Source of the DNA: Candidatus Poribacteria bacterium | Lineage (GTDB): Bacteria; Poribacteria; WGA-4E; WGA-3G | DNA length: 64,000 bases | Direction: 5' to 3' | Assembly: GCA_022821725.1 (NCBI GenBank) | Contig: JAJEDB010000115.1 | Span: 17,457-81,456, forward strand | In this document: positions 1-64,000 of the stretch, piece by piece | Position numbering within the stretch: the first letter of the stretch is position 1 | Layout of the letters: each line of letters starts with the position of its first letter | Program-made: the position numbers and the translations under genes | The notes under the pieces: model-generated | The model's input: the letters and a program-made list of their open reading frames with translations, nothing else | Databases searched by the model: none | Told to the model about the DNA's origin: nothing

Positions 1-183
1 ATCGGGATGCGTATCGCACTGAACAAAGACGATGGATTCGATATCCAATTCGCCGGACGCAGCGGTGTAGTCTTTTAGGAGATAAGGTCTATTGAGGGCG
101 GGGACTTCCGTAAGCCAGGGATATCTCAACCGTTCCGGGTGCCAGAGGTGAACATGCGTGTCAACGATGGGAAATTTCTCCAT
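1..183 (-). CDS. amidohydrolase-2 family metal-dependent hydrolase, N-terminal 61 codons (gene runs off the window)
   Basis: Too short for the ORF track. Reverse strand from ATG at 183-181 reads MEKFPIVDTHVHLWHPERLRYPWLTEVPALNRPYLL. DTHVH (D-x-H-x-H) is the N-terminal metal motif of TIM-barrel amidohydrolases. Confidence 0.5.
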   Translation of the reverse strand, partial: MEKFPIVDTHVHLWHPERLRYPWLTEVPALNRPYLLKDYTAASGELDIESIVFVQCDTHPD

Positions 184-254
184 TGCGGGGCTCCTTTATT
201 ACCTTGCGTTTACGGTATTTTAAGGCTGCTATGCAAGATTGTCAAGTTGAAAAA

Positions 255-283
255 TTGACATCCACAACGAGAACGTGTATAAT
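255..283 (+). promoter_or_regulatory. sigma70-type promoter, TTGACA-17-TATAAT
   Basis: TTGACA at 255-260, 17-nt spacer, TATAAT at 278-283. The predicted TSS near 290 lies downstream of the GTG 275 used by the ORF track. Confidence 0.7.
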
Positions 284-322
284 TGTAGCATAGTAGATAC
301 CCCGAATGGAGGCGTAAAAAAT

Positions 323-1126
323 ATGGCAAAGAAATCTCGAATTGTTATGGTGGCAGGAAGTGCAAGTCATGGGGGTGGTTCACATGAACATCCCGCTGGA
401 TGTGCCTATCTCGCGGATCAGTTAAACAAGGCTGTGGACGGTGTGGAAGTCGTGGTCTCTCAAGGATGGCCCGAAGATCCGACAGCTTTCGCCGATACAG
501 ATGCCATTATTGTTTATTCGGACGGTGGCACCGGGCACCTTAGCATTCCACACCTTGAACAGATCTCAGGACTGATGGAACAGGGTATCGGGCTTGCGAT
601 GTTGCACTATGCTGTTGAAGTACCGAAGGGTGAACCGGGAGATCGCTTCTTGGAGTGGATCGGCGGCTACTTTGAGACGCACCTTTCGGTGAATCCGTAT
701 TGGACAGCAACGTTTACCGGATTTCCTGAACACCCGATAACACGCGGGATAGCACCGTTTTCACTGGAGGATGAATGGTATTATCACATGCGGTTTCGTG
801 AAAATATGCAAGGTGTGACACCGGTGTTGAGTGCTATCGCACCTGCATCAACACTTGAAAGACCCGACGGCCCGCATAGCGGAAATCCGCATGTGCGCGC
901 ATCGGTAGCAAACGGTGAGCCACAACATTTAGGGTGGTGTGTAGAGCGACCGGATGGAGGTCGTGGGTTCGGGTTTACCGGTGGACATCTCCATCGGAAT
1001 TGGGCGGATGATCAGCTCCGTAAATTCATTCTCAATGCAATTGCTTGGACAGCGAAGATAGAGATCCCTGAAGGCGGTATTTCTACACCGACCCCCACCG
1101 AAGCAGAATTGGATGCGTATCTGTAG
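323..1126 (+). CDS. ThuA-like (trehalose-utilisation domain) protein, copy 1
   Basis: ORF 275..1126 trimmed to ATG 323 (GGAGG at 308-312, promoter upstream). MAKKSRIVMVAGS..HEHPAGC..GWPEDP..DAIIVYSDGG resembles ThuA-domain proteins. Confidence 0.65.
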   Translation: MAKKSRIVMVAGSASHGGGSHEHPAGCAYLADQLNKAVDGVEVVVSQGWPEDPTAFADTDAIIVYSDGGTGHLSIPHLEQISGLMEQGIGLAMLHYAVEVPKGEPGDRFLEWIGGYFETHLSVNPYWTATFTGFPEHPITRGIAPFSLEDEWYYHMRFRENMQGVTPVLSAIAPASTLERPDGPHSGNPHVRASVANGEPQHLGWCVERPDGGRGFGFTGGHLHRNWADDQLRKFILNAIAWTAKIEIPEGGISTPTPTEAELDAYL

Positions 1127-1169
1127 TTTTATAATGATTTGGGTCATTCTACTGGAGGATCGAAAAAAT

Positions 1170-1982
1170 ATGGTAAAGAAATCTCGAATTGTTATGGTGG
1201 CAGGAAGTGGAAGTCGTGGCAGTGGCGCGCATGAGCATCCTGCTGGGTGTGACTTTCTCGCCGATCAGTTAAACAAAAATGTGGACGGCGTAGCGGCAGT
1301 GGTCTCTCAGGGCTGGCCCGAAGATCCAACGATTTTCACCGATACAGATGCCATTATTGTTTATTCAGGCGGTGGTGAAACACATCTTAGCATCCCGCAT
1401 CTTGATCAGATCGGTGAATTGATGGCACAGGGCATAGGACTCGCGATGTTACACTTTGCAGTCGAGGTGCCAAAGGGCAAGCCGGGTAATTGCTTCTTAG
1501 ACTGGATCGGGGGTTACTTTGAACCCGGCCTTTCGGTGAATCCGTATTGGATTGCAACGTTTACTGAATTTCCTGAACATCCGATAACACGTGGGATGGC
1601 GCCATTTTCATTGAAAGACGAATGGTATTACCACATGCGGTTTCGTGAAAATATGCGGGGCGTGACACCTGTATTGAGTGCGATTGCGCCTGCATCAACG
1701 CTCAAAAGACCCGATGGACCCTACAGCGGCAATCCACATGTCCGTGCCTCGGTAGCCAACGGTGAGCCTCAGCACTTGGGATGGTGCGTCGAACGTCCAG
1801 ATCGCGGGCGTGGGTTCGGATGTACCGGTGGGCATTACCATCAGAATTGGGGGAATGATCAATTCCGTAAGTTAATTCTCAACGGGATTCTCTGGACAGC
1901 AAAGATGGAAGTCCCTGAGGGAGGTATCTCCACACCGACCCCGACTGAAGCGGAATTGGAGGCATATCTGTCATATTTGTAG
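1170..1982 (+). CDS. ThuA-like protein, copy 2 (tandem paralog)
   Basis: ORF 1113..1982 trimmed to ATG 1170 (GGAGG upstream). Collinear with copy 1 along its whole length, most residues identical. Confidence 0.65.
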   Translation: MVKKSRIVMVAGSGSRGSGAHEHPAGCDFLADQLNKNVDGVAAVVSQGWPEDPTIFTDTDAIIVYSGGGETHLSIPHLDQIGELMAQGIGLAMLHFAVEVPKGKPGNCFLDWIGGYFEPGLSVNPYWIATFTEFPEHPITRGMAPFSLKDEWYYHMRFRENMRGVTPVLSAIAPASTLKRPDGPYSGNPHVRASVANGEPQHLGWCVERPDRGRGFGCTGGHYHQNWGNDQFRKLILNGILWTAKMEVPEGGISTPTPTEAELEAYLSYL

Positions 1983-2001
1983 TTTTATAAGGAGACGGAA
2001 C

Positions 2002-2856
2002 ATGGATCAAGAGATACAAGATTATCTGTTCGACCTACAAGGCTATCTAATTTTAGAGAACGCACTCTCGAAACCCGATCTGGATGAAATGAACGCGTGG
2101 ATCGATGACCATTGGACTTACGTTGAAAATCCGTGGGAGGAAGAAACCGAAGACAGACGGATTCCACGCTGGATCGGGAACATTGAAACGCATACCTACA
2201 ACATCGAGAACGGTGTGAATTTCCAGAATATTATTGAGGGTGGTGACGTTTTTCAGAAGCTTATTGACCATCCGTCCTGGATCGGTCTGGTGCGGAAATA
2301 CGTCCACGAGGTTAACGGGCTCTCTATTCACGAGAATTTCCTGAACGTCCGTGGACCCGGCGGTTTCATTCATATCCACTGTGGTGGACATGTTCCGCTG
2401 AGTTACCTGACGTTCCGACAGGAGAACACCGGCGAATGGATGGTCGGGCAGATTAACGTCCTGATGGCACTAAACGATATTGGACCGGGGGACGGCGCAC
2501 CCGTATTAGTGCCTGGGAGCCATAAATGCACGGAGGTTCATCCGCGTTTGAAGCACGATGGGAAAGGTCTGGTCTATGACGGGGTGAGCGGTAAACCCGC
2601 AGGGACAGCCTTTGGGACGCAGGAGATTTATCTCAAGGCAGGCGATGTCGTCATGTTCACAGATGCGATTACACACGGTTCGGCAGAGCGGACGAGTGCC
2701 GGGTATCGCCGATCGATCGTCTATCGCTATTCTCCAAGATATGTCCGTGAGCGTTTTGACTATCCACATTCAAAGGAATTGTTGGCACGTTTGACACCCG
2801 ATCAACGCAAAATTATCCAACCGACATCAGTCCGTCGCCCGCCACAGATGGTATAG
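2002..2856 (+). CDS. phytanoyl-CoA dioxygenase (PhyH) family Fe(II)/2-oxoglutarate oxygenase
   Basis: AGGAG before ATG 2002. N-terminal FDLQGYLILENAL, VPGSHK and GDVVMFTDAITHGS blocks are typical of PhyH-family proteins. Confidence 0.65.
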   Translation: MDQEIQDYLFDLQGYLILENALSKPDLDEMNAWIDDHWTYVENPWEEETEDRRIPRWIGNIETHTYNIENGVNFQNIIEGGDVFQKLIDHPSWIGLVRKYVHEVNGLSIHENFLNVRGPGGFIHIHCGGHVPLSYLTFRQENTGEWMVGQINVLMALNDIGPGDGAPVLVPGSHKCTEVHPRLKHDGKGLVYDGVSGKPAGTAFGTQEIYLKAGDVVMFTDAITHGSAERTSAGYRRSIVYRYSPRYVRERFDYPHSKELLARLTPDQRKIIQPTSVRRPPQMV

Positions 2857-2899
2857 CAGACGGATTATGTTTATCTCTGAAAAACAAAGGAGATTCATG

Positions 2900-3148
2900 A
2901 TGGAAAAAGTGGACTTACAACAGCAAGCGGTTACGTTAATTAGACAGCTTTCTACTGAAGACCTCAGGGCAGCTCTCGACTATCTTTCTTATCTTCAAAA
3001 TAAGGACGCGCGAACCAGCTTCCCTGATCAGGATATTCCATCTCGGGGTCTTGGAACAATAATCCACGCGCTTTTTAAACATTTCGACGGAGTGGAGCTT
3101 GAGATACCTCCACGGGAACCGATGCGAGAACCGCCCCGCTTTGACTAA
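2900..3148 (+). CDS. type II antitoxin (VapB-like, DUF2281-like N-terminus)
   Basis: Small ORF ending 9 nt before the PIN gene. AAGGAG at 2887-2892, then ATGATG (2897/2900). The acidic/proline tail ELEIPPREPMREPPRFD resembles VapC-binding tails. Confidence 0.6.
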   Translation: MEKVDLQQQAVTLIRQLSTEDLRAALDYLSYLQNKDARTSFPDQDIPSRGLGTIIHALFKHFDGVELEIPPREPMREPPRFD

Positions 3149-3157
3149 ATATTGACT

Positions 3158-3580
3158 ATGATCGTTTTTGACACTAATGTTATCTCGGAATTCATGAAGG
3201 ACAACCCTAACCAAATGGTTTTGGATTGGTTTGATGCACAATCTACAAATGATCTATTTGTAACCACTGTTACTGAAGCAGAGATTCTGACTGGTATTGC
3301 CCTCTTGCCCGATGGAAGACGAAAAAATAATCTCTTAGAATTCGCAGATAATATTTTTACGTCCTTATTTATTGGACGTGTTTTAGTATTTGATAGTAAT
3401 GCAGCGAACGTTTACGCCGAAATCTTTGCTCAACGATACGCAGCTGGTAGACCGATAAGCCAAGCCGATTGTCAGATTGCTGCAATTGCACGTTCTCATG
3501 GAGCTGCTGTCGCGACTCGAAACATTACAGATTTTGAAGGGATTGATGTGGAACTTATCAATCCGTGGGCCCATCTATAA
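3158..3580 (+). CDS. vapC: PIN-domain ribonuclease toxin VapC
   Basis: MIVFDTNVISEFMK start, TTVTEAEIL block and C-terminal ATRNITDFEGI are classic VapC/FitB PIN signatures. Lower GC than its neighbours. Confidence 0.85.
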   Translation: MIVFDTNVISEFMKDNPNQMVLDWFDAQSTNDLFVTTVTEAEILTGIALLPDGRRKNNLLEFADNIFTSLFIGRVLVFDSNAANVYAEIFAQRYAAGRPISQADCQIAAIARSHGAAVATRNITDFEGIDVELINPWAHL

Positions 3581-3634
3581 TTGGTTCCTGCCACAAGGGA
3601 CTGTGGTATTAATCACCAAAGAGTCTAACAGACT

Positions 3635-5143
3635 ATGGGAAAACCGAAAAAGACACTCTGGGGCGGACGTTTCAGCACGAGCCTCACCACAGAGACAATA
3701 GCCTTCACGCACTCCAATGAAGCAGACACCCGCCTCATCGGATACGATATCTGGGGGAGTCAAGCACATGCAATTATGCTCGCTCGTCAGAGGATTATCT
3801 CCGATGCCGACCTACGCGAGATTTTACGCTGGCTCCAGAAAGCGGAGACGGATTTTCAGAACGGCGATTTCACGCTCGATCCGAATAAAGAGGACGTGCA
3901 CATGAACGTCGAATCGTATCTGATTGAGAACGCCGGACGCGAGTTCGGGGGTAAACTCCATACCGCTCGCTCTCGCAACGATCAGGTACTCGTGGACGCG
4001 CATCTCTACATTCGGGATGAGATTCTTAATGTCCAGAGCGGACTCTCTGAACTCTGTGAGGCATTCCTACATATTGCGAAAGCACATGCGGGGACCGTCA
4101 TGCCCGGTTACACGCATACCCAACACGCACAGCCGATCAGTCTCGGTTTCTGGGCGACGGCTTATGTGAGTATGTTCCTACGGGATCAGAAACGACTGCA
4201 ATCTGCTTATGCACTTGCCAATACGAACCCTCTCGGTGCGTGTGCATTAGCCGGCACGACATTCCCGATTGATCGACACCTGACCACGGAACTGCTCGGT
4301 TTCGACGCGCCACACGAACATGCCTTGGATGTCATCAGCAGCCGAGATTTTATCGCAGAGGTGCTTTTCGCGCTGTCGCTTGTGATGGCGAACCTCTCAC
4401 GGATTAGCGAAGAAATTGTCTATTGGACGACTTATGAGTTTGGGATGGCGGTGCTTGATGATGCCTATAGTTTCGGAAGTTCCATCATGCCCCAGAAGAA
4501 GAATCCCGACATTGCGGAGCTCACGCGAGGACGCACAGGACGCGTCTATGGTGCATTGCTCGACCTATTGACGAATCTCAAGGGGTTACCGATGGGCTAT
4601 AATCGCGATTTTCAGGAGGATAAACCGCCACTATGGGAGACGTTTGATGTTGTGAAGGCGTGCCTCGGTCTGTTACCCGAACTCCTCAGAACCACGGATT
4701 TCAAAACGGAACGGATGGCTGCGCTGGCGAATGCGAACTTTGCCACAGCCACGGAGTTAGCAAATTATCTCGTCAAGGCGCATCAGATCAGTTTTCGGGA
4801 GTGCCATGAGATTGTCGGATGGCTTGTTGGAGAATTGATACACCAAGAAAAAACGTTTGCCGATTGGGAGCTCACGCAAAAACTTTTGAAACAGAGAGAG
4901 ATTGACATACCGATTCCGCAGCTCAAGCAGATACTGGATGCGGAATCAACGATTCAGAATAACCAGAGTCTCGGTGGCACATCGCCTGCCGAGGTGCATC
5001 GGATGATCGACAGCTTTGAAGCGCAACTGAATGATATTGAATCGTATATCCATACCTGTCAGACGCAAATTGAGGACGCGCACCGAGAGACGCTGCGAAT
5101 CGTTGATGAAGTTTTAAGGATACCAATTAAGGCGATATTGTAG
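3635..5143 (+). CDS. argH: argininosuccinate lyase
   Basis: WGGRFS N-terminus, SRNDQV, and the fumarate-lyase signature GSSIMPQKKNPD. Confidence 0.95.
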   Translation: MGKPKKTLWGGRFSTSLTTETIAFTHSNEADTRLIGYDIWGSQAHAIMLARQRIISDADLREILRWLQKAETDFQNGDFTLDPNKEDVHMNVESYLIENAGREFGGKLHTARSRNDQVLVDAHLYIRDEILNVQSGLSELCEAFLHIAKAHAGTVMPGYTHTQHAQPISLGFWATAYVSMFLRDQKRLQSAYALANTNPLGACALAGTTFPIDRHLTTELLGFDAPHEHALDVISSRDFIAEVLFALSLVMANLSRISEEIVYWTTYEFGMAVLDDAYSFGSSIMPQKKNPDIAELTRGRTGRVYGALLDLLTNLKGLPMGYNRDFQEDKPPLWETFDVVKACLGLLPELLRTTDFKTERMAALANANFATATELANYLVKAHQISFRECHEIVGWLVGELIHQEKTFADWELTQKLLKQREIDIPIPQLKQILDAESTIQNNQSLGGTSPAEVHRMIDSFEAQLNDIESYIHTCQTQIEDAHRETLRIVDEVLRIPIKAIL

Positions 5144-5162
5144 GAGAGAACGTAGAAAAACG

Positions 5163-5444
5163 ATGCATACGGGTCCATATAAACCACTGAGGGACTTCTC
5201 ACAAAGACATCCAAATGCCAGATCAGCACTTGAGCATTGGTATGAATTGATAAGTGGAAGAAATTTTCGTTCAATTGCTGATTTGCGTGAGGTGTTTCCT
5301 CATGCAGATCGGGTTGACGGTTGGACAGTTTTTAATATTGGCGGTAACAAAGCTCGCCTTATAGCATTCATCCACTATGGGCGGCAGACGGTTTCTATCC
5401 ATCGTGTGCTGACACACTCCGAGTATGATAGATGGAGGCCCTGA
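5163..5444 (+). CDS. higB: HigB-type (RelE superfamily) mRNA interferase toxin
   Basis: 93 aa. VFNIGGNKARLIAFIHYGRQTVSIHRVLTHSEYDR matches the HigB_toxin family core. Confidence 0.75.
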   Translation: MHTGPYKPLRDFSQRHPNARSALEHWYELISGRNFRSIADLREVFPHADRVDGWTVFNIGGNKARLIAFIHYGRQTVSIHRVLTHSEYDRWRP

Positions 5445-5493
5445 CAGGATGAAAATATAGTATGGCTTCAACTTTGACTTTAAGGGCAGGTTC

Positions 5494-5515
5494 GTAGTAG
5501 TGCGATTCATCGCAC
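5494..5515 (+). repeat. GTAG-headed hairpin (REP-like)
   Basis: gtagtaGTGCGATtcATCGCAC. Same architecture as the core of the MITE copy at 31775 (gtagtAGCGCAATtcATTGCGCT). Confidence 0.6.
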
Positions 5516-5617
5516 GTTCCGAAGTGGCACTCCTGAAAGGTTTCTCGGCTACAAACGAAACAAATCAGGCATAAACTCAATATTGAACGACTACTTGAAA
5601 AAGGTCAGGAGTAAATT

Positions 5618-5941
5618 ATGTTAACTGAAGAACACCGTATATCTGACGGATCACTCGTAAAATTAAAGCGCGACATGCAAAGCAATTCGCAGTCGCCTGC
5701 AGCCGCGTTAGAAGTTTTAATTCAGACGGTTGACGCATACACGGATGACATCACCGCTTTGACCGAAGACGACTACGACCACCTTGTAGTGCTGCTGAGT
5801 GAATTAACGAATGTCGTCCGTGACGACGAAAATCACATTTTCGCGCCATTGATGGAATTTGCTATCCTACTTATTGAAAAGTATGACCATGCACAAATGC
5901 CAGAACTGGCTGAGCGCATTGACAAGGGTAGAGTCCTATAG
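5618..5941 (+). CDS. HigA-like antitoxin N-terminal domain protein lacking a helix-turn-helix
   Basis: AGGAG before ATG. TEDDYDHLVVLL..LIEKYD resembles the N-terminal helical domain of HigA/YgjM-type antitoxins. The ORF stops before any HTH and pyrF follows. Confidence 0.45.
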   Translation: MLTEEHRISDGSLVKLKRDMQSNSQSPAAALEVLIQTVDAYTDDITALTEDDYDHLVVLLSELTNVVRDDENHIFAPLMEFAILLIEKYDHAQMPELAERIDKGRVL

Positions 5942-6035
5942 GTCTCGATCGCGAAGAAAGAGATTGTAGTTGAATAAGGAAGCCGCGAGAGTTCTACGAA
6001 TTCACGGGTTTAAACGCAGACAAGGAGACCGAAAA

Positions 6036-6749
6036 GTGAAAGACAGGTTGATCGTCGCATTGGATACGGACGATGGTGAAGATATTGACTGGTTATCGGG
6101 GACATTGATGGATACAGTCGGTTGGTTTAAGATCGGTTTTCAGGCACTGAATGCCCTTGGAAACGAATGTTTTCCATGGTTCAGCCAGAATGGATATCGG
6201 GTCTTTGTTGATCTGAAATTCCACGACATTCCGAACACAGTCGCACGCGATGTCGGCACGATGGCGAAACACGGGGCACGCATGATTAACATGCACGCCG
6301 CCGGTGGCTTTGAAATGATGCAGGCAGCGAGAGCAAGCGCAGATGATGCCGCCTACGATGCTAACCTCCGGAGACCTGTTCTTCTCGGCGTGACGATTCT
6401 GACGAGTATTGACGAAGCGGGTTTTCAACAAAACTTCGGATCAGAACGAGGGCTTACAGAACAGGTCGTCTATCTCGCACAGTTGGCACAGGCAGCCGGA
6501 TTGGACGGTGTCGTGGCATCACCCCTTGAAATTGAACCTATCCGTAAAGCGTGTGGTAACAAATTTTTGATTGTAACACCGGGAATCCGCCCAGAATGGG
6601 CGGAGACTGGCGACCAGCGGCGTATGACGACACCGGCGGAGGCGATTGAGCGAGGGGCGGATTATATTGTTGTCGGGCGACCGATTCTTGACGCCGAGGA
6701 TCCAGAGGAGGCTGTCTACAGGATCCTTCAGGAAATGAGAGGGGCATAA
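6036..6749 (+). CDS. pyrF: orotidine 5'-phosphate decarboxylase
   Basis: LIVALD, FVDLKFHDIPNTV (D-x-K-x-x-D-I-P-N-T), VVGRPI. Start moved to GTG 6036 behind AAGGAG (6022-6027). Confidence 0.9.
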   Translation: MKDRLIVALDTDDGEDIDWLSGTLMDTVGWFKIGFQALNALGNECFPWFSQNGYRVFVDLKFHDIPNTVARDVGTMAKHGARMINMHAAGGFEMMQAARASADDAAYDANLRRPVLLGVTILTSIDEAGFQQNFGSERGLTEQVVYLAQLAQAAGLDGVVASPLEIEPIRKACGNKFLIVTPGIRPEWAETGDQRRMTTPAEAIERGADYIVVGRPILDAEDPEEAVYRILQEMRGA

Positions 6750-6753
6750 GACT

Positions 6754-8190
6754 ATGAACATTGTGTGTATCTGTTTGGACACGTTTCGTGCAGACATTAT
6801 CGGTGAAGGTAAGAAATATAGCCACGTGCAGACCCCGAACCTCGATGCCTTAGCATCGGAGAGCGTCCGTTTCACACGGGCGTTTGGTGAAGGACAACCC
6901 ACACTTCAGATCCGTCGCGGCAACTTTACAGGGATGCGGAGTTTTCCGTGGCGGTATAACTTCGACCGGCGTGGACATTGGCACCACGCCCCAGGGTGGC
7001 ATAAGATCCCACCCGAACAGGATACGATCGCTGAAGTCTTACTGGAACGCGGGTATCTCACAGCGTTGATCGCGGATACGTATCACATGTTCAAGCCGAC
7101 AATGAATTTCTCGCGCGGGTTCGCGCATTTCGACTTCATTCGCGGACAGGAATCGGATAACTGGCACAGTGGGGATCCGAAGTTGATTGAGGCGCAACTC
7201 CGAAAACACGTCCGTGAACCCCTCAATTGGCAACGGCACGCTGGACTCGTCAATTACCTCTTGTCGCAACGACATCGGCAATCCGAAGATGACTATAGTT
7301 GCGCGCGCGTCTTCGGGGCCGCAGCCGACTGGCTTCAGGACAATCATACCGTCGGTCCTTTCTTCTTATGGGTGGATAGTTTCGACCCGCATGAGCCGTG
7401 GGATCCACCGGAGTCCTACGCAGATCTCTATTTTTCGGACTATTCGGGCAAGGATTTCATCACGCCGGGCAGTGCGAACGAGGGCGATGGACCTACGGAC
7501 GCTGAACGCCGCCGAATTGAGGCACTTTACCTCGGCGAAGTGACGTTTGTTGATAAATGGATCGGCGTGCTGCTTGACAAGATAGAGCAGTTGGGCATCC
7601 GAGACGAGACGCTGATTGTGCTCATGTCTGACCACGGCACGCAACTCCGAGATCACGGGAGTTTCGGAAAGGGACCGAACAAGTTACACCCCTTCAATAC
7701 GCAGTTAAATTTGATGATTCGGCATCCAGAGGGACCGCATGACAAGGAAGTTTTCGCGTTCGTGCAGAACCATGATCTGATGCCGACACTTTTAAATCTG
7801 CTTGACATTCCGTGCGGTTGGACGGATGGCGAGGATATGTGGCAGCTCGTCACACAGGAAAAGGCGTTCCTCCGGGAACGGATTATCACGGGTTGGGCAG
7901 GATTCATCACGGGCAATGCGCGCGGACGCGTCAGCGTGCGCGATAACCACTGGAACTTCTGCACTTCAGTCGGCTACAAAGATGAGAACGGCGATGAACT
8001 CTTTGATGTCCGGCACGATCCAGAGGAGAAGGTCAACGTCGCGAGTGACCATCCAGCGATCATTGCAGAACGGAGACGGGATGTCGAGGCGTTGATCGGA
8101 CAACCCTTACCCGGACATTTCATTGAAGTCTGCGATCCCGGGCAGGCACCCATGACACAGTGGCTTGAGAAGAAATTGGCCGATATGTAA
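6754..8190 (+). CDS. sulfatase-fold (alkaline-phosphatase superfamily) hydrolase with Thr at the nucleophile position
   Basis: CLDTFRAD, TPNLDALA, DSFDPHEPWDPP and LMSDHG blocks of the sulfatase family. The C/S-x-P-x-R motif reads T-L-Q-I-R. Confidence 0.75.
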   Translation: MNIVCICLDTFRADIIGEGKKYSHVQTPNLDALASESVRFTRAFGEGQPTLQIRRGNFTGMRSFPWRYNFDRRGHWHHAPGWHKIPPEQDTIAEVLLERGYLTALIADTYHMFKPTMNFSRGFAHFDFIRGQESDNWHSGDPKLIEAQLRKHVREPLNWQRHAGLVNYLLSQRHRQSEDDYSCARVFGAAADWLQDNHTVGPFFLWVDSFDPHEPWDPPESYADLYFSDYSGKDFITPGSANEGDGPTDAERRRIEALYLGEVTFVDKWIGVLLDKIEQLGIRDETLIVLMSDHGTQLRDHGSFGKGPNKLHPFNTQLNLMIRHPEGPHDKEVFAFVQNHDLMPTLLNLLDIPCGWTDGEDMWQLVTQEKAFLRERIITGWAGFITGNARGRVSVRDNHWNFCTSVGYKDENGDELFDVRHDPEEKVNVASDHPAIIAERRRDVEALIGQPLPGHFIEVCDPGQAPMTQWLEKKLADM

Positions 8191-8219
8191 GAAAGCAAAA
8201 CGCCTTTGTTTGCCTTAGC

Positions 8220-8253
8220 GTAGATGGCTATCGGCTGCCGATGGTTGATAGCC
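8220..8253 (+). repeat. GTAG-headed hairpin (REP-like)
   Basis: gtagatGGCTATCggctgccgatggttGATAGCC, directly after the sulfatase-fold gene. Confidence 0.5.
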
Positions 8254-8270
8254 ACTCGTGGAAAAAAGAC

Positions 8271-8299
8271 TTGATTTCAATTTTCTTTTTCAGTAAAAT
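8271..8299 (+). promoter_or_regulatory. sigma70-type promoter, TTGATT-17-TAAAAT
   Basis: TTGATT 8271-8276, 17-nt spacer, TAAAAT 8294-8299. Argues against the ORF-track start at 8300. Confidence 0.5.
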
Positions 8300-8389
8300 G
8301 TGTTGAAAAGGTCATCAAAAATCTATTATTTTCTTTTTGACGCAATTTGCAAGTCGAAACCTATCATAGAAAATTTGAAGGGAAATATT

Positions 8390-9166
8390 ATGGGAAGAAG
8401 AAGACGCTCCAGAGCGCAATATTTAAAGGGTGAATTGATTGAACGTGAAGACTTTTCTGAAGATTTAGCCGCGTTCAAATTCCGTGTTGATAAACAGTTG
8501 CCGTTCATACCCGGGCAATACGCGACGATCGGTTTTCAGGTTGACGAGAAGATCGTCCAACGTCCGTATTCGATCGTCTCCTCACCACACGAGCCGTTTA
8601 TGGAGGTCTTCGTGGAATTGGTGCCGGAGGGTGCGACGACTCCCCTGTTTTGGGAACTGAAATTGGGGGACAGCGTGTTTATTCGGGACCGTCTCGTTGG
8701 CAGGTTCGTCTTGGATACGGAGAGCGGGATGACACGCCATGTGATGGCGGGAACTGTCACGGGTGCTGCCCCGTATATTAGTATCGCGCGAACGCAAAAG
8801 ATTGAGCAGGAACAGGGCAAAGCGAGTCCGCATCAGATTTTAGCGATCGTCGGTGCGAGCCTTTCATGGGAACTTGGATATTACGCGGATGAACTCAACG
8901 AACTCGCCGCGCAGGAAGAGTGGTTCACGTTTGTCCAGACGGTGAGTCGTCCGTGGGAGGACCCAGAATGGCAAGGTGAGAGCGGACGTGCCGAAGATGT
9001 GATTCGGAAATACGGGGATCACCTCGGTTACGATCACACAAATGCGGTCGTTTATGCGTGTGGACACCCACAGATGATCGAGAATGCGAAAGCGATCTGG
9101 GCGCGTGCGCGTTTCCCTGAAGAACGGATTAAAGAGGAAAAATTCTTCGTGATTAAAGAGGAGTAG
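8390..9166 (+). CDS. ferredoxin-NADP+ reductase (Fpr-type flavoprotein)
   Basis: FAD motif RPYSIVSSP, GDSVFI, NADP-site GTVTGAAPYISI. Start at ATG 8390. Confidence 0.8.
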   Translation: MGRRRRSRAQYLKGELIEREDFSEDLAAFKFRVDKQLPFIPGQYATIGFQVDEKIVQRPYSIVSSPHEPFMEVFVELVPEGATTPLFWELKLGDSVFIRDRLVGRFVLDTESGMTRHVMAGTVTGAAPYISIARTQKIEQEQGKASPHQILAIVGASLSWELGYYADELNELAAQEEWFTFVQTVSRPWEDPEWQGESGRAEDVIRKYGDHLGYDHTNAVVYACGHPQMIENAKAIWARARFPEERIKEEKFFVIKEE

Positions 9167-9221
9167 GTAGGAACCTACACAAATCCGCGAAAAATGTAGT
9201 AACGGAGACCTTAAATCCTTT

Positions 9222-9321
9222 AGGACTTACGCAGGGCACTCTTTTGTAGCATAACCTGTTAGGTTGTGCCTTGGGACCAGCTGCGTTTTTTCGAGGATCC
9301 TCAGTCCACGTTTGGTTTGCG
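9222..9321 (+). mobile_element. MITE-like element, copy 1 (intact left TIR, degenerate right end)
   Basis: AGGACTTACGCA at 9222-9233, internal GTAG hairpin 9246-9269 (GCATAACCT gtt AGGTTGTGC). The right end is reduced to tttgcgt next to the stop of the downstream gene. Confidence 0.55.
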
Positions 9322-9324
9322 TTG

Positions 9325-10674
9325 TTATTTACTATCCGATCTCTGTCGCATTTGATAGACAAACATATTCGTCATGAACCGATAGACATCCGAGGAACGT
9401 CTTGCTGATAATGGCGCGCGGCTATCGATCTCCGCGGTCTCCATACTGCATAAATAATCGAGCGGACAAAACACAACTGCCAGACGATCTTTACCGAACC
9501 GCCCTGGTATTGAGATACCTTTAATGTATCGCCACTTATCGTTACCACCTTTATAGTCTGTCCCCCAAAACGTTGAGCCTCCAACAGGCGTTCTCTCCAG
9601 TTTGAAATAACATTGGAATACTTCATGTTGAATATTGAGCGTTGTCAGTGGATACTCTGGAAACACTGTGCGTAATTCGGTTTCTACGAGCGTTGCGAAC
9701 GATTTTTCGTTGCCACCATTTCCGCAGTAGTCGAAAAACAGCATACCGTTATAGTGAAGGATATATTTCCGCAGGGCTGCCCGTTCTGCGTCACTGAATC
9801 CCGATGTCTGTGAATTTCGGTCGGCGAGTTGCCGATAGGATACCGACATCGCTTGATCGTGTCCTGTCATTATCATGAGTGGCGCGTTCATGATATCTGG
9901 ATCCGTTAGCGGTAGCGCGCCACCTTCATAATCCATATCCGCGCTGATGGTTTTCACATGCTCTTGTAGCCACTTGATGAGCGATGGAATCGCTGTGGGG
10001 TCTTGCCACCAGTCGCTCATATCGTGCTTGAGGCGTATCAGTCGGATATGTCCGCGCACGACACCTCCATCTTCATCAATCATACTGCCGAGTTGCTCCC
10101 CGATCTCATCTTCGTAAGTGCCGACGATATCCGAGACCTCGTTCCCTCCGAAGGCGTCTTGTCCGGTGCCGCTGCCTTCCGTCAAATTACCGAGACCGCG
10201 GCTTGTGTCGGAACCTGCCGTGCCTGTTTTATCTCCGGGGGTGCTACCGAAGCCGCGCGTATTCTCAATTTCTCCGCTGCCTCTTTTAATGGTAGGGGAG
10301 TTCGCATCAATGAGCGAGGAGTCCGCGGAGGAGGGCAGTTTCGCTACGGTAGCGTCAGGCGGCGGCTCAAATTGTGGGGTGATTTGAACCTGGGGCAGTG
10401 CCGAAACAGAGGGTAACCGTTGTGAGGGACCGGGAAGCGATGACGCGTTCGCAGCGTCCTGTTGCACCGGAACTATTACTTTTTTCGGGATCTGTATCTG
10501 CTGTGTGGGTGAAACAAACTCCACAGCGAAGCTATCTGTTTCCTGCTCCACCAGCGGTTTCAATAACCATATCGCGATTGCAATGATTGCAATGGTATGT
10601 CCCCCTAAAGCGAGTAGCAGTGCCCTGTTTCTTCGTTGTGTGGCGTAGTATTTCTTGATCGTGCGGGTGTTCAT
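9325..10674 (-). CDS. membrane-anchored DUF4159-like protein
   Basis: N-terminal TM (LLLALGGHTIAIIAIAIWLL) and a Pro/Ser/Gly-rich linker. The C-terminal block IRLKHDMSDWW...LMIMTGHD...LRKYILHYNGMLFFDYCG matches the DUF4159 pattern from memory. Confidence 0.55.
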   Translation of the reverse strand: MNTRTIKKYYATQRRNRALLLALGGHTIAIIAIAIWLLKPLVEQETDSFAVEFVSPTQQIQIPKKVIVPVQQDAANASSLPGPSQRLPSVSALPQVQITPQFEPPPDATVAKLPSSADSSLIDANSPTIKRGSGEIENTRGFGSTPGDKTGTAGSDTSRGLGNLTEGSGTGQDAFGGNEVSDIVGTYEDEIGEQLGSMIDEDGGVVRGHIRLIRLKHDMSDWWQDPTAIPSLIKWLQEHVKTISADMDYEGGALPLTDPDIMNAPLMIMTGHDQAMSVSYRQLADRNSQTSGFSDAERAALRKYILHYNGMLFFDYCGNGGNEKSFATLVETELRTVFPEYPLTTLNIQHEVFQCYFKLERTPVGGSTFWGTDYKGGNDKWRYIKGISIPGRFGKDRLAVVFCPLDYLCSMETAEIDSRAPLSARRSSDVYRFMTNMFVYQMRQRSDSK

Positions 10675-10764
10675 GAGGATTTCTCTATTGCCATTTGGTT
10701 AGAGTTTGTTTTTGCACTTTGAATATTATACCATTTCTATTTGAATATATTTCATTGGAAACTT

Positions 10765-10788
10765 GTAGCATAGGCTGTTAGCCTGTGC
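10765..10788 (+). repeat. GTAG-headed hairpin (REP-like)
   Basis: gtaGCATAGGCTgttAGCCTGTGC. Same loop and flanks as 9246-9269, with compensatory stem changes. Confidence 0.6.
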
Positions 10789-10911
10789 CAGCGTAGTTCC
10801 TTTCAGAAGGTCCAGTAATGCGATATTTATTCTCAGAAATGGTATTATTTCACCTTGTGGAGCAGGACCGTAGGCATAGGCGGGAGCCTAATCTTGTGAT
10901 GAATCAAGGCT

Positions 10912-12732
10912 TTATCGAAGAACCTCGTTCATATTCCAGAGGAGAATAGTTCCGTCTTCACTTCCACTGATGAGGGTTTGACCATCTCTGGAAAACGCTA
11001 AAGCCGTAATCTTACGAGTGTGTTGCGTGAATATGGTTCTTCCTGTTTGTGTTTGGAGATCATATAACCAAATGTCACCGATCGCATCACCGATCGCAAG
11101 AAAACGCGTCGTAGGGGAAAAAGCAAGTGCCCCAATAGCACGCGATTCCAGTAGAAAACTTTTTCTTTCTTCGCCGACGAGGGAGTTCCAGTAACGCAGC
11201 GTGCGATTCTGTTCACCACTTGCAAGAAAAGTGCCGTCAATAGCGAATGTCAATGCAGTAACAGTGCTCTCTGCCCCTCGAAATGTTGCTAATTCTTGGC
11301 GAGTAGCAATATTCAATAGATGGATTTTACCATCTAAGCCACCACTGGCGAGAGTAGTCCCGGCTGGTGAGAAAGCCAACGCTGTTATCCCGTCCCTGTT
11401 GCCGGTTAGTATTTCTTGTAGACTACTATTATTCCAATCTCCGTTATTGGTAAGAGCACTATCAACATCTGATAAAAAAATCTTATCGTTTTCAGGACCA
11501 GCACTTGCCAGTGTCTTCCCATTCCAAGAAAAGGCTGCAGCATCTGTTAACCCCGTGTGTTCTCGTATAACTGACAAAACAGTGCCTGTCCCGGCATCCC
11601 ATAAACGGAGTTTACCGTCTAAGCCCGGACCACAAGCATAGATACGGTTATCTGCTGTGTATACCAATGCCTTAACCATGCCGGTATGTCCGGTTAAGGT
11701 GACACGCGGGGTCCTCCGCCTCATATCCCATAATTGGACAGTTCCATCAAAACTGGCAGTGGCAAGTGTGCGGCCATCCGGTGAAAACCTGACTTCATTA
11801 ACGGAATCTCGGTGGCCGTCAAAGACTGAATCCGGGTTTCGGTCAAACGAGTTTACAAGGTGATCGGCTGTTGTGTTCCAAACCCGAATTAATCTGTCTT
11901 CACTTCCACTTGCGAAGGTGTATTTATCCGCATCCGATGCGGAGGGATTTGATGTGAAAGCAACTGCATGGATGGGGGCATTGGGTCGCCTCGGTGGGGA
12001 CAGACTACCGCCAGGGAAAACAAGATCCCAAAACCGAATTGTACCATCTAAACTGGAACTAACGAGAATTCTGTCGGAATGCAGGAAAATTACGCCTGAA
12101 ACCCGTTCTGTATGCTCGTTGAATTCGTAAATTTTGTCGCCAGTGCCTGTATCCCATATCCGAATCGTTCCATCTTTACTGCCGCCGGCAAGCATACTGT
12201 TATCCGATGAGAATGCTATCGAAGAAACCGCAGAAGTATATCCAGGCAGAATCGCTCGGAGGTTGTTGGCGTGAACATCCCATATCCGAATCGTGTTATC
12301 TGTTCCGCCACTGGCAACCATGCTATCATCGCCTGAAAAGGCGATCGCGTGAATATGTCCCGTATGCCCTGAAAAAGCTCGCGTGCTTCCGCTAAAGGTA
12401 TCCCATAGATAGACAGTGCGGTCCTCATGCGCAGCAGCGAGGGTGCCCCCATCACTGGAATACGCGATCGCATTGGCACCGCCCATCGGACCTCTTAGCA
12501 AATCTCTTTCGTTTCCAGTGCTGACCTCATAAATCCAAATACCGATAGTGGTTGCAACGGCGAGTTCTTTACCGTTTGGCGAAAATAGAGCGTCTTTGAC
12601 CCATCCTTTGCCGAAACGCGCTGTCGCCCCTTGCGGCAACTCAAATTGTGTAGAACCTTGAGCGAAAACGCTCGGCAAAAACAGTATATTGATAGACAGC
12701 ATGCCTATAAGTAAAATAAATCCTTTTCTCAT
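10912..12732 (-). CDS. secreted WD40 (beta-propeller) repeat protein
   Basis: Signal peptide MRKGFILLIGMLSINILFLPSVFAQG. More than 12 repeats of the H..V..VAFSPDG..LASGS.D.TI.LWD type. Confidence 0.85.
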   Translation of the reverse strand: MRKGFILLIGMLSINILFLPSVFAQGSTQFELPQGATARFGKGWVKDALFSPNGKELAVATTIGIWIYEVSTGNERDLLRGPMGGANAIAYSSDGGTLAAAHEDRTVYLWDTFSGSTRAFSGHTGHIHAIAFSGDDSMVASGGTDNTIRIWDVHANNLRAILPGYTSAVSSIAFSSDNSMLAGGSKDGTIRIWDTGTGDKIYEFNEHTERVSGVIFLHSDRILVSSSLDGTIRFWDLVFPGGSLSPPRRPNAPIHAVAFTSNPSASDADKYTFASGSEDRLIRVWNTTADHLVNSFDRNPDSVFDGHRDSVNEVRFSPDGRTLATASFDGTVQLWDMRRRTPRVTLTGHTGMVKALVYTADNRIYACGPGLDGKLRLWDAGTGTVLSVIREHTGLTDAAAFSWNGKTLASAGPENDKIFLSDVDSALTNNGDWNNSSLQEILTGNRDGITALAFSPAGTTLASGGLDGKIHLLNIATRQELATFRGAESTVTALTFAIDGTFLASGEQNRTLRYWNSLVGEERKSFLLESRAIGALAFSPTTRFLAIGDAIGDIWLYDLQTQTGRTIFTQHTRKITALAFSRDGQTLISGSEDGTILLWNMNEVLR

Positions 12733-14063
12733 CTGGAGTTCTCCTTCTCTCTGATTTTCTCTAACAGTCGGTGGGCTTCTTCGTAATCTGGGTCAATCGC
12801 CAAGGCATTCTTAACAGCATCTTCTGCATAAACATAGTTATGTAGATTGAAATGGGCGACACCAAGATAAAAGTAGGCTTTTCTATCGTTTGAATCAATA
12901 TCGATGACCTTGTTAAACTTAACGACAGCGGTGTGGTTATCGTTTTGATCAAGGGCTTCAAGACCTTGGTCGCAGTAACGCTTTTTTATATCTCTTAGAA
13001 GTTGTATGGCAGGCCCATATTCGCTATTGATACGTAGTGCTTTCCTTGCCTTCTCCTCAGCGAGTTCCAATTCACCTCTATCAAAATGTTCACGTCCTTG
13101 ATTGGTAATTACCTCTACTACCTGATGTTTAATTTTTCTCATAAGCCTGAAAACCTTTTGATCCAAAGCAGCACGACTGTCAGCATATTCCTGCTCAGCA
13201 TTCTCAATGATCTGAATCACCAATTCGCATTTAGATGTATCCTGATCTCTTTTTGCCCAGTCGAAGTATACCACTGCCAATCCGTAATATGCTTCAATAG
13301 TGTTCGGGGTATAAGCATAGCCATCAATGAGTCTCTCGAACGCATCAACGGATTGCTGGAAGAGACCGGCTTTATGATAGCACCTGCCTGCCCAATAGAG
13401 GGCATATATTGCAGTTTCAGCAGGTAGATGGTTACTCGCGAAGGTTTTGTATTGTGTAGCGGCTTCCTTGAAACGTTTTTCAAAGCGAAGGGAGGTCGCC
13501 TCTATAAGTGCTGCAAAATCCGGAGTGACGATCTCTTCCCCGTTCGGTGGCGGTGGCGGTGGCGGCAGTGGATTTATACAAACGAGTGCTCTTTGATATT
13601 TTTGATTAATTTGCTCTCTACGCGCCGCGTCCTGTGTCGTCTCTAACGCACGTTTGTATTCTTCGCTAGCGGCTTCGCAATCCTTATGATCGAAATAGAT
13701 GTCTCCCCTACCGACATAGGAATCGGTCACGTATCGACTTTCAGGAAAATTTACAATGACTTCCCTGTAGCGTTCAAGTGCTACATTCACATTGCCTAAC
13801 TGCTGCTCGCATTGTGCTATTTTGTAGTGGATATATGCTTGGAATTCTGGAACAATCGTGTCTGTCTTTACACCTAACTTTTTTGATTCTTTCAGTGCTT
13901 TGTTATATCTTTCGAGTGCCTCTTCGTAACGTCCATCTTCGTAAGCCATTTCCGCATCTTCAAAAATTCGTTCTACTTTTTTTGAACTACCCAACACAAA
14001 GGGGGAGAGGAGTGCAACTACCAAGGCAAGTCCACCGATGATTCCCCAAATTTTTCTGTCCAT
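12729..14063 (-). CDS. membrane-anchored TPR repeat protein
   Basis: N-terminal anchor IIGGLALVVALLSPFVL, multiple TPR units (A..Y..A), poly-Pro tract. The ATGA overlap with the WD40 gene suggests coupling. Confidence 0.8.
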   Translation of the reverse strand: MDRKIWGIIGGLALVVALLSPFVLGSSKKVERIFEDAEMAYEDGRYEEALERYNKALKESKKLGVKTDTIVPEFQAYIHYKIAQCEQQLGNVNVALERYREVIVNFPESRYVTDSYVGRGDIYFDHKDCEAASEEYKRALETTQDAARREQINQKYQRALVCINPLPPPPPPPNGEEIVTPDFAALIEATSLRFEKRFKEAATQYKTFASNHLPAETAIYALYWAGRCYHKAGLFQQSVDAFERLIDGYAYTPNTIEAYYGLAVVYFDWAKRDQDTSKCELVIQIIENAEQEYADSRAALDQKVFRLMRKIKHQVVEVITNQGREHFDRGELELAEEKARKALRINSEYGPAIQLLRDIKKRYCDQGLEALDQNDNHTAVVKFNKVIDIDSNDRKAYFYLGVAHFNLHNYVYAEDAVKNALAIDPDYEEAHRLLEKIREKENSR

Positions 14064-14065
14064 TA

Positions 14066-16243
14066 TTACCTCCTTGCTCCTCGAATTTCGAGAGAAAAAT
14101 TTTTAGACGCAAGAATCGTTTTATCATTTTCGACCAAAACCAATTGGATCTTCAAGGATTGCGTTCGGGGGCGCGCATGATCGGAGGCACTCATCTCTAC
14201 AGCGATATTTTCTGTGCTATTTTTTTTCAATTTTGAAATAATATCAGGAGGCTTGTAGTCGATACCAGTGATAAAGGTTGGATCAAACTTGATCCGGATG
14301 TTGCGAGCTGTACCTCCACTGTTGCGAATCTTTAGCCTGAGTCGTGCTGTTTCACCCGCATCAAGGGCTTTGTTCTTCGAGGGTTCCTCTAAAGAAACAT
14401 TTATTGAGAGGTTAGGAGGTGCGGCATTCCACCACGAAGGAAGAATGTCGAACCTGATAGCAACAAAGATACCCAGGGCAATAATAGCGAAAATCGCGGC
14501 ATAGCGCAACACTTTCTTCCGAATTCTCTGATTTTTCTCCCTATTTCTGGCGAACTGTATCACTTGCAGGAGTTCGCGTGCTGACTGATGAGATGGATTG
14601 CGCTTTAACGCTTCTTCCGTGGCAGATTTGGCATCGTCAAAGGCACCTATTTCAAGGTAAGCCTGCCCTAACCCGTAGTGTGCCTCTATTGAACTTGGGT
14701 CCGCCTTTATCACCCTTTTAAACGCAGCCGCAGCTTGTAGATACTGTCCATTGTTCAAAAAAACAAGTCCGCGTTCAAGCTCTCGTTTCACATCCGTTGT
14801 GTCGGGGATGCTGCTTGCAGGCACTATCGGTTGCGGTTGAGGCGGCGGAGCAGGACGCGCCTGTCTAATATCATCCAAAAGTTGACGCGCAGGTTCGGAG
14901 TTCGTGTCAATCCTTAACGCCGCGTTCGCTGCGGTTTCCGCCTCATCAAGTTGTCCCATCTCAAGATAGACTTCGCCTAAACTCACGTATGCTGCCACAA
15001 AATTAGCGTCCAGACCTATCGCCTTTTGGAATTCCGCGATTGCCTCCGTATACATTTCCGAGTTCTTGTAAGCGATACCAAGTTCATAATGCGTTTCCTG
15101 TCTCGGTTTCAGAGGTGACTGTTGCTTTACGGGTTGCTCTGTTTCTAAAGACGGAGGCGTCTGGGTCTCAGCGGGTGTGAAACCCGGATCAATGGCTTCC
15201 AGAAGAGAACGTGCGGGTTGATAGTTCGTATCCAGTTTCAACACCTCCCTCGCGGCCTCTCTTGCCTTTCCGAGTTCTTGCTGTCCCAAGTAGGCGAGGG
15301 CAAGCGAGTGGTGCGCAGCCTTGTAAGTGCGATCGAGGGTGATGGTCTTCTGAAGTGCATCTACAGCGCGGGAGTAGGTTTCCATCTTCAGGTAGGTTAA
15401 CCCCAGATTGTAGTGGGCGGTGGTGAAATCAGGATCGAGGGTTATAGCGTTCTGGAAAGCAGTAACGGCTTCACTGTAGCGTTCATCGTTGAGATAGGTG
15501 ATACCCCTGTTGTAGTGTGCCTGTTTTATTGAGTTTGCGAGTTCGTGTGCGCGTTGATAGTTGGGGTCGAGCCTTAAGGTCTCTGTAACGGCATGTGTCG
15601 CCGCTTCCAAATTGCCTGATTCCCGATAGGCGCGGGCGAGGTTGTAATGTGCACGTTTGAGGTTCGGCGCAATTGCTATGGCACGTTCAAGATGCGGGAT
15701 CGCTTTGTCGTGGGATCCCTGTTCCACGTAAGCATAGCCGAGGTAGTAATGGGCATCGACAAGATCGGCATCTAAGGCGATCGCGTTTTGTAACGCATCG
15801 ATTGCCGCCTGATACGCCTCGAGTCTAATGTAAGCCACACCGAGATGGGCATAGATATGCTTATTGTCTATGTCAGAAACCTGTGAACTCCGTCCTAAAT
15901 CGGCATTAAGCGTCAGGGCTTTCTGGAACGTTGAAACGGCTTCTGTATAACGCTCAGCATTGAGATGATCTTTGCCTTGATTGTAATATGCCTGCGTGAG
16001 GGTGTCGCACAGCAGCAGCGCAGGTTGGTGAGTGGCATCCAGTCTTAGTGCCGCCTTGACCGAGGCACTGGCTTTCTCTAATGCGTTCTGTTCAAGATAC
16101 GCGCGGCAGAGCGCACAGTGAGCACCGATGAAATCCGCATCCAACTTTATGGCTGCCTCGAACTCAGGAACAGCTCTGTCGTATTGCCCCGCCTCCAGAT
16201 AAGCGATACCGAGATTATAGTGTGCCTCTTTTATAGCGTCCAT
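14066..16243 (-). CDS. TPR repeat protein with one internal TM and a C-terminal Ig/CARDB-like domain
   Basis: About 14 TPR units (AHYNLG.AY...G.Y..A...F..A..LDP), TM YAAIFAIIALGIFVAI, then a beta-rich tail. Ends 2 nt before the next gene. Confidence 0.8.
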   Translation of the reverse strand: MDAIKEAHYNLGIAYLEAGQYDRAVPEFEAAIKLDADFIGAHCALCRAYLEQNALEKASASVKAALRLDATHQPALLLCDTLTQAYYNQGKDHLNAERYTEAVSTFQKALTLNADLGRSSQVSDIDNKHIYAHLGVAYIRLEAYQAAIDALQNAIALDADLVDAHYYLGYAYVEQGSHDKAIPHLERAIAIAPNLKRAHYNLARAYRESGNLEAATHAVTETLRLDPNYQRAHELANSIKQAHYNRGITYLNDERYSEAVTAFQNAITLDPDFTTAHYNLGLTYLKMETYSRAVDALQKTITLDRTYKAAHHSLALAYLGQQELGKAREAAREVLKLDTNYQPARSLLEAIDPGFTPAETQTPPSLETEQPVKQQSPLKPRQETHYELGIAYKNSEMYTEAIAEFQKAIGLDANFVAAYVSLGEVYLEMGQLDEAETAANAALRIDTNSEPARQLLDDIRQARPAPPPQPQPIVPASSIPDTTDVKRELERGLVFLNNGQYLQAAAAFKRVIKADPSSIEAHYGLGQAYLEIGAFDDAKSATEEALKRNPSHQSARELLQVIQFARNREKNQRIRKKVLRYAAIFAIIALGIFVAIRFDILPSWWNAAPPNLSINVSLEEPSKNKALDAGETARLRLKIRNSGGTARNIRIKFDPTFITGIDYKPPDIISKLKKNSTENIAVEMSASDHARPRTQSLKIQLVLVENDKTILASKNFSLEIRGARR

Positions 16244-16324
16244 TTGCTTGAGAAAGAAGATTGCTTTCGGAATTAATTTTAGTCGTATTTTACCAGATAT
16301 GCTTTAATGTTGCAAACAAAAATC

Positions 16325-16353
16325 TTGAGCGCAGTTCAATTGTGCGGTATAAT
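16325..16353 (+). promoter_or_regulatory. sigma70-type promoter, TTGAGC-17-TATAAT
   Basis: TTGAGC 16325-16330, 17-nt spacer, TATAAT 16348-16353, upstream of the membrane-protein gene. Confidence 0.55.
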
Positions 16354-16403
16354 GGCGTTGTGGTTCTACAGGTAAACGACACGCACCTTGACTGGGGCTC
16401 TAT

Positions 16404-18311
16404 ATGCTGCAACACTCGCCTGCCCTCTCTACGTCTTCTCGTCAGAAAATCCGGTGGCGGATTATTTGGCTTGGACTCGCACTGATTCCCTTCAATAACT
16501 ATTGGGTCTTCGCATCGTTGCGTTGGGATCAAGGGTTCCCGACGACGATGTCCCTCTTTTTCAATGCCATCTTCGCACTCGTCCTCCTGATTGCGCTCAA
16601 TACACTCCTTCACCGGTTCGCGCCGCGCGCTGCGCTCACCCAAGGCGAGTTGCTGACGCTCTACGCGATGCTATCTGTAGCCTCGGCTATCTGTGGACAT
16701 GACCTGTTTGAGGTAATCATTACCAATATTGCCACAGTCGGCTGGTTGGCGACGGAGGAGAATGAGTGGAGCACGCTCTTCCACCGTTATCTCCCAGATT
16801 GGCTCGCAGTGACGGACAAGAATCGGTTGACTGTCTATTTTACCGGAGAATCCAGCCTCTATCTGCGTCCGCACCTTGAGATGTGGTGGAAACCTACGCT
16901 TGCTTGGAGCGGGTTTATCATCGTCCTGCTGTTCACGACGTTTTGCATTAACGTGATGCTACGCAGACAGTGGATTGAAATAGAACGGCTCAGCTATCCG
17001 ATCATTGAGTTGCCGTATCAGATGACAACGGCGCGTTTTTTCCGCTCAAAACCGTTGTGGATCGGCATCATCCTCGCAGGCGGGATAGATGTCGCTAACG
17101 GGCTGCATTTCCTGTTTCCAAACTTTCCGGGACTCGGCGGCGAGTTCTATGATCTGCGTCCACTGTTTACGACGAAACCGTGGAATGCGATCGGTTGGAC
17201 ACCAATTGTTTTCTTTCCGTTCGTTATCGGGATGGCGTATTTTATTCCACTCGACCTTTCGTTTACGTTCTGGTTTTTCTATATCTTCTGGAAGTTTGAG
17301 ATGATCTTTGGCAGTATCGCTGGCTTGCAACGGATTCCGGGGTTCCCGTTCATCTTCGACCAATCGTTTGGGGTGTGCGTCGGGGTCCTGTGTATGGCGA
17401 TATGGAGTGCCCGGGAGCATCTACGAAATGTGCTGAGGCAGGCGTGGCACGGTAGCAGCAGAACGGAATCCAACGAGCCGATGTCCTATCGCGTTGCGGT
17501 GTTAGGGTTAATCTGTGGATTTCTGCTCCTCGCCGGTTTTTGGTGGGTAGCGGGGATGTCGTTCTGGGTAGCGATCCTCGTTTTTGCTATCCATCTGACG
17601 ACGGTGACCGTAATTACGCGGGTTCGCGCTGAACTCGGTCCACCGATTCATGACTTACGCTCTATGGGACCCGATGTCTTACTCCCCAAGATGTTCGGAA
17701 TGCGACGCCTCGGTGGACAAAATTTGGCACTCTTTTCATTGATATTCTGCTTCAACCGTGCGTATCGCGGCAATACAATGCCGCACCAGTTAGAGGGCTT
17801 GAAATTGGCGGAACGCTCACGCAGTTCTTCACGGCGGATTGCCGTCGCGATGCTCCTCGCGATGCTCCTAAGTCCTTTTGCGGCGTTTTGGGGGGCACTG
17901 CATCTCGGTTATGAGAGTGGCGCGATTGAGGTGTGGTCTGGCTCGGTGTTTAACCGCACACAGAATTGGCTCACGAACCCGATGCCCGTGGACATTCCAG
18001 CGTTGGTTGCGATGGTCTGCGGACTTCTGTTCGCATTCGGTCTGACCTTGGTTCGGCTCCGTTTTTTCTGGTGGCCCCTGTATCCGATTGGATACGCCAT
18101 CTCTGGGACGTGGGCAGTGAACTTTTTCTGGTTTTCGGTGTTCATCAGTTATTTCATCAAGTTAGCGATTCTGCGTTTCGGCGGCGTGCGGACGTTTCGG
18201 CGGCTTGCCCCGTTCTTTCTGGGGTTGATTTTGGGTGAATTCTTGGTCGGAAGTGTCTGGGGACTTCTCGGCATCTTCCTCGAAAAGCCAATGTACCGAT
18301 TTATTTGGTGA
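16404..18311 (+). CDS. polytopic integral membrane protein, function unknown
   Basis: 635 aa with about 14 hydrophobic segments, Trp/Phe rich. No transporter signature I can name. Confidence 0.7.
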   Translation: MLQHSPALSTSSRQKIRWRIIWLGLALIPFNNYWVFASLRWDQGFPTTMSLFFNAIFALVLLIALNTLLHRFAPRAALTQGELLTLYAMLSVASAICGHDLFEVIITNIATVGWLATEENEWSTLFHRYLPDWLAVTDKNRLTVYFTGESSLYLRPHLEMWWKPTLAWSGFIIVLLFTTFCINVMLRRQWIEIERLSYPIIELPYQMTTARFFRSKPLWIGIILAGGIDVANGLHFLFPNFPGLGGEFYDLRPLFTTKPWNAIGWTPIVFFPFVIGMAYFIPLDLSFTFWFFYIFWKFEMIFGSIAGLQRIPGFPFIFDQSFGVCVGVLCMAIWSAREHLRNVLRQAWHGSSRTESNEPMSYRVAVLGLICGFLLLAGFWWVAGMSFWVAILVFAIHLTTVTVITRVRAELGPPIHDLRSMGPDVLLPKMFGMRRLGGQNLALFSLIFCFNRAYRGNTMPHQLEGLKLAERSRSSSRRIAVAMLLAMLLSPFAAFWGALHLGYESGAIEVWSGSVFNRTQNWLTNPMPVDIPALVAMVCGLLFAFGLTLVRLRFFWWPLYPIGYAISGTWAVNFFWFSVFISYFIKLAILRFGGVRTFRRLAPFFLGLILGEFLVGSVWGLLGIFLEKPMYRFIW

Positions 18312-18404
18312 CGGCGCACGTCCACCAATTTTCGCTTGACAAAGCGGCGTGGATTCCCATAGAATATAACCAGAGTTGTCAGCTTGTCGTATGCGTGAAA
18401 AAAC

Positions 18405-18434
18405 TTGACGAACCCCAATGAGCTATGCTATACT
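18405..18434 (+). promoter_or_regulatory. sigma70-type promoter, TTGACG-18-TATACT
   Basis: TTGACG 18405-18410 and TATACT 18429-18434. The ATG at 18444 is only about 3 nt past the expected TSS, giving a near-leaderless layout. Confidence 0.5.
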
Positions 18435-18443
18435 CCATGTATA

Positions 18444-19451
18444 ATGAACAAATTTAACTTCATTGACCTCTTTGCTGGAATAGGCGGAATGCGCCTCCCT
18501 TATGAAAGGTTAGGCGGAACTTGTGTATTTAGTTCCGAATGGGATAGATATGCCCAACAAACCTACGAACATAACTTTGGTGAGTTGCCTGCTGGCGACA
18601 TTACCGAAATTAGCGAATCTGATATTCCTGACCACGATATTCTATTAGCCGGCTTTCCATGTCAACCTTTCAGCATTATCGGGGACAAGCAAGGTTTTGA
18701 GGATACACGCGGCACCCTGTTTTTCGACATCGCTCGGATTCTGAAACAGAAACAGCCGGACGCGTTTCTCCTTGAAAACGTAAAGCAATTGCTGACGCAC
18801 GACAACGGACAAACTTTCGCAGTTATAAAGGAACAACTGTCGCAATTGGGATATACGACTTATCATAAGGTGCTGAATGCTCTTGACTTCGGATTACCGC
18901 AGAAACGGGAACGAATTTTCATCGTTGGGTTTCTCGAACCAATAGCATTTGAATTTCCGAAACCCATCGGCGTGTCCAAATCCCTTGCTGAGATATTAGA
19001 ATCTGACGAAAATATTGAACCGAGTCTATTTGCCTCGACACGTATCCAAAAATCGCGACGTGACAAGTGCAAAATCACCCCTTTTTACCCTTCTATGTGG
19101 CACGAAAACAAAGGCGGCAACATTTCGGTGTTACCTTTCTCGTGTGCGCTGAGAGCTGGTGCCTCTTACAACTATCTCTTAGTAAACGGGGTCCGGCGAC
19201 CTTCTGGTAGGGAATTACTGCGCCTACAAGGTTTTCCTGAAGATTTCAACGTTATAGGAAACATGACGCAGATTAGAAAACAGACTGGAAATAGTGTCGC
19301 TCTTCCTGTCGTCCATGCCATTGCAGAGAAGATGTTACAAACATTAGAACAGCGCGAACCCATGATACAATCTGCGGACTCAGATTTTGATGATTTTTTT
19401 AATACGCGTGGGTATCATCGTCTCACGCCTATTAATATGTTCACGAATTGA
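18444..19451 (+). CDS. dcm: DNA (cytosine-5)-methyltransferase, M.HhaI-like
   Basis: Motif I FIDLFAGIGG, IV GFPCQPFS, VI ENV, VIII QKRERIFIVGF, X GNSVALPV. The N-terminal two thirds closely parallel M.HhaI as I remember it; the target-recognition domain differs. AT-richer than flanks. Confidence 0.9.
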   Translation: MNKFNFIDLFAGIGGMRLPYERLGGTCVFSSEWDRYAQQTYEHNFGELPAGDITEISESDIPDHDILLAGFPCQPFSIIGDKQGFEDTRGTLFFDIARILKQKQPDAFLLENVKQLLTHDNGQTFAVIKEQLSQLGYTTYHKVLNALDFGLPQKRERIFIVGFLEPIAFEFPKPIGVSKSLAEILESDENIEPSLFASTRIQKSRRDKCKITPFYPSMWHENKGGNISVLPFSCALRAGASYNYLLVNGVRRPSGRELLRLQGFPEDFNVIGNMTQIRKQTGNSVALPVVHAIAEKMLQTLEQREPMIQSADSDFDDFFNTRGYHRLTPINMFTN

Positions 19452-19454
19452 GGG

Positions 19455-19640
19455 TTGTCAATGTACCCAAGCCTAAAGACTTGGGCTTGTTAAGAGCGTC
19501 AACAGTGATAACTGCTCTGCGTTCTCTAAGCCCGCATCTCGTGCTTCGTTGGTGTTTCTCGCTTCAGTGAGGTTGGTAACCCAACGCTCTCCACGATGGG
19601 CGCAAGCCGCCCGCAAAAGTATGTTTAGCGCAGCGTTGTG
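19455..19640 (-). ncRNA. predicted omega/reRNA of TnpB (overlaps tnpB 3' end and right end)
   Basis: Inferred from the known TnpB architecture. The region shows several short hairpins (GGGCG/CGCCC, GTTGG/CCAAC, CAGT/ACTG, and the RE hairpin). Boundaries are not determinable by eye. Confidence 0.3.
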
Positions 19641-20765
19641 GTCGCGGTCTAAAACCGTGCCACAAAAACTACAATCAAAGGTCCGTATCGCTAAAGAGAG
19701 TTTCCTTGGCGACTTCTTACCACAAGCGGAGCAGGTTTGCGAAGTGTTCTTAGGATCAACTTGGTGGAAGTGCAAGCCGTCTCTTTCGGCTATACTCACA
19801 CACCACTCAAAGAACTTTGCCCAAGACGCATCGGATATGCTCTTGCTGAGGTGCTTATTCTGAACCATATTGGAGACTTTCAAGTTCTCCGCAACAAGGA
19901 CGTTGTTTTCTTGATGATGAAAAAGTTTGTAGACGAGTTTACCGATAAAATCTTTGCGTTTGTTAGCAGTTCGCTCATGGTGATAGGCAACGGCATGCAC
20001 GGCTTTATACCAACGTTTACTCCCTTTTTTACGGCGGGCCAGCGTCTGGTTATGTTTATGCAGGAGTCCTTCGCAAGTCCGATACCAGCGCGGGTTATCT
20101 TCCTTTTCGCCTTCGGAAGTCGTCAGGTAGTGTCGGGTTCCGACATCCACAGCGATCGCATCTGTCGGTTCGACCTTCCGGGTATCGGGAAGTTCACAGG
20201 TAATATGCGCATACCAGCCACTCGCTTTTTTCACGAGCGTGACTTCTTTGGGATCCCCTTCAAGCGGGCGATGCATCCGTATCTTGACTTCACCCAACTT
20301 CGGAACTTTCAAGCGGTTATGGCGAAAGGTTGTTTCTACAATCGGATTCTCGCGAACGCGTATGGTTTGTTTCTCAGCGTCTTTGGTCTTTCGACGAACC
20401 ACTTTGGGGTATTTGCGAAGGCTCCACGTCAATGAACGGACACGCTTTTTATAGCGAGGGTAACCCTTTTTCTTCGCGCCTTCTTTGCACCGTTTACGGA
20501 AGGCAGTAAACGCTTTATCATTTCTGCGGAGCGCGTGATTCTGAAAATCTTGTGGCACTTCACGGAAATCTTCATATTTCTCACGGGCGACTGTCAACTT
20601 GTCTTGCTGCTCGGAGAGCGTGACGAAACGATCTTCAACTTCTAACGCAACCTTGCGATCGTGGCGCGCAGAGTTCTGAAGTTCACACAGATGGTCAAGC
20701 CACGCTAACAATGTTTCTTCCTGTGTGCTTGTAGGATACACAGGATACTTAAAAGTTAATTTCAT
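19473..20765 (-). CDS. tnpB: TnpB RNA-guided endonuclease (OrfB_IS605 plus zinc ribbon)
   Basis: RuvC triad candidates present: D in AIAVDVG, E in VLVAENL, D in DRDHNAALN. Zinc ribbon CSACG...CSFCG. N-terminal KYPVYPT..Q typical of the family. Confidence 0.9.
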   Translation of the reverse strand: MKLTFKYPVYPTSTQEETLLAWLDHLCELQNSARHDRKVALEVEDRFVTLSEQQDKLTVAREKYEDFREVPQDFQNHALRRNDKAFTAFRKRCKEGAKKKGYPRYKKRVRSLTWSLRKYPKVVRRKTKDAEKQTIRVRENPIVETTFRHNRLKVPKLGEVKIRMHRPLEGDPKEVTLVKKASGWYAHITCELPDTRKVEPTDAIAVDVGTRHYLTTSEGEKEDNPRWYRTCEGLLHKHNQTLARRKKGSKRWYKAVHAVAYHHERTANKRKDFIGKLVYKLFHHQENNVLVAENLKVSNMVQNKHLSKSISDASWAKFFEWCVSIAERDGLHFHQVDPKNTSQTCSACGKKSPRKLSLAIRTFDCSFCGTVLDRDHNAALNILLRAACAHRGERWVTNLTEARNTNEARDAGLENAEQLSLLTLLTSPSL

Positions 20766-20770
20766 GGTAT

Positions 20771-20857
20771 ATCAGGTATCAGGTGTTTATCCCCGTTTCA
20801 GTGGGAGGCAGACACATTACCAAGCGGTAATGCTGAAACTGTCTGCCAACCTGATAC
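20771..20857. other. long nested inverted repeat upstream of tnpB
   Basis: GTATCAGGT...GGCAGACA CATTACC aagc GGTAATG CTGAAAC TGTCTGCC a ACCTGATAC. GTTTCAG at 20795-20801 can pair with the internal CTGAAAC instead. Confidence 0.5.
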
Positions 20858-20991
20858 TCATATTATATCACAACTTCGGACCAAGCGTCAACGGAAAAAT
20901 GAACGCTTTGGTCCTTTCCAAGAGGGCGGTTTTTCCTCCCAAACCTAAAGGATTGGGATTCCAAAACCGACTATTCCCTTGAGACGGGTTT

Positions 20992-21897
20992 ATGGGACAC
21001 ATACAACAACTTCGTCGAATTACAATATGGGGTGTCGGTTTAATCGGGGGATCGCTTGGACTCGCTCTGAAAAAAAATGGATTTCAAGGCCAACGCGTCG
21101 GGTTAGGGCGGAACATCGGGAGACTCGAAAAGGCACTTCAACACGATGCCGTTGATGTCGTTACAACAGAAGTCGCAGAAGGACTCCACGAAAGCGACCT
21201 TGTCGTCCTATGCACCCCTGTTGAACTCGTGCCAGTGTTGGTCCAACGTATTGTCGAAAGTGTGGATAGCCACCGATCTATGGTGTTGACGGATGTCGGT
21301 AGCACGAAATCGGTATTGGTGCGAACGATTGAGGCGCAGCTACAAAAACAGGGTTCGGATACCTTCGCTTTTGTCGGCGCGCATCCGATGGCAGGCTCAC
21401 ACGAAACCGGCGTAGACGCAGCACGCCCAACGCTTTTTGAAAGCGCGACGTGTATTTTGACCCCTACAGAAAGCACGGATCAAGATGCCCTACAACGGGT
21501 TAAAAATCTGTGGGAATTTGTCGGCGCAGTGCCACATCTCCTCTCTCCAGAAACCCACGATCTGCTCATCGGTGCCGCAAGCCATCTCCCGCATCTCATT
21601 GCGAGTCTACTCACCAATACCGTTGCGAATGTGGAAACCGAAGGGCAGAAAGCATTGGACTTTACAGCGACCGGCTTTCGGGACTCCACACGTATTGCAG
21701 CGGGTTCACCCGACTTGTGGACCGGTATTTTCTCTCAAAACAGAGATGTCCTTTTATCCCTCATAGATGACATGGTTAACAACTTAACTGAATTCAAAAC
21801 TCTGCTTCAGACGGATGACCTTCCTGAGATGGAACGTATACTTCTGGAGGCGCAAGTTGTCGTCGCGAAGCGCAGAAAAGCCTTAGGAGGCGTATGA
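20992..21897 (+). CDS. tyrA: prephenate/arogenate dehydrogenase
   Basis: Rossmann motif ITIWGVGLIGGSLG and catalytic block GAHPMAGSHETG. Confidence 0.85.
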   Translation: MGHIQQLRRITIWGVGLIGGSLGLALKKNGFQGQRVGLGRNIGRLEKALQHDAVDVVTTEVAEGLHESDLVVLCTPVELVPVLVQRIVESVDSHRSMVLTDVGSTKSVLVRTIEAQLQKQGSDTFAFVGAHPMAGSHETGVDAARPTLFESATCILTPTESTDQDALQRVKNLWEFVGAVPHLLSPETHDLLIGAASHLPHLIASLLTNTVANVETEGQKALDFTATGFRDSTRIAAGSPDLWTGIFSQNRDVLLSLIDDMVNNLTEFKTLLQTDDLPEMERILLEAQVVVAKRRKALGGV

Positions 21898-22568
21898 AAA
21901 AAACAGGATCTCAGGTGACGATTGCGATAGATGGACCCGCCGGGTCTGGGAAAAGCACAGTGGCTCGGCGCGTCGCAGAGAAACTCGGACTGCTGTATCT
22001 CGATTCCGGGGCGATGTACCGAGCGGTGACCCTGTTGGCATTACAGGAAGGACTCGCAGCGGATAGCCCGAAACTGATTGACCGTGTGGAAACGTGTCAT
22101 ATCGAATTCACGGATAACGGTAGCACAATTCTGCTGAATACGGAGGATGTTTCTGCCCAGATCCGGACACCCGCCGTCAACAGATTGGTCGCAGATGTCG
22201 CGAAGATCCCAGAGATTCGCCGTGAAATTGTGAAACACCAACAGCGAATCGGTGCTGAAGGGAGCATTATCGCTGAGGGGAGAGATTTAACGACGATCGT
22301 TTTCCCGAACGCCGATTTTAAGTTCTATCTCGATGCTTCTGTGACGGAGCGCGCAAAACGTAGGCTCGCCGAACTCCACGCGCAAAACGAAGATGCGACG
22401 TTAGCAGCGGTTGAAGCTGAGATTCGTGAGCGCGATGAAAAAGATACAACGCGAGAACACAGTCCTTTGCGGACGGCTCCTGACGCAATTGTCGTGGATA
22501 CGACTGATAAAACGATTGAAGAAGTGGTTGATCTTCTTATGACCCGTGTGTGTGCAAACGAAGGGTAA
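21894..22568 (+). CDS. cmk: cytidylate kinase
   Basis: IAIDGPAGSGKSTVAR, LDSGAMYRA. 4-nt overlap with tyrA. Confidence 0.95.
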   Translation: MKKTGSQVTIAIDGPAGSGKSTVARRVAEKLGLLYLDSGAMYRAVTLLALQEGLAADSPKLIDRVETCHIEFTDNGSTILLNTEDVSAQIRTPAVNRLVADVAKIPEIRREIVKHQQRIGAEGSIIAEGRDLTTIVFPNADFKFYLDASVTERAKRRLAELHAQNEDATLAAVEAEIRERDEKDTTREHSPLRTAPDAIVVDTTDKTIEEVVDLLMTRVCANEG

Positions 22569-22570
22569 GC

Positions 22571-22600
22571 GTAGGCGGGGTTTGGAACCCCGATATTTTT
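22571..22600 (+). terminator. GTAG-headed hairpin plus T-run (REP-like terminator)
   Basis: gtagGCGGGGTTtggAACCCCGatattttttat between the cmk stop and the plsC start. Confidence 0.5.
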
Positions 22601-22601
22601 T

Positions 22602-23273
22602 ATGTGGTATACCAATAATCAGTTCTGGACCTCTCGGGCAGTCTATCGGTGGGGACATCGAGTTACAAACCTTTTCTGTAAAACGATGGGCCGCCTTGAA
22701 ACGCGAGGCGTTCATCATATTCCGAGGGAAGGTGGGGTGCTCCTTGTCTCGAATCACGTGAGTTTTCTGGATCCCGTGATCGTGGGGTCCGCCGCCAGTC
22801 GTGAGATCCATTATATGGCGCGGAGTAATGCCTTTGAAATTCCTGGGTTAGGGAGGCTCATCTCAACCTATAATGCTTATCCTGTCAATAGAGGGGCCCC
22901 TGACTTAGGGGCGTTACGAAATACAATCTCTCTCCTGAAAGGAGGGAACGCCGTGCTTATATTTCCCGAAGGCACTCGGAGTGTCGATGGCACGTTGGGT
23001 AAAGCGCGGGACGGTGCCTGTTTTATTGCACACCGAGCAGGTGTCCCAACGATCCCTGTTTTCCATAGCGGCGCGGAACGGATGTTGCCCCGCAACAGTA
23101 AGCGACTGCGTCGGTCGAAACTCACTGTCGTTTTCGGGGCCCCTCTTGAACTGACTGCCGAAGGATTTGAGACGAAGCGCGAGATGTATCAACAGATGGG
23201 TAATCAGATGATGGAGGCAATCGCTGATTTGCGGGATAGTGTGTTAGTGGGTCGGGTTCGCCAGAATGAGTAA
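22602..23273 (+). CDS. plsC: 1-acyl-sn-glycerol-3-phosphate acyltransferase
   Basis: H-x4-D motif SNHVSFLDP and FPEGTRS. Confidence 0.85.
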   Translation: MWYTNNQFWTSRAVYRWGHRVTNLFCKTMGRLETRGVHHIPREGGVLLVSNHVSFLDPVIVGSAASREIHYMARSNAFEIPGLGRLISTYNAYPVNRGAPDLGALRNTISLLKGGNAVLIFPEGTRSVDGTLGKARDGACFIAHRAGVPTIPVFHSGAERMLPRNSKRLRRSKLTVVFGAPLELTAEGFETKREMYQQMGNQMMEAIADLRDSVLVGRVRQNE

Positions 23274-24338
23274 AACATCACCCTCTTGGACCTGATAGGT
23301 CTTGCCCTCTGCGCGCAGCAACCCTTTACTTCGTGCCTCTGGGTAACTGCCGCACGCGACTAAGTCAGCCCAGTTAATTGTTTCAGAACGGATGAAACCT
23401 GTTGCGAAATCCGTGTGAACACGTCCCGCTGCATCTACAGCCGTCTGTCCTTCACGCAGCGTCCATGCGCGTGTCTCGACAGGACCGGTTGTAAAGAACG
23501 TGAGCAGCCCCAATAATTGATACGAAGTCTGGATGAACCGCTCTAAAGCCGATTCATGCAATCCCAGCTCCTCCATGAAAATTTCGGTATCCGTTTCATC
23601 GAGTTGCGACAACTCCATTTCCAGTTGCGCAGCGAGGACAATGACGTCCGTTTGGGGTGCCGTTTTATATTTCCTAAAGCGTTGGAAAATTTCATCAGCC
23701 GCCTGTAGTTGGGTTTCACCGATGTTGCACACTAACAACAACGGTTTCTGGGTCAAAAACCCGTAACCCCGTATCAACTTCTCTTCATTCGCAGAGAGGT
23801 CGAGGGTTCGGAGCGGTTTTCCAGCCTCAAGGGTTTTCTGGCACATCTCTAAGAGTCGAATTTCGCTCTGCTGTTCGGGGAGTTTCTGATTTTGAAATTG
23901 CTTACGGAGCCGAGTCAGTCTCCCTTCAACGATCTGCAAATCTGCCAACGCGAACTCAAGGGCGACGCTTTCAATATCCCGTTCTGCGTCAACACTTCCA
24001 TCAACGTGTGGAACCCTTTCGTCTTCAAAGAGCCTGACGACATGGGCAAGGGCATCCACCGTCCGGAGTTCTGCGAGCATTCCAGAATCTAATTCTGCGT
24101 GTTCCATCTCCGATTTCGTTACGCCTGCAACGTCTACGTAGTCAATTGTGGCAGGTGTTGTTTTTCCAGATTCGGATATCTTTGCTATCTGTTCCAAGCG
24201 TTCATCTGGGACGTTGGCAGTGCTCAGATTTATTTGCCCGCGGCTGGTGTAGCCCCCAATTTCTGCGGTGGACTGCGCTAATGTGTTAAACACTGTCGTT
24301 TTGCCGACTTGGGGTCTGCCGACGATACCTATCTTCAT
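23244..24338 (-). CDS. ychF: ribosome-binding ATPase YchF
   Basis: GIVGRPQVGKTTVFNTL P-loop, 364 aa, C-terminal TGFIRSETI block. Its 3' end overlaps the plsC 3' end by 30 nt. Confidence 0.9.
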   Translation of the reverse strand: MKIGIVGRPQVGKTTVFNTLAQSTAEIGGYTSRGQINLSTANVPDERLEQIAKISESGKTTPATIDYVDVAGVTKSEMEHAELDSGMLAELRTVDALAHVVRLFEDERVPHVDGSVDAERDIESVALEFALADLQIVEGRLTRLRKQFQNQKLPEQQSEIRLLEMCQKTLEAGKPLRTLDLSANEEKLIRGYGFLTQKPLLLVCNIGETQLQAADEIFQRFRKYKTAPQTDVIVLAAQLEMELSQLDETDTEIFMEELGLHESALERFIQTSYQLLGLLTFFTTGPVETRAWTLREGQTAVDAAGRVHTDFATGFIRSETINWADLVACGSYPEARSKGLLRAEGKTYQVQEGDVLLILANPTH

Positions 24339-24400
24339 TTTTTTTACCTATCTATTTCGAGGGTAAGGTGCTAACCGCCTCCGTATTACGGAAAAATCTG

Positions 24401-24429
24401 TTGACAATATACGTCTTAAATATTAAGAT
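24401..24429 (+). promoter_or_regulatory. sigma70-type promoter, TTGACA-17-TAAGAT
   Basis: TTGACA 24401-24406, 17-nt spacer, TAAGAT 24424-24429, about 27 nt before ATG 24456. Confidence 0.55.
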
Positions 24430-24455
24430 AAGGGTTAAAAAGGAATAATTAAAAA

Positions 24456-24845
24456 ATGGCAGCTGAAAAAGGAACGTGGAGACGACACAGGGTCAAGGTA
24501 TTGACGGTTCTCTTACTCCTCACGGTATGCCTTGCCGTTTTGCAATGGTTTATCATCAAAGAGTTATTTGGTTTCGGCGCAGATATGGTGAAGGATGCGC
24601 TGATTCGGCAAGCCCCTGAAGGGGTAGATCGGTATGACGTTGAGGCGACGTTTAATCGGGTGAAAACAGCCGGGCAGCAGCTCCCGTTTAGTTTCCTTAC
24701 CGGGAAAATCAGTCTCCGTAAAATCAGAGCCGTTGGTAGATATGCAATAGAAGCGAACGCTGATGAATCTTGGGATGCCGATGAGATTAACACACTCCTA
24801 CGGATGATGGATGCCTCTGTCGGGGTTAAAGGAGGAACCCAGTAA
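24456..24845 (+). CDS. small membrane-anchored hypothetical protein
   Basis: 129 aa with one TM (VLTVLLLLTVCLAVLQWFII). Promoter and A-rich start context upstream. Confidence 0.5.
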   Translation: MAAEKGTWRRHRVKVLTVLLLLTVCLAVLQWFIIKELFGFGADMVKDALIRQAPEGVDRYDVEATFNRVKTAGQQLPFSFLTGKISLRKIRAVGRYAIEANADESWDADEINTLLRMMDASVGVKGGTQ

Positions 24846-24879
24846 CTTGCAGTATCGGTTTGCAAGCGACACTTAAACG

Positions 24880-25638
24880 ATGCGTACACACCTAACTCCC
24901 CCTTATGAGAAATTCGCCTACGCCTACGACAGGATGATGGCAAACGTCAACTACACGCGTTGGACACATTACATTCAGTCGCTTTTCGACAAATACGATT
25001 ACAAACCGCGCACAGTTCTTGATGTGGCGTGTGGCACGTGTGCTTTGACGATAGAACTCGCATTGAGAGGCTATGAGATGACGGGCGTGGACCGAGCAGT
25101 GGGTATGCTGGACATCGCGAAGGAAAAAGCCGCAGCGCACGATGTGAATATCGAACTCCATTCCGGTGACATGCGCGAATTCCAACTCAACCAACGGTTT
25201 GACGCAATCCTCTGCACCTACGATAGCATTAACTATGCTTACGATGAAACCGAATTAAGCAACGTCTTTGAATGTGTCGCCGAGCATCTCGAACCCGACG
25301 GCTTGTTTATCTTTGACGTGACGACGGAACGGAACATCGTTGAGCATTTTCACAACAGAACGTTCGCGTCAAACCATGAGGATTATACCTATATTTGGAA
25401 GAACAATTACCTCCACCACTCCAAAATGTGCCGAACCGTCCTCACCTTTTTCATCCGTGAAGACGAGTTGTTTCGCCGTTATGAAGAGGTTCACCAGCAG
25501 CGAATCTTTGAAGTCAGCACTGTCAATGATTTGCTCAAAGCCGCTGGCTACAAGCCCCTGAGTGCTTACGACATGTACACCTTCAACCGTTGGAACCGCT
25601 ATTCAGACCGAATTAATTTTACAGCACGCTTGCTCTGA
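24880..25638 (+). CDS. class I SAM-dependent methyltransferase
   Basis: Motif I VLDVACGTCALT, acidic loop GVD, post-I DAILCTYDSINY. Confidence 0.8.
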   Translation: MRTHLTPPYEKFAYAYDRMMANVNYTRWTHYIQSLFDKYDYKPRTVLDVACGTCALTIELALRGYEMTGVDRAVGMLDIAKEKAAAHDVNIELHSGDMREFQLNQRFDAILCTYDSINYAYDETELSNVFECVAEHLEPDGLFIFDVTTERNIVEHFHNRTFASNHEDYTYIWKNNYLHHSKMCRTVLTFFIREDELFRRYEEVHQQRIFEVSTVNDLLKAAGYKPLSAYDMYTFNRWNRYSDRINFTARLL

Positions 25639-25674
25639 AAATTGGAGGATAATTTGATATTTTCCCCGGGCCCG

Positions 25675-25698
25675 GTAGGTGCGGTTTCTAACCGCACC
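25675..25698 (+). repeat. GTAG-headed hairpin (REP-like) between convergent genes
   Basis: gtaGGTGCGGTTtctAACCGCACC, identical to the core of the MITE copy at 35111-35134. Confidence 0.65.
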
Positions 25699-25745
25699 GG
25701 ATTCGTTAGGAAATTACCGAATTAAACTCCCTTATCTATGAACGA

Positions 25746-26798
25746 TTACAACCCCTCAGCGACAAGATCGCCGACCTCTTCAGTCGTGTAGCCCATCCGT
25801 CCAGCACCGAGATCCTTGATTTTCCCACTTGCCAGCAGATCACTAATAGAGTTCTCCACTTTTGCCGCCTCGGTTGTATGTCCAAGATGGTCGAGCATCA
25901 TTCCGGCGGCACCTATCGCCGCGATGGGGTTAATCTGGTTCTTGCCGGTATAACGCGGCGCGGAGCCGTGAATCGGTTCAAACATGGCGACGCTTTCCGG
26001 GTTCAAGTTACCGGATGCCGCGACACCCATGCCCCCCTGAATCATCGCGCCGAGATCGGTGATGATGTCTCCAAACATGTTGCACGTCACAACGACATCG
26101 AACCATTCTGGGTTTTTCACCATCCACATTGTTGTCGCATCGACAAAGGCGTATTCCTTCTTGATGTCGGGATAATCTTCGCCTACCTCGTCAAACACCC
26201 GTCGCCACAGATCGTGTGCGTAAGTGAGGACGTTTGCTTTGTCGCAGAGCGTCAACGTATTTTCCTTGTTACGCTTTTTGGTGAGTTCAAACGCATAGCG
26301 CACGCAACGTTCCACACCTTTGTAGGTGTTAATCATCTCCTGAATCGCCACTTCATCACGCGTGCCACGTTTCAGGAAACCCCCGATACCGGCGTATAAG
26401 CCTTCGGTATTCTCGCGAACAATGATGAAATCGATTTCTTCAGGTCCCTTATCTTTCACGGGGGTCGGGACACCCGGGTAGAGTTTGACAGGACGGAGGT
26501 TGATGTAGAGATCGAGTTCAAACCGGACCTTGAGCAGGATACCTTTCTCTAAAATACCGGGCTTGACATCGGGGTGTCCAATCGCGCCGAGATAGATAGC
26601 GTCTAATCCCCGGAGTTCCTCTAAAACTGAATCCGGCAACACTTCACCGGTTGCAAGATACCGGTCGCCGCCGACATCGTATTCGACTGTCTCGTATTGA
26701 ATTCCTGCGTGTTCGGCTGCTGCCCCGAAGACTTTCATTGCTTCGCGCGTCACTTCGGGGCCGATTCCATCGCCAGGGATGAGACCGATTTTATACAT
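25746..26798 (-). CDS. isocitrate/isopropylmalate dehydrogenase family enzyme (3-isopropylmalate or tartrate/D-malate dehydrogenase-like)
   Basis: [35 protein letters not shown]. Substrate cannot be assigned from sequence alone. Confidence 0.8.
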
Positions 26799-26840
26799 AG
26801 ATATTCTCCAAATGTGAGTGTGATGAATTTTGAATTCCTT

Positions 26841-26932
26841 AGGACTTACGCAATTCCCTGGGTAGGGTCTTTCACCAAACCATATCTACGGCGTGGTAAA
26901 TGTCGGTAATTCTGTGATTTTGGATAAGTCCT
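26841..26932 (+). mobile_element. MITE-like element, copy 2 (right TIR with two mismatches)
   Basis: AGGACTTACGCA 26841-26852 and TGGATAAGTCCT 26921-26932. 92 bp, intergenic. Confidence 0.55.
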
Positions 26933-26982
26933 GCTCCTTATATTCTACCACATCTGAGAAGATATTGCAAATTGGGTAGGGT

Positions 26983-28131
26983 TTACTCATTTGCTTTCAA
27001 AACAGTGTATTGCTGCGGTTGACCCTCAACAATTTTCAACACACGGATACCCGCAGCAGGTTTGATAGGATGACGATTCCCATCAAAGCTGGAAATAGTT
27101 GTCGCCCCTTGGTAGTCAGTGATAGCCGCAACTGCATCCCGAATCATAACAGGGTCTGTGGATTGCGCGTTTTCAATCGCTATTGCCAATAACTTCATGG
27201 CATCGTAACCTAAGGGCGCAATACCGATAGGCTGCGCTTTAAACATTGTTTCATAAGCATCCGTAAAATCCGCAGCAAGTTCGTCCGAGATACTACAATA
27301 GTAAGAATTTTCGAGATGCCTGTTATCCTCTAAAACGTCTAACATCAACGGATCATCCCAACCATCGCTGCCGATAAAGGTGGTCTTAAGGCGCATCTCC
27401 CGCGCCTGTTTCACGATGCGCGGGTTCTCTGGCGGAAAACTCGCAAGCAGCAGCACATCAGGGCTTGACTCTTTGATGATCGCAAGTTGTGCATGAAACG
27501 TTGTATCGCCTTGTTCATACGTTTGACTGGCAACAATGCGACCGCCAAGTTCCTTGAAATTCGCATCAAATGCGTTAACGAAACCTTTAGAGTAGACATC
27601 CCCGTTCTGCCAGAGCATCGCTGCGGTTTTCTTGCCGAGGTCGTTCACGACAAACCCTGCCATGACTTTTGCTTGCAAGGCATTTGAATTCGCCACGAGA
27701 AAAAGAAAATCTCTCGGATCGTTCCCCGTATTCGTCACGTCGGCACCTGTTGCCCCGACGATGACAGGGATATTGATGATCGGTCCAACTTTAACAGCAC
27801 TACTTGAAAACATCGGACCTAATATAGCGACAACATTTTCCATTTCAGCTAATTCTGTTGCGGAATCAGCAATGGATCCTAATTCCACTTTATAGAGAAG
27901 CTCTACCTGCCTCCCAAGAACCCCGCCTGCCTTGTTGATTTCGGCTACCGCGAGTCTTGCACCGTCGCCAAAAGTGGCGTAATTTAGCAGTGGATGAATC
28001 AAACCCACTTTAAGTGTAGGCATTGGTTCTCCAGCTATTCCGACATCTTCCGTTCTCTCCCCCGCAGAAAAGTAAGCGACTGAGAGTCCGAGTAATATGC
28101 ATACTGTTAACTTAAAAATTTTCGGATTCAT
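26983..28131 (-). CDS. periplasmic substrate-binding protein, Leu/Ile/Val-binding (LivJ-like) family
   Basis: Signal peptide MNPKIFKLTVCILLGLSVAYF. Type I periplasmic binding fold pattern. No permease or ATPase genes adjacent. Confidence 0.7.
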   Translation of the reverse strand: MNPKIFKLTVCILLGLSVAYFSAGERTEDVGIAGEPMPTLKVGLIHPLLNYATFGDGARLAVAEINKAGGVLGRQVELLYKVELGSIADSATELAEMENVVAILGPMFSSSAVKVGPIINIPVIVGATGADVTNTGNDPRDFLFLVANSNALQAKVMAGFVVNDLGKKTAAMLWQNGDVYSKGFVNAFDANFKELGGRIVASQTYEQGDTTFHAQLAIIKESSPDVLLLASFPPENPRIVKQAREMRLKTTFIGSDGWDDPLMLDVLEDNRHLENSYYCSISDELAADFTDAYETMFKAQPIGIAPLGYDAMKLLAIAIENAQSTDPVMIRDAVAAITDYQGATTISSFDGNRHPIKPAAGIRVLKIVEGQPQQYTVLKANE

Positions 28132-28337
28132 AAACGGCTCCTATGTTTTTAGACCAGCGCACTCAGTGCAGGATAGTCTAATATTCTGTTTGAGGGTTTT
28201 CAGTTAGATAATAATGGTTCGGTAATCCATCCGAATGCTGCTGTCCATCACTGTTCAATCTCCAAAAAAGTATAACAAGTGTAAGAAAATAGTCAAGAAA
28301 AAATTAGAGGATTTGGTGTTTCCGCAAAAAGGACGGA

Positions 28338-28348
28338 TGTGGTATAAT
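28338..28348 (+). promoter_or_regulatory. extended -10 element TGTGGTATAAT
   Basis: TGnnnTATAAT at 28338-28348. The same tgtggtataat string precedes rpsF (39837-39847), and a tgtggtattat variant precedes the first TonB receptor (31997-32007). The -35 is weak. Confidence 0.45.
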
Positions 28349-28390
28349 AGTTATCCACATCACAGTGTATTGAGCCACCGGAGAAGCACA

Positions 28391-29446
28391 TTGATTAGCG
28401 AAGCTCGCCTGAACACAATTCTCAATCAATTTCGCGACCAACGGATTCTTGTCGTTGGCGATTTTTATCTTGATGCCTACTGGTCCATAGATAAAACCCG
28501 TTCAACACTCTCCTTAGAAACCCCGTGGCATACGAATCCTGTTGTTGCACAACGCTATAGTCCGGGCGCGGCGGGAACCGTCACAAATAACCTGAAAGCG
28601 TTAGGGGTTGGCACCGTCTATACGTTGGGGGTTATCGGTGAAGACGGGTTCGGTGGGACGCTCCTGGAGTGTCTACAAACAAACGGATGCCTGACGGATT
28701 TTATGATACAGACACCCGATTGGGTAACGCCTACCTATCTTAAACCCATCCATCGTGGCTATGAAGGTGTGGAGACGGAGGGACCGCGGTTCGATATTGA
28801 GAACCAATTCGGGATGGAGGCGGGGGTGGAAACGGCTGTGATTGATGCACTTCAAAATTGTATCCCACTGGTTGATGGCGTAATTGTCGGGGATCAGATG
28901 CCGATTGAGAACTTAGGCGTTATTACCAATCGGGTGAGAGAAGAATTATGTGAGTTGGGCGCGGCGTTTCCTGATAAAGTCTTTTTCGCCGACTCGCGCA
29001 CACGGATCGGCAATTATCGAAACGTTATCATTAAACCGAATCGGTTTGAGGCGAAACGCGCGCTTCAGCCAGCATGGGATGGACAGGACGTTGGCATCGA
29101 AGAGGCGAGGCAGTGCGCCGTTGCACTCGCAGAACAAACGCAACGAACCGTCTACGTGACCCTTGGGGAGAACGGTATTCTCGTCTATAGTGACGATGCG
29201 TTTACGCACATCCCCGGTATCCCCATTAACGATGAGATTGATCCTGTTGGGGCAGGGGATAGCGTCTCCGCGGGACTTGTCGCAACGCTCTGTGGTCTCC
29301 TACACACTTCACAAGCAGAGGCACCTGTTGAAGCCGCTTATGTTGGCAATCTGGTGGCGTCAATTACCGTCACCAAAATCGGCACAACGGGGACGGCATC
29401 ACCAACAGAGATCCTACAACGCCATCGGGACTATGAGAATCTATGA
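28391..29446 (+). CDS. PfkB-family carbohydrate kinase (HldE kinase-domain-like)
   Basis: ILVVGDFYLDAYW N-terminus and DPVGAGDSVSAG anion-hole motif. Start placed at TTG 28391 behind GGAG, downstream of the extended -10. Confidence 0.7.
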   Translation: MISEARLNTILNQFRDQRILVVGDFYLDAYWSIDKTRSTLSLETPWHTNPVVAQRYSPGAAGTVTNNLKALGVGTVYTLGVIGEDGFGGTLLECLQTNGCLTDFMIQTPDWVTPTYLKPIHRGYEGVETEGPRFDIENQFGMEAGVETAVIDALQNCIPLVDGVIVGDQMPIENLGVITNRVREELCELGAAFPDKVFFADSRTRIGNYRNVIIKPNRFEAKRALQPAWDGQDVGIEEARQCAVALAEQTQRTVYVTLGENGILVYSDDAFTHIPGIPINDEIDPVGAGDSVSAGLVATLCGLLHTSQAEAPVEAAYVGNLVASITVTKIGTTGTASPTEILQRHRDYENL

Positions 29447-30213
29447 ATGTTTTTGACGCAATAACACAGCGACGCAGCCATCGCGGAACGTTTCAGAACC
29501 GCGCCATTGATGCCACAGACCTTGAAAAACTCATTGAGGCTGCACGGTGGACACCCTCACCCTTCAATGTTCAACCCTGGGAACTTGTGATTGTTCAGGA
29601 GGCAGCGGGCAAGGGGGCACTCGCTGAAGTGACGGAGCGCGCTATCGTTGAACAATTCAAAGATGCCAAATTTCTTGATGACAATAGCCGGTGGATGCGT
29701 CTCACCGCGTCGGATTTGCAGGCGTTCGGTGATGGCGTTTTACTGACCGACCACGTTACGCTGCCGAAATTGCTGCAGGACGCCCCGGATGGAATATTGG
29801 AAGGGATGTTGAAGAACGCGAAGGCGTTCACACTTTTGGGGCATCTGGGGGCAGGAAAGATACCCGCGAAAGAGATCGCGGCACAGGTCCGTGAGGCACC
29901 GCTCCTCATGCTGGTTACGATGAATTGCAAGAGATATCCACCCGGGGACGGGGGGACGCGGTGGATGTGGTTGAGCATGGGAATGTTGATTCAGAATGTG
30001 CTGCTCGCTGCAACGGCTTTAGACATCGGTGTGCAGTTTGTCAGCGCGCCTCTGGAACGTCCCGCCGATCGTGAACACGTACGTCAACTTTTCAATATTC
30101 CGACTTCTCATGAAGTGGTTACGCTGCTCAGGATGGGATATGTTGAAGAGAATCGTGGGAACTCCGTCCGGTTGCAGTCATCAGCGTTTGTTCATCGTGA
30201 AAAGAGAGCATAG
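29443..30213 (+). CDS. nitroreductase family protein
   Basis: RRSHRGTF and SPFNVQPWELVIV. ATGA overlap with the kinase gene. Confidence 0.8.
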   Translation: MNVFDAITQRRSHRGTFQNRAIDATDLEKLIEAARWTPSPFNVQPWELVIVQEAAGKGALAEVTERAIVEQFKDAKFLDDNSRWMRLTASDLQAFGDGVLLTDHVTLPKLLQDAPDGILEGMLKNAKAFTLLGHLGAGKIPAKEIAAQVREAPLLMLVTMNCKRYPPGDGGTRWMWLSMGMLIQNVLLAATALDIGVQFVSAPLERPADREHVRQLFNIPTSHEVVTLLRMGYVEENRGNSVRLQSSAFVHREKRA

Positions 30214-30232
30214 GCGGGCACCGCAACCCGCC
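30213..30232. terminator. hairpin between convergent genes
   Basis: GGCGGGcaccgcaaCCCGCC, overlapping the nitroreductase stop and 20 nt from the stop of the minus-strand small ORF. Confidence 0.4.
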
Positions 30233-30251
30233 GCTATCGAAATGCTGTCTA

Positions 30252-30371
30252 TTAACTGCCGCTGTTCTGTAAGATTTCTTTCAATGCTACTTTCTTTTTT
30301 TTCAGTCGCCGTTGTTGGCGTTGGCGGATTTGTGTCCGACGTCGGACCTGCCCGCTTTTACTTCGTGGCAT
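30252..30371 (-). CDS. candidate 39-aa highly basic small protein
   Basis: MPRSKSGQVRRRTQIRQRQQRRLKKKKVALKEILQNSGS. ATG 4 nt after the stop of the upstream gene, preceded by AAAGGGGG. Internal part of track ORF 30252..30467. Confidence 0.35.
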   Translation of the reverse strand: MPRSKSGQVRRRTQIRQRQQRRLKKKKVALKEILQNSGS

Positions 30372-30375
30372 AACA

Positions 30376-31614
30376 TTACCCCCTTTCTTCGATGGTTTTG
30401 GCGAGATACAGGACTGCCGATCTGCACGCTGCTTCCACTTCTGCCATGGCAATGGTGAGTTCTGCATCTGAACGTGCGTGTAACTGCAACCGTTCTTCGG
30501 TAACCTTGATATAGCGTTCGTTTTTCACATCAACAAATTCAACCTGTTCTTCATTTTCATTCACCAAAGCGTAATTGGTAAGTCCATCTTGTAGAGATGT
30601 ATCGTCTGTCCGCGCCCCGAAACTCTTTTTAATTCCCAAACCGCCGAAGTTTTTATAAAGTGCCCGAGCAGGAAGTTCGTCGGGTGACACTGTTCGTACT
30701 ACGCTTGCTGCGGCAGGTGGATTGGGGAGATCGGCTGGCTTTGAAAGCAGGACAGAAGCCCCCTCAAGAGAGGGCGCAACATTTCCCGGATCGGTTATTT
30801 TAGCACTTATCGCCTCAAAATTCGGCGCAGCAGGTTTTGTTAAGGCAAGTTCGGCGTTCTCTACGTTAGGGCGTTCGGGATTTTGCTCAGTATCTGAAAA
30901 AACAGACATCGGTTGAGATTCATAAGTTTCTACGTCTTCGTATTCCAGAACGTTAGAAAGAATTTCTTTGACCTCTTCATGTCTGTCAACAATCATCTCC
31001 GGTTCTTCCACGAGGATCCGTAGCGTTTCAATACCGATGGTTTGGATTAGTGGATGGAACGTTAGTATTTCCGGTGGAGCGGCTTCAAAGAGCGAGCGCG
31101 TAACAAAAGCGACCTCTGCGAGTTCCCGGTTCCCTGTGAATTTGAGACGTTTTTCACACGCCGTGAGTGCTTGTATTAATCGTTGCATGAAGTCGGGTGT
31201 AACAAGATGTGGGAGCACTTCTACCCGAAAATGTTCGCATGCCTGTTCGGCTTCCGGTAAAGGATTGAGTGCCATTTCACTCGCGGCTGCTTCATCCGTT
31301 GCAAGCATTAACTCGGTAGCGTTTTCTTCAAAGGCATCTATGTCTGTTTTGGGTGTTTCGTAATGATCGAGCACTTCCGTCACGCGTGTATACATCAGTT
31401 CAAAATCGAAAAGGATACCTTCAAGTTCAGGTTCATTGAGCAGTTTTCGACTCTGTGAGATACAAGCTTGTAAATGGGCTTCCTCCGACTTTTCGTAGGG
31501 AAGTCTACGTTGTTTCTCAAGAGCAAGTTGTTTTTGTCTGTATTTCCGCTCCCGGTTTCGCTTTTCGCGCTTCCGGGCGACATTTACGGAGCGACGACTT
31601 TTTTTCTTTGCCAT
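30376..31614 (-). CDS. hypothetical protein with basic N-terminus
   Basis: ORF 30376..31647 trimmed to MAKKKSRRSVNVARKREKRNRERKYRQK. No recognisable domain. Confidence 0.6.
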   Translation of the reverse strand: MAKKKSRRSVNVARKREKRNRERKYRQKQLALEKQRRLPYEKSEEAHLQACISQSRKLLNEPELEGILFDFELMYTRVTEVLDHYETPKTDIDAFEENATELMLATDEAAASEMALNPLPEAEQACEHFRVEVLPHLVTPDFMQRLIQALTACEKRLKFTGNRELAEVAFVTRSLFEAAPPEILTFHPLIQTIGIETLRILVEEPEMIVDRHEEVKEILSNVLEYEDVETYESQPMSVFSDTEQNPERPNVENAELALTKPAAPNFEAISAKITDPGNVAPSLEGASVLLSKPADLPNPPAAASVVRTVSPDELPARALYKNFGGLGIKKSFGARTDDTSLQDGLTNYALVNENEEQVEFVDVKNERYIKVTEERLQLHARSDAELTIAMAEVEAACRSAVLYLAKTIEERG

Positions 31615-31729
31615 GATAGTCTTTTTTGTTAGTGATACCACCCACACACTAAAGCGTGAAGTTTCGGTTTCTGAGCAACTGCGCGATTTTCAGAAATAAT
31701 ACCTTTGCCCTGTCCAATCCTTTCCAATT

Positions 31730-31849
31730 AGGACTTACGCAGCTTGCTCGTTTTCGTGCGCTCTTTGGTTCGTAGTAGCGCAATTCATTGCGCTTTCTTG
31801 GGAAATATCTCGTCAATTTTGGCACGGAAGCCAATTTTGCGTAAGTCCT
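31730..31849 (+). mobile_element. MITE-like element, copy 3 (perfect 12-bp TIRs)
   Basis: AGGACTTACGCA 31730-31741 and TGCGTAAGTCCT 31838-31849, with internal gtagtAGCGCAATtcATTGCGCT. CCAAT occurs on both flanks. Confidence 0.7.
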
Positions 31850-31978
31850 GCCAATGAAAGGTGTCTACAGTCCGCAAGTTGAAGCACGGAGGTTTGACGC
31901 CAGGACGTTAAAAATAAGTATATACCATTACCGAGTTTATTGTCAAGTTTAAATTTTTTAGCATCTCTCACCTAAAAC

Positions 31979-32007
31979 TTGACGCAATGGAAATTTTGTG
32001 GTATTAT
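31979..32007 (+). promoter_or_regulatory. sigma70-type promoter, TTGACG-17-TATTAT
   Basis: TTGACG 31979-31984, 17-nt spacer ending TGTGG, TATTAT 32002-32007. MITE copy 4 starts 9 nt downstream. Confidence 0.55.
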
Positions 32008-32015
32008 ATATTAAT

Positions 32016-32136
32016 AGGACTTACGCAGTCTGCTTTTTTGTAGCACAAACTTTCCAGTTTGTGTCGGAAGTAACGTGTGTTTTTGCGAGAATTCCCATCT
32101 CAGAGAACGCGCTATAGTCAAAATTGCGTAAGTCCT
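32016..32136 (+). mobile_element. MITE-like element, copy 4 (perfect 12-bp TIRs)
   Basis: AGGACTTACGCA 32016-32027 and TGCGTAAGTCCT 32125-32136, with internal gtaGCACAAACTttccAGTTTGTGt. ATTAA-type flanks on both sides. Confidence 0.7.
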
Positions 32137-32316
32137 GTATTAATACAAACTGCCGCTTACCAGATTTTAGGAAAGGGCAGCCTCGGTTGTTAATTAAGGT
32201 TATAGTTTCTAAAGGGAGTGTAGGTGTGCTACCCATCCCACGTTTTTGTGTTTAATTTATAGGATAGTTTTCAAGGTTTAACGTTTGTATGAGAACCAAA
32301 AGGAGAAATTCTATCT

Positions 32317-35019
32317 ATGTATTACAGTAAATATATCAAACCCATCATCTTCGCACTCAGTATCTTTATAGTCATTACAATGGGTGCGTTTACGAGCGTT
32401 ATAGCGGATGAACATTCCAACACGGCGGAAGAAGCGGAGGAAACAGCGGAGACCGCTGACGAGGCTGAAGCGTCTGAAGAAACATCGCAAGCAGCAGCAC
32501 CGGTGAGGCTTGAGAGCCTCGTTGTTGTGGGTAGCCGTGCGCAACCGCGTTCCGTCTTGGATTCGCCAGTACCGGTCGATATTGTGTCAAACGAATCCTT
32601 TGAAAAGCAGGGGGGCGCGGATCTACCCGATCTGCTGAGAGCTTTGGTGCCCTCTTATAATGTCAATACGCAACCGATTAGCGATGCGTCAACAGTCGTC
32701 CGTCCAGCGAATTTACGGGGACTTGCCCCAGACCATACGCTGGTACTGGTTAACGGTAAACGGCGACACCGTGCCGCAGTGATTCACTGGCTCGGGAACG
32801 GTTTGTCTGATGGCTCACAGGGACCTGACCTGGCGCCTATTCCCGCAATTGCCCTGCAACAGGTAGAGGTCCTCCGTGATGGTGCCTCCGCACAATATGG
32901 GTCGGACGCTATTGCAGGTGTGATGAATTTTCGATTGAAAGACAGTCACGAAGGCGGTTCGTTTGAATTTAAACCCGGTATCTACCAATACGGTGACGGT
33001 CGACAGTTTGCTGTCGCTGGTAACATCGGTTTAGGGAATCCAGACGCCTGGAGTAACCTCAGTTTTGAATACGGTGGTGCAGATCCGACCATCCGGTCTG
33101 TCCAACGTAATGATGCTATAGCCTTGATTAATGCAGGCAATTTCAGTGTGAAAGACCCGGCGCAAATTTGGGGACAGCCGATTATAGAGAATGATGTCAA
33201 ATTGTTTGCCAACTACGGTGCCACCCTCACGGATACTATCGACTTCTATGGACATGCCAACTACGCTCGTAAGCGAGTCGAAGGTGGATTCTATTTCCGT
33301 AACCCAAACACCCGGGGCGGTGTGTTTAGCAGCACCGGTGGAGATACGTTGCTCGTCGGGGATTTGCGGGGTTTGACAGACGAAATGGCAGCTTGGGAAA
33401 CCCGAAAGCAGGCAGCAGAGGCTGCTGGACAGGAGTTTACCGAACTCTCACCGCACGAGGCTGACGATATTCCGATAAACAACCACGTTCCGGATCCCGC
33501 ACGGTTACAAGCCGTCAAGAGTGACCCGAATCTATTCACATTCCAGGAAATGTTCCCAGGCGGATTCACACCCAGATTTGGCGCATTCATGTGGGATAGT
33601 TCCGTCGTCGTTGGCGTTAAAGGCACTGCCCTGGAAGATGAATTAGGCAAACCCTTAACGTGGGATCTGAGCGGCTCTTTTGGACGGAATCATGCCGATT
33701 TCTTTATCTTCAACACTGTCAATGCTTCCCTCGGACCCGATACACCCACGTATTTTGATCCGGGCGACTATATCCAGACGGATTATAACCTCAACTTTGA
33801 TGTAACCTATCCGTTGAGCGACATGGTGTTCCTCGCTTCTGGTTTGGAATATCGCAACGAGGGATTTGAAATCATAGAGGGTGAACGCGAGTCGCATCAG
33901 ATCGGACCTCTTGCTGTTCAAGGCTTCACTGCAGCCTCTAACGGATTTTCAGGGTTCAGCCCGGTTGCCGCAGGCACGTGGCACCGTTCCAACGTCGCGA
34001 TGTATCTGGAAAGTGAAATCAGACCGATTGAGCCGCTCCTGATCGCGCTTGCTGTGCGTGGTGAACAATTTGAGATTTTCGGTAGCACCCTGAACTATAA
34101 AGCCGCCGCAAACTATAAGGTTACGGAAACAATGCGGTTGCGGGGAAGTTATAGTACCGGGTTCCGCGCACCGACACCGGGACAGCAAAATACGTTCAAC
34201 ATTACCACTGAATACGATTTTGTGAAGGGGGATCTCGTCAATAACGGAACAATTCCTTCCACTAACGCTGCTGTGGGTGTTGTGACAGGCAAGGAAGATA
34301 ACTCGCTTGACCCGGAAACATCAAATAACTTCACAGGTGGATTCACCGTCGATATTTTGGGCGTAAATTTCACGGTGGACTTTTTTGATATCCGGCTGAA
34401 AAACCGGTTATCTGTGTCACAAGACTTTACATTGACCGATTCGCAGAAGACGCAGCTCATCGCTGAAGGTGTAACGAGTGCGGCGAATCTGGAGCAATTC
34501 CGGTTCTTTATCAATGACTTCTCTACGACAACCAATGGTATTGACTTTGTTATTACAGCACCAATACCCAACGGAAACCTCATCGCCGTGTATAACTTTA
34601 CGAATACCACGGTTACCGAGTTCAATCCTCAGACACTGGACGATCATCGAATCAGGGAACTGGAAGAGAATTTACCTAAACACCGCGCCAGTCTGACTGC
34701 CTTTCAATCCATAACGGATGTGTGGGGTGTGCTCGGGCGTGCCAGTTATTTCAGCGGTTGGTTCGATTCTGAAGATTACTTACAGAATCCAGATGTGTCA
34801 GGCACTGGAGAATACTCTGGAAAGGTGATTGTCGACCTGGAAACCACTTACACTGTGGGATCGGGATTGGCACTCACGCTCGGTGGAAGAAATATCCTGA
34901 ATACCTATCCCGATGAAAATCCGAATGGTGCTGATTCTGTTGGTAACAAATATGGGCAGTTCAGTCCCTTCGGTTTTGATGGGGCATACTGGTATGCGAA
35001 AGTCGGATATAGTTTCTAA
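32317..35019 (+). CDS. TonB-dependent outer-membrane receptor, copy 1
   Basis: Signal peptide, acidic linker, TonB-box/plug LESLVVVGSRA...VEVLRGASAQYGSDAIAGV-type block, 900 aa, C-terminal ...KVGYSF. Confidence 0.9.
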   Translation: MYYSKYIKPIIFALSIFIVITMGAFTSVIADEHSNTAEEAEETAETADEAEASEETSQAAAPVRLESLVVVGSRAQPRSVLDSPVPVDIVSNESFEKQGGADLPDLLRALVPSYNVNTQPISDASTVVRPANLRGLAPDHTLVLVNGKRRHRAAVIHWLGNGLSDGSQGPDLAPIPAIALQQVEVLRDGASAQYGSDAIAGVMNFRLKDSHEGGSFEFKPGIYQYGDGRQFAVAGNIGLGNPDAWSNLSFEYGGADPTIRSVQRNDAIALINAGNFSVKDPAQIWGQPIIENDVKLFANYGATLTDTIDFYGHANYARKRVEGGFYFRNPNTRGGVFSSTGGDTLLVGDLRGLTDEMAAWETRKQAAEAAGQEFTELSPHEADDIPINNHVPDPARLQAVKSDPNLFTFQEMFPGGFTPRFGAFMWDSSVVVGVKGTALEDELGKPLTWDLSGSFGRNHADFFIFNTVNASLGPDTPTYFDPGDYIQTDYNLNFDVTYPLSDMVFLASGLEYRNEGFEIIEGERESHQIGPLAVQGFTAASNGFSGFSPVAAGTWHRSNVAMYLESEIRPIEPLLIALAVRGEQFEIFGSTLNYKAAANYKVTETMRLRGSYSTGFRAPTPGQQNTFNITTEYDFVKGDLVNNGTIPSTNAAVGVVTGKEDNSLDPETSNNFTGGFTVDILGVNFTVDFFDIRLKNRLSVSQDFTLTDSQKTQLIAEGVTSAANLEQFRFFINDFSTTTNGIDFVITAPIPNGNLIAVYNFTNTTVTEFNPQTLDDHRIRELEENLPKHRASLTAFQSITDVWGVLGRASYFSGWFDSEDYLQNPDVSGTGEYSGKVIVDLETTYTVGSGLALTLGGRNILNTYPDENPNGADSVGNKYGQFSPFGFDGAYWYAKVGYSF

Positions 35020-35049
35020 CCTATCTCGTGAAGAGTAATTTTCGCAGAT

Positions 35050-35075
35050 GGCGCGGTTTGCAATAAAACCGCGCC
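35050..35075 (+). terminator. hairpin after the first receptor gene
   Basis: GGCGCGGTTTgcaataAAACCGCGCC, 31 nt after the stop. Confidence 0.5.
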
Positions 35076-35090
35076 TATTCCATTTAAATC

Positions 35091-35180
35091 AGGACTTACG
35101 CACTCCCCCGGTAGGTGCGGTTTCTAACCGCACCGAATCCTGTGAAAACGAGTGAAATTTGGTCATTTTGCGTAAGTCCT
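35091..35180 (+). mobile_element. MITE-like element, copy 5 (perfect 12-bp TIRs)
   Basis: AGGACTTACGCA 35091-35102 and TGCGTAAGTCCT 35169-35180. The internal REP at 35111-35134 is identical to 25675-25698. TAAAT on both flanks. Confidence 0.7.
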
Positions 35181-35245
35181 ATAAATTTAATGTTCCGCTT
35201 TAGATAATTGTATCTTTTCACCTGAAAGATGAAGGAGCTTCATTC

Positions 35246-37936
35246 ATGAAAGGCGGACTTGATTGTAAAAAGGTGATGCTTTGGACGCATGTTGTTTTGG
35301 CGGTTTTTATGGGGTTGGTGTCTGTAGCAATAGCAGAAGAGACTGAGGTAGAATCAAGCGAAACAACATCTGAGCAAGAAGTCATAACGTTGGAAGAGAT
35401 GGTTGTGGTTGGGACGCGTGCCAAACCGCGTTCGATCCTTGAATCTGCGGTACCCATTGATGTTTTACCGAGTGCAGACTTCGTAAAACAGGGAGGCGCA
35501 GATCTCCCTGACCTGTTAAGAAACTTAGTACCCTCCTATAACGTTAATGCACAACCGATCGCTGATGCCGCGACTGTTGTCCGTCCAGCGAATCTACGCG
35601 GATTGGCACCAGATCACACGTTACTGCTCGTTAACGGCAAACGTCGCCACCGGGCTTCTGTGATTGCATGGCTCGGAAATGGGGTGTCTGATGGGGCACA
35701 GGGTGCTGATCTTTCTCCGATTCCGTCTATTGCCCTGAAACAGGTGGAGGTGCTGCGAGACGGAGCGTCGGCGCAATACGGTTCTGATGCGATCGCAGGG
35801 GTCATGAACCTCCAGCTCAAAGATAGTTATAAAGGTGGGACTTTTGAAATTAAACCCGGTATTTTCCAAGCCGGTGATGGTCTTTCATACGCTCTCGCTG
35901 GGAATATCGGTGTGGGACGAGAGGATCTCTGGACGAACCTGAGTGTAGAATACGGCGGCATGAATGAGACAGATCGGTCTATACAGCGAGATGATGCCGC
36001 CGCGCTTATGAGTGCTGGAAACACAGATGTCGCTGATCCCGCCCAACCGTGGGGACACCCTATTATTAGAGATGACATCAAGCTTTTCGCTAACTACGGG
36101 GCAGGCATTACCGATGACATTAAGTTCTACGGTCATGCGAACTACGCGCAGAAAGAAGTTGAAGGCGGTTTCTACTTCCGAAATCCTAATACCCGCGGTG
36201 CCGTGTTTAGTAACGATGGCGGTAAGACACTACTTGTCGGGAATTTGCGAGGTTTGACAGCGGAAATGACGGCGTGGGAGGCACGAAGGCAGGAAGCGGC
36301 GGCTGCCGGGCAAGCGTTTACCGAACTGTCTCCTCACGATGCTGACGATATCCCAATAACGAACAACGTTCCAGAGGCTGCTGCCTTGCAACAGGTTTTT
36401 TCTGACCCGAATCTATTCACATTCCAAGAGCTCTTTCCCGGTGGGTTTACGCCCCGCTTCGGTGCTGATACCCAAGATGCTTCGCTCCTTGTTGGATTGA
36501 AGGGAACGGTCGCGGCGGACGTGGGATGGGATTTAAGTGCTTCTTATGGACGACACGCCTCCGATTTCTTTATCAGAAATACGGTCAATGCCTCGCTCGG
36601 ACCGGACACACCGACTGAATTTGATCCAGGCAATTATATCCAAGCGGATACGAACATTAACCTTGATTTGACGTATCCATTGCACGATAGGGTGTTCCTC
36701 GCTTCTGGTTTGGAATATCGAACAGAGACCTTTGAAATTGTGCAAGGACAGATTGAGTCTTGGGAAATCGGTCCCTTGGCAAGCCAAGGATTTAGTTCAG
36801 GTTCCAATGGGTTCCCCGGTTTTAGTGATATTGCCGAAGGGAATTGGACCCGGTCTAACTTCGCTGGCTATTTGGAGAGTGAGTTGAGACCCGTCGATTT
36901 TTGGACGATTAATGCCGCTGTCCGGGGTGAGTATTTCGATGATTTTGGGAGCACAATCAACTATAAAATCGCAACGAGCTATGGTATTACCGACACGCTC
37001 AAGTCATTGCTTCCGGTGGGTCCTGGTGTTGACCTAAGGGCGCGCGGTAGTTACAGCACCGGTTTCAGGGCACCCACACCGGGACAGCAAAACGCCTTTA
37101 ACGTCACAACGGAATTCGGTGAGAACAATACGCTCGTCAATAAGGGAACGATTCCTTCCACACATGGTGCCGCACGTTTGGTCGGTGGTAAGACACTCGC
37201 GCCGGAAAAGTCAAAGAATTTTACCGTTGGAACGGTGGTCAGTCACGCGATTGTGAGTATCACTGTCGACTACTTCAATATCACGGTGGAGGATCGGTTA
37301 GCACCTTCAAAGGATTTCAACCGTGGGACAGATATTACTGAGGCACACATTCAGCAACTTGTGGCTGAAGGTATCACGAGCGCAGGGAACTTGCAAGAAT
37401 TCCGGTTCTTTACCAATGAATTTGAAACGAGCACGCAAGGGATTGATGTAATTCTCACGGCACCAGTATTGGAGGGTGCGCTGAGTCTCGCTTACAACTA
37501 TACCGGAACGGAGGTAACCAAACACAATCCCGATATTCTCAACGAGGTCCGTATCAACCTCATACAGGAAGGAATTCCGCGCCATCGCGGAAATGTGACA
37601 TTAACCCAAGCCATCGGCAACAGTCTGGGGGTATTGGGCAGAGTCAATTACTACGGTCCTTGGTACGAGAACGCTGTCGGTGCACAAACCTATGCCAGCG
37701 CGTTTCTGGTGGACCTTGAAGTGAGTTACGCAGTCGTTGAGGACTTGGGCATTACAATTGGTGTGAATAATGTTCTCAATGTAGAACCGGATAATATTAC
37801 TTCGGCAGAGGGACCTCCAGTGCCTTTCGATATTAAAGAATTTCCAGCCAGAATCGTTGGTAGACCCTTCGGTGAGTATAGTCCTTATGGGTTTGGCGGT
37901 GCGTTCTATTATACCAAAATTGGTTACAGTTTTTAG
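35246..37936 (+). CDS. TonB-dependent outer-membrane receptor, copy 2 (tandem paralog)
   Basis: Collinear with copy 1. LEEMVVVGTRA plug, 896 aa, C-terminal ...KIGYSF. Confidence 0.9.
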   Translation: MKGGLDCKKVMLWTHVVLAVFMGLVSVAIAEETEVESSETTSEQEVITLEEMVVVGTRAKPRSILESAVPIDVLPSADFVKQGGADLPDLLRNLVPSYNVNAQPIADAATVVRPANLRGLAPDHTLLLVNGKRRHRASVIAWLGNGVSDGAQGADLSPIPSIALKQVEVLRDGASAQYGSDAIAGVMNLQLKDSYKGGTFEIKPGIFQAGDGLSYALAGNIGVGREDLWTNLSVEYGGMNETDRSIQRDDAAALMSAGNTDVADPAQPWGHPIIRDDIKLFANYGAGITDDIKFYGHANYAQKEVEGGFYFRNPNTRGAVFSNDGGKTLLVGNLRGLTAEMTAWEARRQEAAAAGQAFTELSPHDADDIPITNNVPEAAALQQVFSDPNLFTFQELFPGGFTPRFGADTQDASLLVGLKGTVAADVGWDLSASYGRHASDFFIRNTVNASLGPDTPTEFDPGNYIQADTNINLDLTYPLHDRVFLASGLEYRTETFEIVQGQIESWEIGPLASQGFSSGSNGFPGFSDIAEGNWTRSNFAGYLESELRPVDFWTINAAVRGEYFDDFGSTINYKIATSYGITDTLKSLLPVGPGVDLRARGSYSTGFRAPTPGQQNAFNVTTEFGENNTLVNKGTIPSTHGAARLVGGKTLAPEKSKNFTVGTVVSHAIVSITVDYFNITVEDRLAPSKDFNRGTDITEAHIQQLVAEGITSAGNLQEFRFFTNEFETSTQGIDVILTAPVLEGALSLAYNYTGTEVTKHNPDILNEVRINLIQEGIPRHRGNVTLTQAIGNSLGVLGRVNYYGPWYENAVGAQTYASAFLVDLEVSYAVVEDLGITIGVNNVLNVEPDNITSAEGPPVPFDIKEFPARIVGRPFGEYSPYGFGGAFYYTKIGYSF

Positions 37937-38081
37937 GAATCAGACGGTTTTTATTCACACTGTCAAAGGTGGAAAGATCCAGTTCCATCAATTTATTTTT
38001 CCATAATACTTGCAATTATAGATATTACGCATGCTGCCTCCGGCTCCGCTGGAGCGGTATGTCTATAGAGAGGAAATAAAA

Positions 38082-38918
38082 ATGAGCAATCAGAACCGAG
38101 ACGCAGAATATACAATGGGCCGCAGCGCAGAAGAAACAGAACGTTTAATCGAGCAATCACAACTCTATGACGATGTGACACGGCGTTTTTTTCTCAGGAG
38201 CGGCATAGCGAAAGGGATGAAGGTCCTTGATGTTGGAAGTGGTGCCGGGGATGTGGCACTCACAGTCGCCGAATTTGTCGGTCCCGACGGCACGGTTATT
38301 GGGGTAGATGTGAACCCTGATATTCTCAAAACAGCGCAAGACCGAGCGGATGCCGCGGGGTTTTCAAACGTTGAATTCATCGCCGGTGATGCCCGAATCC
38401 TTGAACTTCCAAACGATTTTGATGCCATCGTGGGCAGACTTGTCCTGCTGTATATGGCAGACCCAGCGGAAGCCCTTAAAAAGTTAGTTACCCATCTCCG
38501 CAGCGGCGGTATTGTTGCCTTTCAGGATACTGAACTTTCGCTCTACCGGACTGTAACACATCCGGCGACACCCCTGATTAACCAGTTGATTGAATGGGGG
38601 CTCGCGGTATTTGAACGTTCAGGCGCACATCTTGGAATGGGCATGGATCTTTACAAGACCTTTGTTGAGGCGGGATTGCCCGAACCGAGTTTACATTTTG
38701 AGACACCGATGGGTGGCCCTGAGGACTGGCCCGGGTTTGAGTATCTCGCGAACAGTTTCCGAAGTCTCGTTCCGCTGATGGAGGCTTATGGGATTGCCAC
38801 GGCTGAGGATGTAGATATTGACACACTCGCCGAGCGCATACAGGCGGAAGTCGCTACATCGAAACGGCCCCTCTTGTTGCCACCCCATATCACGGCGCAT
38901 ACGTCTCTACCAGCATAG
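38082..38918 (+). CDS. class I SAM-dependent methyltransferase, copy 1
   Basis: Motif I VLDVGSGAGDVA and DAIVGRLVLLYM. Start moved to ATG 38082 (A-rich context). Confidence 0.75.
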   Translation: MSNQNRDAEYTMGRSAEETERLIEQSQLYDDVTRRFFLRSGIAKGMKVLDVGSGAGDVALTVAEFVGPDGTVIGVDVNPDILKTAQDRADAAGFSNVEFIAGDARILELPNDFDAIVGRLVLLYMADPAEALKKLVTHLRSGGIVAFQDTELSLYRTVTHPATPLINQLIEWGLAVFERSGAHLGMGMDLYKTFVEAGLPEPSLHFETPMGGPEDWPGFEYLANSFRSLVPLMEAYGIATAEDVDIDTLAERIQAEVATSKRPLLLPPHITAHTSLPA

Positions 38919-39791
38919 ATGGTGCCACGCATGGCGAAAAATAACGCAGGCAGCTTACACACGCCACATCGCGATGCCACCTATACGTTAGGGCGCACCT
39001 CACACGAAACAACGCGCCTCATTGAGCAGTCAAAAATCTATGGGGAATCGACGCGACGGCTCTGTGAGCGTGCCGGTATAACGCAGGGGATGCGGGTCCT
39101 CGAAATCGGGAGTGGTGCGGGTGATGTCGCGCTCACCCTCGCTGAACTCGTCGGACCGACAGGACAGGTGATGGGTGTAGACATCAACGCCACAATTCTT
39201 GACACCGCGCGCCAACGAGCCACCCATGCCGGCGTGCGAAATGTGGAATTTATTGCAGGCGATGCGCGAGGGCTTACCTTCGCGGAACAATTTGATGCGA
39301 TTGTTGGACGGTTTGTCTTGATGTATATGGCGGATCCACGAAACGCATTCGCGAAATTGATGACCCATTTAAAGCCGGGCGGCATTGCCGCCTTTCAAGA
39401 GCCAGAATATACGCTCTATCCCGCGCTTTTACATCCCGATACGCCCCTCGTAAACCAACTGATTCGATGGATTTTGGACGTGTTTGAACATTCCGGTGCC
39501 CATCTTGACATGGGGGTTGGGCTTTATCGCGCTTTTGTTGACGCGGGTTTGCCGCCACCAACCATGCATCTGGAATCGCCTATCGGTGCCGCCAAAACTT
39601 GGGCAGGATACCGATACATGGCAACGATCTTCCAAAGTCTCCTGCCCCTCTTAGAGAAATATGGGCTGGCGACAGCAGAACAGGTCGATGTGGATACATT
39701 AGCCGCACGGCTTCGAGAAGAGGTGCTCGCATCGAAACGTCCATTTTTCTTGCCGTTGCATATAACCGCGCATGCAACGCTTCCAACCTAA
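38919..39791 (+). CDS. class I SAM-dependent methyltransferase, copy 2 (tandem paralog)
   Basis: Motif I VLEIGSGAGDVA. Collinear with copy 1. ATG abuts the preceding TAG (alternative start at 38931). Confidence 0.75.
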   Translation: MVPRMAKNNAGSLHTPHRDATYTLGRTSHETTRLIEQSKIYGESTRRLCERAGITQGMRVLEIGSGAGDVALTLAELVGPTGQVMGVDINATILDTARQRATHAGVRNVEFIAGDARGLTFAEQFDAIVGRFVLMYMADPRNAFAKLMTHLKPGGIAAFQEPEYTLYPALLHPDTPLVNQLIRWILDVFEHSGAHLDMGVGLYRAFVDAGLPPPTMHLESPIGAAKTWAGYRYMATIFQSLLPLLEKYGLATAEQVDVDTLAARLREEVLASKRPFFLPLHITAHATLPT

Positions 39792-39818
39792 ATTTCGTAA
39801 AAAATTGTGATTTTTAGG

Positions 39819-39847
39819 TTGATATACATATTGGAATGTGGTATAAT
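39819..39847 (+). promoter_or_regulatory. sigma70-type promoter, TTGATA-17-TATAAT (extended -10)
   Basis: TTGATA 39819-39824, 17-nt spacer ending TGTGG, TATAAT 39842-39847. Implies a 5' UTR of about 160 nt for rpsF. Confidence 0.65.
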
Positions 39848-40011
39848 TATATTAACTAAAATTAAAGAATCGAATTCCATCTCATCTGTAATCGCCTTGT
39901 TCATTTAAAGGTGATTCACAGGCATCGGGTGGGGTTCACTTAATTAATCTCTGTTCCCCGCTTTTGTTTCAAAAGCTGTGGAGCCATCAGTCCGAAGAGA
40001 GGCATGAAAAT

Positions 40012-40440
40012 TTGAATCCTTACGAACTCCTGCTTATCATTACACCCGACCACGATGAAAACGAAGCAGAGGCTCTTACGAATCAAGTCAAGAGCATCAT
40101 CGAAGGTGGCGGGACACTCCTGAAGGTTGATCCCTGGGGGAAAAAACGACTCGCCTATCCTATCCGGAAACGGAGTGAAGGCTATTATGTGCTCTACATT
40201 TTTGAGTGTGCACCGAGTTTTGTTGCCGAATTGAATCAATCCCTACATGTCATTGAATCGATTTTGCGGTATATGATCGTCCAGTATGAGGATGATATTG
40301 ATAAATTGAAGGCAGAACTCACCCCTAAGGCGGCTGGATCCGCAACGTCAGATGGGAAATCAACCTCAAGTGATAATGCAGCGGCTAAAGATAAAACAGA
40401 TGATGCCGCGGCGGCTGAAGATACAACAGCGTCTGCCTGA
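40012..40440 (+). CDS. rpsF: 30S ribosomal protein S6
   Basis: NPYELLLIITPD..PWGKKRLAYPI. Start placed at TTG 40012 behind GAGAGG by analogy with the usual MRHYEIVF N-terminus. Acidic/Ala-rich tail. Confidence 0.85.
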   Translation: MNPYELLLIITPDHDENEAEALTNQVKSIIEGGGTLLKVDPWGKKRLAYPIRKRSEGYYVLYIFECAPSFVAELNQSLHVIESILRYMIVQYEDDIDKLKAELTPKAAGSATSDGKSTSSDNAAAKDKTDDAAAAEDTTASA

Positions 40441-40525
40441 AAGAAGCATCATCCAAATTTAAACGAGTTTTTGGCGTGTGGGCTCCCTCAAAAGGGCTGA
40501 GCCTACACATAAAAAAGGAGAAACC

Positions 40526-40996
40526 ATGGCAAGTTACAACAAGGTCATTCTGATGGGGAATCTTACCCGTGACCCTGAAGTGAAATTCCTTCCGAGCGGG
40601 ACGGCCATCGCGAATTTCGGATTGGCTATGAATGAAAGTTACACCGATCAACAGACGGGTGAACGGAAAGACGTTCCCTGTTTTGTTGATGTAGAAGCAT
40701 GGGGTAGGCAGGCGGAAATAGTGGGTGAATATTTCAGTAAGGGCAGACCGATTCTGATTGAAGGTTCCCTCAGATATGATTCCTGGGAAGCTGACGATGG
40801 CACGAAGCGGAACCGTCTTAAAGTTCGCCTGCAGCGGTTTCAGTTTGTCGGGAGACGTGAGGACAACGAGGCGGACGGCGGTTACGCCGATGCCCAACCC
40901 GCAGCTCCATCAGGGCAAACTGCAGCGTATCAGGACGCGCCCGCACCCACTGCGAGCGGTGCACCTTCTGCAACAGAGGACGACATTCCGTTTTAG
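40526..40996 (+). CDS. ssb: single-stranded DNA-binding protein
   Basis: MASYNKVILMGNLTRDPE OB-fold start, Gly/Pro/Gln-rich linker, C-terminal acidic tip DDIPF. Confidence 0.95.
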   Translation: MASYNKVILMGNLTRDPEVKFLPSGTAIANFGLAMNESYTDQQTGERKDVPCFVDVEAWGRQAEIVGEYFSKGRPILIEGSLRYDSWEADDGTKRNRLKVRLQRFQFVGRREDNEADGGYADAQPAAPSGQTAAYQDAPAPTASGAPSATEDDIPF

Positions 40997-41010
40997 CAAG
41001 AGTGATGTTC

Positions 41011-41044
41011 GGGGAGAACCACTGTCGTTCAGAGGTTCTCCCTC
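41011..41044 (+). terminator. hairpin after ssb (part of a heptamer-repeat module)
   Basis: GGGGAGAACCactgtcgttcagaGGTTCTCCCtC. No clear T-run, so terminator function is uncertain. Confidence 0.35.
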
Positions 41045-41047
41045 TTT

Positions 41048-41079
41048 AACTGACAACTGATAACTGATAACTGACAACC
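41048..41079 (+). repeat. tandem heptamer array (AACTGAY) x4.5
   Basis: aactgac aactgat aactgat aactgac aacc, ending 19 nt before the rpsR ATG. Confidence 0.85.
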
Positions 41080-41098
41080 ATAAAGGAACAAAATCAAT

Positions 41099-41299
41099 AT
41101 GGCATTCCGTCGGAGGCAGCGCTATCATAAGATAGAATCTTTCGATTACAAAGATGTGGATACGCTGCGAAAATTTATTAATGAACGTGGTAAGATTGTG
41201 AGTCGCCGGGTCACCGGACTATCGGCGAAGCAACAACGAATGGTAACACGGGCAGTCAAACGCGCCCGTAATATGGCACTATTGCCGTTTACGCGATAG
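41099..41299 (+). CDS. rpsR: 30S ribosomal protein S18
   Basis: [33 protein letters not shown]. Confidence 0.95.
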
Positions 41300-41380
41300 C
41301 GGTAGGGATGCAGACACGGACAATAGGTGTCCCTGTGAAGGATGGATTTTTTTTCAAAAATCTAAACCGAAAACTTTTCT

Positions 41381-41472
41381 ACCGTAGCCCGTAATGAAAT
41401 GGAGGGCGGATCTCAGGAACGCACGTAAAATATCCAAATTCACGTCGTTTCTCCGCAAGGTATAATTAAAAA
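41381..41472 (+). repeat. start-codon-abutting leader repeat (short version)
   Basis: accGTAGCCCgtaatgaaatggaGGGCgga...ttcacgtcgtttctCCGCAAGGTATAATTAAAAA followed by ATG. Shares its head and tail with 44150-44248 and 46645-46761. Confidence 0.7.
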
Positions 41473-41919
41473 ATGGAAGTCATTCTAAAGGAAAGTGTTG
41501 AAGGTCTCGGTCTACCGGGTGATGTATTGAACGTCGCAGATGGCTACGCACGTAACTACCTGCTTCCGATGCAGTTAGCCGTGCACGCAACCGAACGGAA
41601 CCGTAGACACTTAGAGCATGAGAAACGGGTCATTGATCATCAAGAGACAAAAAATAAGGAACGGGCACGTGAAATCGCCGCACAGATGGCGGGTGTTACA
41701 TGCACACTCAGTAGGCGTGCTGGTGAAAACGATCGTCTCTTCGGATCAGTTACCTCTATGGATATCGCAGAAAATTTGCGAACGCAGGGGTTCGATTTGG
41801 AACGGCGGTTCTTTGAACTCGCTGAGCCTATTCGTGAACTCGGCGTGTTCATGGTACCGGTCAAATTGTATACAGAAGTCGTCGTTGAACTCCGCGTTGT
41901 TGTCGAACGCGAAGATTAA
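41473..41919 (+). CDS. rplI: 50S ribosomal protein L9
   Basis: MEVILKESVEGLGLPGDVLNVADGYARNYLLP. Confidence 0.95.
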   Translation: MEVILKESVEGLGLPGDVLNVADGYARNYLLPMQLAVHATERNRRHLEHEKRVIDHQETKNKERAREIAAQMAGVTCTLSRRAGENDRLFGSVTSMDIAENLRTQGFDLERRFFELAEPIRELGVFMVPVKLYTEVVVELRVVVERED

Positions 41920-41921
41920 TT

Positions 41922-43253
41922 ATGCAGGCACAACTGGTTGATTCTCTCTCTGACAAGGAAGCTGAACAAGCGATTCTGGGCGCAATGATGACCGAAAAGT
42001 CGGTGATTCCGCCAGTAATCACCAAGCTCGGTCAGACTGCTGATGTGTTTCTCACTGTAGATCATCAGCTTATCTATTCAGCGATCCTTGCGGTGTATGA
42101 CCGCGTTAGCAAGGCAGATCCCCTGCTTGTTGCTGATGAACTGAAGAAAGGAGACCAGTTGAACCGGGCGGGCGGAACGGAATACCTATACGAACTACAA
42201 GCGCCTATCGTGGAGACCGAGAGTACGGAGTTCTACGCAGATATCCTGTATGAAAAAGCAACGCGCCGTCGGCTCATTCGAGCAACCGCTCAGATTCGTG
42301 AGATGGCATACGACGAAGGTGTAGCGATTACGGAAGTATTGAATCAATCACAGGAAGCCGTCTTTGATCTGAGTCAGTCAGATACCCAACGCGGGTTTGT
42401 CGCTATTCATTCATTACTCACAGAGAGTCTTAACGCCGTTGAACGTTTGTATCACAAAAAGAGTAGATTTTTAGGCGTGCCGACCGGTTTTATGGATTTT
42501 GATCATCTGACGTCAGGGCTGCAGCCCGGTAATCTTATCATCATTGCGGCGCGACCGAGCATGGGAAAAACAACTTTGGTGCTGAACATCGCCCAAAACG
42601 TTGCCCTTGAACAAAAGCGTCCAGTCGCCGTTTTTAGTCTTGAGATGCCTTCCCAAGATATCGCGATGCGAATGTTAGCCACCGAATCCCGGATTGATTT
42701 TGGGCGGCTCCGAACCGGTAACTTCAGCGAAGATCAGTGGAGACCCTTGACCGATGGCGCAAGTCGATTGGCGAAAGCACCGATCCTCATTAACGATAAT
42801 CGCGGGCTTACCGTTCAAAGTCTGCGCGCCGAGGGACGCCGTTTAAAAGGCGAACATAGCGATCTCGCACTCATTATCGTGGATTACCTGCAACTCTTGA
42901 GAGGGACGGGCAGGTATCACGCCCGTGAACAGGAGATCTCTGAAATTTCACGCGCCTTGAAAATCCTTGCGTGGGAACTGAATGTGCCAATTATCGCGTG
43001 TTCGCAATTGAGTCGTGAGATTGAACGGCGCCCTGATAAACGTCCGCAACTTTCAGATTTACGGGAGTCCGGGGCAATCGAGCAAGATGCCGACCTCGTT
43101 GCCTTTTTACACCGCGATGATTATTACGAAGATGAAGATGTCGGGGACAGGGTTGAAGCCTATATCATGATAAAAAAACAGCGGAACGGACCAACCGGGA
43201 CGGTTATTCTTTATTTTACCAAAAACGAAATGCGCTTTGAAAATTCCAATTAA
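41922..43253 (+). CDS. dnaB: replicative DNA helicase
   Basis: AEQAILGAMM N-terminal domain, Walker A AARPSMGKTT, Walker B IIVDYLQL, SQLSR. Confidence 0.95.
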   Translation: MQAQLVDSLSDKEAEQAILGAMMTEKSVIPPVITKLGQTADVFLTVDHQLIYSAILAVYDRVSKADPLLVADELKKGDQLNRAGGTEYLYELQAPIVETESTEFYADILYEKATRRRLIRATAQIREMAYDEGVAITEVLNQSQEAVFDLSQSDTQRGFVAIHSLLTESLNAVERLYHKKSRFLGVPTGFMDFDHLTSGLQPGNLIIIAARPSMGKTTLVLNIAQNVALEQKRPVAVFSLEMPSQDIAMRMLATESRIDFGRLRTGNFSEDQWRPLTDGASRLAKAPILINDNRGLTVQSLRAEGRRLKGEHSDLALIIVDYLQLLRGTGRYHAREQEISEISRALKILAWELNVPIIACSQLSREIERRPDKRPQLSDLRESGAIEQDADLVAFLHRDDYYEDEDVGDRVEAYIMIKKQRNGPTGTVILYFTKNEMRFENSN

Positions 43254-43260
43254 ATAAAAA

Positions 43261-44085
43261 ATGGAGCAGCAGTCCACTTTACACGAAGCCAATGGTGGTT
43301 TCCCTGATTTGGTTAAGATTCGGTTGCACAAAGTGCTTGCCGAGATAGGACACGCCTTTACGCTCTTTTTTCAAACCCTAATCCAAATTTTCCGTCCTCC
43401 CTTTCAGTTTGATCTGTTAGTTAAGCAGTTGTTGTTAATCGGTTTCAATTCTTTGGCGGTCGTTATTGTCTCTGGGTTTTTCACGGGAATGGTATTGGGT
43501 GTCCAGGGATACATTCAGCTCAAACCTTATGCAGTGGAAGGTTCGGTCGCGAGGTTCGTCTGTGTCTCAGTCGTGAAGGAACTCGGCCCGATGATTACCG
43601 CCTTTGTGCTTGCGGGACGTATCGGCGCATCAATTACCGCTGAGCTTTCAACGATGAAGGTTACGGAGCAAATTGATGCCCTTGAAGTGATGGGCACAAA
43701 TCCTGTTAAGTATCTGGTCGTGCCGCGTTTTCTCGCCTGTTCTATAATGTTACCGACACTTACGATCTATTCGACATTTGCGGGCATCGGCGGGGGGTTT
43801 GTCGCTGTTGTTACGCTATTCGATGTAAATGGCTCCTTTTTTCTCTTGGAAGTGCAGAAGAATCTGTTTGTCGGAAGCGTTCTCATTAGTTTGATTAAAG
43901 CGACCTCTTTTGGAATGGCGATTGCTGCCGTGGGGTGCTACAAGGGTTTTAGTATCTCGACAGCAGGGGGCGCAGAGGGGGTCGGAATTGCGACAACTGG
44001 CTCTGCTGTAATCTCTCTTATTGCGATTCTCGTTTTAGATTTTGTCTTGAATCATGTACTCTTTAACATTTTGGGGTTGGTATAA
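43261..44085 (+). CDS. mlaE: MlaE-family ABC transporter permease
   Basis: VKELGPMITAFVLAGRIGASITAELSTMKVTEQIDALEVMG is the MlaE/Ttg2B signature. Confidence 0.85.
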   Translation: MEQQSTLHEANGGFPDLVKIRLHKVLAEIGHAFTLFFQTLIQIFRPPFQFDLLVKQLLLIGFNSLAVVIVSGFFTGMVLGVQGYIQLKPYAVEGSVARFVCVSVVKELGPMITAFVLAGRIGASITAELSTMKVTEQIDALEVMGTNPVKYLVVPRFLACSIMLPTLTIYSTFAGIGGGFVAVVTLFDVNGSFFLLEVQKNLFVGSVLISLIKATSFGMAIAAVGCYKGFSISTAGGAEGVGIATTGSAVISLIAILVLDFVLNHVLFNILGLV

Positions 44086-44248
44086 TTAGCCGTCAGGCAT
44101 CAGCCGTCGGTAAAGAGGTTTTCACCTCATAAAGGTTTCCTCAGTGTATAAGTAAAAACCGTAGCCTGCAACAACGGTGCCGGCGGACATGAGCAACGCC
44201 CGTCAAAGTCCAAACGCACGCTGTGTCTCCGCAAGGTAAAATTAAAAT
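44086..44248 (+). repeat. mosaic leader repeat, full-length copy L1
   Basis: Fills the whole mlaE-stop to mlaF-ATG gap and aligns almost base for base with 46593-46761. Modules: degenerate RTCAGYY heptamers, AAAGAG box, GTAG hairpin (44161-44184), CCGCAAGGTAAAATTAAAAT, then ATG. Confidence 0.85.
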
Positions 44249-45028
44249 ATGATTTCGATTCGGAATGTTACAAAAAATTTTGGAGGCAAAAACGTTTTAA
44301 ATGGGTTAAGCCTCGAAATTCCACGCGGTGAGACGCTCGTGATTATGGGACAAAGTGGGTGTGGTAAGAGTGTACTCCTCAAAATTATTACCGGGTTGAT
44401 GTCTGCGGATTCCGGTGAAATTTGGTTCGATGGAACGGAAATATCAAGTCTGAACGGAAAAAAGATAAATAACCTCCGCCGAAAAATTGGAATGCTATTC
44501 CAGTCGGCTGCCCTCTTTGATTCGATGACCGTCGCGGAGAACGTCGCTTTTATGCTCAATCAGCATACAGATCTTGACAAGCGAGAGATGCGTAAGGTGG
44601 TTGACGAGAAGCTCAGCCTTGTTGATTTAGAGGGTGTCCAAGACTTGCGACCCGCTGAATTAAGTGGCGGTATGCGAAAACGGGTTGGACTCGCACGCGC
44701 CCTCGCATTTGATCCAGAGGTTATTCTCTACGACGAACCCACGACAGGGCTTGACCCGGTTACCTGTACCGAAATCAATCAACTTATTAAAGATCTCCAT
44801 GAGCGGTTACAAGTCACCTCCGTTGTGGTTACACATGATATGCACAGTGCCTTCAGTGTCGCAACCCGAATGGCGATGATTCATGAAGGCAAGCAGGTCG
44901 CTTATGGCAGACCCGATGAAATTATCAACATCGACGATCCCATTTTGCAACAGTTCATTCTATTTGGGGCACCAGATCAGATTCTCAACATGGAAAATCC
45001 CATTTTGAAAAAATATTTGGGGAGGTAG
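44249..45028 (+). CDS. mlaF: MlaF-family ABC transporter ATP-binding protein
   Basis: Walker A GQSGCGKS, signature LSGGMRKR, Walker B ILYDEPT. Confidence 0.9.
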   Translation: MISIRNVTKNFGGKNVLNGLSLEIPRGETLVIMGQSGCGKSVLLKIITGLMSADSGEIWFDGTEISSLNGKKINNLRRKIGMLFQSAALFDSMTVAENVAFMLNQHTDLDKREMRKVVDEKLSLVDLEGVQDLRPAELSGGMRKRVGLARALAFDPEVILYDEPTTGLDPVTCTEINQLIKDLHERLQVTSVVVTHDMHSAFSVATRMAMIHEGKQVAYGRPDEIINIDDPILQQFILFGAPDQILNMENPILKKYLGR

Positions 45029-45029
45029 T

Positions 45030-46592
45030 ATGAACTTTTGGACGGCTTCAGTAAAAGTCGGTGTAATGGTTCTTCTCGCAATCGTCTTGCTGACAATTCT
45101 TCTGACGAATGCTGAGAATTGGCCCTGGGCAACTGCTGGGGATGAACTGACCTTTCACTTTCGTTCTGTCAACGGGCTTTATGTCGGCGCAGGCGTTTAC
45201 TTATATGGGGTGCCAATCGGCAAGGTAACGGCTATCGAACTCCGTCCTGACACGGATAATGTGCGCATCAAAGCGAAAGTCAAAAACGCTTTTGAGTGGT
45301 TGCGGGAGGACTGTAGTGCCAGAATTTCCATGAATGGATTTGTCGGTGAAATTTATATCGCACTTGACAATGGACCGGTTGGGAACCCCGCATTAAAGCC
45401 AGCGAACTTGCCGATTGTTGGAAAAGACCCTGTCAATGCTTTGGATCTCCTTGAGCAGACAAGTGCTGGTATGACACAGGCTATTGAACTGACAACGGCT
45501 GCGAATGAAGTGCTACAGGCGAACCAAGAAGCGATTCAACTCGCCATTAAAGAGATTCGCGAGCTTGTCGCACTCACTGGAAAAACGATTGAGAAGTTAA
45601 GTCTTGACTCTGAGGAGACGGTAAAAACGCTAACACAACTCGCTTTAGAAAATGATAGGCGGTTTCAGGGAACCCTCGTAAAGGTGAATAACCTTGTAAC
45701 ACAGTTAGAAGGCGATTCCCTGATGGTGAGTAGTCAAATTAGTGACATCACGCGTGAACTCTTGAGACTTCTGAATCAGAATTCACCGAAGCTCAACACT
45801 ATTTTTACCGATATTCGCGCAACAACATCAGAATTTCGGCAGATAACACAGGATTTTCGATCAGATTTCGAGGCGTTAGCGACACAGGTTTCTGCCCTCG
45901 TTTCGCAAAGTAGGCGTGCTATTGAAACGGGAGAAGTCAATATCGCACCCATATTAGAAAATCTGAAGGCAACCACGGCTTCGGTCGCTACGTTGGAAGC
46001 GAGTGTCAATCGGTTTCTTACCACGCTTAACGAGGGGGAAGGGACCGTCGCCCAATTGCTGAACACACCGGAACCGCTTGAAGATGTCCGCCGAACCTTG
46101 CAAAATGTCGACGAAACGATGGATGCGGTAACGGAACTCTCTCAAAGAACTGAGAAGCAGTTGGAGCAATTTGATTTACCGCAGTTTGGCTGGGACTATG
46201 AACTCCGTTATCTGAGTCTTGAAGAGCGACTCCACAACGAGTTGGCATTTTTACTCTCTCAAGGATCTGAGGCGCACTACAGACTCGGGATCGGGGTGCG
46301 GGACGAGAAAATTCGGTTTGAACTTCAGTATGGGTATAATGTGACAGATTTTCTTCAGGCACGTGCTGGGTTTATGCATTCCAGAGTCGGCGCGGGGCTC
46401 GATGTGTGGTTATGGTCCCGACGTTTCGGCATCAGCGTTGAAGGTGTGGGGTTGACAAGCGGGGAGCCCGAGTTAAACGCGGAAATGGGATTTCGGTTCT
46501 TCCGATATGGACAATTCCTACTTGGTGTAGAGAATGTGACCCGTGAGCGGCGCTGGACAACAGGATTCCGCTTCTTTGACGGTGAATGGTAG
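45030..46592 (+). CDS. mlaD: long MlaD/MCE-domain protein with helical extension and C-terminal beta-barrel-like region
   Basis: N-terminal TM, MCE block (GLYVGAGVYLYGVPIGKV), about 250 aa of helical repeats. The last 130 aa or so have alternating hydrophobic strands and end FRFFDGEW. Confidence 0.75.
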   Translation: MNFWTASVKVGVMVLLAIVLLTILLTNAENWPWATAGDELTFHFRSVNGLYVGAGVYLYGVPIGKVTAIELRPDTDNVRIKAKVKNAFEWLREDCSARISMNGFVGEIYIALDNGPVGNPALKPANLPIVGKDPVNALDLLEQTSAGMTQAIELTTAANEVLQANQEAIQLAIKEIRELVALTGKTIEKLSLDSEETVKTLTQLALENDRRFQGTLVKVNNLVTQLEGDSLMVSSQISDITRELLRLLNQNSPKLNTIFTDIRATTSEFRQITQDFRSDFEALATQVSALVSQSRRAIETGEVNIAPILENLKATTASVATLEASVNRFLTTLNEGEGTVAQLLNTPEPLEDVRRTLQNVDETMDAVTELSQRTEKQLEQFDLPQFGWDYELRYLSLEERLHNELAFLLSQGSEAHYRLGIGVRDEKIRFELQYGYNVTDFLQARAGFMHSRVGAGLDVWLWSRRFGISVEGVGLTSGEPELNAEMGFRFFRYGQFLLGVENVTRERRWTTGFRFFDGEW

Positions 46593-46761
46593 TCAGCTGT
46601 CGGTAAAGAGATTTTCGCCTCATAAAGGTTTCCTCAAGGTAAAATTAGAAACCGTAGCCTGCAACAACGGAGCAGGCGGATATAGAGAACGCACTTCAAA
46701 GTCGAAACGCACGTTATGCCTCCGCAAGGTAAAATTAAAGACCGCAAGGTAAAATTAAAAA
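46593..46761 (+). repeat. mosaic leader repeat, full-length copy L2
   Basis: Fills the whole mlaD-stop to radA-ATG gap. GTAG hairpin GCCTGC/GCAGGC at 46654-46677. The start-proximal 20-nt box is tandemly duplicated (46722-46741 and 46742-46761). Confidence 0.85.
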
Positions 46762-48123
46762 ATGGCACGAGAGAGACGCAAATTTGTCTGTCAAGAATGT
46801 GGGTATACAACCCCAAAGACCCTGGGACGGTGTCCGAGTTGTCGGAGTTGGCAGAGTTTCGCCGAGGAAGTAGAAACCCTCACCACACTCTCGAAACATC
46901 GGGATATCGGACAAGTGTCGCGCGAACCCGAACCCATTTCGCAGGTTACAGCCAACGAAGTAGAGCGACATCTAACGGGCATGTTGGAGTTTGACAGAGT
47001 GCTGGGGGGCGGGATTGTGCCAGGCTCTGTGGTCCTTATCGGCGGCGATCCTGGGATAGGCAAATCTACGTTGTTACTACAAGCCGGTGATGCATTGAGT
47101 CGGAACTATGGCGATGTGCTTTATGTTTCCGGTGAAGAATCTGTGAGCCAGACGAAACTCCGGGCGACTCGGCTCGGCGTTGCCTCTGATACGCTTTATG
47201 TGCTGTGTGAAAACAATTTAGAGCAGATTGAAAAGTATATTGAGGCACGCGCCCCGAAGGTCGTCATTGTTGATTCTATACAGACGGTTTATCTATCGAG
47301 CATCCCATCTGCCCCTGGGAGTGTCACCCAGATTCGTGAGTGTGCAGGACATCTCCTAATTTGTGCGAAGAATCGGAATATCCCCGTATTTCTCGTTGGA
47401 CATGTGACAAAGGAAGGGGCACTCGCAGGACCTCGCGTTTTAGAGCACATGGTGGATACTGTCCTCTATTTTGAAGGGGAACAACACCAAATTTACCGTA
47501 TCCTTCGAGCAATCAAAAATCGGTTCGGTTCCACGAATGAGATCGGAATCTTTGAAATGCAAAGCGCAGGACTCGTGGATGTGATGAACCCGTCAGAACT
47601 CTTTTTAAGCAATAGGGAAGCAGAAGTTTCAGGATCCGTCGTGGTTTCAAGTATAGAAGGGACCCGTCCCCTACTCATGGAGGTGCAGGCACTCGTCGTG
47701 CCTACACATTACGGAAACCCACGCAATACAGCAGCTGGGGTGGATAGACATCGGATTGCTTTACTCATTGCGGTCCTCAATAAAAGGGTGGGGATTAACG
47801 TCGGGGATTCTGATGTTTTCGTTAATGTTACCGGTGGGTTGCGTATTGCTGAACCCGGAATAGACCTCGGTGTCATGATGGCAATATCCTCAAGTCATCG
47901 CGATCTCCCTGTGGATCGGAAGACTGTTGTGATCGGTGAGGTTGGGCTTGGGGGTGAAATTCGTCCTGTAACGCACGTGGAGAGACGTATCCGGGAAGCC
48001 GCGAAGTTAGGCTTTAGACGAGTGATTTTCCCTGAATATAATCGGAAAGGCTTGGAAATTGACGAGGATATTGAACTTGTGGGGGTTAGCGACGTATATG
48101 ACAGTCTGGGGGCTTTGCTGTAA
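46762..48123 (+). CDS. radA: DNA repair protein RadA
   Basis: Zinc finger CQECGYTTPKTLGRCPSC, Walker A GGDPGIGKST, KNRFG motif, Lon-like C-terminal domain. Confidence 0.95.
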   Translation: MARERRKFVCQECGYTTPKTLGRCPSCRSWQSFAEEVETLTTLSKHRDIGQVSREPEPISQVTANEVERHLTGMLEFDRVLGGGIVPGSVVLIGGDPGIGKSTLLLQAGDALSRNYGDVLYVSGEESVSQTKLRATRLGVASDTLYVLCENNLEQIEKYIEARAPKVVIVDSIQTVYLSSIPSAPGSVTQIRECAGHLLICAKNRNIPVFLVGHVTKEGALAGPRVLEHMVDTVLYFEGEQHQIYRILRAIKNRFGSTNEIGIFEMQSAGLVDVMNPSELFLSNREAEVSGSVVVSSIEGTRPLLMEVQALVVPTHYGNPRNTAAGVDRHRIALLIAVLNKRVGINVGDSDVFVNVTGGLRIAEPGIDLGVMMAISSSHRDLPVDRKTVVIGEVGLGGEIRPVTHVERRIREAAKLGFRRVIFPEYNRKGLEIDEDIELVGVSDVYDSLGALL

Positions 48124-48319
48124 TACGATTCGCTATGTGTTGATGATAAAGCCTGAATGTGAGCATTGTTAAGTCGGTTTGTTTATAGAATAAGTCGCTA
48201 ATTTATTGGGGCGCAGATACTGGTAGACAGAAGTATCTTGTGAGCATAAATAGAATTCGCGCCCGTGAGAGGCAGCACTGTTTTTCGAGTTACACGTTGC
48301 GTACAATGGAGTACAAAAA

Positions 48320-49348
48320 ATGAAAGTTTGGGGTATCCGTCTCTTTTTTATACTTGCAAGTGCAGCAAGCTGCTATATCATTTACAGGGACCCAATTACA
48401 ACGGTTGTCGGATGTGTCATTACCCTTCTCCTGATTGGGGCAGAAATGTGTTTGCGTACACCGAGCATGCGTAGCATCATTGCAAGTCTGATAGGGCTTG
48501 CTGTAGGTCTATTAATTTCTATCGCTATACTACCGCTGCTTTCGCAACTCGATGGTAACCTAAAGATGGTGATGGTTCTCAGTCTGGGGTACATTGGCAT
48601 GATGGTCGGTTATCATCTCTCTACGACATTGGATTTAAGTCAACTGTCGAGATCAAACACACCTGCCCGCCCTGGCGAATCCCGTTCGGCTCAAGCTGCA
48701 AGTAACTTCAAAATTTTAGACACAAGTGTTATTATTGATGGGAGAATTCTTGAGATCTGTCAAACCAGATTTATCGAGGGAACGCTTGTTATTCCGCGGT
48801 TTGTTCTCAATGAGTTGCAACATATTGCAGACTCAACCGAACCTCTCCGTAGAAATAAGGGACGGCGCGGTTTCGATATTCTCCGAGCACTTCAGAACAA
48901 CCCAGCGATTGATGTTGAGATCTCAGAGGAGGAGGTCCCGCATTTGCCCGAAGTCGATGCAAAGTTAGTTCATCTCGCACAAAAGCGAGGGGCAACGATT
49001 ATCACAAATGATTTAAACCTCAACAAAGTCGCTGAATTGCAGAGTGTGAAGGTCCTCAATATCAACGAATTGTCAAACGCTGTTCGTCCCGTTGTCATTG
49101 CTGGTGAGGTAATTCAAGTACTCCTCCTTAAGGAGGGCAAGGAACCGAATCAGGGCGTTGGCTATCTTGATGATGGAACGATGGTAATTGTTGAAGATGG
49201 CAAGTCTTACATCGGAAGCACACTGAACGTTGAAGTTACACAGATGTTACGGACGAGTGCAGGTCAGATGATTTTCACGCGAATAAAAGAACATGAAGTG
49301 GACATTGATGAACAGCAAGGTGTGCGCTCTTATCCCCGCAGCTGGTAA
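48320..49348 (+). CDS. PIN/TRAM-domain membrane protein (YacL-like)
   Basis: Four N-terminal TM segments, PIN block FKILDTSVIIDGRI, C-terminal TRAM-like GEVIQVLLLKEGKEPNQGVGYLDDGTMVIVE. Confidence 0.8.
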   Translation: MKVWGIRLFFILASAASCYIIYRDPITTVVGCVITLLLIGAEMCLRTPSMRSIIASLIGLAVGLLISIAILPLLSQLDGNLKMVMVLSLGYIGMMVGYHLSTTLDLSQLSRSNTPARPGESRSAQAASNFKILDTSVIIDGRILEICQTRFIEGTLVIPRFVLNELQHIADSTEPLRRNKGRRGFDILRALQNNPAIDVEISEEEVPHLPEVDAKLVHLAQKRGATIITNDLNLNKVAELQSVKVLNINELSNAVRPVVIAGEVIQVLLLKEGKEPNQGVGYLDDGTMVIVEDGKSYIGSTLNVEVTQMLRTSAGQMIFTRIKEHEVDIDEQQGVRSYPRSW

Positions 49349-50009
49349 GGGGAGCCGGATGGCGCATTCGGTGAAAAAACCTTACTTAAAATTGGCACAG
49401 AAGCCGATTTTGGCACATACGATTCAGCGGTTTGAGCAGAATAGTGCTGTGGATGCGATTTTCGTCATTATTGACCGAGATGATTTTAGTGCGTGCCACG
49501 CTGCTGTGTTACATCCTTACCGATTTACAAAGGTCCAGGCACTTGTTGAGGGCGGAGAAACTCGTCAGATGTCTGTCTATAACGGTATCCGTGCCTTGTC
49601 CGCAGATGTTGATTTCGTAATTGTCCATGATGGGGTGCGTCCTTTTGTGACGGATGAGATCATTTTCGAGTGCCTCGCCGCAGCAGAGGAGTATGGCGCC
49701 GCTGTTGCAGCGGTGCCCGTCAAGGATACAATTAAAGTCGCCAACGCAGACAGTTTCATTCTGGAAACACCCGGGCGTGATCAGTTGTGGGCGGTGCAAA
49801 CCCCACAGGTCTTTCGGAAATCTCTTTTGGAAGAGGCACATCAAGCCGCGCAAGCACGTCAACTCACAGCGACTGACGATGCCTCGCTTGTTGAACAACT
49901 CGGTTTTCCCGTTAAGCTCGTGAAAGGGAGTTACGCGAATCTAAAGATAACGACACCCATTGATTTAAAGGTCGCTGAAGTGTTGATCTCAGATGCTACC
50001 CTTTGGTAA
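49308..50009 (+). CDS. ispD: 2-C-methyl-D-erythritol 4-phosphate cytidylyltransferase
   Basis: ALIPAAGKGSRM and VIVHDGVRPF. Start uncertain (49293, 49308 or GTG 49320). Overlaps the yacL-like 3' end. Confidence 0.85.
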   Translation: MNSKVCALIPAAGKGSRMAHSVKKPYLKLAQKPILAHTIQRFEQNSAVDAIFVIIDRDDFSACHAAVLHPYRFTKVQALVEGGETRQMSVYNGIRALSADVDFVIVHDGVRPFVTDEIIFECLAAAEEYGAAVAAVPVKDTIKVANADSFILETPGRDQLWAVQTPQVFRKSLLEEAHQAAQARQLTATDDASLVEQLGFPVKLVKGSYANLKITTPIDLKVAEVLISDATLW

Positions 50010-50043
50010 GAGGGTTTTCAGGCGTCGGAAGATATGAGAAAAA

Positions 50044-50517
50044 ATGCGAGTAGGTATTGGTTACGACGTTCATCGGTTGGTCTCTGATAGAAAATTGATT
50101 CTCGGTGGCGTTGAGATCTCATATCATTTGGGATTGTTAGGGCATTCAGATGCGGATGTCCTGACCCACGCAATCGTAGACGCAATTTTAGGAGCCGCTG
50201 CACTCGGTGATATTGGCACACATTTTCCCGATACGGATGAGCGTTATCAGGGGATGGACAGTCTTATTTTTCTGGCAACGGCTGCAGCACAGGTGAGACA
50301 ATGTGGCTACCAGATTGAAAATGTGGATAGTACAGTTATCGCACAGCGTCCGAAATTGGCGCCCTACATTTCGGAGATGCGTGCAAGACTTGCCAAAACG
50401 CTTGATATTGCTATCGCACAGGTGAACGTGAAGGCTACCACAGCGGAAGAATTGGGTGTTGTCGGCGAAGGGAAAGCGATTGTCGCACACGCTACCGCCT
50501 GTCTTTCTCGGATATAG
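50044..50517 (+). CDS. ispF: 2-C-methyl-D-erythritol 2,4-cyclodiphosphate synthase
   Basis: [11 protein letters not shown] and [19 protein letters not shown]. Confidence 0.95.
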
Positions 50518-50549
50518 ATATTTTTCTACAGGAGCCCATAATTAAAAAT

Positions 50550-51980
50550 ATGAAGATCTATAACTCACTGAGCCGGCAATTGGAGGATTTTGTCCCGCTA
50601 AATCCTGAACAGGTATCTATCTACAGTTGTGGTCCAACTGTTTACGATTACATTCACATGGGCAACGCACGCACTGCTTTAGTGACAGATATTGTTCGGC
50701 GTTATTTGGTATATAGAGGGTACAAAGTCAAACTGGTTCAAAATTTGACGGATATTGATGATAAGATTATCAATCGTGCGGCAGAATTAGGTGTGTCTGC
50801 AAAGCAACTTGCCCATCAGAACGGGGAAGCCTTTTTTGAGGATTCCCAACGCCTCGGTATCCATTGTGCGGATGTCCATCCGAAAGCAACCGAACACATC
50901 CCGGAAATGATAAGTTTAATTCAGACCCTGATTGATAAAGGGGCGGCTTATGTTATTGATGGAAGTGTTTATTACCGCGTGAATCAATTTGCTGAATATG
51001 GGAAACTTTCTGGTCGAAAGCCAGAGGATCTCCTCGCGGGGGCGCGGGTTGAAGTTGATGAGCGGAAGGAGGACCCGCGGGATTTTGATATGTGGAAAGC
51101 TGCAAAACCGGGTGAACCTGCTTGGGAGAGCCCGTGGGGTAAAGGCAGACCGGGATGGCATATAGAATGTTCTGCCATGGCGATGAAACATCTCGGTGAG
51201 ACAATTGATATTCACGCAGGGGGCGAAGATTTACTGTTCCCGCACCACGAAAATGAGATAGCACAGAGCGAATTGGCGACGGGGCGCACCTTCGCACGTT
51301 ACTGGATGCACATCGCTTTTTTGAAGATTGATGGCAGGCGAATGGGCAAATCGGAACACAATTTTATCCTGCTACGAGACGCTCTTGACCATTATCCCAC
51401 CGAAGTGATTCGTCATTTCCTGATCTCCGCACATTACCGGCACCCACTTGACTACAATCCGGAGAGTTTGGCGAAATCGGAAGGGGCGCTCAGGCGTTTG
51501 AACAACTGTTTGGACGCGTTGAAAAAATATGAGGGAGGTAAGGACGGGGTCCCCTCTTCCAATCTGGACAGGGAAACCCTGCCCCTACAGGAGGCAATCC
51601 AAACGATGAAATCGCGGTTTGTTGAGGCGATGGATACAGACTTCAACACCGCACAAGCACTTGGGGCTATTTTCACGCTTGTTGGCGAAGTCAACAGATC
51701 GCTTGCCACTTTTGATGGCGCAGCTGCCCCTGTTTTCGCGCGAGCCTATCAGGTGTTGACTGAAACCTGTGGGGTGCTCGGAATTTATGATATGGATGCC
51801 GAAGATGACAACAATGTGGAACAACGCGACCAGCTCATTGCCCTACTATTGGACGTCCGACAGGAGGCTCGAAGCCGCAAAGATTGGGATACATCCGATA
51901 AAATTCGGGACAGGCTTAAAGAACTCAACATTGAAATCCAGGACACCCGTGACGGGGCTACTTGGAAAATTATATCATAA
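50550..51980 (+). CDS. cysS: cysteine--tRNA ligase
   Basis: HIGH-type HMGNARTA, KMSKS-type RMGKSEHN, zinc-site GWHIECS. Confidence 0.95.
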   Translation: MKIYNSLSRQLEDFVPLNPEQVSIYSCGPTVYDYIHMGNARTALVTDIVRRYLVYRGYKVKLVQNLTDIDDKIINRAAELGVSAKQLAHQNGEAFFEDSQRLGIHCADVHPKATEHIPEMISLIQTLIDKGAAYVIDGSVYYRVNQFAEYGKLSGRKPEDLLAGARVEVDERKEDPRDFDMWKAAKPGEPAWESPWGKGRPGWHIECSAMAMKHLGETIDIHAGGEDLLFPHHENEIAQSELATGRTFARYWMHIAFLKIDGRRMGKSEHNFILLRDALDHYPTEVIRHFLISAHYRHPLDYNPESLAKSEGALRRLNNCLDALKKYEGGKDGVPSSNLDRETLPLQEAIQTMKSRFVEAMDTDFNTAQALGAIFTLVGEVNRSLATFDGAAAPVFARAYQVLTETCGVLGIYDMDAEDDNNVEQRDQLIALLLDVRQEARSRKDWDTSDKIRDRLKELNIEIQDTRDGATWKIIS

Positions 51981-51991
51981 GGAGTAAGAAA

Positions 51992-52630
51992 ATGATTTAT
52001 CGACCCATTGCGTTATTTTCAGTGTTCTGCTTGGTTTCCGTTATTTTCATAGGGTGCGCCGCGCTCTTCTCAGAACAGGAGTGGAGCGAAAATTATGCCC
52101 TCATGGAAGGGGTATCGGCGACAAGTCCACAGATGATTGATGGCAAATTGAACACGATTGGGGAAACCACCTTCCCCGCGGGATCGCAGGGATTCATTGG
52201 TGCAAATCCTGCTTCACAGGTCATAATTACCTTGCCGGAAAAAAAGACTATCCGTCGGATTGTCGTGCATTCGGACAATTTAAGTGAGTTTGATATTTAC
52301 GCCGATAAAGGCAGCATCGCTGTTGATGCGGATTGGCAGTTAATTAAGGACGTCCGGAGCGTCAAACAGAATCCGATTAAGATTGCGCTGCTGATTCCGT
52401 TTCCGACAGATCGTATTCGGTTACGCGTTTTAGGCACGAAAGATGACGCACTCTTGAGCCGACAGGAACGGGCACGTTCTGGCGGCAGAGGCTGGAATAT
52501 CGGGAGTCGGCGCGCCGTCGGAAAAATTCGAGAGATTGAACTTTACGGTTATAAAACCGCTGAACAGGTCGAAGAGGAACAGGCGACCGATAAGCGTGAA
52601 AAAGAACTTGATGAATTGCTCGATTTGTAG
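51992..52630 (+). CDS. lipoprotein with discoidin (F5/8 type C)-like domain, copy 1
   Basis: Lipobox VIFIGC behind GGAG. IRRIVVHSD...FDIYADKG...IRLRVL...IREIELYGY resembles galactose-binding-like domains. Confidence 0.55.
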   Translation: MIYRPIALFSVFCLVSVIFIGCAALFSEQEWSENYALMEGVSATSPQMIDGKLNTIGETTFPAGSQGFIGANPASQVIITLPEKKTIRRIVVHSDNLSEFDIYADKGSIAVDADWQLIKDVRSVKQNPIKIALLIPFPTDRIRLRVLGTKDDALLSRQERARSGGRGWNIGSRRAVGKIREIELYGYKTAEQVEEEQATDKREKELDELLDL

Positions 52631-52734
52631 TAACATAGGATAGAACATCAAGGTGGTTGTTTCTACAATACCGCCTCAATTTCATACGATAGGAAACGGC
52701 ATCTGTGCCGTTCTGGGCAACAAGGAGGCAATAC

Positions 52735-53325
52735 ATGCGTTTTGGATTATTGATACTGACCCTCTGCGTGGTGGTTGGGATGTCGGGCTGTATTCTCGCG
52801 TCGAATCCAGCTCTTAACTTGAGTAAGAACATCGCACTTGACGCAGCAAGCGAAGATACAAAGTACCATGACGACAATATCTACTCAGTAGGAGAGACAG
52901 GTCCGATTCTCGAAGATGGCAAGGATGAGGCATCCCAAATGGAGTCGGATAAATACACGGAGGCTGTCCTCAAATGGCGGCAACCCCAGACGATTCAGCA
53001 GGTCGTGGTGAAAGCCGAGCCGGGGCAACTGGAGTTCTTCGCGGTTCAGTACATGAATGATGAGGAAGAATGGATCACGATAAAAGAGGTTCGCGACAAC
53101 ATGCGTCCGGTCTACAGGTTCACTTTGAAGGATCCGATTGTGACGACGAAGTTTCGTCTCAAAGTGCCGCGCCGTTGGGACTCGCGTCGCGTCGGTGGGG
53201 CGAAACGCTCAACCCGTGGCGAAACTGGAGCACCCACTGCGCAAGAATATAAAAAGATTCAGGAAATTGAAATCTATTACGTGCTCCCACCGGATCCGAT
53301 GGAAGCTGGCACAGCAGAACAGTAA
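52735..53325 (+). CDS. lipoprotein with discoidin-like domain, copy 2 (tandem paralog)
   Basis: Lipobox VGMSGC behind AAGGAGG. IQQVVVKAE...FAVQYMND...FRLKVP...IQEIEIYYV is collinear with copy 1. Confidence 0.55.
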   Translation: MRFGLLILTLCVVVGMSGCILASNPALNLSKNIALDAASEDTKYHDDNIYSVGETGPILEDGKDEASQMESDKYTEAVLKWRQPQTIQQVVVKAEPGQLEFFAVQYMNDEEEWITIKEVRDNMRPVYRFTLKDPIVTTKFRLKVPRRWDSRRVGGAKRSTRGETGAPTAQEYKKIQEIEIYYVLPPDPMEAGTAEQ

Positions 53326-53345
53326 TACCCTTTTCAGGGGCATCG

Positions 53346-53418
53346 GTTATCAGTTAAAGAGGGTTGGGTTCAATCAGACCCTCGCTTAACTGATAACTGA
53401 CAACTGATGACTGACAAC
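53346..53418 (+). repeat. inverted heptamer-module pair plus AACTGAY array
   Basis: GTTATCAGTTAAagAGGGT (53346-53364) pairs with ACCCTcgcTTAACTGATAAC (53378-53397). The array aactgat aactgac aactgat gactgac aact ends 8 nt before the dprA ATG. Confidence 0.85.
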
Positions 53419-53426
53419 TATTAAAA

Positions 53427-54629
53427 ATGCTGTCTAACGAGACAATCAGTCTAATTCATTTAAATCTAATTCAAGGTGTAGGTCTCAAAACCGTTCAACG
53501 CTTACGTGACGTTTTTGGTAGCACAGAGCGAGCCCTTCGGGCAGCACCGGGCGAAATCAGAAAAATAGCTCAGCTGTCGCCAGCAGTCCGTGACCTCTTA
53601 ATTCACAAGCCTGTTTTGTATCCAATAGAACGTGAGCTTGAATTGATACAGACATACGGTTGTCAGGTTGTAACACTCTATGATCCCGCATATCCACCCC
53701 ACTTAAAAGAGATTGACACACCCCCATTTGTGTTGTATGTAAGGGGGGAACTGGTTCCGGAAGACGCCATAAGCGTCTCTGTCGTCGGTTCCCGAAACGC
53801 GAAGGATTACGGGCGAAAGGTGAGTTACCGCTTGAGTTACCAGATCGCGCAGCGCGGTTTAACAGTGGTGAGCGGTTTCGCGAAGGGTATTGATACCGCA
53901 GCCCATCGCGGCGCACTTGAAGCCGGCGGCAGGACAATCGCAGTGATGGGAAATGGATTAAGTCTTATCTATCCTGCAGCGAACAGGGACCTCGCTGAGA
54001 AAATTGAAACATCTGGGGCGTTAGTTTCCGAATTCCCGATGGCAGCCCGACCAAAGCCGAGAAACTTCCCACGTCGGAACCGTATCATTAGCGGTTTGAC
54101 GCTTGGAACTGTTATCGTAGAAGCGTCAAATCGCAGTGGGGCATTGATTACCGCCCGTCTCGCGGCTGAGCAGAACAGAGAGGTGTTCGCTGTCCCAGGT
54201 GAGATTTTTTCTGAACTTTCAGCGGGTACCCATCGGTTAATTAATGACGGTGCGAAACTCATCAACACTGTGGACGATCTGCTCAACGAGCTGCCGCCAC
54301 GCGTATTAAGTCAAATTCAGTCCCAGGCATCACCATCACCGGTGCCGGATATGGTGGCAGCACCTACACACGCGTCCGCTGCTGAGCCGAGCGATACGGG
54401 ATCAGTCCTCCCGGAACCTACTCCTGAAACACCGCCACCGCCACCCGATTTAACGCCAGATGAGAAAACGATTTTTCAGGCTATCGAAGTGCCGTCATCA
54501 CATATTGATACCATCGTTCGGACGACCCAACTCCCGATCAGTCAGGTGTCCAGTGTGCTTCTAATGCTGGAGCTTAAAGGTATTGTTCAACAGTTACCAG
54601 GGAAGCAATTCACTAAGTCTAATCAATAA
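53427..54629 (+). CDS. dprA: DNA-processing protein DprA
   Basis: VVGSRNAKDYGRKV, VVSGFAKGIDTAAHRGAL, Pro-rich linker, C-terminal winged-helix-like domain. Confidence 0.9.
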   Translation: MLSNETISLIHLNLIQGVGLKTVQRLRDVFGSTERALRAAPGEIRKIAQLSPAVRDLLIHKPVLYPIERELELIQTYGCQVVTLYDPAYPPHLKEIDTPPFVLYVRGELVPEDAISVSVVGSRNAKDYGRKVSYRLSYQIAQRGLTVVSGFAKGIDTAAHRGALEAGGRTIAVMGNGLSLIYPAANRDLAEKIETSGALVSEFPMAARPKPRNFPRRNRIISGLTLGTVIVEASNRSGALITARLAAEQNREVFAVPGEIFSELSAGTHRLINDGAKLINTVDDLLNELPPRVLSQIQSQASPSPVPDMVAAPTHASAAEPSDTGSVLPEPTPETPPPPPDLTPDEKTIFQAIEVPSSHIDTIVRTTQLPISQVSSVLLMLELKGIVQQLPGKQFTKSNQ

Positions 54630-54640
54630 CTTATTTCACG

Positions 54641-54880
54641 ATGGAAACGAACCTAACCTTCCAGTATGACAGGGATGCCGATATTTTGTATGTGAATACT
54701 TGTCCTCCGTATCCAGAACAGGAAAGCGAGGAGCTTGCTGACGAAATCATCGCGCGTTTTAATCCTGACACAGGGGATATTGAAAATCTTGAAGTTTTAT
54801 TTTTCTCCACGCGGTTGCTGCGTGACGAACTCTTTAATTTACCAATTTCCGCCCGTTTGCAGTTGAACAAAGAGATATGA
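54641..54880 (+). CDS. DUF2283-like small protein
   Basis: 79 aa. YDRDADILYV...GDIENLEVLF fits the DUF2283 pattern. ATGA overlap with tsaD. Confidence 0.55.
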   Translation: METNLTFQYDRDADILYVNTCPPYPEQESEELADEIIARFNPDTGDIENLEVLFFSTRLLRDELFNLPISARLQLNKEI

Positions 54881-55965
54881 AAATCCTTGGTATAGATACC
54901 TCATGTGATGAAACCGCTGCTGCAGTTGTTGCTGATGGGAGAGACGTGCTTTCCAACGTCGTCGCTTCACAGATTGAAGTCCATCAAGAATACGGAGGCG
55001 TTGTCCCGGAACTCGCATCGCGTAAACATATTGAAGCGATCAACTACATCGTGAGTCGGGCGTTGGCAGAAGCAGATGTCACATTCAAGGACTTGGAAGC
55101 GATAGCCGTGACGAACCGTCCCGGCTTAATCGGGGCATTACTCGTTGGCGTTGCCGCGGCGAAAAGCCTTGCCTATTGCCACAAGCTGCCCCTGCTCGGC
55201 ATCAATCACATTGAAGGGCATATCTACGCGCCCTTTTTGGCGCAGCTTGCAAGCCAAAACTTGCTATCAAAAGATATGGTACATGATACTCTGACGTTCC
55301 CGCATATCTGCCTCACGGTTTCTGGTGGGCACACATTGCTCGTTGAAGTTCACGAAGGGTGGCAGTATACGGTGTTGGGGGGGACGCAAGACGATGCCGC
55401 CGGTGAAGTCTACGATAAAGTCGCGAAGTATCTCGGACTGGGTTTCCCTGGTGGAAAAGTCATTGATGACCTCGCACAGAAAGGGGACCCTGCAGCGATA
55501 AAATTTCCGAGACCGATGCGGAATACGGACGATTATCAATTCAGTTTTAGCGGTATCAAGACCTCGGTGCGCTATTTTGTGGAGAAGGCACGACGCGCAG
55601 GTCTACTTGTGGAGAATGGACAAGCGGATGTAAAACCGACGAACCCTGATAGGATAACGATTGAAGATATTGCTGCCAGTTTTCAAGCCGCTGTCGTGGA
55701 TGTGCTTGTTTACAAGTCGATTCGCGCCGCGAAAGCCACTGGTGCCAAGGCGATAACCTTGACGGGTGGCGTTGCCGCAAATAGCCAGCTGCGTGCTTCA
55801 CTCAAGGTCGCCGCTACGGAGATTGGGGCGGCGGTCTACTATCCGCCGATGAGCCTCTGTACGGATAACGGCGCGATGATCGCAGGAATCGCTTACCAGA
55901 AATATCAGCAGGGACTCCGAGATGAACTCTCTCTGAATGCGACACCGAACGGATCCCTTGTCTGA
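54877..55965 (+). CDS. tsaD: tRNA N6-adenosine threonylcarbamoyltransferase
   Basis: MKILGIDTSCDETAAAVV, INHIEGHIYA, SGGHT, GGVAAN. Confidence 0.95.
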   Translation: MKILGIDTSCDETAAAVVADGRDVLSNVVASQIEVHQEYGGVVPELASRKHIEAINYIVSRALAEADVTFKDLEAIAVTNRPGLIGALLVGVAAAKSLAYCHKLPLLGINHIEGHIYAPFLAQLASQNLLSKDMVHDTLTFPHICLTVSGGHTLLVEVHEGWQYTVLGGTQDDAAGEVYDKVAKYLGLGFPGGKVIDDLAQKGDPAAIKFPRPMRNTDDYQFSFSGIKTSVRYFVEKARRAGLLVENGQADVKPTNPDRITIEDIAASFQAAVVDVLVYKSIRAAKATGAKAITLTGGVAANSQLRASLKVAATEIGAAVYYPPMSLCTDNGAMIAGIAYQKYQQGLRDELSLNATPNGSLV

Positions 55966-55984
55966 TCCGCCACAAGACGTAAGC

Positions 55985-56063
55985 CCGTAATGGAGGGCGG
56001 TTCTACGTGAAAAGCCATCAACTTACGAATCACCTGACCGAACCGCAAGGAAAAATTAAAATA
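55985..56063 (+). repeat. leader-repeat relative embedded in the tsaC 5' end
   Basis: ccgtaatggagggcggttct...accgaaCCGCAAGGAAAAATTAAAATA. The position that is ATG in the other copies is ATA (56061-56063), in frame with tsaC. Confidence 0.6.
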
Positions 56064-56651
56064 GCCGTCCAATGCCTAAAGGCAGGCGGTATTGTCGCTA
56101 TCCCGACCGACACCGTCTATGGGTTAGGTGCCGACCCGTTTAATCCGAGTGCCGTCCAGAAACTCTATACAGTCAAAGGGCGACCGGATGGGAATCCGAT
56201 TCCGCTCGTTCTCAGTTCCGTTTCGGATATCCACCGCTTCTCTCGAAACCTACCCGATTTCTTCTTCCACCTCACAGATCGGTTTTGGCCCGGCGGTTTG
56301 ACGATCGTGATTGAAAGCAAAGGGCTGCTGCCCGTGCTAACGGCTGGAGGGGATACTGTCGGGGTCCGAATCCCGAACAACCCGCTGCTTTTGAAAATCC
56401 TTCAAGCGTTTGGCGGACCGATGGCAATAACAAGCGCGAATCTCTCTGGAGAACCGCCAGCCACCGCTGTCGAAGAAATTGGTAAAGAACTCGGCTCACG
56501 AATTGATATGATTGTTGATGGCGGGAAGACACCGGGTCCCATCCCTTCTACAGTTTACGACATTTCCGTCTCGCCGCCACTCGTTCGACGACCCGGCGTA
56601 ATTTCAGAAGAAACACTCGCCAAGGAGTTCGCGTGCTACAACAAGCGTTAA
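56007..56651 (+). CDS. tsaC: L-threonylcarbamoyladenylate synthase (YrdC/TsaC domain)
   Basis: GGIVAIPTDTVYGLGADP, KGRPDGNPIPLV, ITSANLSGEP. Start uncertain: GTG 56007, or a non-canonical start near 56055-56063. Confidence 0.85.
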   Translation: MKSHQLTNHLTEPQGKIKIAVQCLKAGGIVAIPTDTVYGLGADPFNPSAVQKLYTVKGRPDGNPIPLVLSSVSDIHRFSRNLPDFFFHLTDRFWPGGLTIVIESKGLLPVLTAGGDTVGVRIPNNPLLLKILQAFGGPMAITSANLSGEPPATAVEEIGKELGSRIDMIVDGGKTPGPIPSTVYDISVSPPLVRRPGVISEETLAKEFACYNKR

Positions 56652-57217
56652 AGCAACTGCTGCAATTCTTAGCCACCCCCACAGGACAGTGGGTGCTCCT
56701 CGGCTGCGTCAGTTTTATAGCGTTAGCAATCGTCTATAACAGAAAAAAACAGATTCCGGGGTTGACGGTAGCGGTGATCCCGGAGGATACGTGGTTTATC
56801 AACCGTGACGACAATCATCGCCTCGCCATCGTTGTCTCTTTGCACCTGATTAACAAATCAAGCGCGCCTATCCGGATTCGGAGATGTAAACTGAGTGGAT
56901 ATTCACCCAAACCCCCGCCTGAAAAGTTGTTCTTACAGGGGCATGATACGAGTGTTGAGTTGGTGTATCCGAAGCACGACCTCTTTGTTGATGTTGGGGG
57001 GCATCCATCAGAACATACTTCAGAGTACGTTCTTAACCCTTACACCGAGCAACGTATGTGGGTTTTTTATCACTCCGGCATTGTTACAATGACAAATATG
57101 CTTCGCGCCCCGATTGTCCTCAGAGATGTAAATCGGAAACGCAAGTCTCTCCAGATAGCTGTGCCTCGCAATATGGAGCAGATTCAACTCTATCGCGAGG
57201 CAGCAATGCGATGGTAA
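56633..57217 (+). CDS. hypothetical single-pass membrane protein
   Basis: GTG start overlapping the tsaC end, one TM (WVLLGCVSFIALAIVY). Its stop abuts the stop of the convergent gene. Confidence 0.45.
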   Translation: MLQQALKQLLQFLATPTGQWVLLGCVSFIALAIVYNRKKQIPGLTVAVIPEDTWFINRDDNHRLAIVVSLHLINKSSAPIRIRRCKLSGYSPKPPPEKLFLQGHDTSVELVYPKHDLFVDVGGHPSEHTSEYVLNPYTEQRMWVFYHSGIVTMTNMLRAPIVLRDVNRKRKSLQIAVPRNMEQIQLYREAAMRW

Positions 57218-58261
57218 TTAATCGAGTTCGGACAGTTTAACGGTTCTCCCGCCTGCTTCTGCCGACATGTCGGAGGCGAAGACAACGCGGTGTGTTTCAT
57301 AAGCCGTGTCAAAATCGGTCAGTGGCATCGGTTCATTGCGTCTGATGCTATCTATGAACGCTTGGAATTGCGGCTCGTATGGATGATCGCTGACATCGCC
57401 AGAATCAATGAGCGAGGTCTCAAGCGTACTCCATCTACTCTTATCCATACCGTGAAGTTTTGCGGAATAGATACGGTTGTCGAGAAGACTGCCTTCACTT
57501 CCAACGAGGTGGATATGGAAGTAGTAAGGTTGTAAGCAATCGACACAGGAGGTGACTTTCCCGATTTTTCCACCACCTTCAAACTTAAGGAGGCTGACGC
57601 TCGTCGTTTTATATTCGTAGGGTTGAAAATCCGCGCCTGTGGATTGCGTGTGGTAACTCGTTACTTCTTCGACGTTTCCATCCATGAAAAAGAGGAGAGC
57701 ATCGAGCGCATGACATCCAGCGGTGAGCAGCGTGCTACCGCCAAAGTCTTTTTTGATGTTCCACTCGTATTGTCCGTACCACGGTCCAATGCCGTGGTAA
57801 TAATCGACTTCGGCATAGTGGAGTTCCCCGAGCAATCCGTTGTCGATGACGGAGCGAATCATTGTAAAATGTGCACTGTATCGACACTCGAAGCAGACAC
57901 AGACGTTGACCCCTGTGCTTTTGACAGCGTCACGGATAGCTTTCGCATCTGCGTGTGTAAGGCAGATCGGTTTTTCTATGATGAGATGTTTTCCTGCTTC
58001 GGCAGCAGCGATGGCTTGTTCGGCATGAAAGGGGTGTGGCGTGCAAATATCAATGATGTGGACATCCGGATCCGCAAGCATTTTTTCAAAATCGGTATAG
58101 GCTTTAAGAGGTGTTCCATAAGTTTCTGCCAGTGCGGATTCATCGTGTTCTCGACGTGAACAGATGGCGGTAACATCCGAACCTGTAACAGCTTTGAAGG
58201 CTTCGATATGGGCACCAGCTACCCAACCGAGCCCAACAATTCCAACGTTTAAATTATCCAT
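57218..58261 (-). CDS. Gfo/Idh/MocA family oxidoreductase
   Basis: N-terminal Rossmann [13 protein letters not shown] and EKP motif (LIIEKPI). Confidence 0.85.
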
Positions 58262-58486
58262 TTTACGGCTCCTTTGCGTCCCGCAGGCGATGTCGAGTGT
58301 ATCTTCTCAAGCATATATGGATGGAATCCAAACGCTCGCGGGTAATTGAAAATATTATATCACGAATGGGGATTTTTAAAGTGAAAAATTGCAGACACAT
58401 TCAGTTCTTCTATACGGACAATCTCCATATCGCGGACCCTTCAATACAACTAACAGAAACTCGGGCTAAGTGGATGAAAAAATGAG

Positions 58487-58515
58487 TTGATATAATTTTG
58501 GGTTTCTTATATAAT
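58487..58515 (+). promoter_or_regulatory. sigma70-type promoter, TTGATA-17-TATAAT
   Basis: TTGATA 58487-58492, 17-nt spacer, TATAAT 58510-58515. About 205 nt upstream of the nuoI ATG. Confidence 0.6.
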
Positions 58516-58727
58516 TACTATAGTTTGGACAATTTTTACGAAGTTCATGATCCGTTTTCAAAACATTTCTGATTTTTCTAAAAGTTGCTCACGCAAACCC
58601 AACTCACAGAAAACTAAACGTTGATGTATCAAAGCACAGTTCCAGCGGGCCGACAGGTATAAGAATAAATGTTATAGTCAAGTCTAAGGTCTGAAACCGA
58701 TAATCATAGGAGGGAATCATTAGCAGA

Positions 58728-59276
58728 ATGAAAGTTAACGAAGAAATGTCTTTTTGGGATAGACTCTATATCCCCGCGTTGATTAAGGGGATGTTTACGA
58801 CCCTGAAACATATCCCGAAGAAAAAGTTGACCTATCAGTATCCTGAAGATCCTCGGAGTGTGGATGAACGCAACGATAGGTACCGCGGCATTCACAAACT
58901 GACGGTGACAGAAAAAGACGAAATCAAATGCGTAGCATGTTTCTTGTGCGCGACTGCCTGTCCGGCGGATTGCATCACAATTCAGGCGGCACCAGCCCCG
59001 GAAGGTTGGGAAACCAAGGAAGGTTATCCGCGCGAGAAATACCCGGATGTCTTTGAAATCAATATGCTCCGTTGCATATTTTGTGGGTATTGCATTGAGG
59101 CTTGCCCTGAAGATGCTATCCGGATGACAGGATTAACGCTCCCTCAATACTTCCGTGAGCGTCAAAAAGAGGGAGAGAGTCTTGGAAGTGCCCGCAGTGA
59201 CTTCATCTTTGATCGGGACATGCTCGTCGCGAACAACGACATCCCGCAGCAAGGGCTGAGTGTTGAGGCGAAGTAG
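58728..59276 (+). CDS. nuoI: NADH-quinone oxidoreductase subunit I (2x[4Fe-4S])
   Basis: TYQYPED...RYRGIH, CVACFLCATACP and CIFCGYCIEACP. No other nuo genes in the window. Confidence 0.8.
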   Translation: MKVNEEMSFWDRLYIPALIKGMFTTLKHIPKKKLTYQYPEDPRSVDERNDRYRGIHKLTVTEKDEIKCVACFLCATACPADCITIQAAPAPEGWETKEGYPREKYPDVFEINMLRCIFCGYCIEACPEDAIRMTGLTLPQYFRERQKEGESLGSARSDFIFDRDMLVANNDIPQQGLSVEAK

Positions 59277-59849
59277 GTGAACCGAGCCAGACAATTGATG
59301 GCATCATACGCTCCCTTCCCCCAGAAGAAGTACAGCATCATATACGCCGATCCGCCGTGGGATTACAAAGGACAACTCCAGCACACAGGAAGTGGCGGTA
59401 AGGAGAGTGGTGGTGCCATTCGACACTATCCCACTGTGCCGGTGTCAGAAATGAAGACATGGGATATTGCCTCAATTAGCGAAGAGAATTGTCTGCTTTT
59501 TATGTGGAGCTCTTCTCCGCACCTCGATCAGGCGATTCAGCTCGGCACAGCGTGGGGATTTCAGTGGGCAACAGTCGCTTTTGTTTGGGATAAGCAACGC
59601 TTGAACCCTGGTTTCTACACGATGAGTCAATGTGAGTTATGCCTTGTTTTCAGACGCGGAAACATTCCACAACCGCGAGGCGCAAGGAATATGAGGCAAC
59701 TCGTGCAGGCTAAACGAACACGCCACTCTGAAAAACCTGAGGCAGTGCGTAAACGAATTGAGAAAATGTTTCCGCACCAGTGTAAGATTGAACTATTCGC
59801 ACGAAAACAGTACCAAGGCTGGGACGCATGGGGACTCGAAATTCACTAA
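59277..59849 (+). CDS. MT-A70 family N6-adenine methyltransferase (small, stand-alone)
   Basis: Catalytic IIYADPPWDY (DPPW), 190 aa. GTG directly after the nuoI TAG (alternative ATG at 59298). Confidence 0.8.
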   Translation: MNRARQLMASYAPFPQKKYSIIYADPPWDYKGQLQHTGSGGKESGGAIRHYPTVPVSEMKTWDIASISEENCLLFMWSSSPHLDQAIQLGTAWGFQWATVAFVWDKQRLNPGFYTMSQCELCLVFRRGNIPQPRGARNMRQLVQAKRTRHSEKPEAVRKRIEKMFPHQCKIELFARKQYQGWDAWGLEIH

Positions 59850-59950
59850 TCTCGTCAAAGCCTGTTGTCCCTTTCGCACATTAGCTAAGCTGATAAAGCG
59901 GGAGCAGAAATATTTATTTTTTTATTACTTCGGTTGACATAGGCACAAAT

Positions 59951-60056
59951 AGTTATCAGTTACAAGAGAGTGTTTTTGCTTAGGGGGTTCCCTGTTAAAC
60001 GAAAACCTCTTCACTGACAACTGAAAGGGTTGCGTAGCAACCCGCACTGACAACCA
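59951..60056 (+). repeat. cluster of heptamer-module repeats upstream of the 935-aa ORF
   Basis: AGTTATCAGTTACAAGAGAGTGTTTTTG ... CGAAAACCTCTTCACTGACAACTG (an inverted pair), then aaaGGGTTGCgtaGCAACCCgcACTGACAACC. Confidence 0.7.
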
Positions 60057-60093
60057 ATCATTTATTTGAAAGGCGTACAATCGAATCGACCCA

Positions 60094-62901
60094 ATGCAAG
60101 GATTATCACTTAATTTTCGTTCGGAAACGCTTTTGGCGCTAACTGATAAAATCAAATCCAGTATTGAGGGGCGGATGAGTTGGGGAGATACCTTTGGCTT
60201 AGGGCTTGGTGTGAAGTCAGATAAGCATCTGATCGTTTGGACACCAAAAGAGAGCTCAGAGGGCGACATTCTACCCGGTTTTGACTCAGAAGATGGTAAG
60301 CTTACAGTAAAGATGCGGCCGCGTCCAGGCGCATGGGTTTCCTGGATTGACGAGGCGAAGATCACAGCCGAGACACAGGACGACTATGACCGGGTCCATA
60401 GAAGTATACAAGAATTGGAGCGGAACGCGCGCCAAATCACAGATTTCGCCGATGGCAGTGTCTCAGATATTACGATTCAAAACTTGGGAAAATCCCTAAC
60501 GCTTTCCGAACTCGCTCAGGATGTTTTAAAAACACGTTTGACGATACCCAGTACCGTCAAAACGGGTGGCTACGTACTCGCAAATATGGGGGCGGCTGAT
60601 ACGCAGGTCCTGCCCCCGGCGACTGTTATCGTTCCAGAGCAAACCCACATTCATCGCGTGCATCTCAATGAAGACGCGCTTTTTGACCAAATACTCGCCC
60701 AGGACTACAGGCTGCTGCTTGTGGTCATCAGAACTCATATTAAACAGTACCCCGATCTCATCGATTTGGGATACGGTTTAACACTTCATACACGACTGTC
60801 TAATGTATTCGAGGAGCCAGACGCAGAGACATTGGAGGCAACTAAGGAAGAGGCTGATCCCATTCAAGTGCTTGCCACAGGGGCGGTTTACGATCCTCTT
60901 GAACCTGAGACGTTGCGATTAGTGCCTGTCGCGTTCAGCGCACCCGCTGACGAAATTGAAACCGCAATTCGCGAGAGTTCAAAGAAAATCGAAACCTACA
61001 CGGTGAAAGCCAATCAGAACGCCTATCAACTCATGGCGCAATTCCAACAGGGCGTAGAAACCCGTTTGAGAGCGCTTGTCCTTGGACCTGGGCAACGCGT
61101 CCATAATAAGGTATGGGACGATCTGGTGATCCGTGAATTACGGAACACTATGCTTACTTTCGTCGAATTCTATGCAGAATATCTCACCGAGCATTTTGAA
61201 GCATCAATCGCAGCCGCGAAAATCGAAGAGCTCAGAGAGAATATTGACCCCATGATAGAATTTTGGCAGTTACAGGATAATCAGCAGTTAACCCTGAATC
61301 ACCTTATTCAATCTTCCTACAAACTGGCGAATCAGGTACTCGATCGAGCTGCTGGATTGTTTCATGATCTGGTGTTTGAGGAGGATTTCATTGAAACCGG
61401 GCTTGTTCAGCAGGTGGATCTCTCAATTTTCGAGAATAACGAACTCTTAAACGAAATTTACTTGCCACAATGGACGCGTGGAACCGTCCGTGAGAAGATG
61501 GCAGGTATTACGCTTCGCTCAACTTTACATGCGACGCAAGTTGAACGGTTGACGAACATCTGGTTGGAATTGCTGGAACTCGCAAACTTCGCAAGTCAGA
61601 ACAGGCAGGATTTTGAAATCGTTATTCAACCGTTAGTCAATCTCCTATTAGCCGCGAAAGCAGAGAAACCAACGCAGCGCCGAAGTCAGCAGTCACAACA
61701 GCGAGGGAGGGCGACCAATTTTGCTGGTTTTGAGATTCCTGATAAAACTGTCGAGCAAATCCTTGATCATGTAAAACTGCATTTACCAACGATAAAACAA
61801 TGGTTGCAGAATATGCCTTCAGCCGTTGATGAGCGACAGCATTACGCAACTTTGTGGGCGTTGGTGCTTGATGGGCGGCTCCGTGAGCAGCTCTTGGCGG
61901 ATATTCAACCAACCTGTGATATTAATCTGAGTGTACCCGACCAGACCAAAAGGTTAATCAATCTTATGCTCGGCAGCGCGCTTATTATTCAAGCCGAGAA
62001 AGACCGCAAGTCAATAGAGCGTAACCTGAACCGGGCGGTTATCTCAAAGACTGGACACGAATTGGCGAATGTCACAACAGCGGCAATGCTGGCTATACAT
62101 GGAGATGCCCTGCTTGCAATACTTTACGAGGAATTGCTCGGGTATCATGACACTTTGGCAAAGCGGGCAGGTAGGCTCGCACATCCCCCTCAAAAAGGGA
62201 AGAAACGGAAGCGTGGGCAATCGCAAAATAATGGTGCCGCGAATGCTGAGGCGATTGAGGCGGAACAGCAAAAAGTTAAGGAACTCATGGCTTTCCTCCG
62301 ACCCTACCGCCAAGAAGAAGTTATCACCACTTTGGCGACAGCCGGGATTGATCCCCGCGCCATTAACCTTGAAGAGATTCGGAAGCAGCAGGTCCTCAGC
62401 TTCGATGTCAGTGATTTACCCGCCATAGGTGAAACGTGGCTCGGTGATAGCAAGAGCGTCGGAGATTATCCAAATTTGCGAGTGTTCCTCCTGCAAAATC
62501 AACTCCCGATATCGACAACCGGAAGGTTGCTTATGGAGTTGCGACAGCAATTTCCGGATGAACTTTTCAATCATGTCTTAGGGCTCATCCAAGAGGTGAA
62601 GGCACTCCAAGGCAATGATTTTAAGGGCGATTTGCTCAATCAGTTTGTCACCTATATTTCCGAGAAGGTGTGGCGATGGGAGTTGACACAGATTACGGAA
62701 GCCGAACTTCCACTTTTGCTGAAAGAAAAGGTGCTCGCATCGGCGATCTGTTATGAAAAAGAGGTCGATAGTTTACTCGAATACGTTGAGCGTTACGATG
62801 AACTGGTATCTACAAAACTGTCAGCAGGTTCAGAAATGGACAACCACCGTCAATATATTGAGGAACAATTTCAAGCAATCGTTGAAACCCTTTTAGTCTA
62901 A
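60094..62901 (+). CDS. 935-aa hypothetical protein, no recognisable domain
   Basis: Long uninterrupted ORF, mostly helical-looking. No P-loop, nuclease, methylase or protease motif found by eye. Two basic linkers (KPTQRRSQQSQQRGR and PPQKGKKRKRGQSQ). Confidence 0.75.
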   Translation: MQGLSLNFRSETLLALTDKIKSSIEGRMSWGDTFGLGLGVKSDKHLIVWTPKESSEGDILPGFDSEDGKLTVKMRPRPGAWVSWIDEAKITAETQDDYDRVHRSIQELERNARQITDFADGSVSDITIQNLGKSLTLSELAQDVLKTRLTIPSTVKTGGYVLANMGAADTQVLPPATVIVPEQTHIHRVHLNEDALFDQILAQDYRLLLVVIRTHIKQYPDLIDLGYGLTLHTRLSNVFEEPDAETLEATKEEADPIQVLATGAVYDPLEPETLRLVPVAFSAPADEIETAIRESSKKIETYTVKANQNAYQLMAQFQQGVETRLRALVLGPGQRVHNKVWDDLVIRELRNTMLTFVEFYAEYLTEHFEASIAAAKIEELRENIDPMIEFWQLQDNQQLTLNHLIQSSYKLANQVLDRAAGLFHDLVFEEDFIETGLVQQVDLSIFENNELLNEIYLPQWTRGTVREKMAGITLRSTLHATQVERLTNIWLELLELANFASQNRQDFEIVIQPLVNLLLAAKAEKPTQRRSQQSQQRGRATNFAGFEIPDKTVEQILDHVKLHLPTIKQWLQNMPSAVDERQHYATLWALVLDGRLREQLLADIQPTCDINLSVPDQTKRLINLMLGSALIIQAEKDRKSIERNLNRAVISKTGHELANVTTAAMLAIHGDALLAILYEELLGYHDTLAKRAGRLAHPPQKGKKRKRGQSQNNGAANAEAIEAEQQKVKELMAFLRPYRQEEVITTLATAGIDPRAINLEEIRKQQVLSFDVSDLPAIGETWLGDSKSVGDYPNLRVFLLQNQLPISTTGRLLMELRQQFPDELFNHVLGLIQEVKALQGNDFKGDLLNQFVTYISEKVWRWELTQITEAELPLLLKEKVLASAICYEKEVDSLLEYVERYDELVSTKLSAGSEMDNHRQYIEEQFQAIVETLLV

Positions 62902-62925
62902 TTTATAACTATTGTAAGGTGATAG

Positions 62926-63837
62926 ATGAAAGTCGCTTTATTGGGCAACAGTCAGTTAGCCGTCTCAACTGCCTGGGGCTTGTGTCAATCAGAGACGGCA
63001 CGTGAAGTCGCCTTTGTGTCGGATGCAGCATCGGGCAAGAATAGATTTGTTCATCCAAAAGAGGGCACACCGGCATACCTCCAGGATCTTGTGGAAGCGA
63101 ATGCTTTGCGTGCAAGTGACACCGCGATTTCCGTTTTCAATTCATTAGAGGGGATGGCGAATGCAGACGTAGTTGTGCTGTTGCCACCTGTGGGGCAATC
63201 CGGTTTTCGGTCTCCCCAAGCCTCAAAGACGACAGGTATCGCCCTCGTTCGGCGGCTTGTCACCGGCATTCAGCAGTATGCCGCGGATGCCAAAATTCTG
63301 GTAGCAATATCACCCACGAATTACATCGCTGCGTGGATACATCAGACACTCGGCGACGGACAGATTATCGGACTCGGAAACGGGGCTGCTACAGCGCACT
63401 TAGCCTCTGAAATTGCGAAACGTGTTGATGTATCCGTGAAAGACGTGATGGCTCTGGTGATCGGGAGTGATCAAGAGACGTACCCGCTCCCACAATACTG
63501 TCGGGTAAACGGCATTCCGCTCGCACAACTCATCTCCGAAACTGATATTGAAAGCCTCTGTGAAGCCGTTGCGCAGCGTTCCCCGTATGCCGTGAGCGGC
63601 GAATGGACATTGGTAAGTCATATTTTGCAAATTGTTTCGGCGATTGCGCTTGATAAAGGACGCGTCATGAGTGTCGGAACGCGTGTTTCAGCGGGAACAA
63701 CATCCGTTTACCTGAATGTTCCTGCGCAGATTGGATACGATGGTGTTGCCACTATTGTTCCACTTGAGTTGACCGATCAGCAACGCGAACAGTTTAAAAA
63801 ATTAGTCGGGCAGAGTGCGGAAGACCAAATTCTATAG
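62926..63837 (+). CDS. LDH/MDH-fold protein lacking catalytic and NAD-binding residues (pseudoenzyme candidate)
   Basis: Collinear with malate dehydrogenases (MKVALLG..., VVVLLPP, IIGLG, SVKDV, GIPLAQLI, LELTDQQRE). However GxGxxG reads GNSQLA, LDSAR reads AATAH and GGHGD reads GSDQE. Confidence 0.7.
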   Translation: MKVALLGNSQLAVSTAWGLCQSETAREVAFVSDAASGKNRFVHPKEGTPAYLQDLVEANALRASDTAISVFNSLEGMANADVVVLLPPVGQSGFRSPQASKTTGIALVRRLVTGIQQYAADAKILVAISPTNYIAAWIHQTLGDGQIIGLGNGAATAHLASEIAKRVDVSVKDVMALVIGSDQETYPLPQYCRVNGIPLAQLISETDIESLCEAVAQRSPYAVSGEWTLVSHILQIVSAIALDKGRVMSVGTRVSAGTTSVYLNVPAQIGYDGVATIVPLELTDQQREQFKKLVGQSAEDQIL

Positions 63838-63939
63838 AAGTGTCATGGTATAAGGTACATTCCCTGTTTGTTGTGCGAGTTGTGTGAAGTTTAAGTATTT
63901 AAATTCGGTGTGCTGGCTGCTAACGGCTCTTCTTCTAAC

Positions 63940-63960
63940 AACTGATAACTGATAACTACT
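63940..63960 (+). repeat. tandem heptamer array (AACTGAT x2 plus a degenerate unit)
   Basis: aactgat aactgat aactact, ending 5 nt before an ATG. Confidence 0.7.
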
Positions 63961-63965
63961 AAACG

Positions 63966-64000
63966 ATGAGAGAAATATACCAAAAAATTCCAGAACTAAT
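63966..64000 (+). CDS. start of an unidentified gene (runs off the window)
   Basis: ATG 63966 reads MREIYQKIPEL. Supported only by its position after a heptamer array, as for rpsR and dprA. Confidence 0.25.
   Translation, partial: MREIYQKIPEL

Follow-up and report, generated by a model that had tools for sequence, protein, structure and literature searches.

Within the IS701 family, the ISAba11/ISPlag1 group was reportedly described by Rieck et al. in 2012, and transposition of ISAba11 is said to have been shown experimentally in the same work. Bacterial MITEs such as Correia, RUP, ERIC and MaeMITE are short, non-coding and intergenic; they have terminal inverted repeats (TIRs) in common with an IS, together with target duplications and predicted folds that are stable, and they are present in many copies and polymorphic for presence or absence (reviews PMC3184786, PMC10969869). 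The cyanobacterial MITE Nezha of Anabaena/Nostoc (Zhou et al. 2008) is 130-170 bp long with the 10-bp direct repeat CATTATCTAC (PMC6042816); it is reported to have ISNpu3 as its partner IS, and occupied as well as empty sites have been described (PMC3184786). GTAG REPs carry a GTAG tag ahead of a short palindrome (PMC3733652). Our literature search found no MITE report for Poribacteria, an uncultured sponge-symbiont phylum.

We analysed a 64-kb stretch of a Poribacteria chromosome (the window), in which five repeats, c1 to c5, are found. They are 90-121 bp long (92-123 bp with their tips), non-coding and all located between ORFs, and they share with bacterial MITEs the general features named above. 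We interpret them, with a probability of about 0.9, as non-autonomous MITEs of at least three subfamilies with tips of the IS701 type (ISAba11/ISPlag1 group). The places, intergenic position and sizes of the five copies agree with the initial annotation, which had described one MITE family with a 12-bp TIR. The MITE assignment stood, but the TIR is 13 bp, YAGGACTTACGCA, counting a variable tip base, and the copies fall into three subfamilies (c1/c4, c2/c5 and c3) with unrelated interiors and an overall column identity of only 57%. Each subfamily recurs with its own interior at many loci in many genomes. Unlike in bacterial MITEs generally, the shared portion here spans just 13 nt, and the tips occur in many phyla. 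Nezha resembles the window elements in size class, in having an IS partner and in its empty/filled sites, but its repeat and element lengths differ from the 5-bp repeat and 90-121 bp found here; identity with Nezha was rejected on these two lengths, which place it in a different family.

Exact matches to the 12-mer AGGACTTACGCA numbered eight in the window, against about 0.008 expected (128 kb, both strands), at 9222+, 26841+, 31730+/31838-, 32016+/32125- and 35091+/35169-. With up to two mismatches there were 12 matches, a number reached in 0 of 100 shuffles. The structure is a 5-bp target duplication, Y-AGGACTTACGCA ... TGCGTAAGTCCT-R, then the identical 5 bp. As annotated, both arms are perfect (12/12) in c3, c4 and c5. 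Copy c3 (31729..31850, + strand, subfamily C) is composed of T, 120 bp and G between perfect copies of CCAAT (31724-31728 and 31851-31855), and c5 (35090..35181, + strand, subfamily B, the c2/c5 type) of C, 90 bp and A between perfect copies of TAAAT (35085-35089 and 35182-35186). Copy c4 (32015..32137, + strand, subfamily A, the c1/c4 type) consists of T, 121 bp and G; it is flanked by ATTAA (32010-32014 and 32139-32143) with an extra T at 32138, and its flanks are equally readable as a 6-bp TATTAA duplication. Copy c2 (26840..26933, + strand, subfamily B) is old and decayed. It begins with T and AGGACTTACGCA and ends with TGGATAAGTCCT, a right arm with two mismatches (10/12), and G; its flanks, TTCCT (26835-26839) and CTCCT (26934-26938), are identical at four of five positions. 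Copy c1 (9221..9329, + strand, subfamily A) has a left tip T and a perfect left arm, and its left two thirds align to Poribacteria copies L037 and L028. Its right end is degenerate, as had been noted, but does not stop at 9321: the best candidate, the decayed TGCGTtgttatt at 9318-9329 (7/12), runs a few bases further, abutting the stop codon of gene 9325-10674 on the minus strand. Duplications of about 5 bp had been proposed with 1-2 nt of slop (CCAAT, TAAAT, ATTAA). The length of 5 bp was right, whereas the slop arose because the extra Y/R tip base belongs to the element; once this base is counted, the duplications of c3 and c5 are exact.

Further copies exist, as the initial annotation had anticipated: we collected 126 from other genomes, and copies were present at about 20 Poribacteria MAG loci. 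In the register TSD5-Y-12mer...12mer-R-TSD5, 92 of the 126 showed a perfect 5-bp duplication, compared to 1.3 expected from re-paired controls, and alternative offsets yielded at most 17 each. The Y and R tips of these MITEs assort independently of each other. The scan demanded exact 12-mers, so the invariance of the MITE arms was partly imposed by the search. Interiors of the c1, c2, c4 and c5 subfamilies matched Poribacteria MAG copies only, and that of c3 gave a single match, in one MAG. The same tips were found in many bacterial phyla and in Methanosarcina, a breadth not reported as far as we searched the literature, in which the 12-mer itself turned up in a single relevant paper.

Longer elements with the same TIRs and a transposase, which the initial annotation had suggested looking for, were found in other genomes: identical 12-mers are present in ISPlag1, in ISAba11 and in 67 of 80 metagenomic relatives, and wherever the flanks could be trusted they were 5-bp duplications. 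The ISPlag1 copy on plasmid AP017993.1 (37212-38517, 1306 bp) is bounded by C-AGGACTTACGCA / TGCGTAAGTCCT-G and flanked by ACAGT/ACAGT as its duplication, in agreement with the published element (Christiansen et al. 2008, PMC2464740); its 337-aa protein scored 408 bits on NCBIfam transpos_IS701_2 (cut-off 250). IS ends were examined on ISPlag1, ISAba11, three more plasmid-borne elements and 71 metagenomic relatives. Identical arms were present in ISAba11 (30% identity; duplication CATAT) and in a Paraburkholderia IS (57%; ACCTC), as well as in elements from Acinetobacter (47%) and Chondrinema (42%). The 5-bp direct repeat of ISAba11 had already been published (PMC7885321). At the 80 metagenomic loci with transposase relatives (55-77% identity), both arms were recognized in 71, spaced 1054-1394 bp apart, and were exact in 67 of the 71. 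These loci were found by protein, so the invariance of the IS arms was not imposed by the search. Only 14 of 60 metagenomic IS copies had a perfect duplication, a low rate that we attribute to presumed chimeric assembly of repeats. The tips and the duplication length are the same as those of transposase-bearing IS down to 30% transposase identity.

The window elements have the terminal 12-mer, Y tip, 5-bp duplication and AT-rich targets in common with the ISAba11/ISPlag1 group. They differ in that the IS are 1054-1394 bp long and carry a transposase, whereas the window elements, at 90-121 bp, are non-coding with unrelated interiors; moreover, the two tips of an IS agree (TT 44, CC 22, CT 1), while those of the MITEs assort independently. 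The window elements encode no transposase ORF and are non-autonomous rather than members of the IS group proper. As had been annotated, no transposase with these ends is in the window: tblastn gave no match in the 64 kb. Nor was a transposase of the family found in the 8 kb upstream on the contig or in further Poribacteria sequence totalling about 290 kb. When the MITE interiors were compared with 84 IS-bearing loci (L121-L204), the match was confined to the 12-mer plus 4-5 A/T bases, about 16 nt. The MITEs are not simple internal-deletion derivatives of the sampled IS. We infer that the Poribacteria host has, or until recently had, a transposase of this group, and that the 13-nt tips are what this enzyme would require.

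Comparison with close relatives revealed both empty and filled sites. For c2 to c5, syntenic genomes (L205-L207) have empty sites in which the duplicated bases stand only once, a check that the initial annotation had envisaged, and for c3 to c5 independent contig joints in other runs show the same. The c3 site is empty in L205 and L207 (single CCAAT), and contigs of runs X2 and X20 join 31723 to 31851, skipping 127 bases with five letters fitting both sides. At the c4 site, L207 is empty and contigs of X2 and X3 join 32008 to 32138 (129 bases skipped), while L205 carries a c3-type copy within the same ATTAA, with a perfect duplication. All three relatives, L205, L206 and L207, lack c5 and have one TAAAT at its site, and a contig of X3 joins 35089 to 35190. 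The c2 site is empty in L206, a syntenic Poribacteria genome, with a single CTCCT. L205 and L207 both carry this decayed copy, so the insertion predates the split of these two. Copy c2 is thus common to three genomes, and c3, c4 and c5 are strain-specific. These differences among close relatives indicate recent mobility. Since the shared copy is decayed and the strain-specific ones have perfect arms, the arms are maintained by transposition competence and not by a host function.

All five window copies contain a GTAG hairpin on the + strand near the left arm, confirming the same internal polarity that had been annotated. The c3 hairpin lies at 31772..31795 (+; GTAGTA-GCGCAAT-TC-ATTGCGC), that of c4 at 32040..32063 (+; GTAG-CACAAACT-TTCC-AGTTTGTG) and that of c5 at 35111..35133 (+; GGTAG-GTGCGGTT-TCT-AACCGCAC); the c4 module also occurs in c1 (about 9246-9270). 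Solo hairpins were found as well: one at 25675..25697 (+) is identical to the c5 hairpin but has no MITE arms, and others are located at 5494-5515 (c3 type), 10763-10789 (c1/c4 type) and 22571-22592 (a variant). In the interior and solo hairpins alike, a palindrome of 7-9 bp with a short loop comes after the GTAG tag. The solo relative at 5494-5515 shows compensatory stem changes, and c1/c4-type stems covary between copies (AACC/GGTT, AGAC/GTCT, AAAC/GTTT, AGGC/GCCT). A count of GTAG hairpins gave six for the window; 20 shuffled versions had between 0 and 5, most of them 0-2. A sequence at 10865-10877 had been called a degenerate relative of the family; having no partner arm and no interior similarity, it is a chance match. 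The only related item nearby is the solo hairpin at 10763-10789.

The initial annotation had also linked the elements to the TonB-receptor genes. Orthologous receptor loci with 92-96% protein identity lack the insertions, and the association is for this reason not functional; the clustering looks incidental. A sigma-70-like match to the promoter consensus was confirmed at 31979..32007 (+; TTGACG, 17 nt, TATTAT, extended TG, 10/12). It lies immediately before the c4 insertion site, is retained in L207, where that site is empty, and is followed 8-9 nt later by c4, which is plausibly transcribed within the receptor leader. A second match lies on the minus strand (31917..31946; TTGACA, 18 nt, TATACT, 11/12). 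Use of this promoter would place c3 within the leader of the divergently oriented gene 30376-31614/31647. For a strain that lacks c3, a metatranscriptome contig runs across the c3 site and terminates near 31900-31920, which is suggestive only. Probably, c3 and c4 add strong stem-loops to, or alter, the leaders of the flanking divergent genes as side effects.

Could the repeats instead be structured cis-regulatory RNAs of the TonB-receptor genes (leaders, riboswitch-like elements or sRNAs), with the 12-bp arms as a closing stem? Copies c3, c4 and c5 fold much better than shuffled sequences (z -5.1 to -7.0), c4 starts just after a good promoter match, and related sequences are present in metatranscriptome contigs. 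However, the z-scores are largely due to the arms and one small hairpin, the interiors are unrelated between copies, and the whole window gave no Rfam 15 match at gathering score. The empty sites and the receptor loci without elements contradict such a role, and in many phyla identical arms, with 5-bp duplications, are found next to unrelated genes. We regard this explanation as highly improbable. So is, to the same degree, the idea that each repeat is an immobile relic, a pair of solo ends left when a full-length IS was internally deleted at that site. There is precedent: in Planktothrix, internal deletion has given rise to ISPlag1 remnants of 197 bp and more (PMC2464740), and an 811-bp derivative is present in L121. 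Yet the interiors show no similarity to IS sub-termini, the same interior recurs within a subfamily at many loci and genomes at 25-145 times unique depth, and the young strain-specific copies are already short, with perfect duplications.

The hairpins bring to mind REP/REPIN-type repeats, which are moved as single-stranded hairpins by a RAYT, an IS200/IS605-like tyrosine transposase, rather than by a DDE enzyme. The GTAG-tagged palindrome, a hallmark of GTAG REPs (PMC3733652), occurs in all five window copies and in 29 of 129 copies overall, and the covarying stems and the solo hairpins at 5494, 10763, 22571 and 25675 would fit as well. It is absent, however, from 100 of the 129 copies; tag and short palindrome were found in the interior modules and solo hairpins only, and in contrast to GTAG REPs the window hairpins are modules nested in DDE-type MITEs. 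The arms of the whole elements are identical to those of DDE IS, and the whole elements are flanked by exact 5-bp duplications. REP/RAYT transposition is, to our knowledge, not associated with target duplications. A Pfam scan of ten small ORFs in the window revealed neither a Y1 transposase nor a RAYT. Movement by a RAYT may account for the interior modules; for the whole element we consider it very unlikely, if marginally less so than the two preceding explanations.

We therefore return to DDE-type MITEs. In the mechanism we propose, the inverted 13-nt tip YAGGACTTACGCA bounding each element is the one in which DDE IS of the ISAba11/ISPlag1 group end, and a transposase of the group, supplied in trans, would recognize both tips and excise or copy the element. 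Insertion would proceed via 5-bp staggered cuts in an AT-rich pentanucleotide, and repair of the cuts would create the 5-bp target duplication. The location by TonB-receptor genes appears to reflect insertion into long AT-rich intergenic spacers, with a reused hot spot just past the promoter -10 box, and not a dedicated regulatory role; the repeats are no regulatory signature of TonB-dependent receptors.

The elements are ordinary in kind, whereas the superfamily is unusually widespread. In many bacterial phyla and in Methanosarcina, the 12-nt terminus is invariant even though transposase identity falls to 30%. Such a fixed terminus, together with MITE interiors that are free to vary, points to an end-recognition site that is unusually small and rigid. 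A bolder and, in our judgment, rather doubtful extension is a pan-prokaryotic MITE superfamily sharing only the 13-nt tip, in which tips suffice for mobilisation and unrelated interiors, including self-spreading GTAG REP-like hairpins, have been captured repeatedly. If true, DDE cut-and-paste and hairpin/HUH-type systems would be nested, each possibly transporting the other from genome to genome and from phylum to phylum. In Poribacteria, the elements account for part of the strain-level structural variation and could serve as presence/absence markers for strain typing.

Sponge metagenomes contain the window sequence, and TonB-receptor orthologues with 86-88% identity are Candidatus Poribacteria or Geodia barretti entries. 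Copy number is high, with five copies within 64 kb. The sponge metagenome that matched best, possibly a mixture of strains, had a word depth of about 1177 for c3, 620-720 for c4 and about 4060 for c5, compared to 27-29 for the unique flanks.

The exact 12-mer AGGACTTACGCA occurs eight times in the window (both strands), at all of the positions reported in the initial annotation; about 0.008 exact matches on both strands are expected under a uniform model. With up to two mismatches allowed, 12 matches were observed, a number reached by none of 100 shuffles. The 12-mers form the terminal inverted repeats (arms) of five short repeats, numbered c1 to c5 from left to right. As described earlier from the sequence, all five are intergenic and three of them, c3 (31730-31849), c4 (32016-32136) and c5 (35091-35180), have perfect inverted arm pairs; the right arm of c2 (26841-26932) carries two mismatches, and c1, starting at 9222, is degenerate at its right end. 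A site at 10865-10877 that had been listed as a degenerate relative of the arms was rejected after sequence comparison as a chance match. In a multiple alignment of the five copies, mean column identity was 57% and the common part consisted of the arms only, while interior similarity divided them into three subfamilies: A (c1 and c4), B (c2 and c5) and C (c3 by itself). No Rfam family was matched in a scan of the whole window. A hairpin resembling a terminator, with its T run, lies at the right end of c3 (31819-31834); TTTTGCGTAAGTCCT is the terminal sequence of many copies elsewhere.

A single variable base, T or C on the left and G or A on the right (the tip), separates each arm from a flanking direct repeat. 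Counted within the element, it leaves 5-bp repeats of CCAAT/CCAAT around c3, TAAAT/TAAAT around c5, TTCCT/CTCCT around c2, and ATTAA/ATTAA plus one extra T around c4. The target duplications of about 5 bp proposed in the initial annotation are exact in c3 and c5, imperfect in c2 and extended by the T in c4; the "1-2 nt of slop" attributed to them arose because the tip base belongs to the element.

We scanned one genome per species for pairs of exact arms spaced N{66,96}; the counts cover exact-arm copies only, and the spacing misses elements such as c4, with its 97-nt interior. At least 119 stretches beyond the window carried arm pairs 66-96 nt apart, so that the further copies to be sought elsewhere do exist. 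The matches listed came from many cyanobacteria, Poribacteria, Undibacterium and other Burkholderiales, Gammaproteobacteria, Anaerolineae, Moduliflexus, Desulfobacteraceae, Pyrinomonadaceae, a Daviesbacteria MAG and two Methanosarcina. Among the copies with enough flank in the matches listed, 92 of 126 showed a perfect 5-bp repeat in the register TSD5-Y-arm...arm-R-TSD5; re-paired controls gave 1.3, and any other offset at most 17. Of these 126 copies, 124 had a pyrimidine as the left tip and 125 a purine as the right tip, and the duplicated pentamers were AT-rich. Such repeats are genuine footprints left by transposition through a cut staggered by 5 bp. Two Methanosarcina loci (L089 and L117) contain identical-arm MITEs with perfect duplications TGATA and AGCCT, and in the CPR bacterium Candidatus Daviesbacteria (L074, a MAG) the duplication of an identical-arm MITE is shifted by 2 nt. 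Viral contigs were also considered as a spreading vehicle and found no real support: the 2.9 million contigs of IMG/VR yielded only four copies of the MITEs and two relatives of the transposase (L214-L219). Phages do not appear to be an important carrier.

A full-text search for the 12-mer led to ISPlag1 of Planktothrix agardhii, a 1306-bp element of the IS701 group with a 337-aa transposase and a 29-bp TIR starting CAGGACTTACGCA (PMC2464740). The copy on plasmid AP017993.1 (37212-38517) is exactly 1306 bp long, has C-AGGACTTACGCA and TGCGTAAGTCCT-G as its ends and lies within the duplication ACAGT/ACAGT. The published CAIRWKIEEFHREIK motif is present in its protein, which reaches 408 bits against NCBIfam transpos_IS701_2 (cut-off 250) and matches DDE_5 and DDE_Tnp_1 of Pfam. 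At least 7252 of 8000 candidates scored matched at E <= 1e-10, which makes the transposase family a very large one. In 80 metagenomic IS loci, chosen by protein similarity alone (55-77% identity), both arms were found 1054-1394 bp apart in 71, both exact in 67 of the 71, and the remaining nine were interrupted by contig ends. A perfect 5-bp flanking repeat was present in 14 of 60 testable copies, including several on long contigs (L135, L137, L143 and L146; not L142, also on a long contig); the small number of perfect duplications is probably due to short metagenomic contigs being chimeric at repeats. The same arms bound four more distant plasmid-borne elements, from Paraburkholderia (57% transposase identity, duplication ACCTC), A. 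baumannii ATCC 17978 (ISAba11; 30%, CATAT), Acinetobacter (47%) and Chondrinema (42%). Rieck et al. in 2012 reportedly already described TIR conservation and 5-bp repeats across the ISAba11 family. For ISAba11 itself, a repeat of 5 bp has been published (PMC7885321). The Acinetobacter IS with 47% transposase identity, which has the same 12-mer ends, lies on the mobilizable 9.9-kb A. baumannii plasmid pAba5845a (NZ_CP023035.1 5589-7590), about 400 bp upstream of annotated blaOXA-72.

Past the 12-mer, the sole resemblance between IS and MITE ends is a weak A-rich bias at positions 13-15. Both kinds of element have C or T as the base just beyond the 12-mer at either end. In 67 IS copies (L125-L204) the two tips agree (TT 44, CC 22, CT 1), whereas MITE tips, written left base first for the top strand, assort independently (TA 35, CA 33, TG 30 and CG 25 in the 126 copies from L002-L120 among the matches listed). 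MITEs, the IS701 family, ISPlag1 and ISAba11 are already known. The literature searched yielded no description of the Poribacteria subfamilies, of the cross-phylum and archaeal breadth of MITEs with these 13-nt tips, or of concordant IS tips versus independently assorting MITE tips. Nezha, the best-known cyanobacterial MITE, belongs to a different family and has a 10-bp repeat, not 5 bp as here (PMC6042816).

An autonomous partner in Poribacteria would be recognisable as a transposase gene that has the ends YAGGACTTACGCA and lies within a 5-bp duplication. The 119 genome loci listed contained no full-length IS, either as arm pairs 200-4000 bp apart with matching duplications or in a motif scan, and the sole tblastn match to the ISPlag1 transposase in them was a 31-aa fragment from a Stenomitos locus. 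No transposase of the ISAba11/ISPlag1 group was detected in about 290 kb of Poribacteria DNA. Sampled IS were rejected as parents of the window subfamilies, as the sub-terminal comparison gave the 12-mer plus A/T and nothing further. That the short elements are in-place deletion relics of IS copies is unlikely, because an interior particular to each subfamily recurs and these interiors are unrelated to any sampled IS.

The window is part of an 85-kb metagenomic scaffold. Four syntenic loci of related genomes (L205-L208; receptor identity 91-96%) were aligned to it. The c5 site is empty in L205, L206 and L207 (CCATT-TAAAT-TTATG, with a single TAAAT), the c3 site in L205 and L207 (single CCAAT), and the c4 site in L207; at the c2 site, L206 is empty (single CTCCT), and L205 and L207 contain the copy, its right arm decayed just as in the window. 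The target duplications of c2, c3 and c5 are thereby confirmed at empty sites, each with a single pentamer. Contigs from other runs show the same empty sites, as joints that omit 127, 129 and about 100 bases. At the c4-site ATTAA (32009-32014), just past a promoter -10 box, the window has a c4-type copy, L205 a c3-subfamily copy of 147 bp flanked by a perfect duplication (6673-6819) and L206 a 206-bp composite (6608-6813); the different types in the window and L205 indicate that the pentamer was struck independently. Other copies are present in relatives but not in the window (L206 14316-14437; L208 14822-14941). The filled and empty sites indicate that the elements moved recently in this lineage. 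A different decayed copy adjoins the c2 site in L208 (1423-1575). Arms are decayed in old copies and perfect in young ones, as expected if they serve transposition and not the host. In the best-matching run, word depths (assembler depths) were about 1177 for c3, 620-720 for c4 and about 4060 for c5 versus 27-29 for unique flanks, which corresponds to copy numbers in the tens to low hundreds, to which several strains in a mixed community may contribute. The window sequence was found in sponge, coral and marine metagenomes, and the names given for orthologues of the first receptor (86-88% identity) were either Candidatus Poribacteria or the sponge Geodia barretti.

Every window copy contains a GTAG-tagged hairpin, including those at 9246-9270, 31772-31795, 32040-32063 and 35111-35133 (+ strand). 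Solo hairpins without arms lie at 5494-5515, 10763-10789, 22571-22592 and 25675-25697 (+ strand). The hairpins fall into three sequence types, each REP-like, with the same kinds occurring solo and nested in MITEs; their stem positions covary between copies through compensatory changes. Such a module was present in 29 of 129 copies across taxa among the matches listed, and in a related copy, L077, a longer module follows GGTAGG in place of this one. Elhai et al. in 2008 are said to have described small dispersed repeats nested in Nostoc elements, which resemble the window hairpins. The description of GTAG REPs also fits them (PMC3733652). The hairpin modules may have originated by a REP/RAYT route; no RAYT gene was found among ten small window ORFs scanned against Pfam. 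Extending that origin to the whole elements is very improbable in view of their DDE-type ends and 5-bp duplications. A regulatory RNA in place of a mobile element is contradicted by the empty sites in relatives, the target duplications and the unrelated interiors of different copies. All nine window hairpins share the + strand, whose GC skew is positive; a bias linked to the replication strand was rejected, as hairpins at other Poribacteria loci were 12 in the same and 10 in the opposite orientation relative to GC skew. The c3-type solo hairpin at 5494-5515 is just downstream of a HigB/RelE-like toxin gene (5163-5444); this toxin and a PIN-domain protein (3152-3580) are probably halves of toxin-antitoxin pairs.

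The mobile elements do lie near the TonB-receptor genes, as noted in the initial annotation, but the association appears to be incidental. Long AT-rich spacers and the reuse of sites best account for their clustering, because in close relatives the receptor loci function in the absence of insertions. The good promoter match at 31979-32007 is kept in the empty-site relative L207, and c4 is located 1-2 bases past its -10 box, so that a transcript would start at the c4 edge. Such a predicted transcript would carry the c4 stem-loop (predicted -46.8 kcal/mol). A second promoter match on the minus strand (31946-31917) would make c3 part of the divergent gene's leader. In the only metatranscriptome with the region, represented by contigs of a different strain, a contig from a c3-less strain spans the c3 site and ends near the predicted minus-strand start. 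A strong terminator-like hairpin (35050-35075) follows the first receptor gene just ahead of the c5 insertion site. The TonB-dependent receptors (32317-35019 and 35246-37936) form a tandem paralogue pair, as do two class I methyltransferases (38031-38918 and 38919-39791); in L208, unrelated genes take the place of the second receptor and the methyltransferases.

Follow-up and report, generated by a model that had tools for sequence, protein, structure and literature searches.

What is a repeat that fills two whole gene spacers, each time ending at a start codon, and what does it do there? The stretch of DNA analysed, hereafter the window, comprises 64,000 nt from Candidatus Poribacteria bacterium (GCA_022821725.1 JAJEDB010000115.1:17457-81456); coordinates count from its first letter, and the features described all lie on the + strand. 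In it, L1 (44086–44248) runs from the stop codon of an mlaE-like ORF (TAA, 44083–44085) to the ATG of a MlaF-like ABC ATPase gene (44249), and L2 (46593–46761) from the stop codon of a MlaD-like ORF (TAG, 46590–46592) to the ATG of radA (46762), the flanking genes being identified by Pfam. Our best reading is that both belong to an intergenic repeat that is specific to Poribacteria, modular and directional.

Copies of the repeat in the window

The original prediction described L1 and L2 as near-identical, as occupying the complete interval from stop codon to ATG, and as built of a heptamer run, an AAAGAG module, a GTAG-headed hairpin and a start-proximal box; all of these are real. A repeat search paired 44100–44246 with 46593–46739 at 86% identity over 147 nt, and three sub-patterns of the pair are far commoner in the window than shuffles predict (0–0.01 expected). 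L1 consists of a 5′ module and then a core unit. Its heptamers, GCCGTCA GGCATCA GCCGTCG (44089–44110), were read from the sequence and form three units of the type GSCRTCR, of which L2 has about 1.5; similar runs precede GGTWAAGAG modules at other Poribacteria loci. The AAAGAG module, GGTAAAGAG, reads GTCGGTAAAGAGGTTTTCACCTCATAAAGGTTTCCTCA in L1 (44106–44143) and lies at 46599–46636 in L2, and its pattern matches the window at these two places only, with 0 expected. Where the 5′ module of L1 meets the core, inspection reveals an internal degenerate box (GTGTATAAGTAAAAA, 44144–44158), the counterpart of one found in L2 by pattern match (TTCCTCAAGGTAAAATTAGAA, 46630–46650).

The core units of L1 (44155–44246) and L2 (46648–46739) score 84.9 bits (E 4e-18; also detected by nhmmer) and 95.3 bits, respectively, with covariance model R1. 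Both contain a GTAG-tagged hairpin, identified by family covariation and by a match to the hairpin-only model R2. In L1 (44161–44184), GTAG is accompanied by the arms GCCTGC and GCCGGC, with one mismatch, around a 9-nt loop; in L2 (46654–46677), the arms GCCTGC and GCAGGC form a perfect 6-bp stem. L1 closes with the terminal box CCGCAAGGTAAAATTAAA (44229–44246), in which a −10-like TAAAAT (44237–44242) lies 6 nt ahead of the ATG. Repeat and pattern searches showed the terminal box of L2 to be doubled in tandem (46722–46739 and 46742–46759), in addition to the degenerate box inside the element, and its second copy again presents TAAAAT, 6 nt and the ATG.

Only two copies had been predicted. The pair stands, but nhmmer and R1 located four copies of the ~90-nt core in the window, upstream of rplI, mlaF, radA and tsaC. 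L3 (41378–41470; 84.6 bits) lies between rpsR (S18) and rplI (L9), as assigned by Pfam, and its terminal box (41453–41470, pattern match) carries TATAAT (41461–41466), 6 nt before the ATG at 41473. L4 (55974–56060; 57.6 bits) is degenerate, follows tsaD (Pfam), has the box CCGCAAGGAAAAATTAAA and reaches into the Sua5/TsaC gene at its single in-frame start (GTG, 56007). At 24440–24458, a box-like sequence, AAGGAATAATTAAAAAATG, occurs without hairpin or spacer, downstream of the promoter-like TTGACA-17-TAAGAT (24401–24429); we refer to it as an empty site.

A dispersed and shifting family

An exact 18-mer from the end of the core (CCGCAAGGTAWAATTAAA) matches at least 111 stretches, almost all from Candidatus Poribacteria MAGs. 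With R1 we recovered 113 + 98 copies (about 210) from 0.94 Mb that covers dozens of Poribacteria genomes; because an exact box match was the route to two thirds of them, the conservation statistics below are biased. The genome-wide picture is one of a dispersed family, no local pair, and we are nearly certain of the family-level description, in which L1 and L2 are members of a repeat family common in sponge-symbiont Poribacteria genomes. The alternative named in the original prediction, that one mla–radA spacer was duplicated locally and no wider family exists, is refuted as a sole explanation by these 210 or so copies and by two more that lie 3 and 9 kb off within the window; we allow it virtually no probability. 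Nevertheless, L1 and L2 carry one common variant of the 5′ AAAGAG module, while other loci differ, and their special likeness does look like a local duplication or conversion nested within the genome-wide family.

The core consists of an A-rich lead-in, the GTAG-tagged 6-bp hairpin, a ~45-nt spacer whose sole well-conserved stretch is AAC(G/C)CAC, ~35 nt before the gene start, and an 18–20-nt terminal box with the consensus CCGCAAGG-TAWAAT-TAAA(AA). The element is a mosaic, since it may also carry 5′ modules (a heptamer run with a GGTWAAGAG hairpin) and insertions in the loop. The hairpin is strongly supported, with 86–88% of cells paired as against only 31–54% in slid controls, both-side changes (CG<->UA<->AU) in 5–6 of the 6 pairs, and an observed score that 0 of 500 shuffles reached. 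GTAG is the majority at columns 7–10 of the 61-copy alignment A2, where AG is invariant and GT varies; the loop is long (9–10 nt), sometimes with insertions of 25–60 nt. T.G pairs, valid on the sense strand only, occur in 28–35 copies. R2 gave 74 matches in 536 kb, and all but about five weak ones are full core units of R1.

One covarying hairpin, a possible CC-GCAA-GG tetraloop mini-stem and a conserved sequence immediately 5′ of genes might suggest a structured cis-regulatory RNA (riboswitch, r-protein leader or attenuator) common to the downstream genes. We consider this very unlikely. The folds of L1 and L2 are no more stable than those of shuffled sequences (z −0.7 and −0.5), and the spacer lacks significant structure (61 copies, mean z −0.24). 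Tandem arrays and antisense copies are at odds with such an RNA, and the downstream genes are unrelated in function (L9, ABC ATPase, RadA, TsaC and many others). Rfam gave nothing at gathering score across the whole window, and nothing relevant at E up to 10 in 40900–47000. Literature searches likewise returned no description of this repeat, in keeping with the earlier statement that it matches no named family, and the family is apparently undescribed so far.

The repeat had also been proposed to be a mobile or recombining cassette. At equivalent junctions, relatives differ in its presence, variant and unit number, from which we conclude that the element turns over. The mlaD–radA spacer contains it in the window and at loci L022 and L112, while at L114 only 31 nt separate the genes and the element is missing; the empty site precedes the window gene at 24456, and its orthologous site at L044 holds two core units; and the rplI junction carries differing variants among genomes with 95% identical MlaF. 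The mlaE–mlaF junction is, as predicted, normally tight, a 58%-identical relative having a stop/start overlap (ATGA). Copies are mostly single or in head-to-tail tandem (L022, L044, L023, L092, L105), with up to seven units in an array (L092), and inverted neighbours are whole units in divergent intergenic regions only (e.g. L038, 6285–6398 on the − strand and 6406–6488 on the + strand). Gain and loss, variant replacement and tandem duplication fit the proposal of a mobile or recombining element. The window has no inverted repeats of 40 nt or more, and in 61- and 113-copy alignments the 5′ end (AAACCGTAGCC) is unrelated to the 3′ end (AAGGTAWAATTAAA), giving no terminal inverted repeats. Two empty/filled comparisons showed no clean target duplication, and one site has the microhomology AAG(G/A)A(A/G)...AAGGTA. 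Pfam detected no transposase among 20 window proteins (about a third of the window ORFs), and a crude back-translated search of the retrieved loci for RAYT motifs gave 0 matches and five chance-level matches, nothing convincing.

The terminal box and the start of genes

A long ORF starts 1–5 nt past the box in 50 of 140 exact boxes (36%), TAWAAT then lying 5–9 nt before the start, as against 4.5% at random positions. The commonest spacing, with the start at exactly +2 (34 of 140), leaves a gap of 6 nt from TAWAAT to the first base of the ATG, as do all three intact window copies. Pfam domains begin at residues 1–17 in L9, the ABC ATPase and RadA, and the ATGs next to the boxes are therefore true N-termini. 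Of 170 assignable copies, 135 (79%) have the gene 200 nt downstream in their own orientation and 35 in the opposite one, and only seven copies lie between convergent genes, by crude ORF calls. The relation to start codons is strong but not absolute, and about 20% of copies face no gene.

We tentatively favour the reading that the repeat is a directional, recombining intergenic cassette whose terminal box would serve as a gene start lacking a Shine–Dalgarno sequence (SD), with a −10 element before the ATG. In this reading, duplication or recombination spreads and reshuffles the cassette, in many cases at the box, of which doubled copies are frequent. The last ~20 bases probably act as a portable gene-start signal: a promoter, a ribosome entry site, or both. 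As a promoter, the TAWAAT hexamer would be a −10 element 6 nt before the ATG, transcription would begin at or beside the start codon, and the mRNA would be leaderless or have a very short leader. As an entry site, the unpaired A/U-rich stretch of the box would let ribosomes start on read-through transcripts. If the favoured reading is true, insertion beside or inside an operon (rpsR–rplI, mlaE–mlaF, mlaD–radA) would not silence the downstream gene and may uncouple it.

The promoter step, suggested by its geometry, could as easily be wrong as right, and plain A/U-rich ribosome entry fits about as well; from sequence alone, a −10 element for a leaderless mRNA and an A/U-rich initiation region are indistinguishable. 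Among 113 copies, T(−7) is invariant and A(−11) at least 90% conserved, with −12 and −10 looser, which is the hierarchy of a −10 hexamer. Genes next to the box (L9, ABC ATPase, RadA) are not preceded by an SD at the usual distance. Some boxes (L044, L070, L072, L068) lead into a canonical SD, with an ATG 11–20 nt on, an arrangement that looks like a promoter with a short leader. Several observations run against the promoter reading. There is no recognisable TTGACA-type −35 at 16–18 nt from the hexamer, and canonical sigma-70 promoters are present in the same window (24401–24429; 39819–39847); the T at −12 is often missing in diverged copies; the best-conserved part of the box, CCGCAAGG, is unexplained by a promoter; and some copies, as noted, face no gene. 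Outside the family, HTANAAT-N6-ATG shows no excess in 111 loci (20 matches, against 18 for N3 and 18 for N9), so these genomes show no visible sign of leaderless expression as a general rule.

This last point also suits a narrower reading, on balance unlikely, in which the box is a translation-initiation region only and the element belongs to a transcript shared with the upstream gene or driven by an upstream promoter. The box would offer ribosomes a weak SD far from the start (AAGG, 12 nt ahead of the ATG) together with an unpaired A/U-rich landing pad, and the hairpin would act as RNA between the cistrons, for instance by stabilising the 3′ end of the upstream one, a role that intercistronic REPs have in E. 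coli. Copies do lie within the conserved operons rpsR–rplI and mlaE–mlaF, and the T.G pairs, valid on the sense strand only, suggest that the hairpin works as RNA or as a single strand. The MFE folds of L1 and L2 leave the box unpaired, which also counts for the favoured reading. AAGG-N12-ATG, its spacer rich in A, recurs without the element, at rpsR (41083–41101) and at 24440–24458, where the site falls in the 5′ UTR of a canonical promoter; at the L112 rplI gene (AAGGAAAAAATAAAAAATG) this spacing survives although the hexamer is degraded. A clear SD is absent from most genes of the window, and the −1 to −6 region is A-rich in many; SD-led genes in the window have AAGG-equivalent spacings of up to 13 nt. 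Against initiation alone, a 4-nt SD at 12 nt is weak, and the invariance of T(−7), the perfect TATAAT/TAAAAT hexamers, the conserved CCGC and the boxes followed by a strong SD of their own (L044, L070, L072) are left unexplained. An improbable further possibility is an essentially selfish repeat without a role in expression, in which adjacency to start codons reflects target choice: it would integrate or recombine 5′ of native A/T-rich starts (TAATTAAAAA-ATG), carrying a copy of that sequence so that insertion is harmless, and the GTAG hairpin, a REP hallmark together with its covarying stem (PMC3733652), could be a handle for a Y1 (RAYT/IS200-type) transposase. In its favour, the empty window site reads ...AAGGAA|TAATTAAAAAATG where the filled L044 site reads ...AAGAAG[CCAAACAGTAG...CCGCAAGGTA]TAATTA..., native box-like starts occur without the element (24456; cysS, 50550; mlaE, 43261), and the 3′ end of mlaE reads GGTATAATTAG right where L1 begins, which is conserved in the element-free L114; the misdirected fifth of copies also fits. 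However, the target-site argument is based on one locus, the searches for a transposase, terminal inverted repeats and clear target duplications came out as described above, the hairpin is almost never without spacer and box, and the co-orientation and sharp +2 peak suggest selection for function.

Comparison with known repeats and gene starts

BOX elements of Streptococcus pneumoniae are modular intergenic repeats (boxA-boxB(n)-boxC) whose module number varies and which can influence neighbouring genes. The poribacterial repeat resembles them in being modular, intergenic and variable in module number, but there is no sequence relation and the phylum differs; BOX elements are not known to have a fixed relation to start codons.

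The element is neither a classical REP nor a MITE, and it belongs to no Rfam family. GTAG-tagged REPs are short palindromes that have a stem of 5–13 bp and, unpaired at one end, GTAG or a close variant of it (PMC3733652). The poribacterial element shares with REPs and BIMEs (PMC3733652; PMC2817692) the unpaired GTAG beside a short GC-rich stem, here of 6 bp, sub-families with complementary stem changes and G.T pairs, and a high-copy, extragenic, mosaic distribution with occasional tandem clusters. However, in REPs the 20–40-bp palindrome is itself the dispersed unit, whereas R2 matches coincide with full cores, the hairpin being fixed in one orientation to a 45-nt spacer and the start-proximal box, with a longer loop. 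REPs mostly form inverted head–head/tail–tail dimers (REPINs), head-to-tail pairs being rare, lie mainly 3′ of ORFs, in the gaps of unidirectional or convergent gene pairs, and flank a cognate RAYT (Y1 transposase) gene; the poribacterial copies are mostly single or head-to-tail and mostly lie upstream of, and point at, genes, and no RAYT is known for them or turned up in the searches described above.

Correia elements of Neisseria (PMC2649163) are likewise interspersed repeats of ~100–150 bp that vary in presence among related genomes, can create promoters at their ends, thereby controlling adjacent genes, and may be co-transcribed. Unlike the asymmetric poribacterial element, they are bounded by terminal inverted repeats, duplicate a TA target and contain IHF/RNase III sites; the putative −10 of the poribacterial element is 6 nt away from the ATG and leaves no leader. 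That geometry is shared with the leaderless genes of Deinococcus–Thermus, in which −10 motifs of the TANNNT type, shown experimentally in Deinococcus, lie about 6–7 bp before the ORF with no SD and no obvious −35 (PMC12340547; PMC4007540). There the motif occurs genome-wide on unique promoters; in Poribacteria the hexamer, with extra invariant flanks (CCGCAAGG and TTAAA) and no excess outside the family, forms the end of a repeated cassette.

Copies in the window and anatomy of the element

The original prediction placed two near-identical repeats upstream of mlaF and radA, each filling the entire interval between a stop codon and the next ATG, and both statements were borne out. In a repeat search of the window, 44100–44246 matched 46593–46739 with 86% identity across 147 nt. 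ORF boundaries and sequence place copy L1 (44086–44248, + strand) from directly after the TAA of the MlaE permease gene to the base before the ATG of the ABC ATPase (MlaF-like) gene, and copy L2 (46593–46761, + strand) from directly after the TAG of the MlaD-domain gene to the base before the radA ATG. Three sub-motifs of the pair are confined to these places, with 0–0.01 matches expected from shuffles. A search with nhmmer and a covariance model found exactly four copies in 64 kb, all on the + strand and each immediately preceding a gene of that strand. L3 (41378–41470, +), between rpsR and rplI (ATG at 41473), consists of the 3' ~90 nt only, and L4 (55974–56060, +), after tsaD, is degenerate. 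These four copies, together with the phylum-wide family described below, contradict local duplication as the whole story. Pfam confirmed S18, L9, DnaB, MlaE, ABC_tran, MlaD, RadA, TsaD and Sua5/TsaC around the copies.

The Sua5/TsaC gene has no ATG (55974–56075); its sole in-frame canonical start, GTG at 56007, falls within L4, and its Pfam domain begins at residue 23. Either some 18 N-terminal codons would be repeat-derived, or a non-canonical start would be used. Elsewhere in the window are tandem paralogous ORFs of ~900 aa (32317–35019 and 35246–37936, about 71–78% DNA identity) and of ~285 aa (275–1126 and 1113–1982, 81–85% identical), and a 606-aa ORF (10912–12732) whose internal periodic repeats of ~126 nt probably denote a beta-propeller-type repeat protein.

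Aligning 61 distinct compact copies with MAFFT gave the order of parts: an A-rich lead-in with CCGTAG, a hairpin, GGAT(A/T)T, a ~45-nt spacer and the terminal box, CCGCAAGG-TAWAAT-TAAA. The hairpin arms (columns 10–15 and 26–31) are paired in 88.5% of cells, with both-side changes (CG<->UA<->AU) in five of the six pairs; the score was matched by 0/500 shuffles, and slid controls were 35–54% paired. In the 113-copy model alignment the corresponding values were 86.3%, six of six, 0/500 and 31–46%. T.G pairs, which are valid on the sense strand alone, are frequent. Covariation in two alignments thus supports a real GTAG-headed hairpin, as had been proposed. Only AAC(G/C)CAC, about 30–36 nt before the gene start, is strongly conserved in the spacer of the 61-copy alignment. 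Per-copy folds of the spacer revealed no significant structure relative to dinucleotide shuffles (mean z -0.24 over 61 copies), and a second stem seen by eye between hairpin and box (AGGAAC...GTTCCT / CGG..GG...CC..CCG) was dropped on this value. Folds of the complete spacer of L1 and L2 were likewise no better than shuffles (z -0.7 and -0.5), and the boxes are unpaired in the folds of both copies.

The element is a mosaic. Certain copies, L1 and L2 among them, carry a 5' module (a heptamer run and a GGTWAAGAG...CTCTTAAG hairpin), others have 25–60 nt inserted within the hairpin loop or behind it (ACGCAGAAACACCCAAGCAAAAACAC, in either orientation), and others are reduced to box-only remnants. 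L2 carries a tandem pair of the 20-nt terminal box as well as a degenerate third box where its two modules meet. The insertions contain a nested second small repeat, ACGCAGAAACACCCAAGCAAAAACAC or the reverse complement GTTTTTGCTTGGGTGTTTCT, sometimes reiterated; examples from loci in other genomes are L001 (7359–7474), L082 (~560–860), L104 (~2900–2990) and L008 (1735–1847). Tandem heptamers (TAACTGA/CAACTGA)n also occur at 41047–41087, 53387–53427 and 63946–63986, immediately 5' of rpsR, dprA and one more gene. Many Poribacteria loci have such runs the other way round, as RTCAGYY, at the 5' end of the GGTWAAGAG module; L1 has one at 44089–44110, and a further run lies at ~2270–2310 in locus L095. 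We take these runs to resemble the cyanobacterial STRR heptamer repeats. The box start CCGCAAGGT with its A-run (44229–44251, and every terminal box) is identical to a universally conserved 16S rRNA helix-27 segment, GGCCGCAAGGTTAAAACTCAAATG, which was confirmed as E. coli 16S and has 15/22 identity to the box. We regard this likeness as a curiosity, because the chance of some 8-mer match within a 16S is roughly 5%. CC-GCAA-GG could form a GNRA-tetraloop mini-hairpin.

Family extent and turnover between relatives

We scanned 185,579 species, each represented by one genome, for the exact box CCGCAAGGTAWAATTAAA, which matched in at least 111 stretches. Among the 80 matches listed, 77 were titled Candidatus or uncultured Poribacteria and two were MAGs titled 'uncultured bacterium'; the remaining one, an enterobacterial MAG (Scandinavium sp.), reached a box-only level of 32.8 bits with the core model. 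Several complete chromosomes contributed at least eight loci each. The covariance model of the 92-nt core found 113 copies in 536 kb and a further 98 in 406 kb of box-matching loci. By extrapolation only, from the window density of four per 64 kb, a 5–6-Mb genome would hold a few hundred copies. Viral contigs gave a single weak, box-only match. Rfam gave nothing at the gathering score or at E up to 10, and we found no relevant paper on Poribacteria repeats, RAYT, MITE or leaderless genes, in keeping with the earlier view that the element belongs to no named repeat family.

Relatives were compared at three junctions and one further site. At mlaE–mlaF, the element is kept in L022 (OZ243935.1; ~92% MlaF identity), with the 58-nt AAAGAG module missing and the box degraded. 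In L112/L113 (95% MlaF identity) it is present at all three junctions, mlaD–radA included; at rpsR–rplI these loci have another hairpin and loop variant and a degraded box. L114 (88%) and L116 (85%) instead have an unrelated 91-nt filler at mlaE–mlaF (1996–2086 and 2566–2656 respectively), and in a relative at 58% the two genes share the classical ATGA overlap, which bears out the description of this junction as normally tight. The filler, which may be another repeat family, contains a small GTAG-tagged hairpin in reverse orientation (GTAGGAGCATCTCC, minus strand). At mlaD–radA, L022 has two core units in tandem with four boxes, and L114 has 31 nt only, without the element. At the fourth site, all that the window gene at 24456 has 3' of its canonical TTGACA-17-TAAGAT promoter is AAGGAATAATTAAAAAATG; in L044 (OZ246979.1), two tandem core units and a new SD are inserted between the same promoter and the ATG of the ortholog. 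The longest array, in locus L092 (~2650–3600, minus strand), comprises seven nearly identical core units of 142-nt period 5' of one gene, and its final box alone abuts the ATG.

Gain and loss, variant replacement and tandem amplification characterise elements that move or recombine, as originally predicted. We saw no terminal inverted repeats in an inverted-repeat search of the window, no clean target duplications in two comparisons of filled with empty sites, and no transposase among the 20 window proteins, about a third of its ORFs, scanned with Pfam; searches of the loci with the back-translated RAYT patterns NPV(R/K)AG and YIxxNP gave 0 and five chance-level matches.

The terminal box and gene starts

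A fixed relation to start codons, a further part of the original prediction, held for a fraction of the copies. A long-ORF start lies 1–5 nt after the box in 50 of 140 exact boxes (36%), 34 of them at +2, compared with 4.5% of 20,000 random positions; in 52 exact boxes the next 80 nt contain no start of a long ORF, partly because of tandem arrays. At the +2 offset, which is found in L1, L2 and L3, TAWAAT and the A of the ATG are separated by 6 nt. Other boxes precede a normal SD, with an ATG 11–20 nt on (loci L044, L070, L072, L068 and L057). By our crude ORF calls, 135 copies have a co-oriented gene 200 nt downstream and 35 an oppositely oriented one. Copies were obtained through an exact box match, so conservation and start-distance statistics are biased; box variants and start-codon types were read by eye from alignments. 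The tie of the family to gene starts is strong, and is not universal.

A recognisable SD is absent from roughly 60% of confidently started genes in the window, and in many the ATG is immediately preceded by an A-rich tract, examples being mlaE, cysS (cATAATTAAAAATATG), ispF and the gene at 23244. SD-independent initiation looks common in this organism. The window also contains textbook sigma-70 promoters, TTGACA-17-TAAGAT at 24401–24429 and TTGATA-17-TATAAT with TG at 39819–39847, indicating that Poribacteria use canonical -35/-10 promoters as well.

We commit to the view that the cassette supplies an SD-less gene start, and place one account of how it does so slightly ahead of two others; the three are not mutually exclusive. 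TAWAAT may be a -10 element and the mRNA leaderless, a serious possibility that falls somewhat short of probable. The hexamer is consensus-perfect, the 6-nt gap reproduces the validated Deinococcus '-10 motif adjacent to ORF' geometry (PMC12340547; PMC4007540), and some boxes precede an SD and ATG. In addition, all of 113 copies, a sample biased by exact-box fetching, have T(-7), and at least 90% of them have A(-11). However, a canonical -35 is missing though canonical promoters occur nearby (a simple scan flagged just two copies, L3 with TTCACG-16-TATAAT and L4 in a shifted register), and the box-like site at 24440–24458 is located in a 5' UTR. Outside the family the hexamer is not in excess (20 hits versus 18 and 18), and a general leaderless signature was rejected on these counts. 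For the proposal that the element delivers a promoter, the start-adjacent geometry speaks in favour and these last absences against. We also rejected the idea that GG forms a general 'extended -10' in these genomes, its roughly 2-fold enrichment before TATAAT being unconvincing.

The box might instead be an SD-poor initiation region on read-through transcripts. Operon-internal copies suggest this, as does AAGG-N12-ATG, which occurs at rpsR and 24456 where the element is absent and is retained in the degraded rplI box of L112; most window genes lack an SD, and many are A-rich at -1 to -6. It gives no account of T(-7) or CCGC, and we consider it somewhat doubtful. A further reading, in our view improbable, is that copies abut start codons because they integrate on the 5' side of native TAATTAAAAA-ATG starts; it is suggested by a single empty/filled pair (the 24456 gene, window versus L044) and by a box-like GGTATAATTAG at the mlaE end. 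At its fullest, the -10 reading would describe a phylum-wide, self-propagating ~90-nt 'leaderless promoter cassette' 5' of start codons, inserting even within ancient operons (rpsR–rplI, mlaE–mlaF) and making the downstream gene its own leaderless unit; a dedicated sigma or activator would recognise the invariant CCGCAAGG and the conserved AAC(G/C)CAC near -35, and Poribacteria would thereby possess a repeat-borne regulon. This full version seems to us rather unlikely.

Significance and relation to known repeats

REP, BIME, Correia and BOX repeats usually follow genes or stand at no constant distance from them. In contrast, the family described here ends directly against a start codon in about a third of its copies, and at core housekeeping genes it takes the place of the complete SD region. 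A box that works as a -10 element would make the family a mobile supplier of leaderless genes and a means of splitting operons in an uncultivated symbiont phylum; one that works as a ribosome-entry site would make it a portable SD-independent initiation signal. To our knowledge, no genetics exists for Poribacteria. Either reading offers a concrete, testable handle on their gene expression, a marker for start-codon annotation and a fast-evolving locus type for sponge-symbiont strain typing.

We file the element as an interspersed intergenic repeat that appears to carry expression signals. The hairpin alone agrees with the structural definition of GTAG REPs (PMC3733652). Unlike REPs, however, it is not an independent unit, as judged by a hairpin-only model against the core model, its copies do not as a rule form inverted dimers, and they are found upstream of genes, whereas REPs lie mainly downstream. 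Because terminal inverted repeats are absent, the element is not of the MITE/Correia type. Its likeness to leaderless -10 motifs is one of geometry alone. Correia elements create promoters at their ends (PMC2649163), and by analogy the Poribacteria element may work alike, as a source of promoters.
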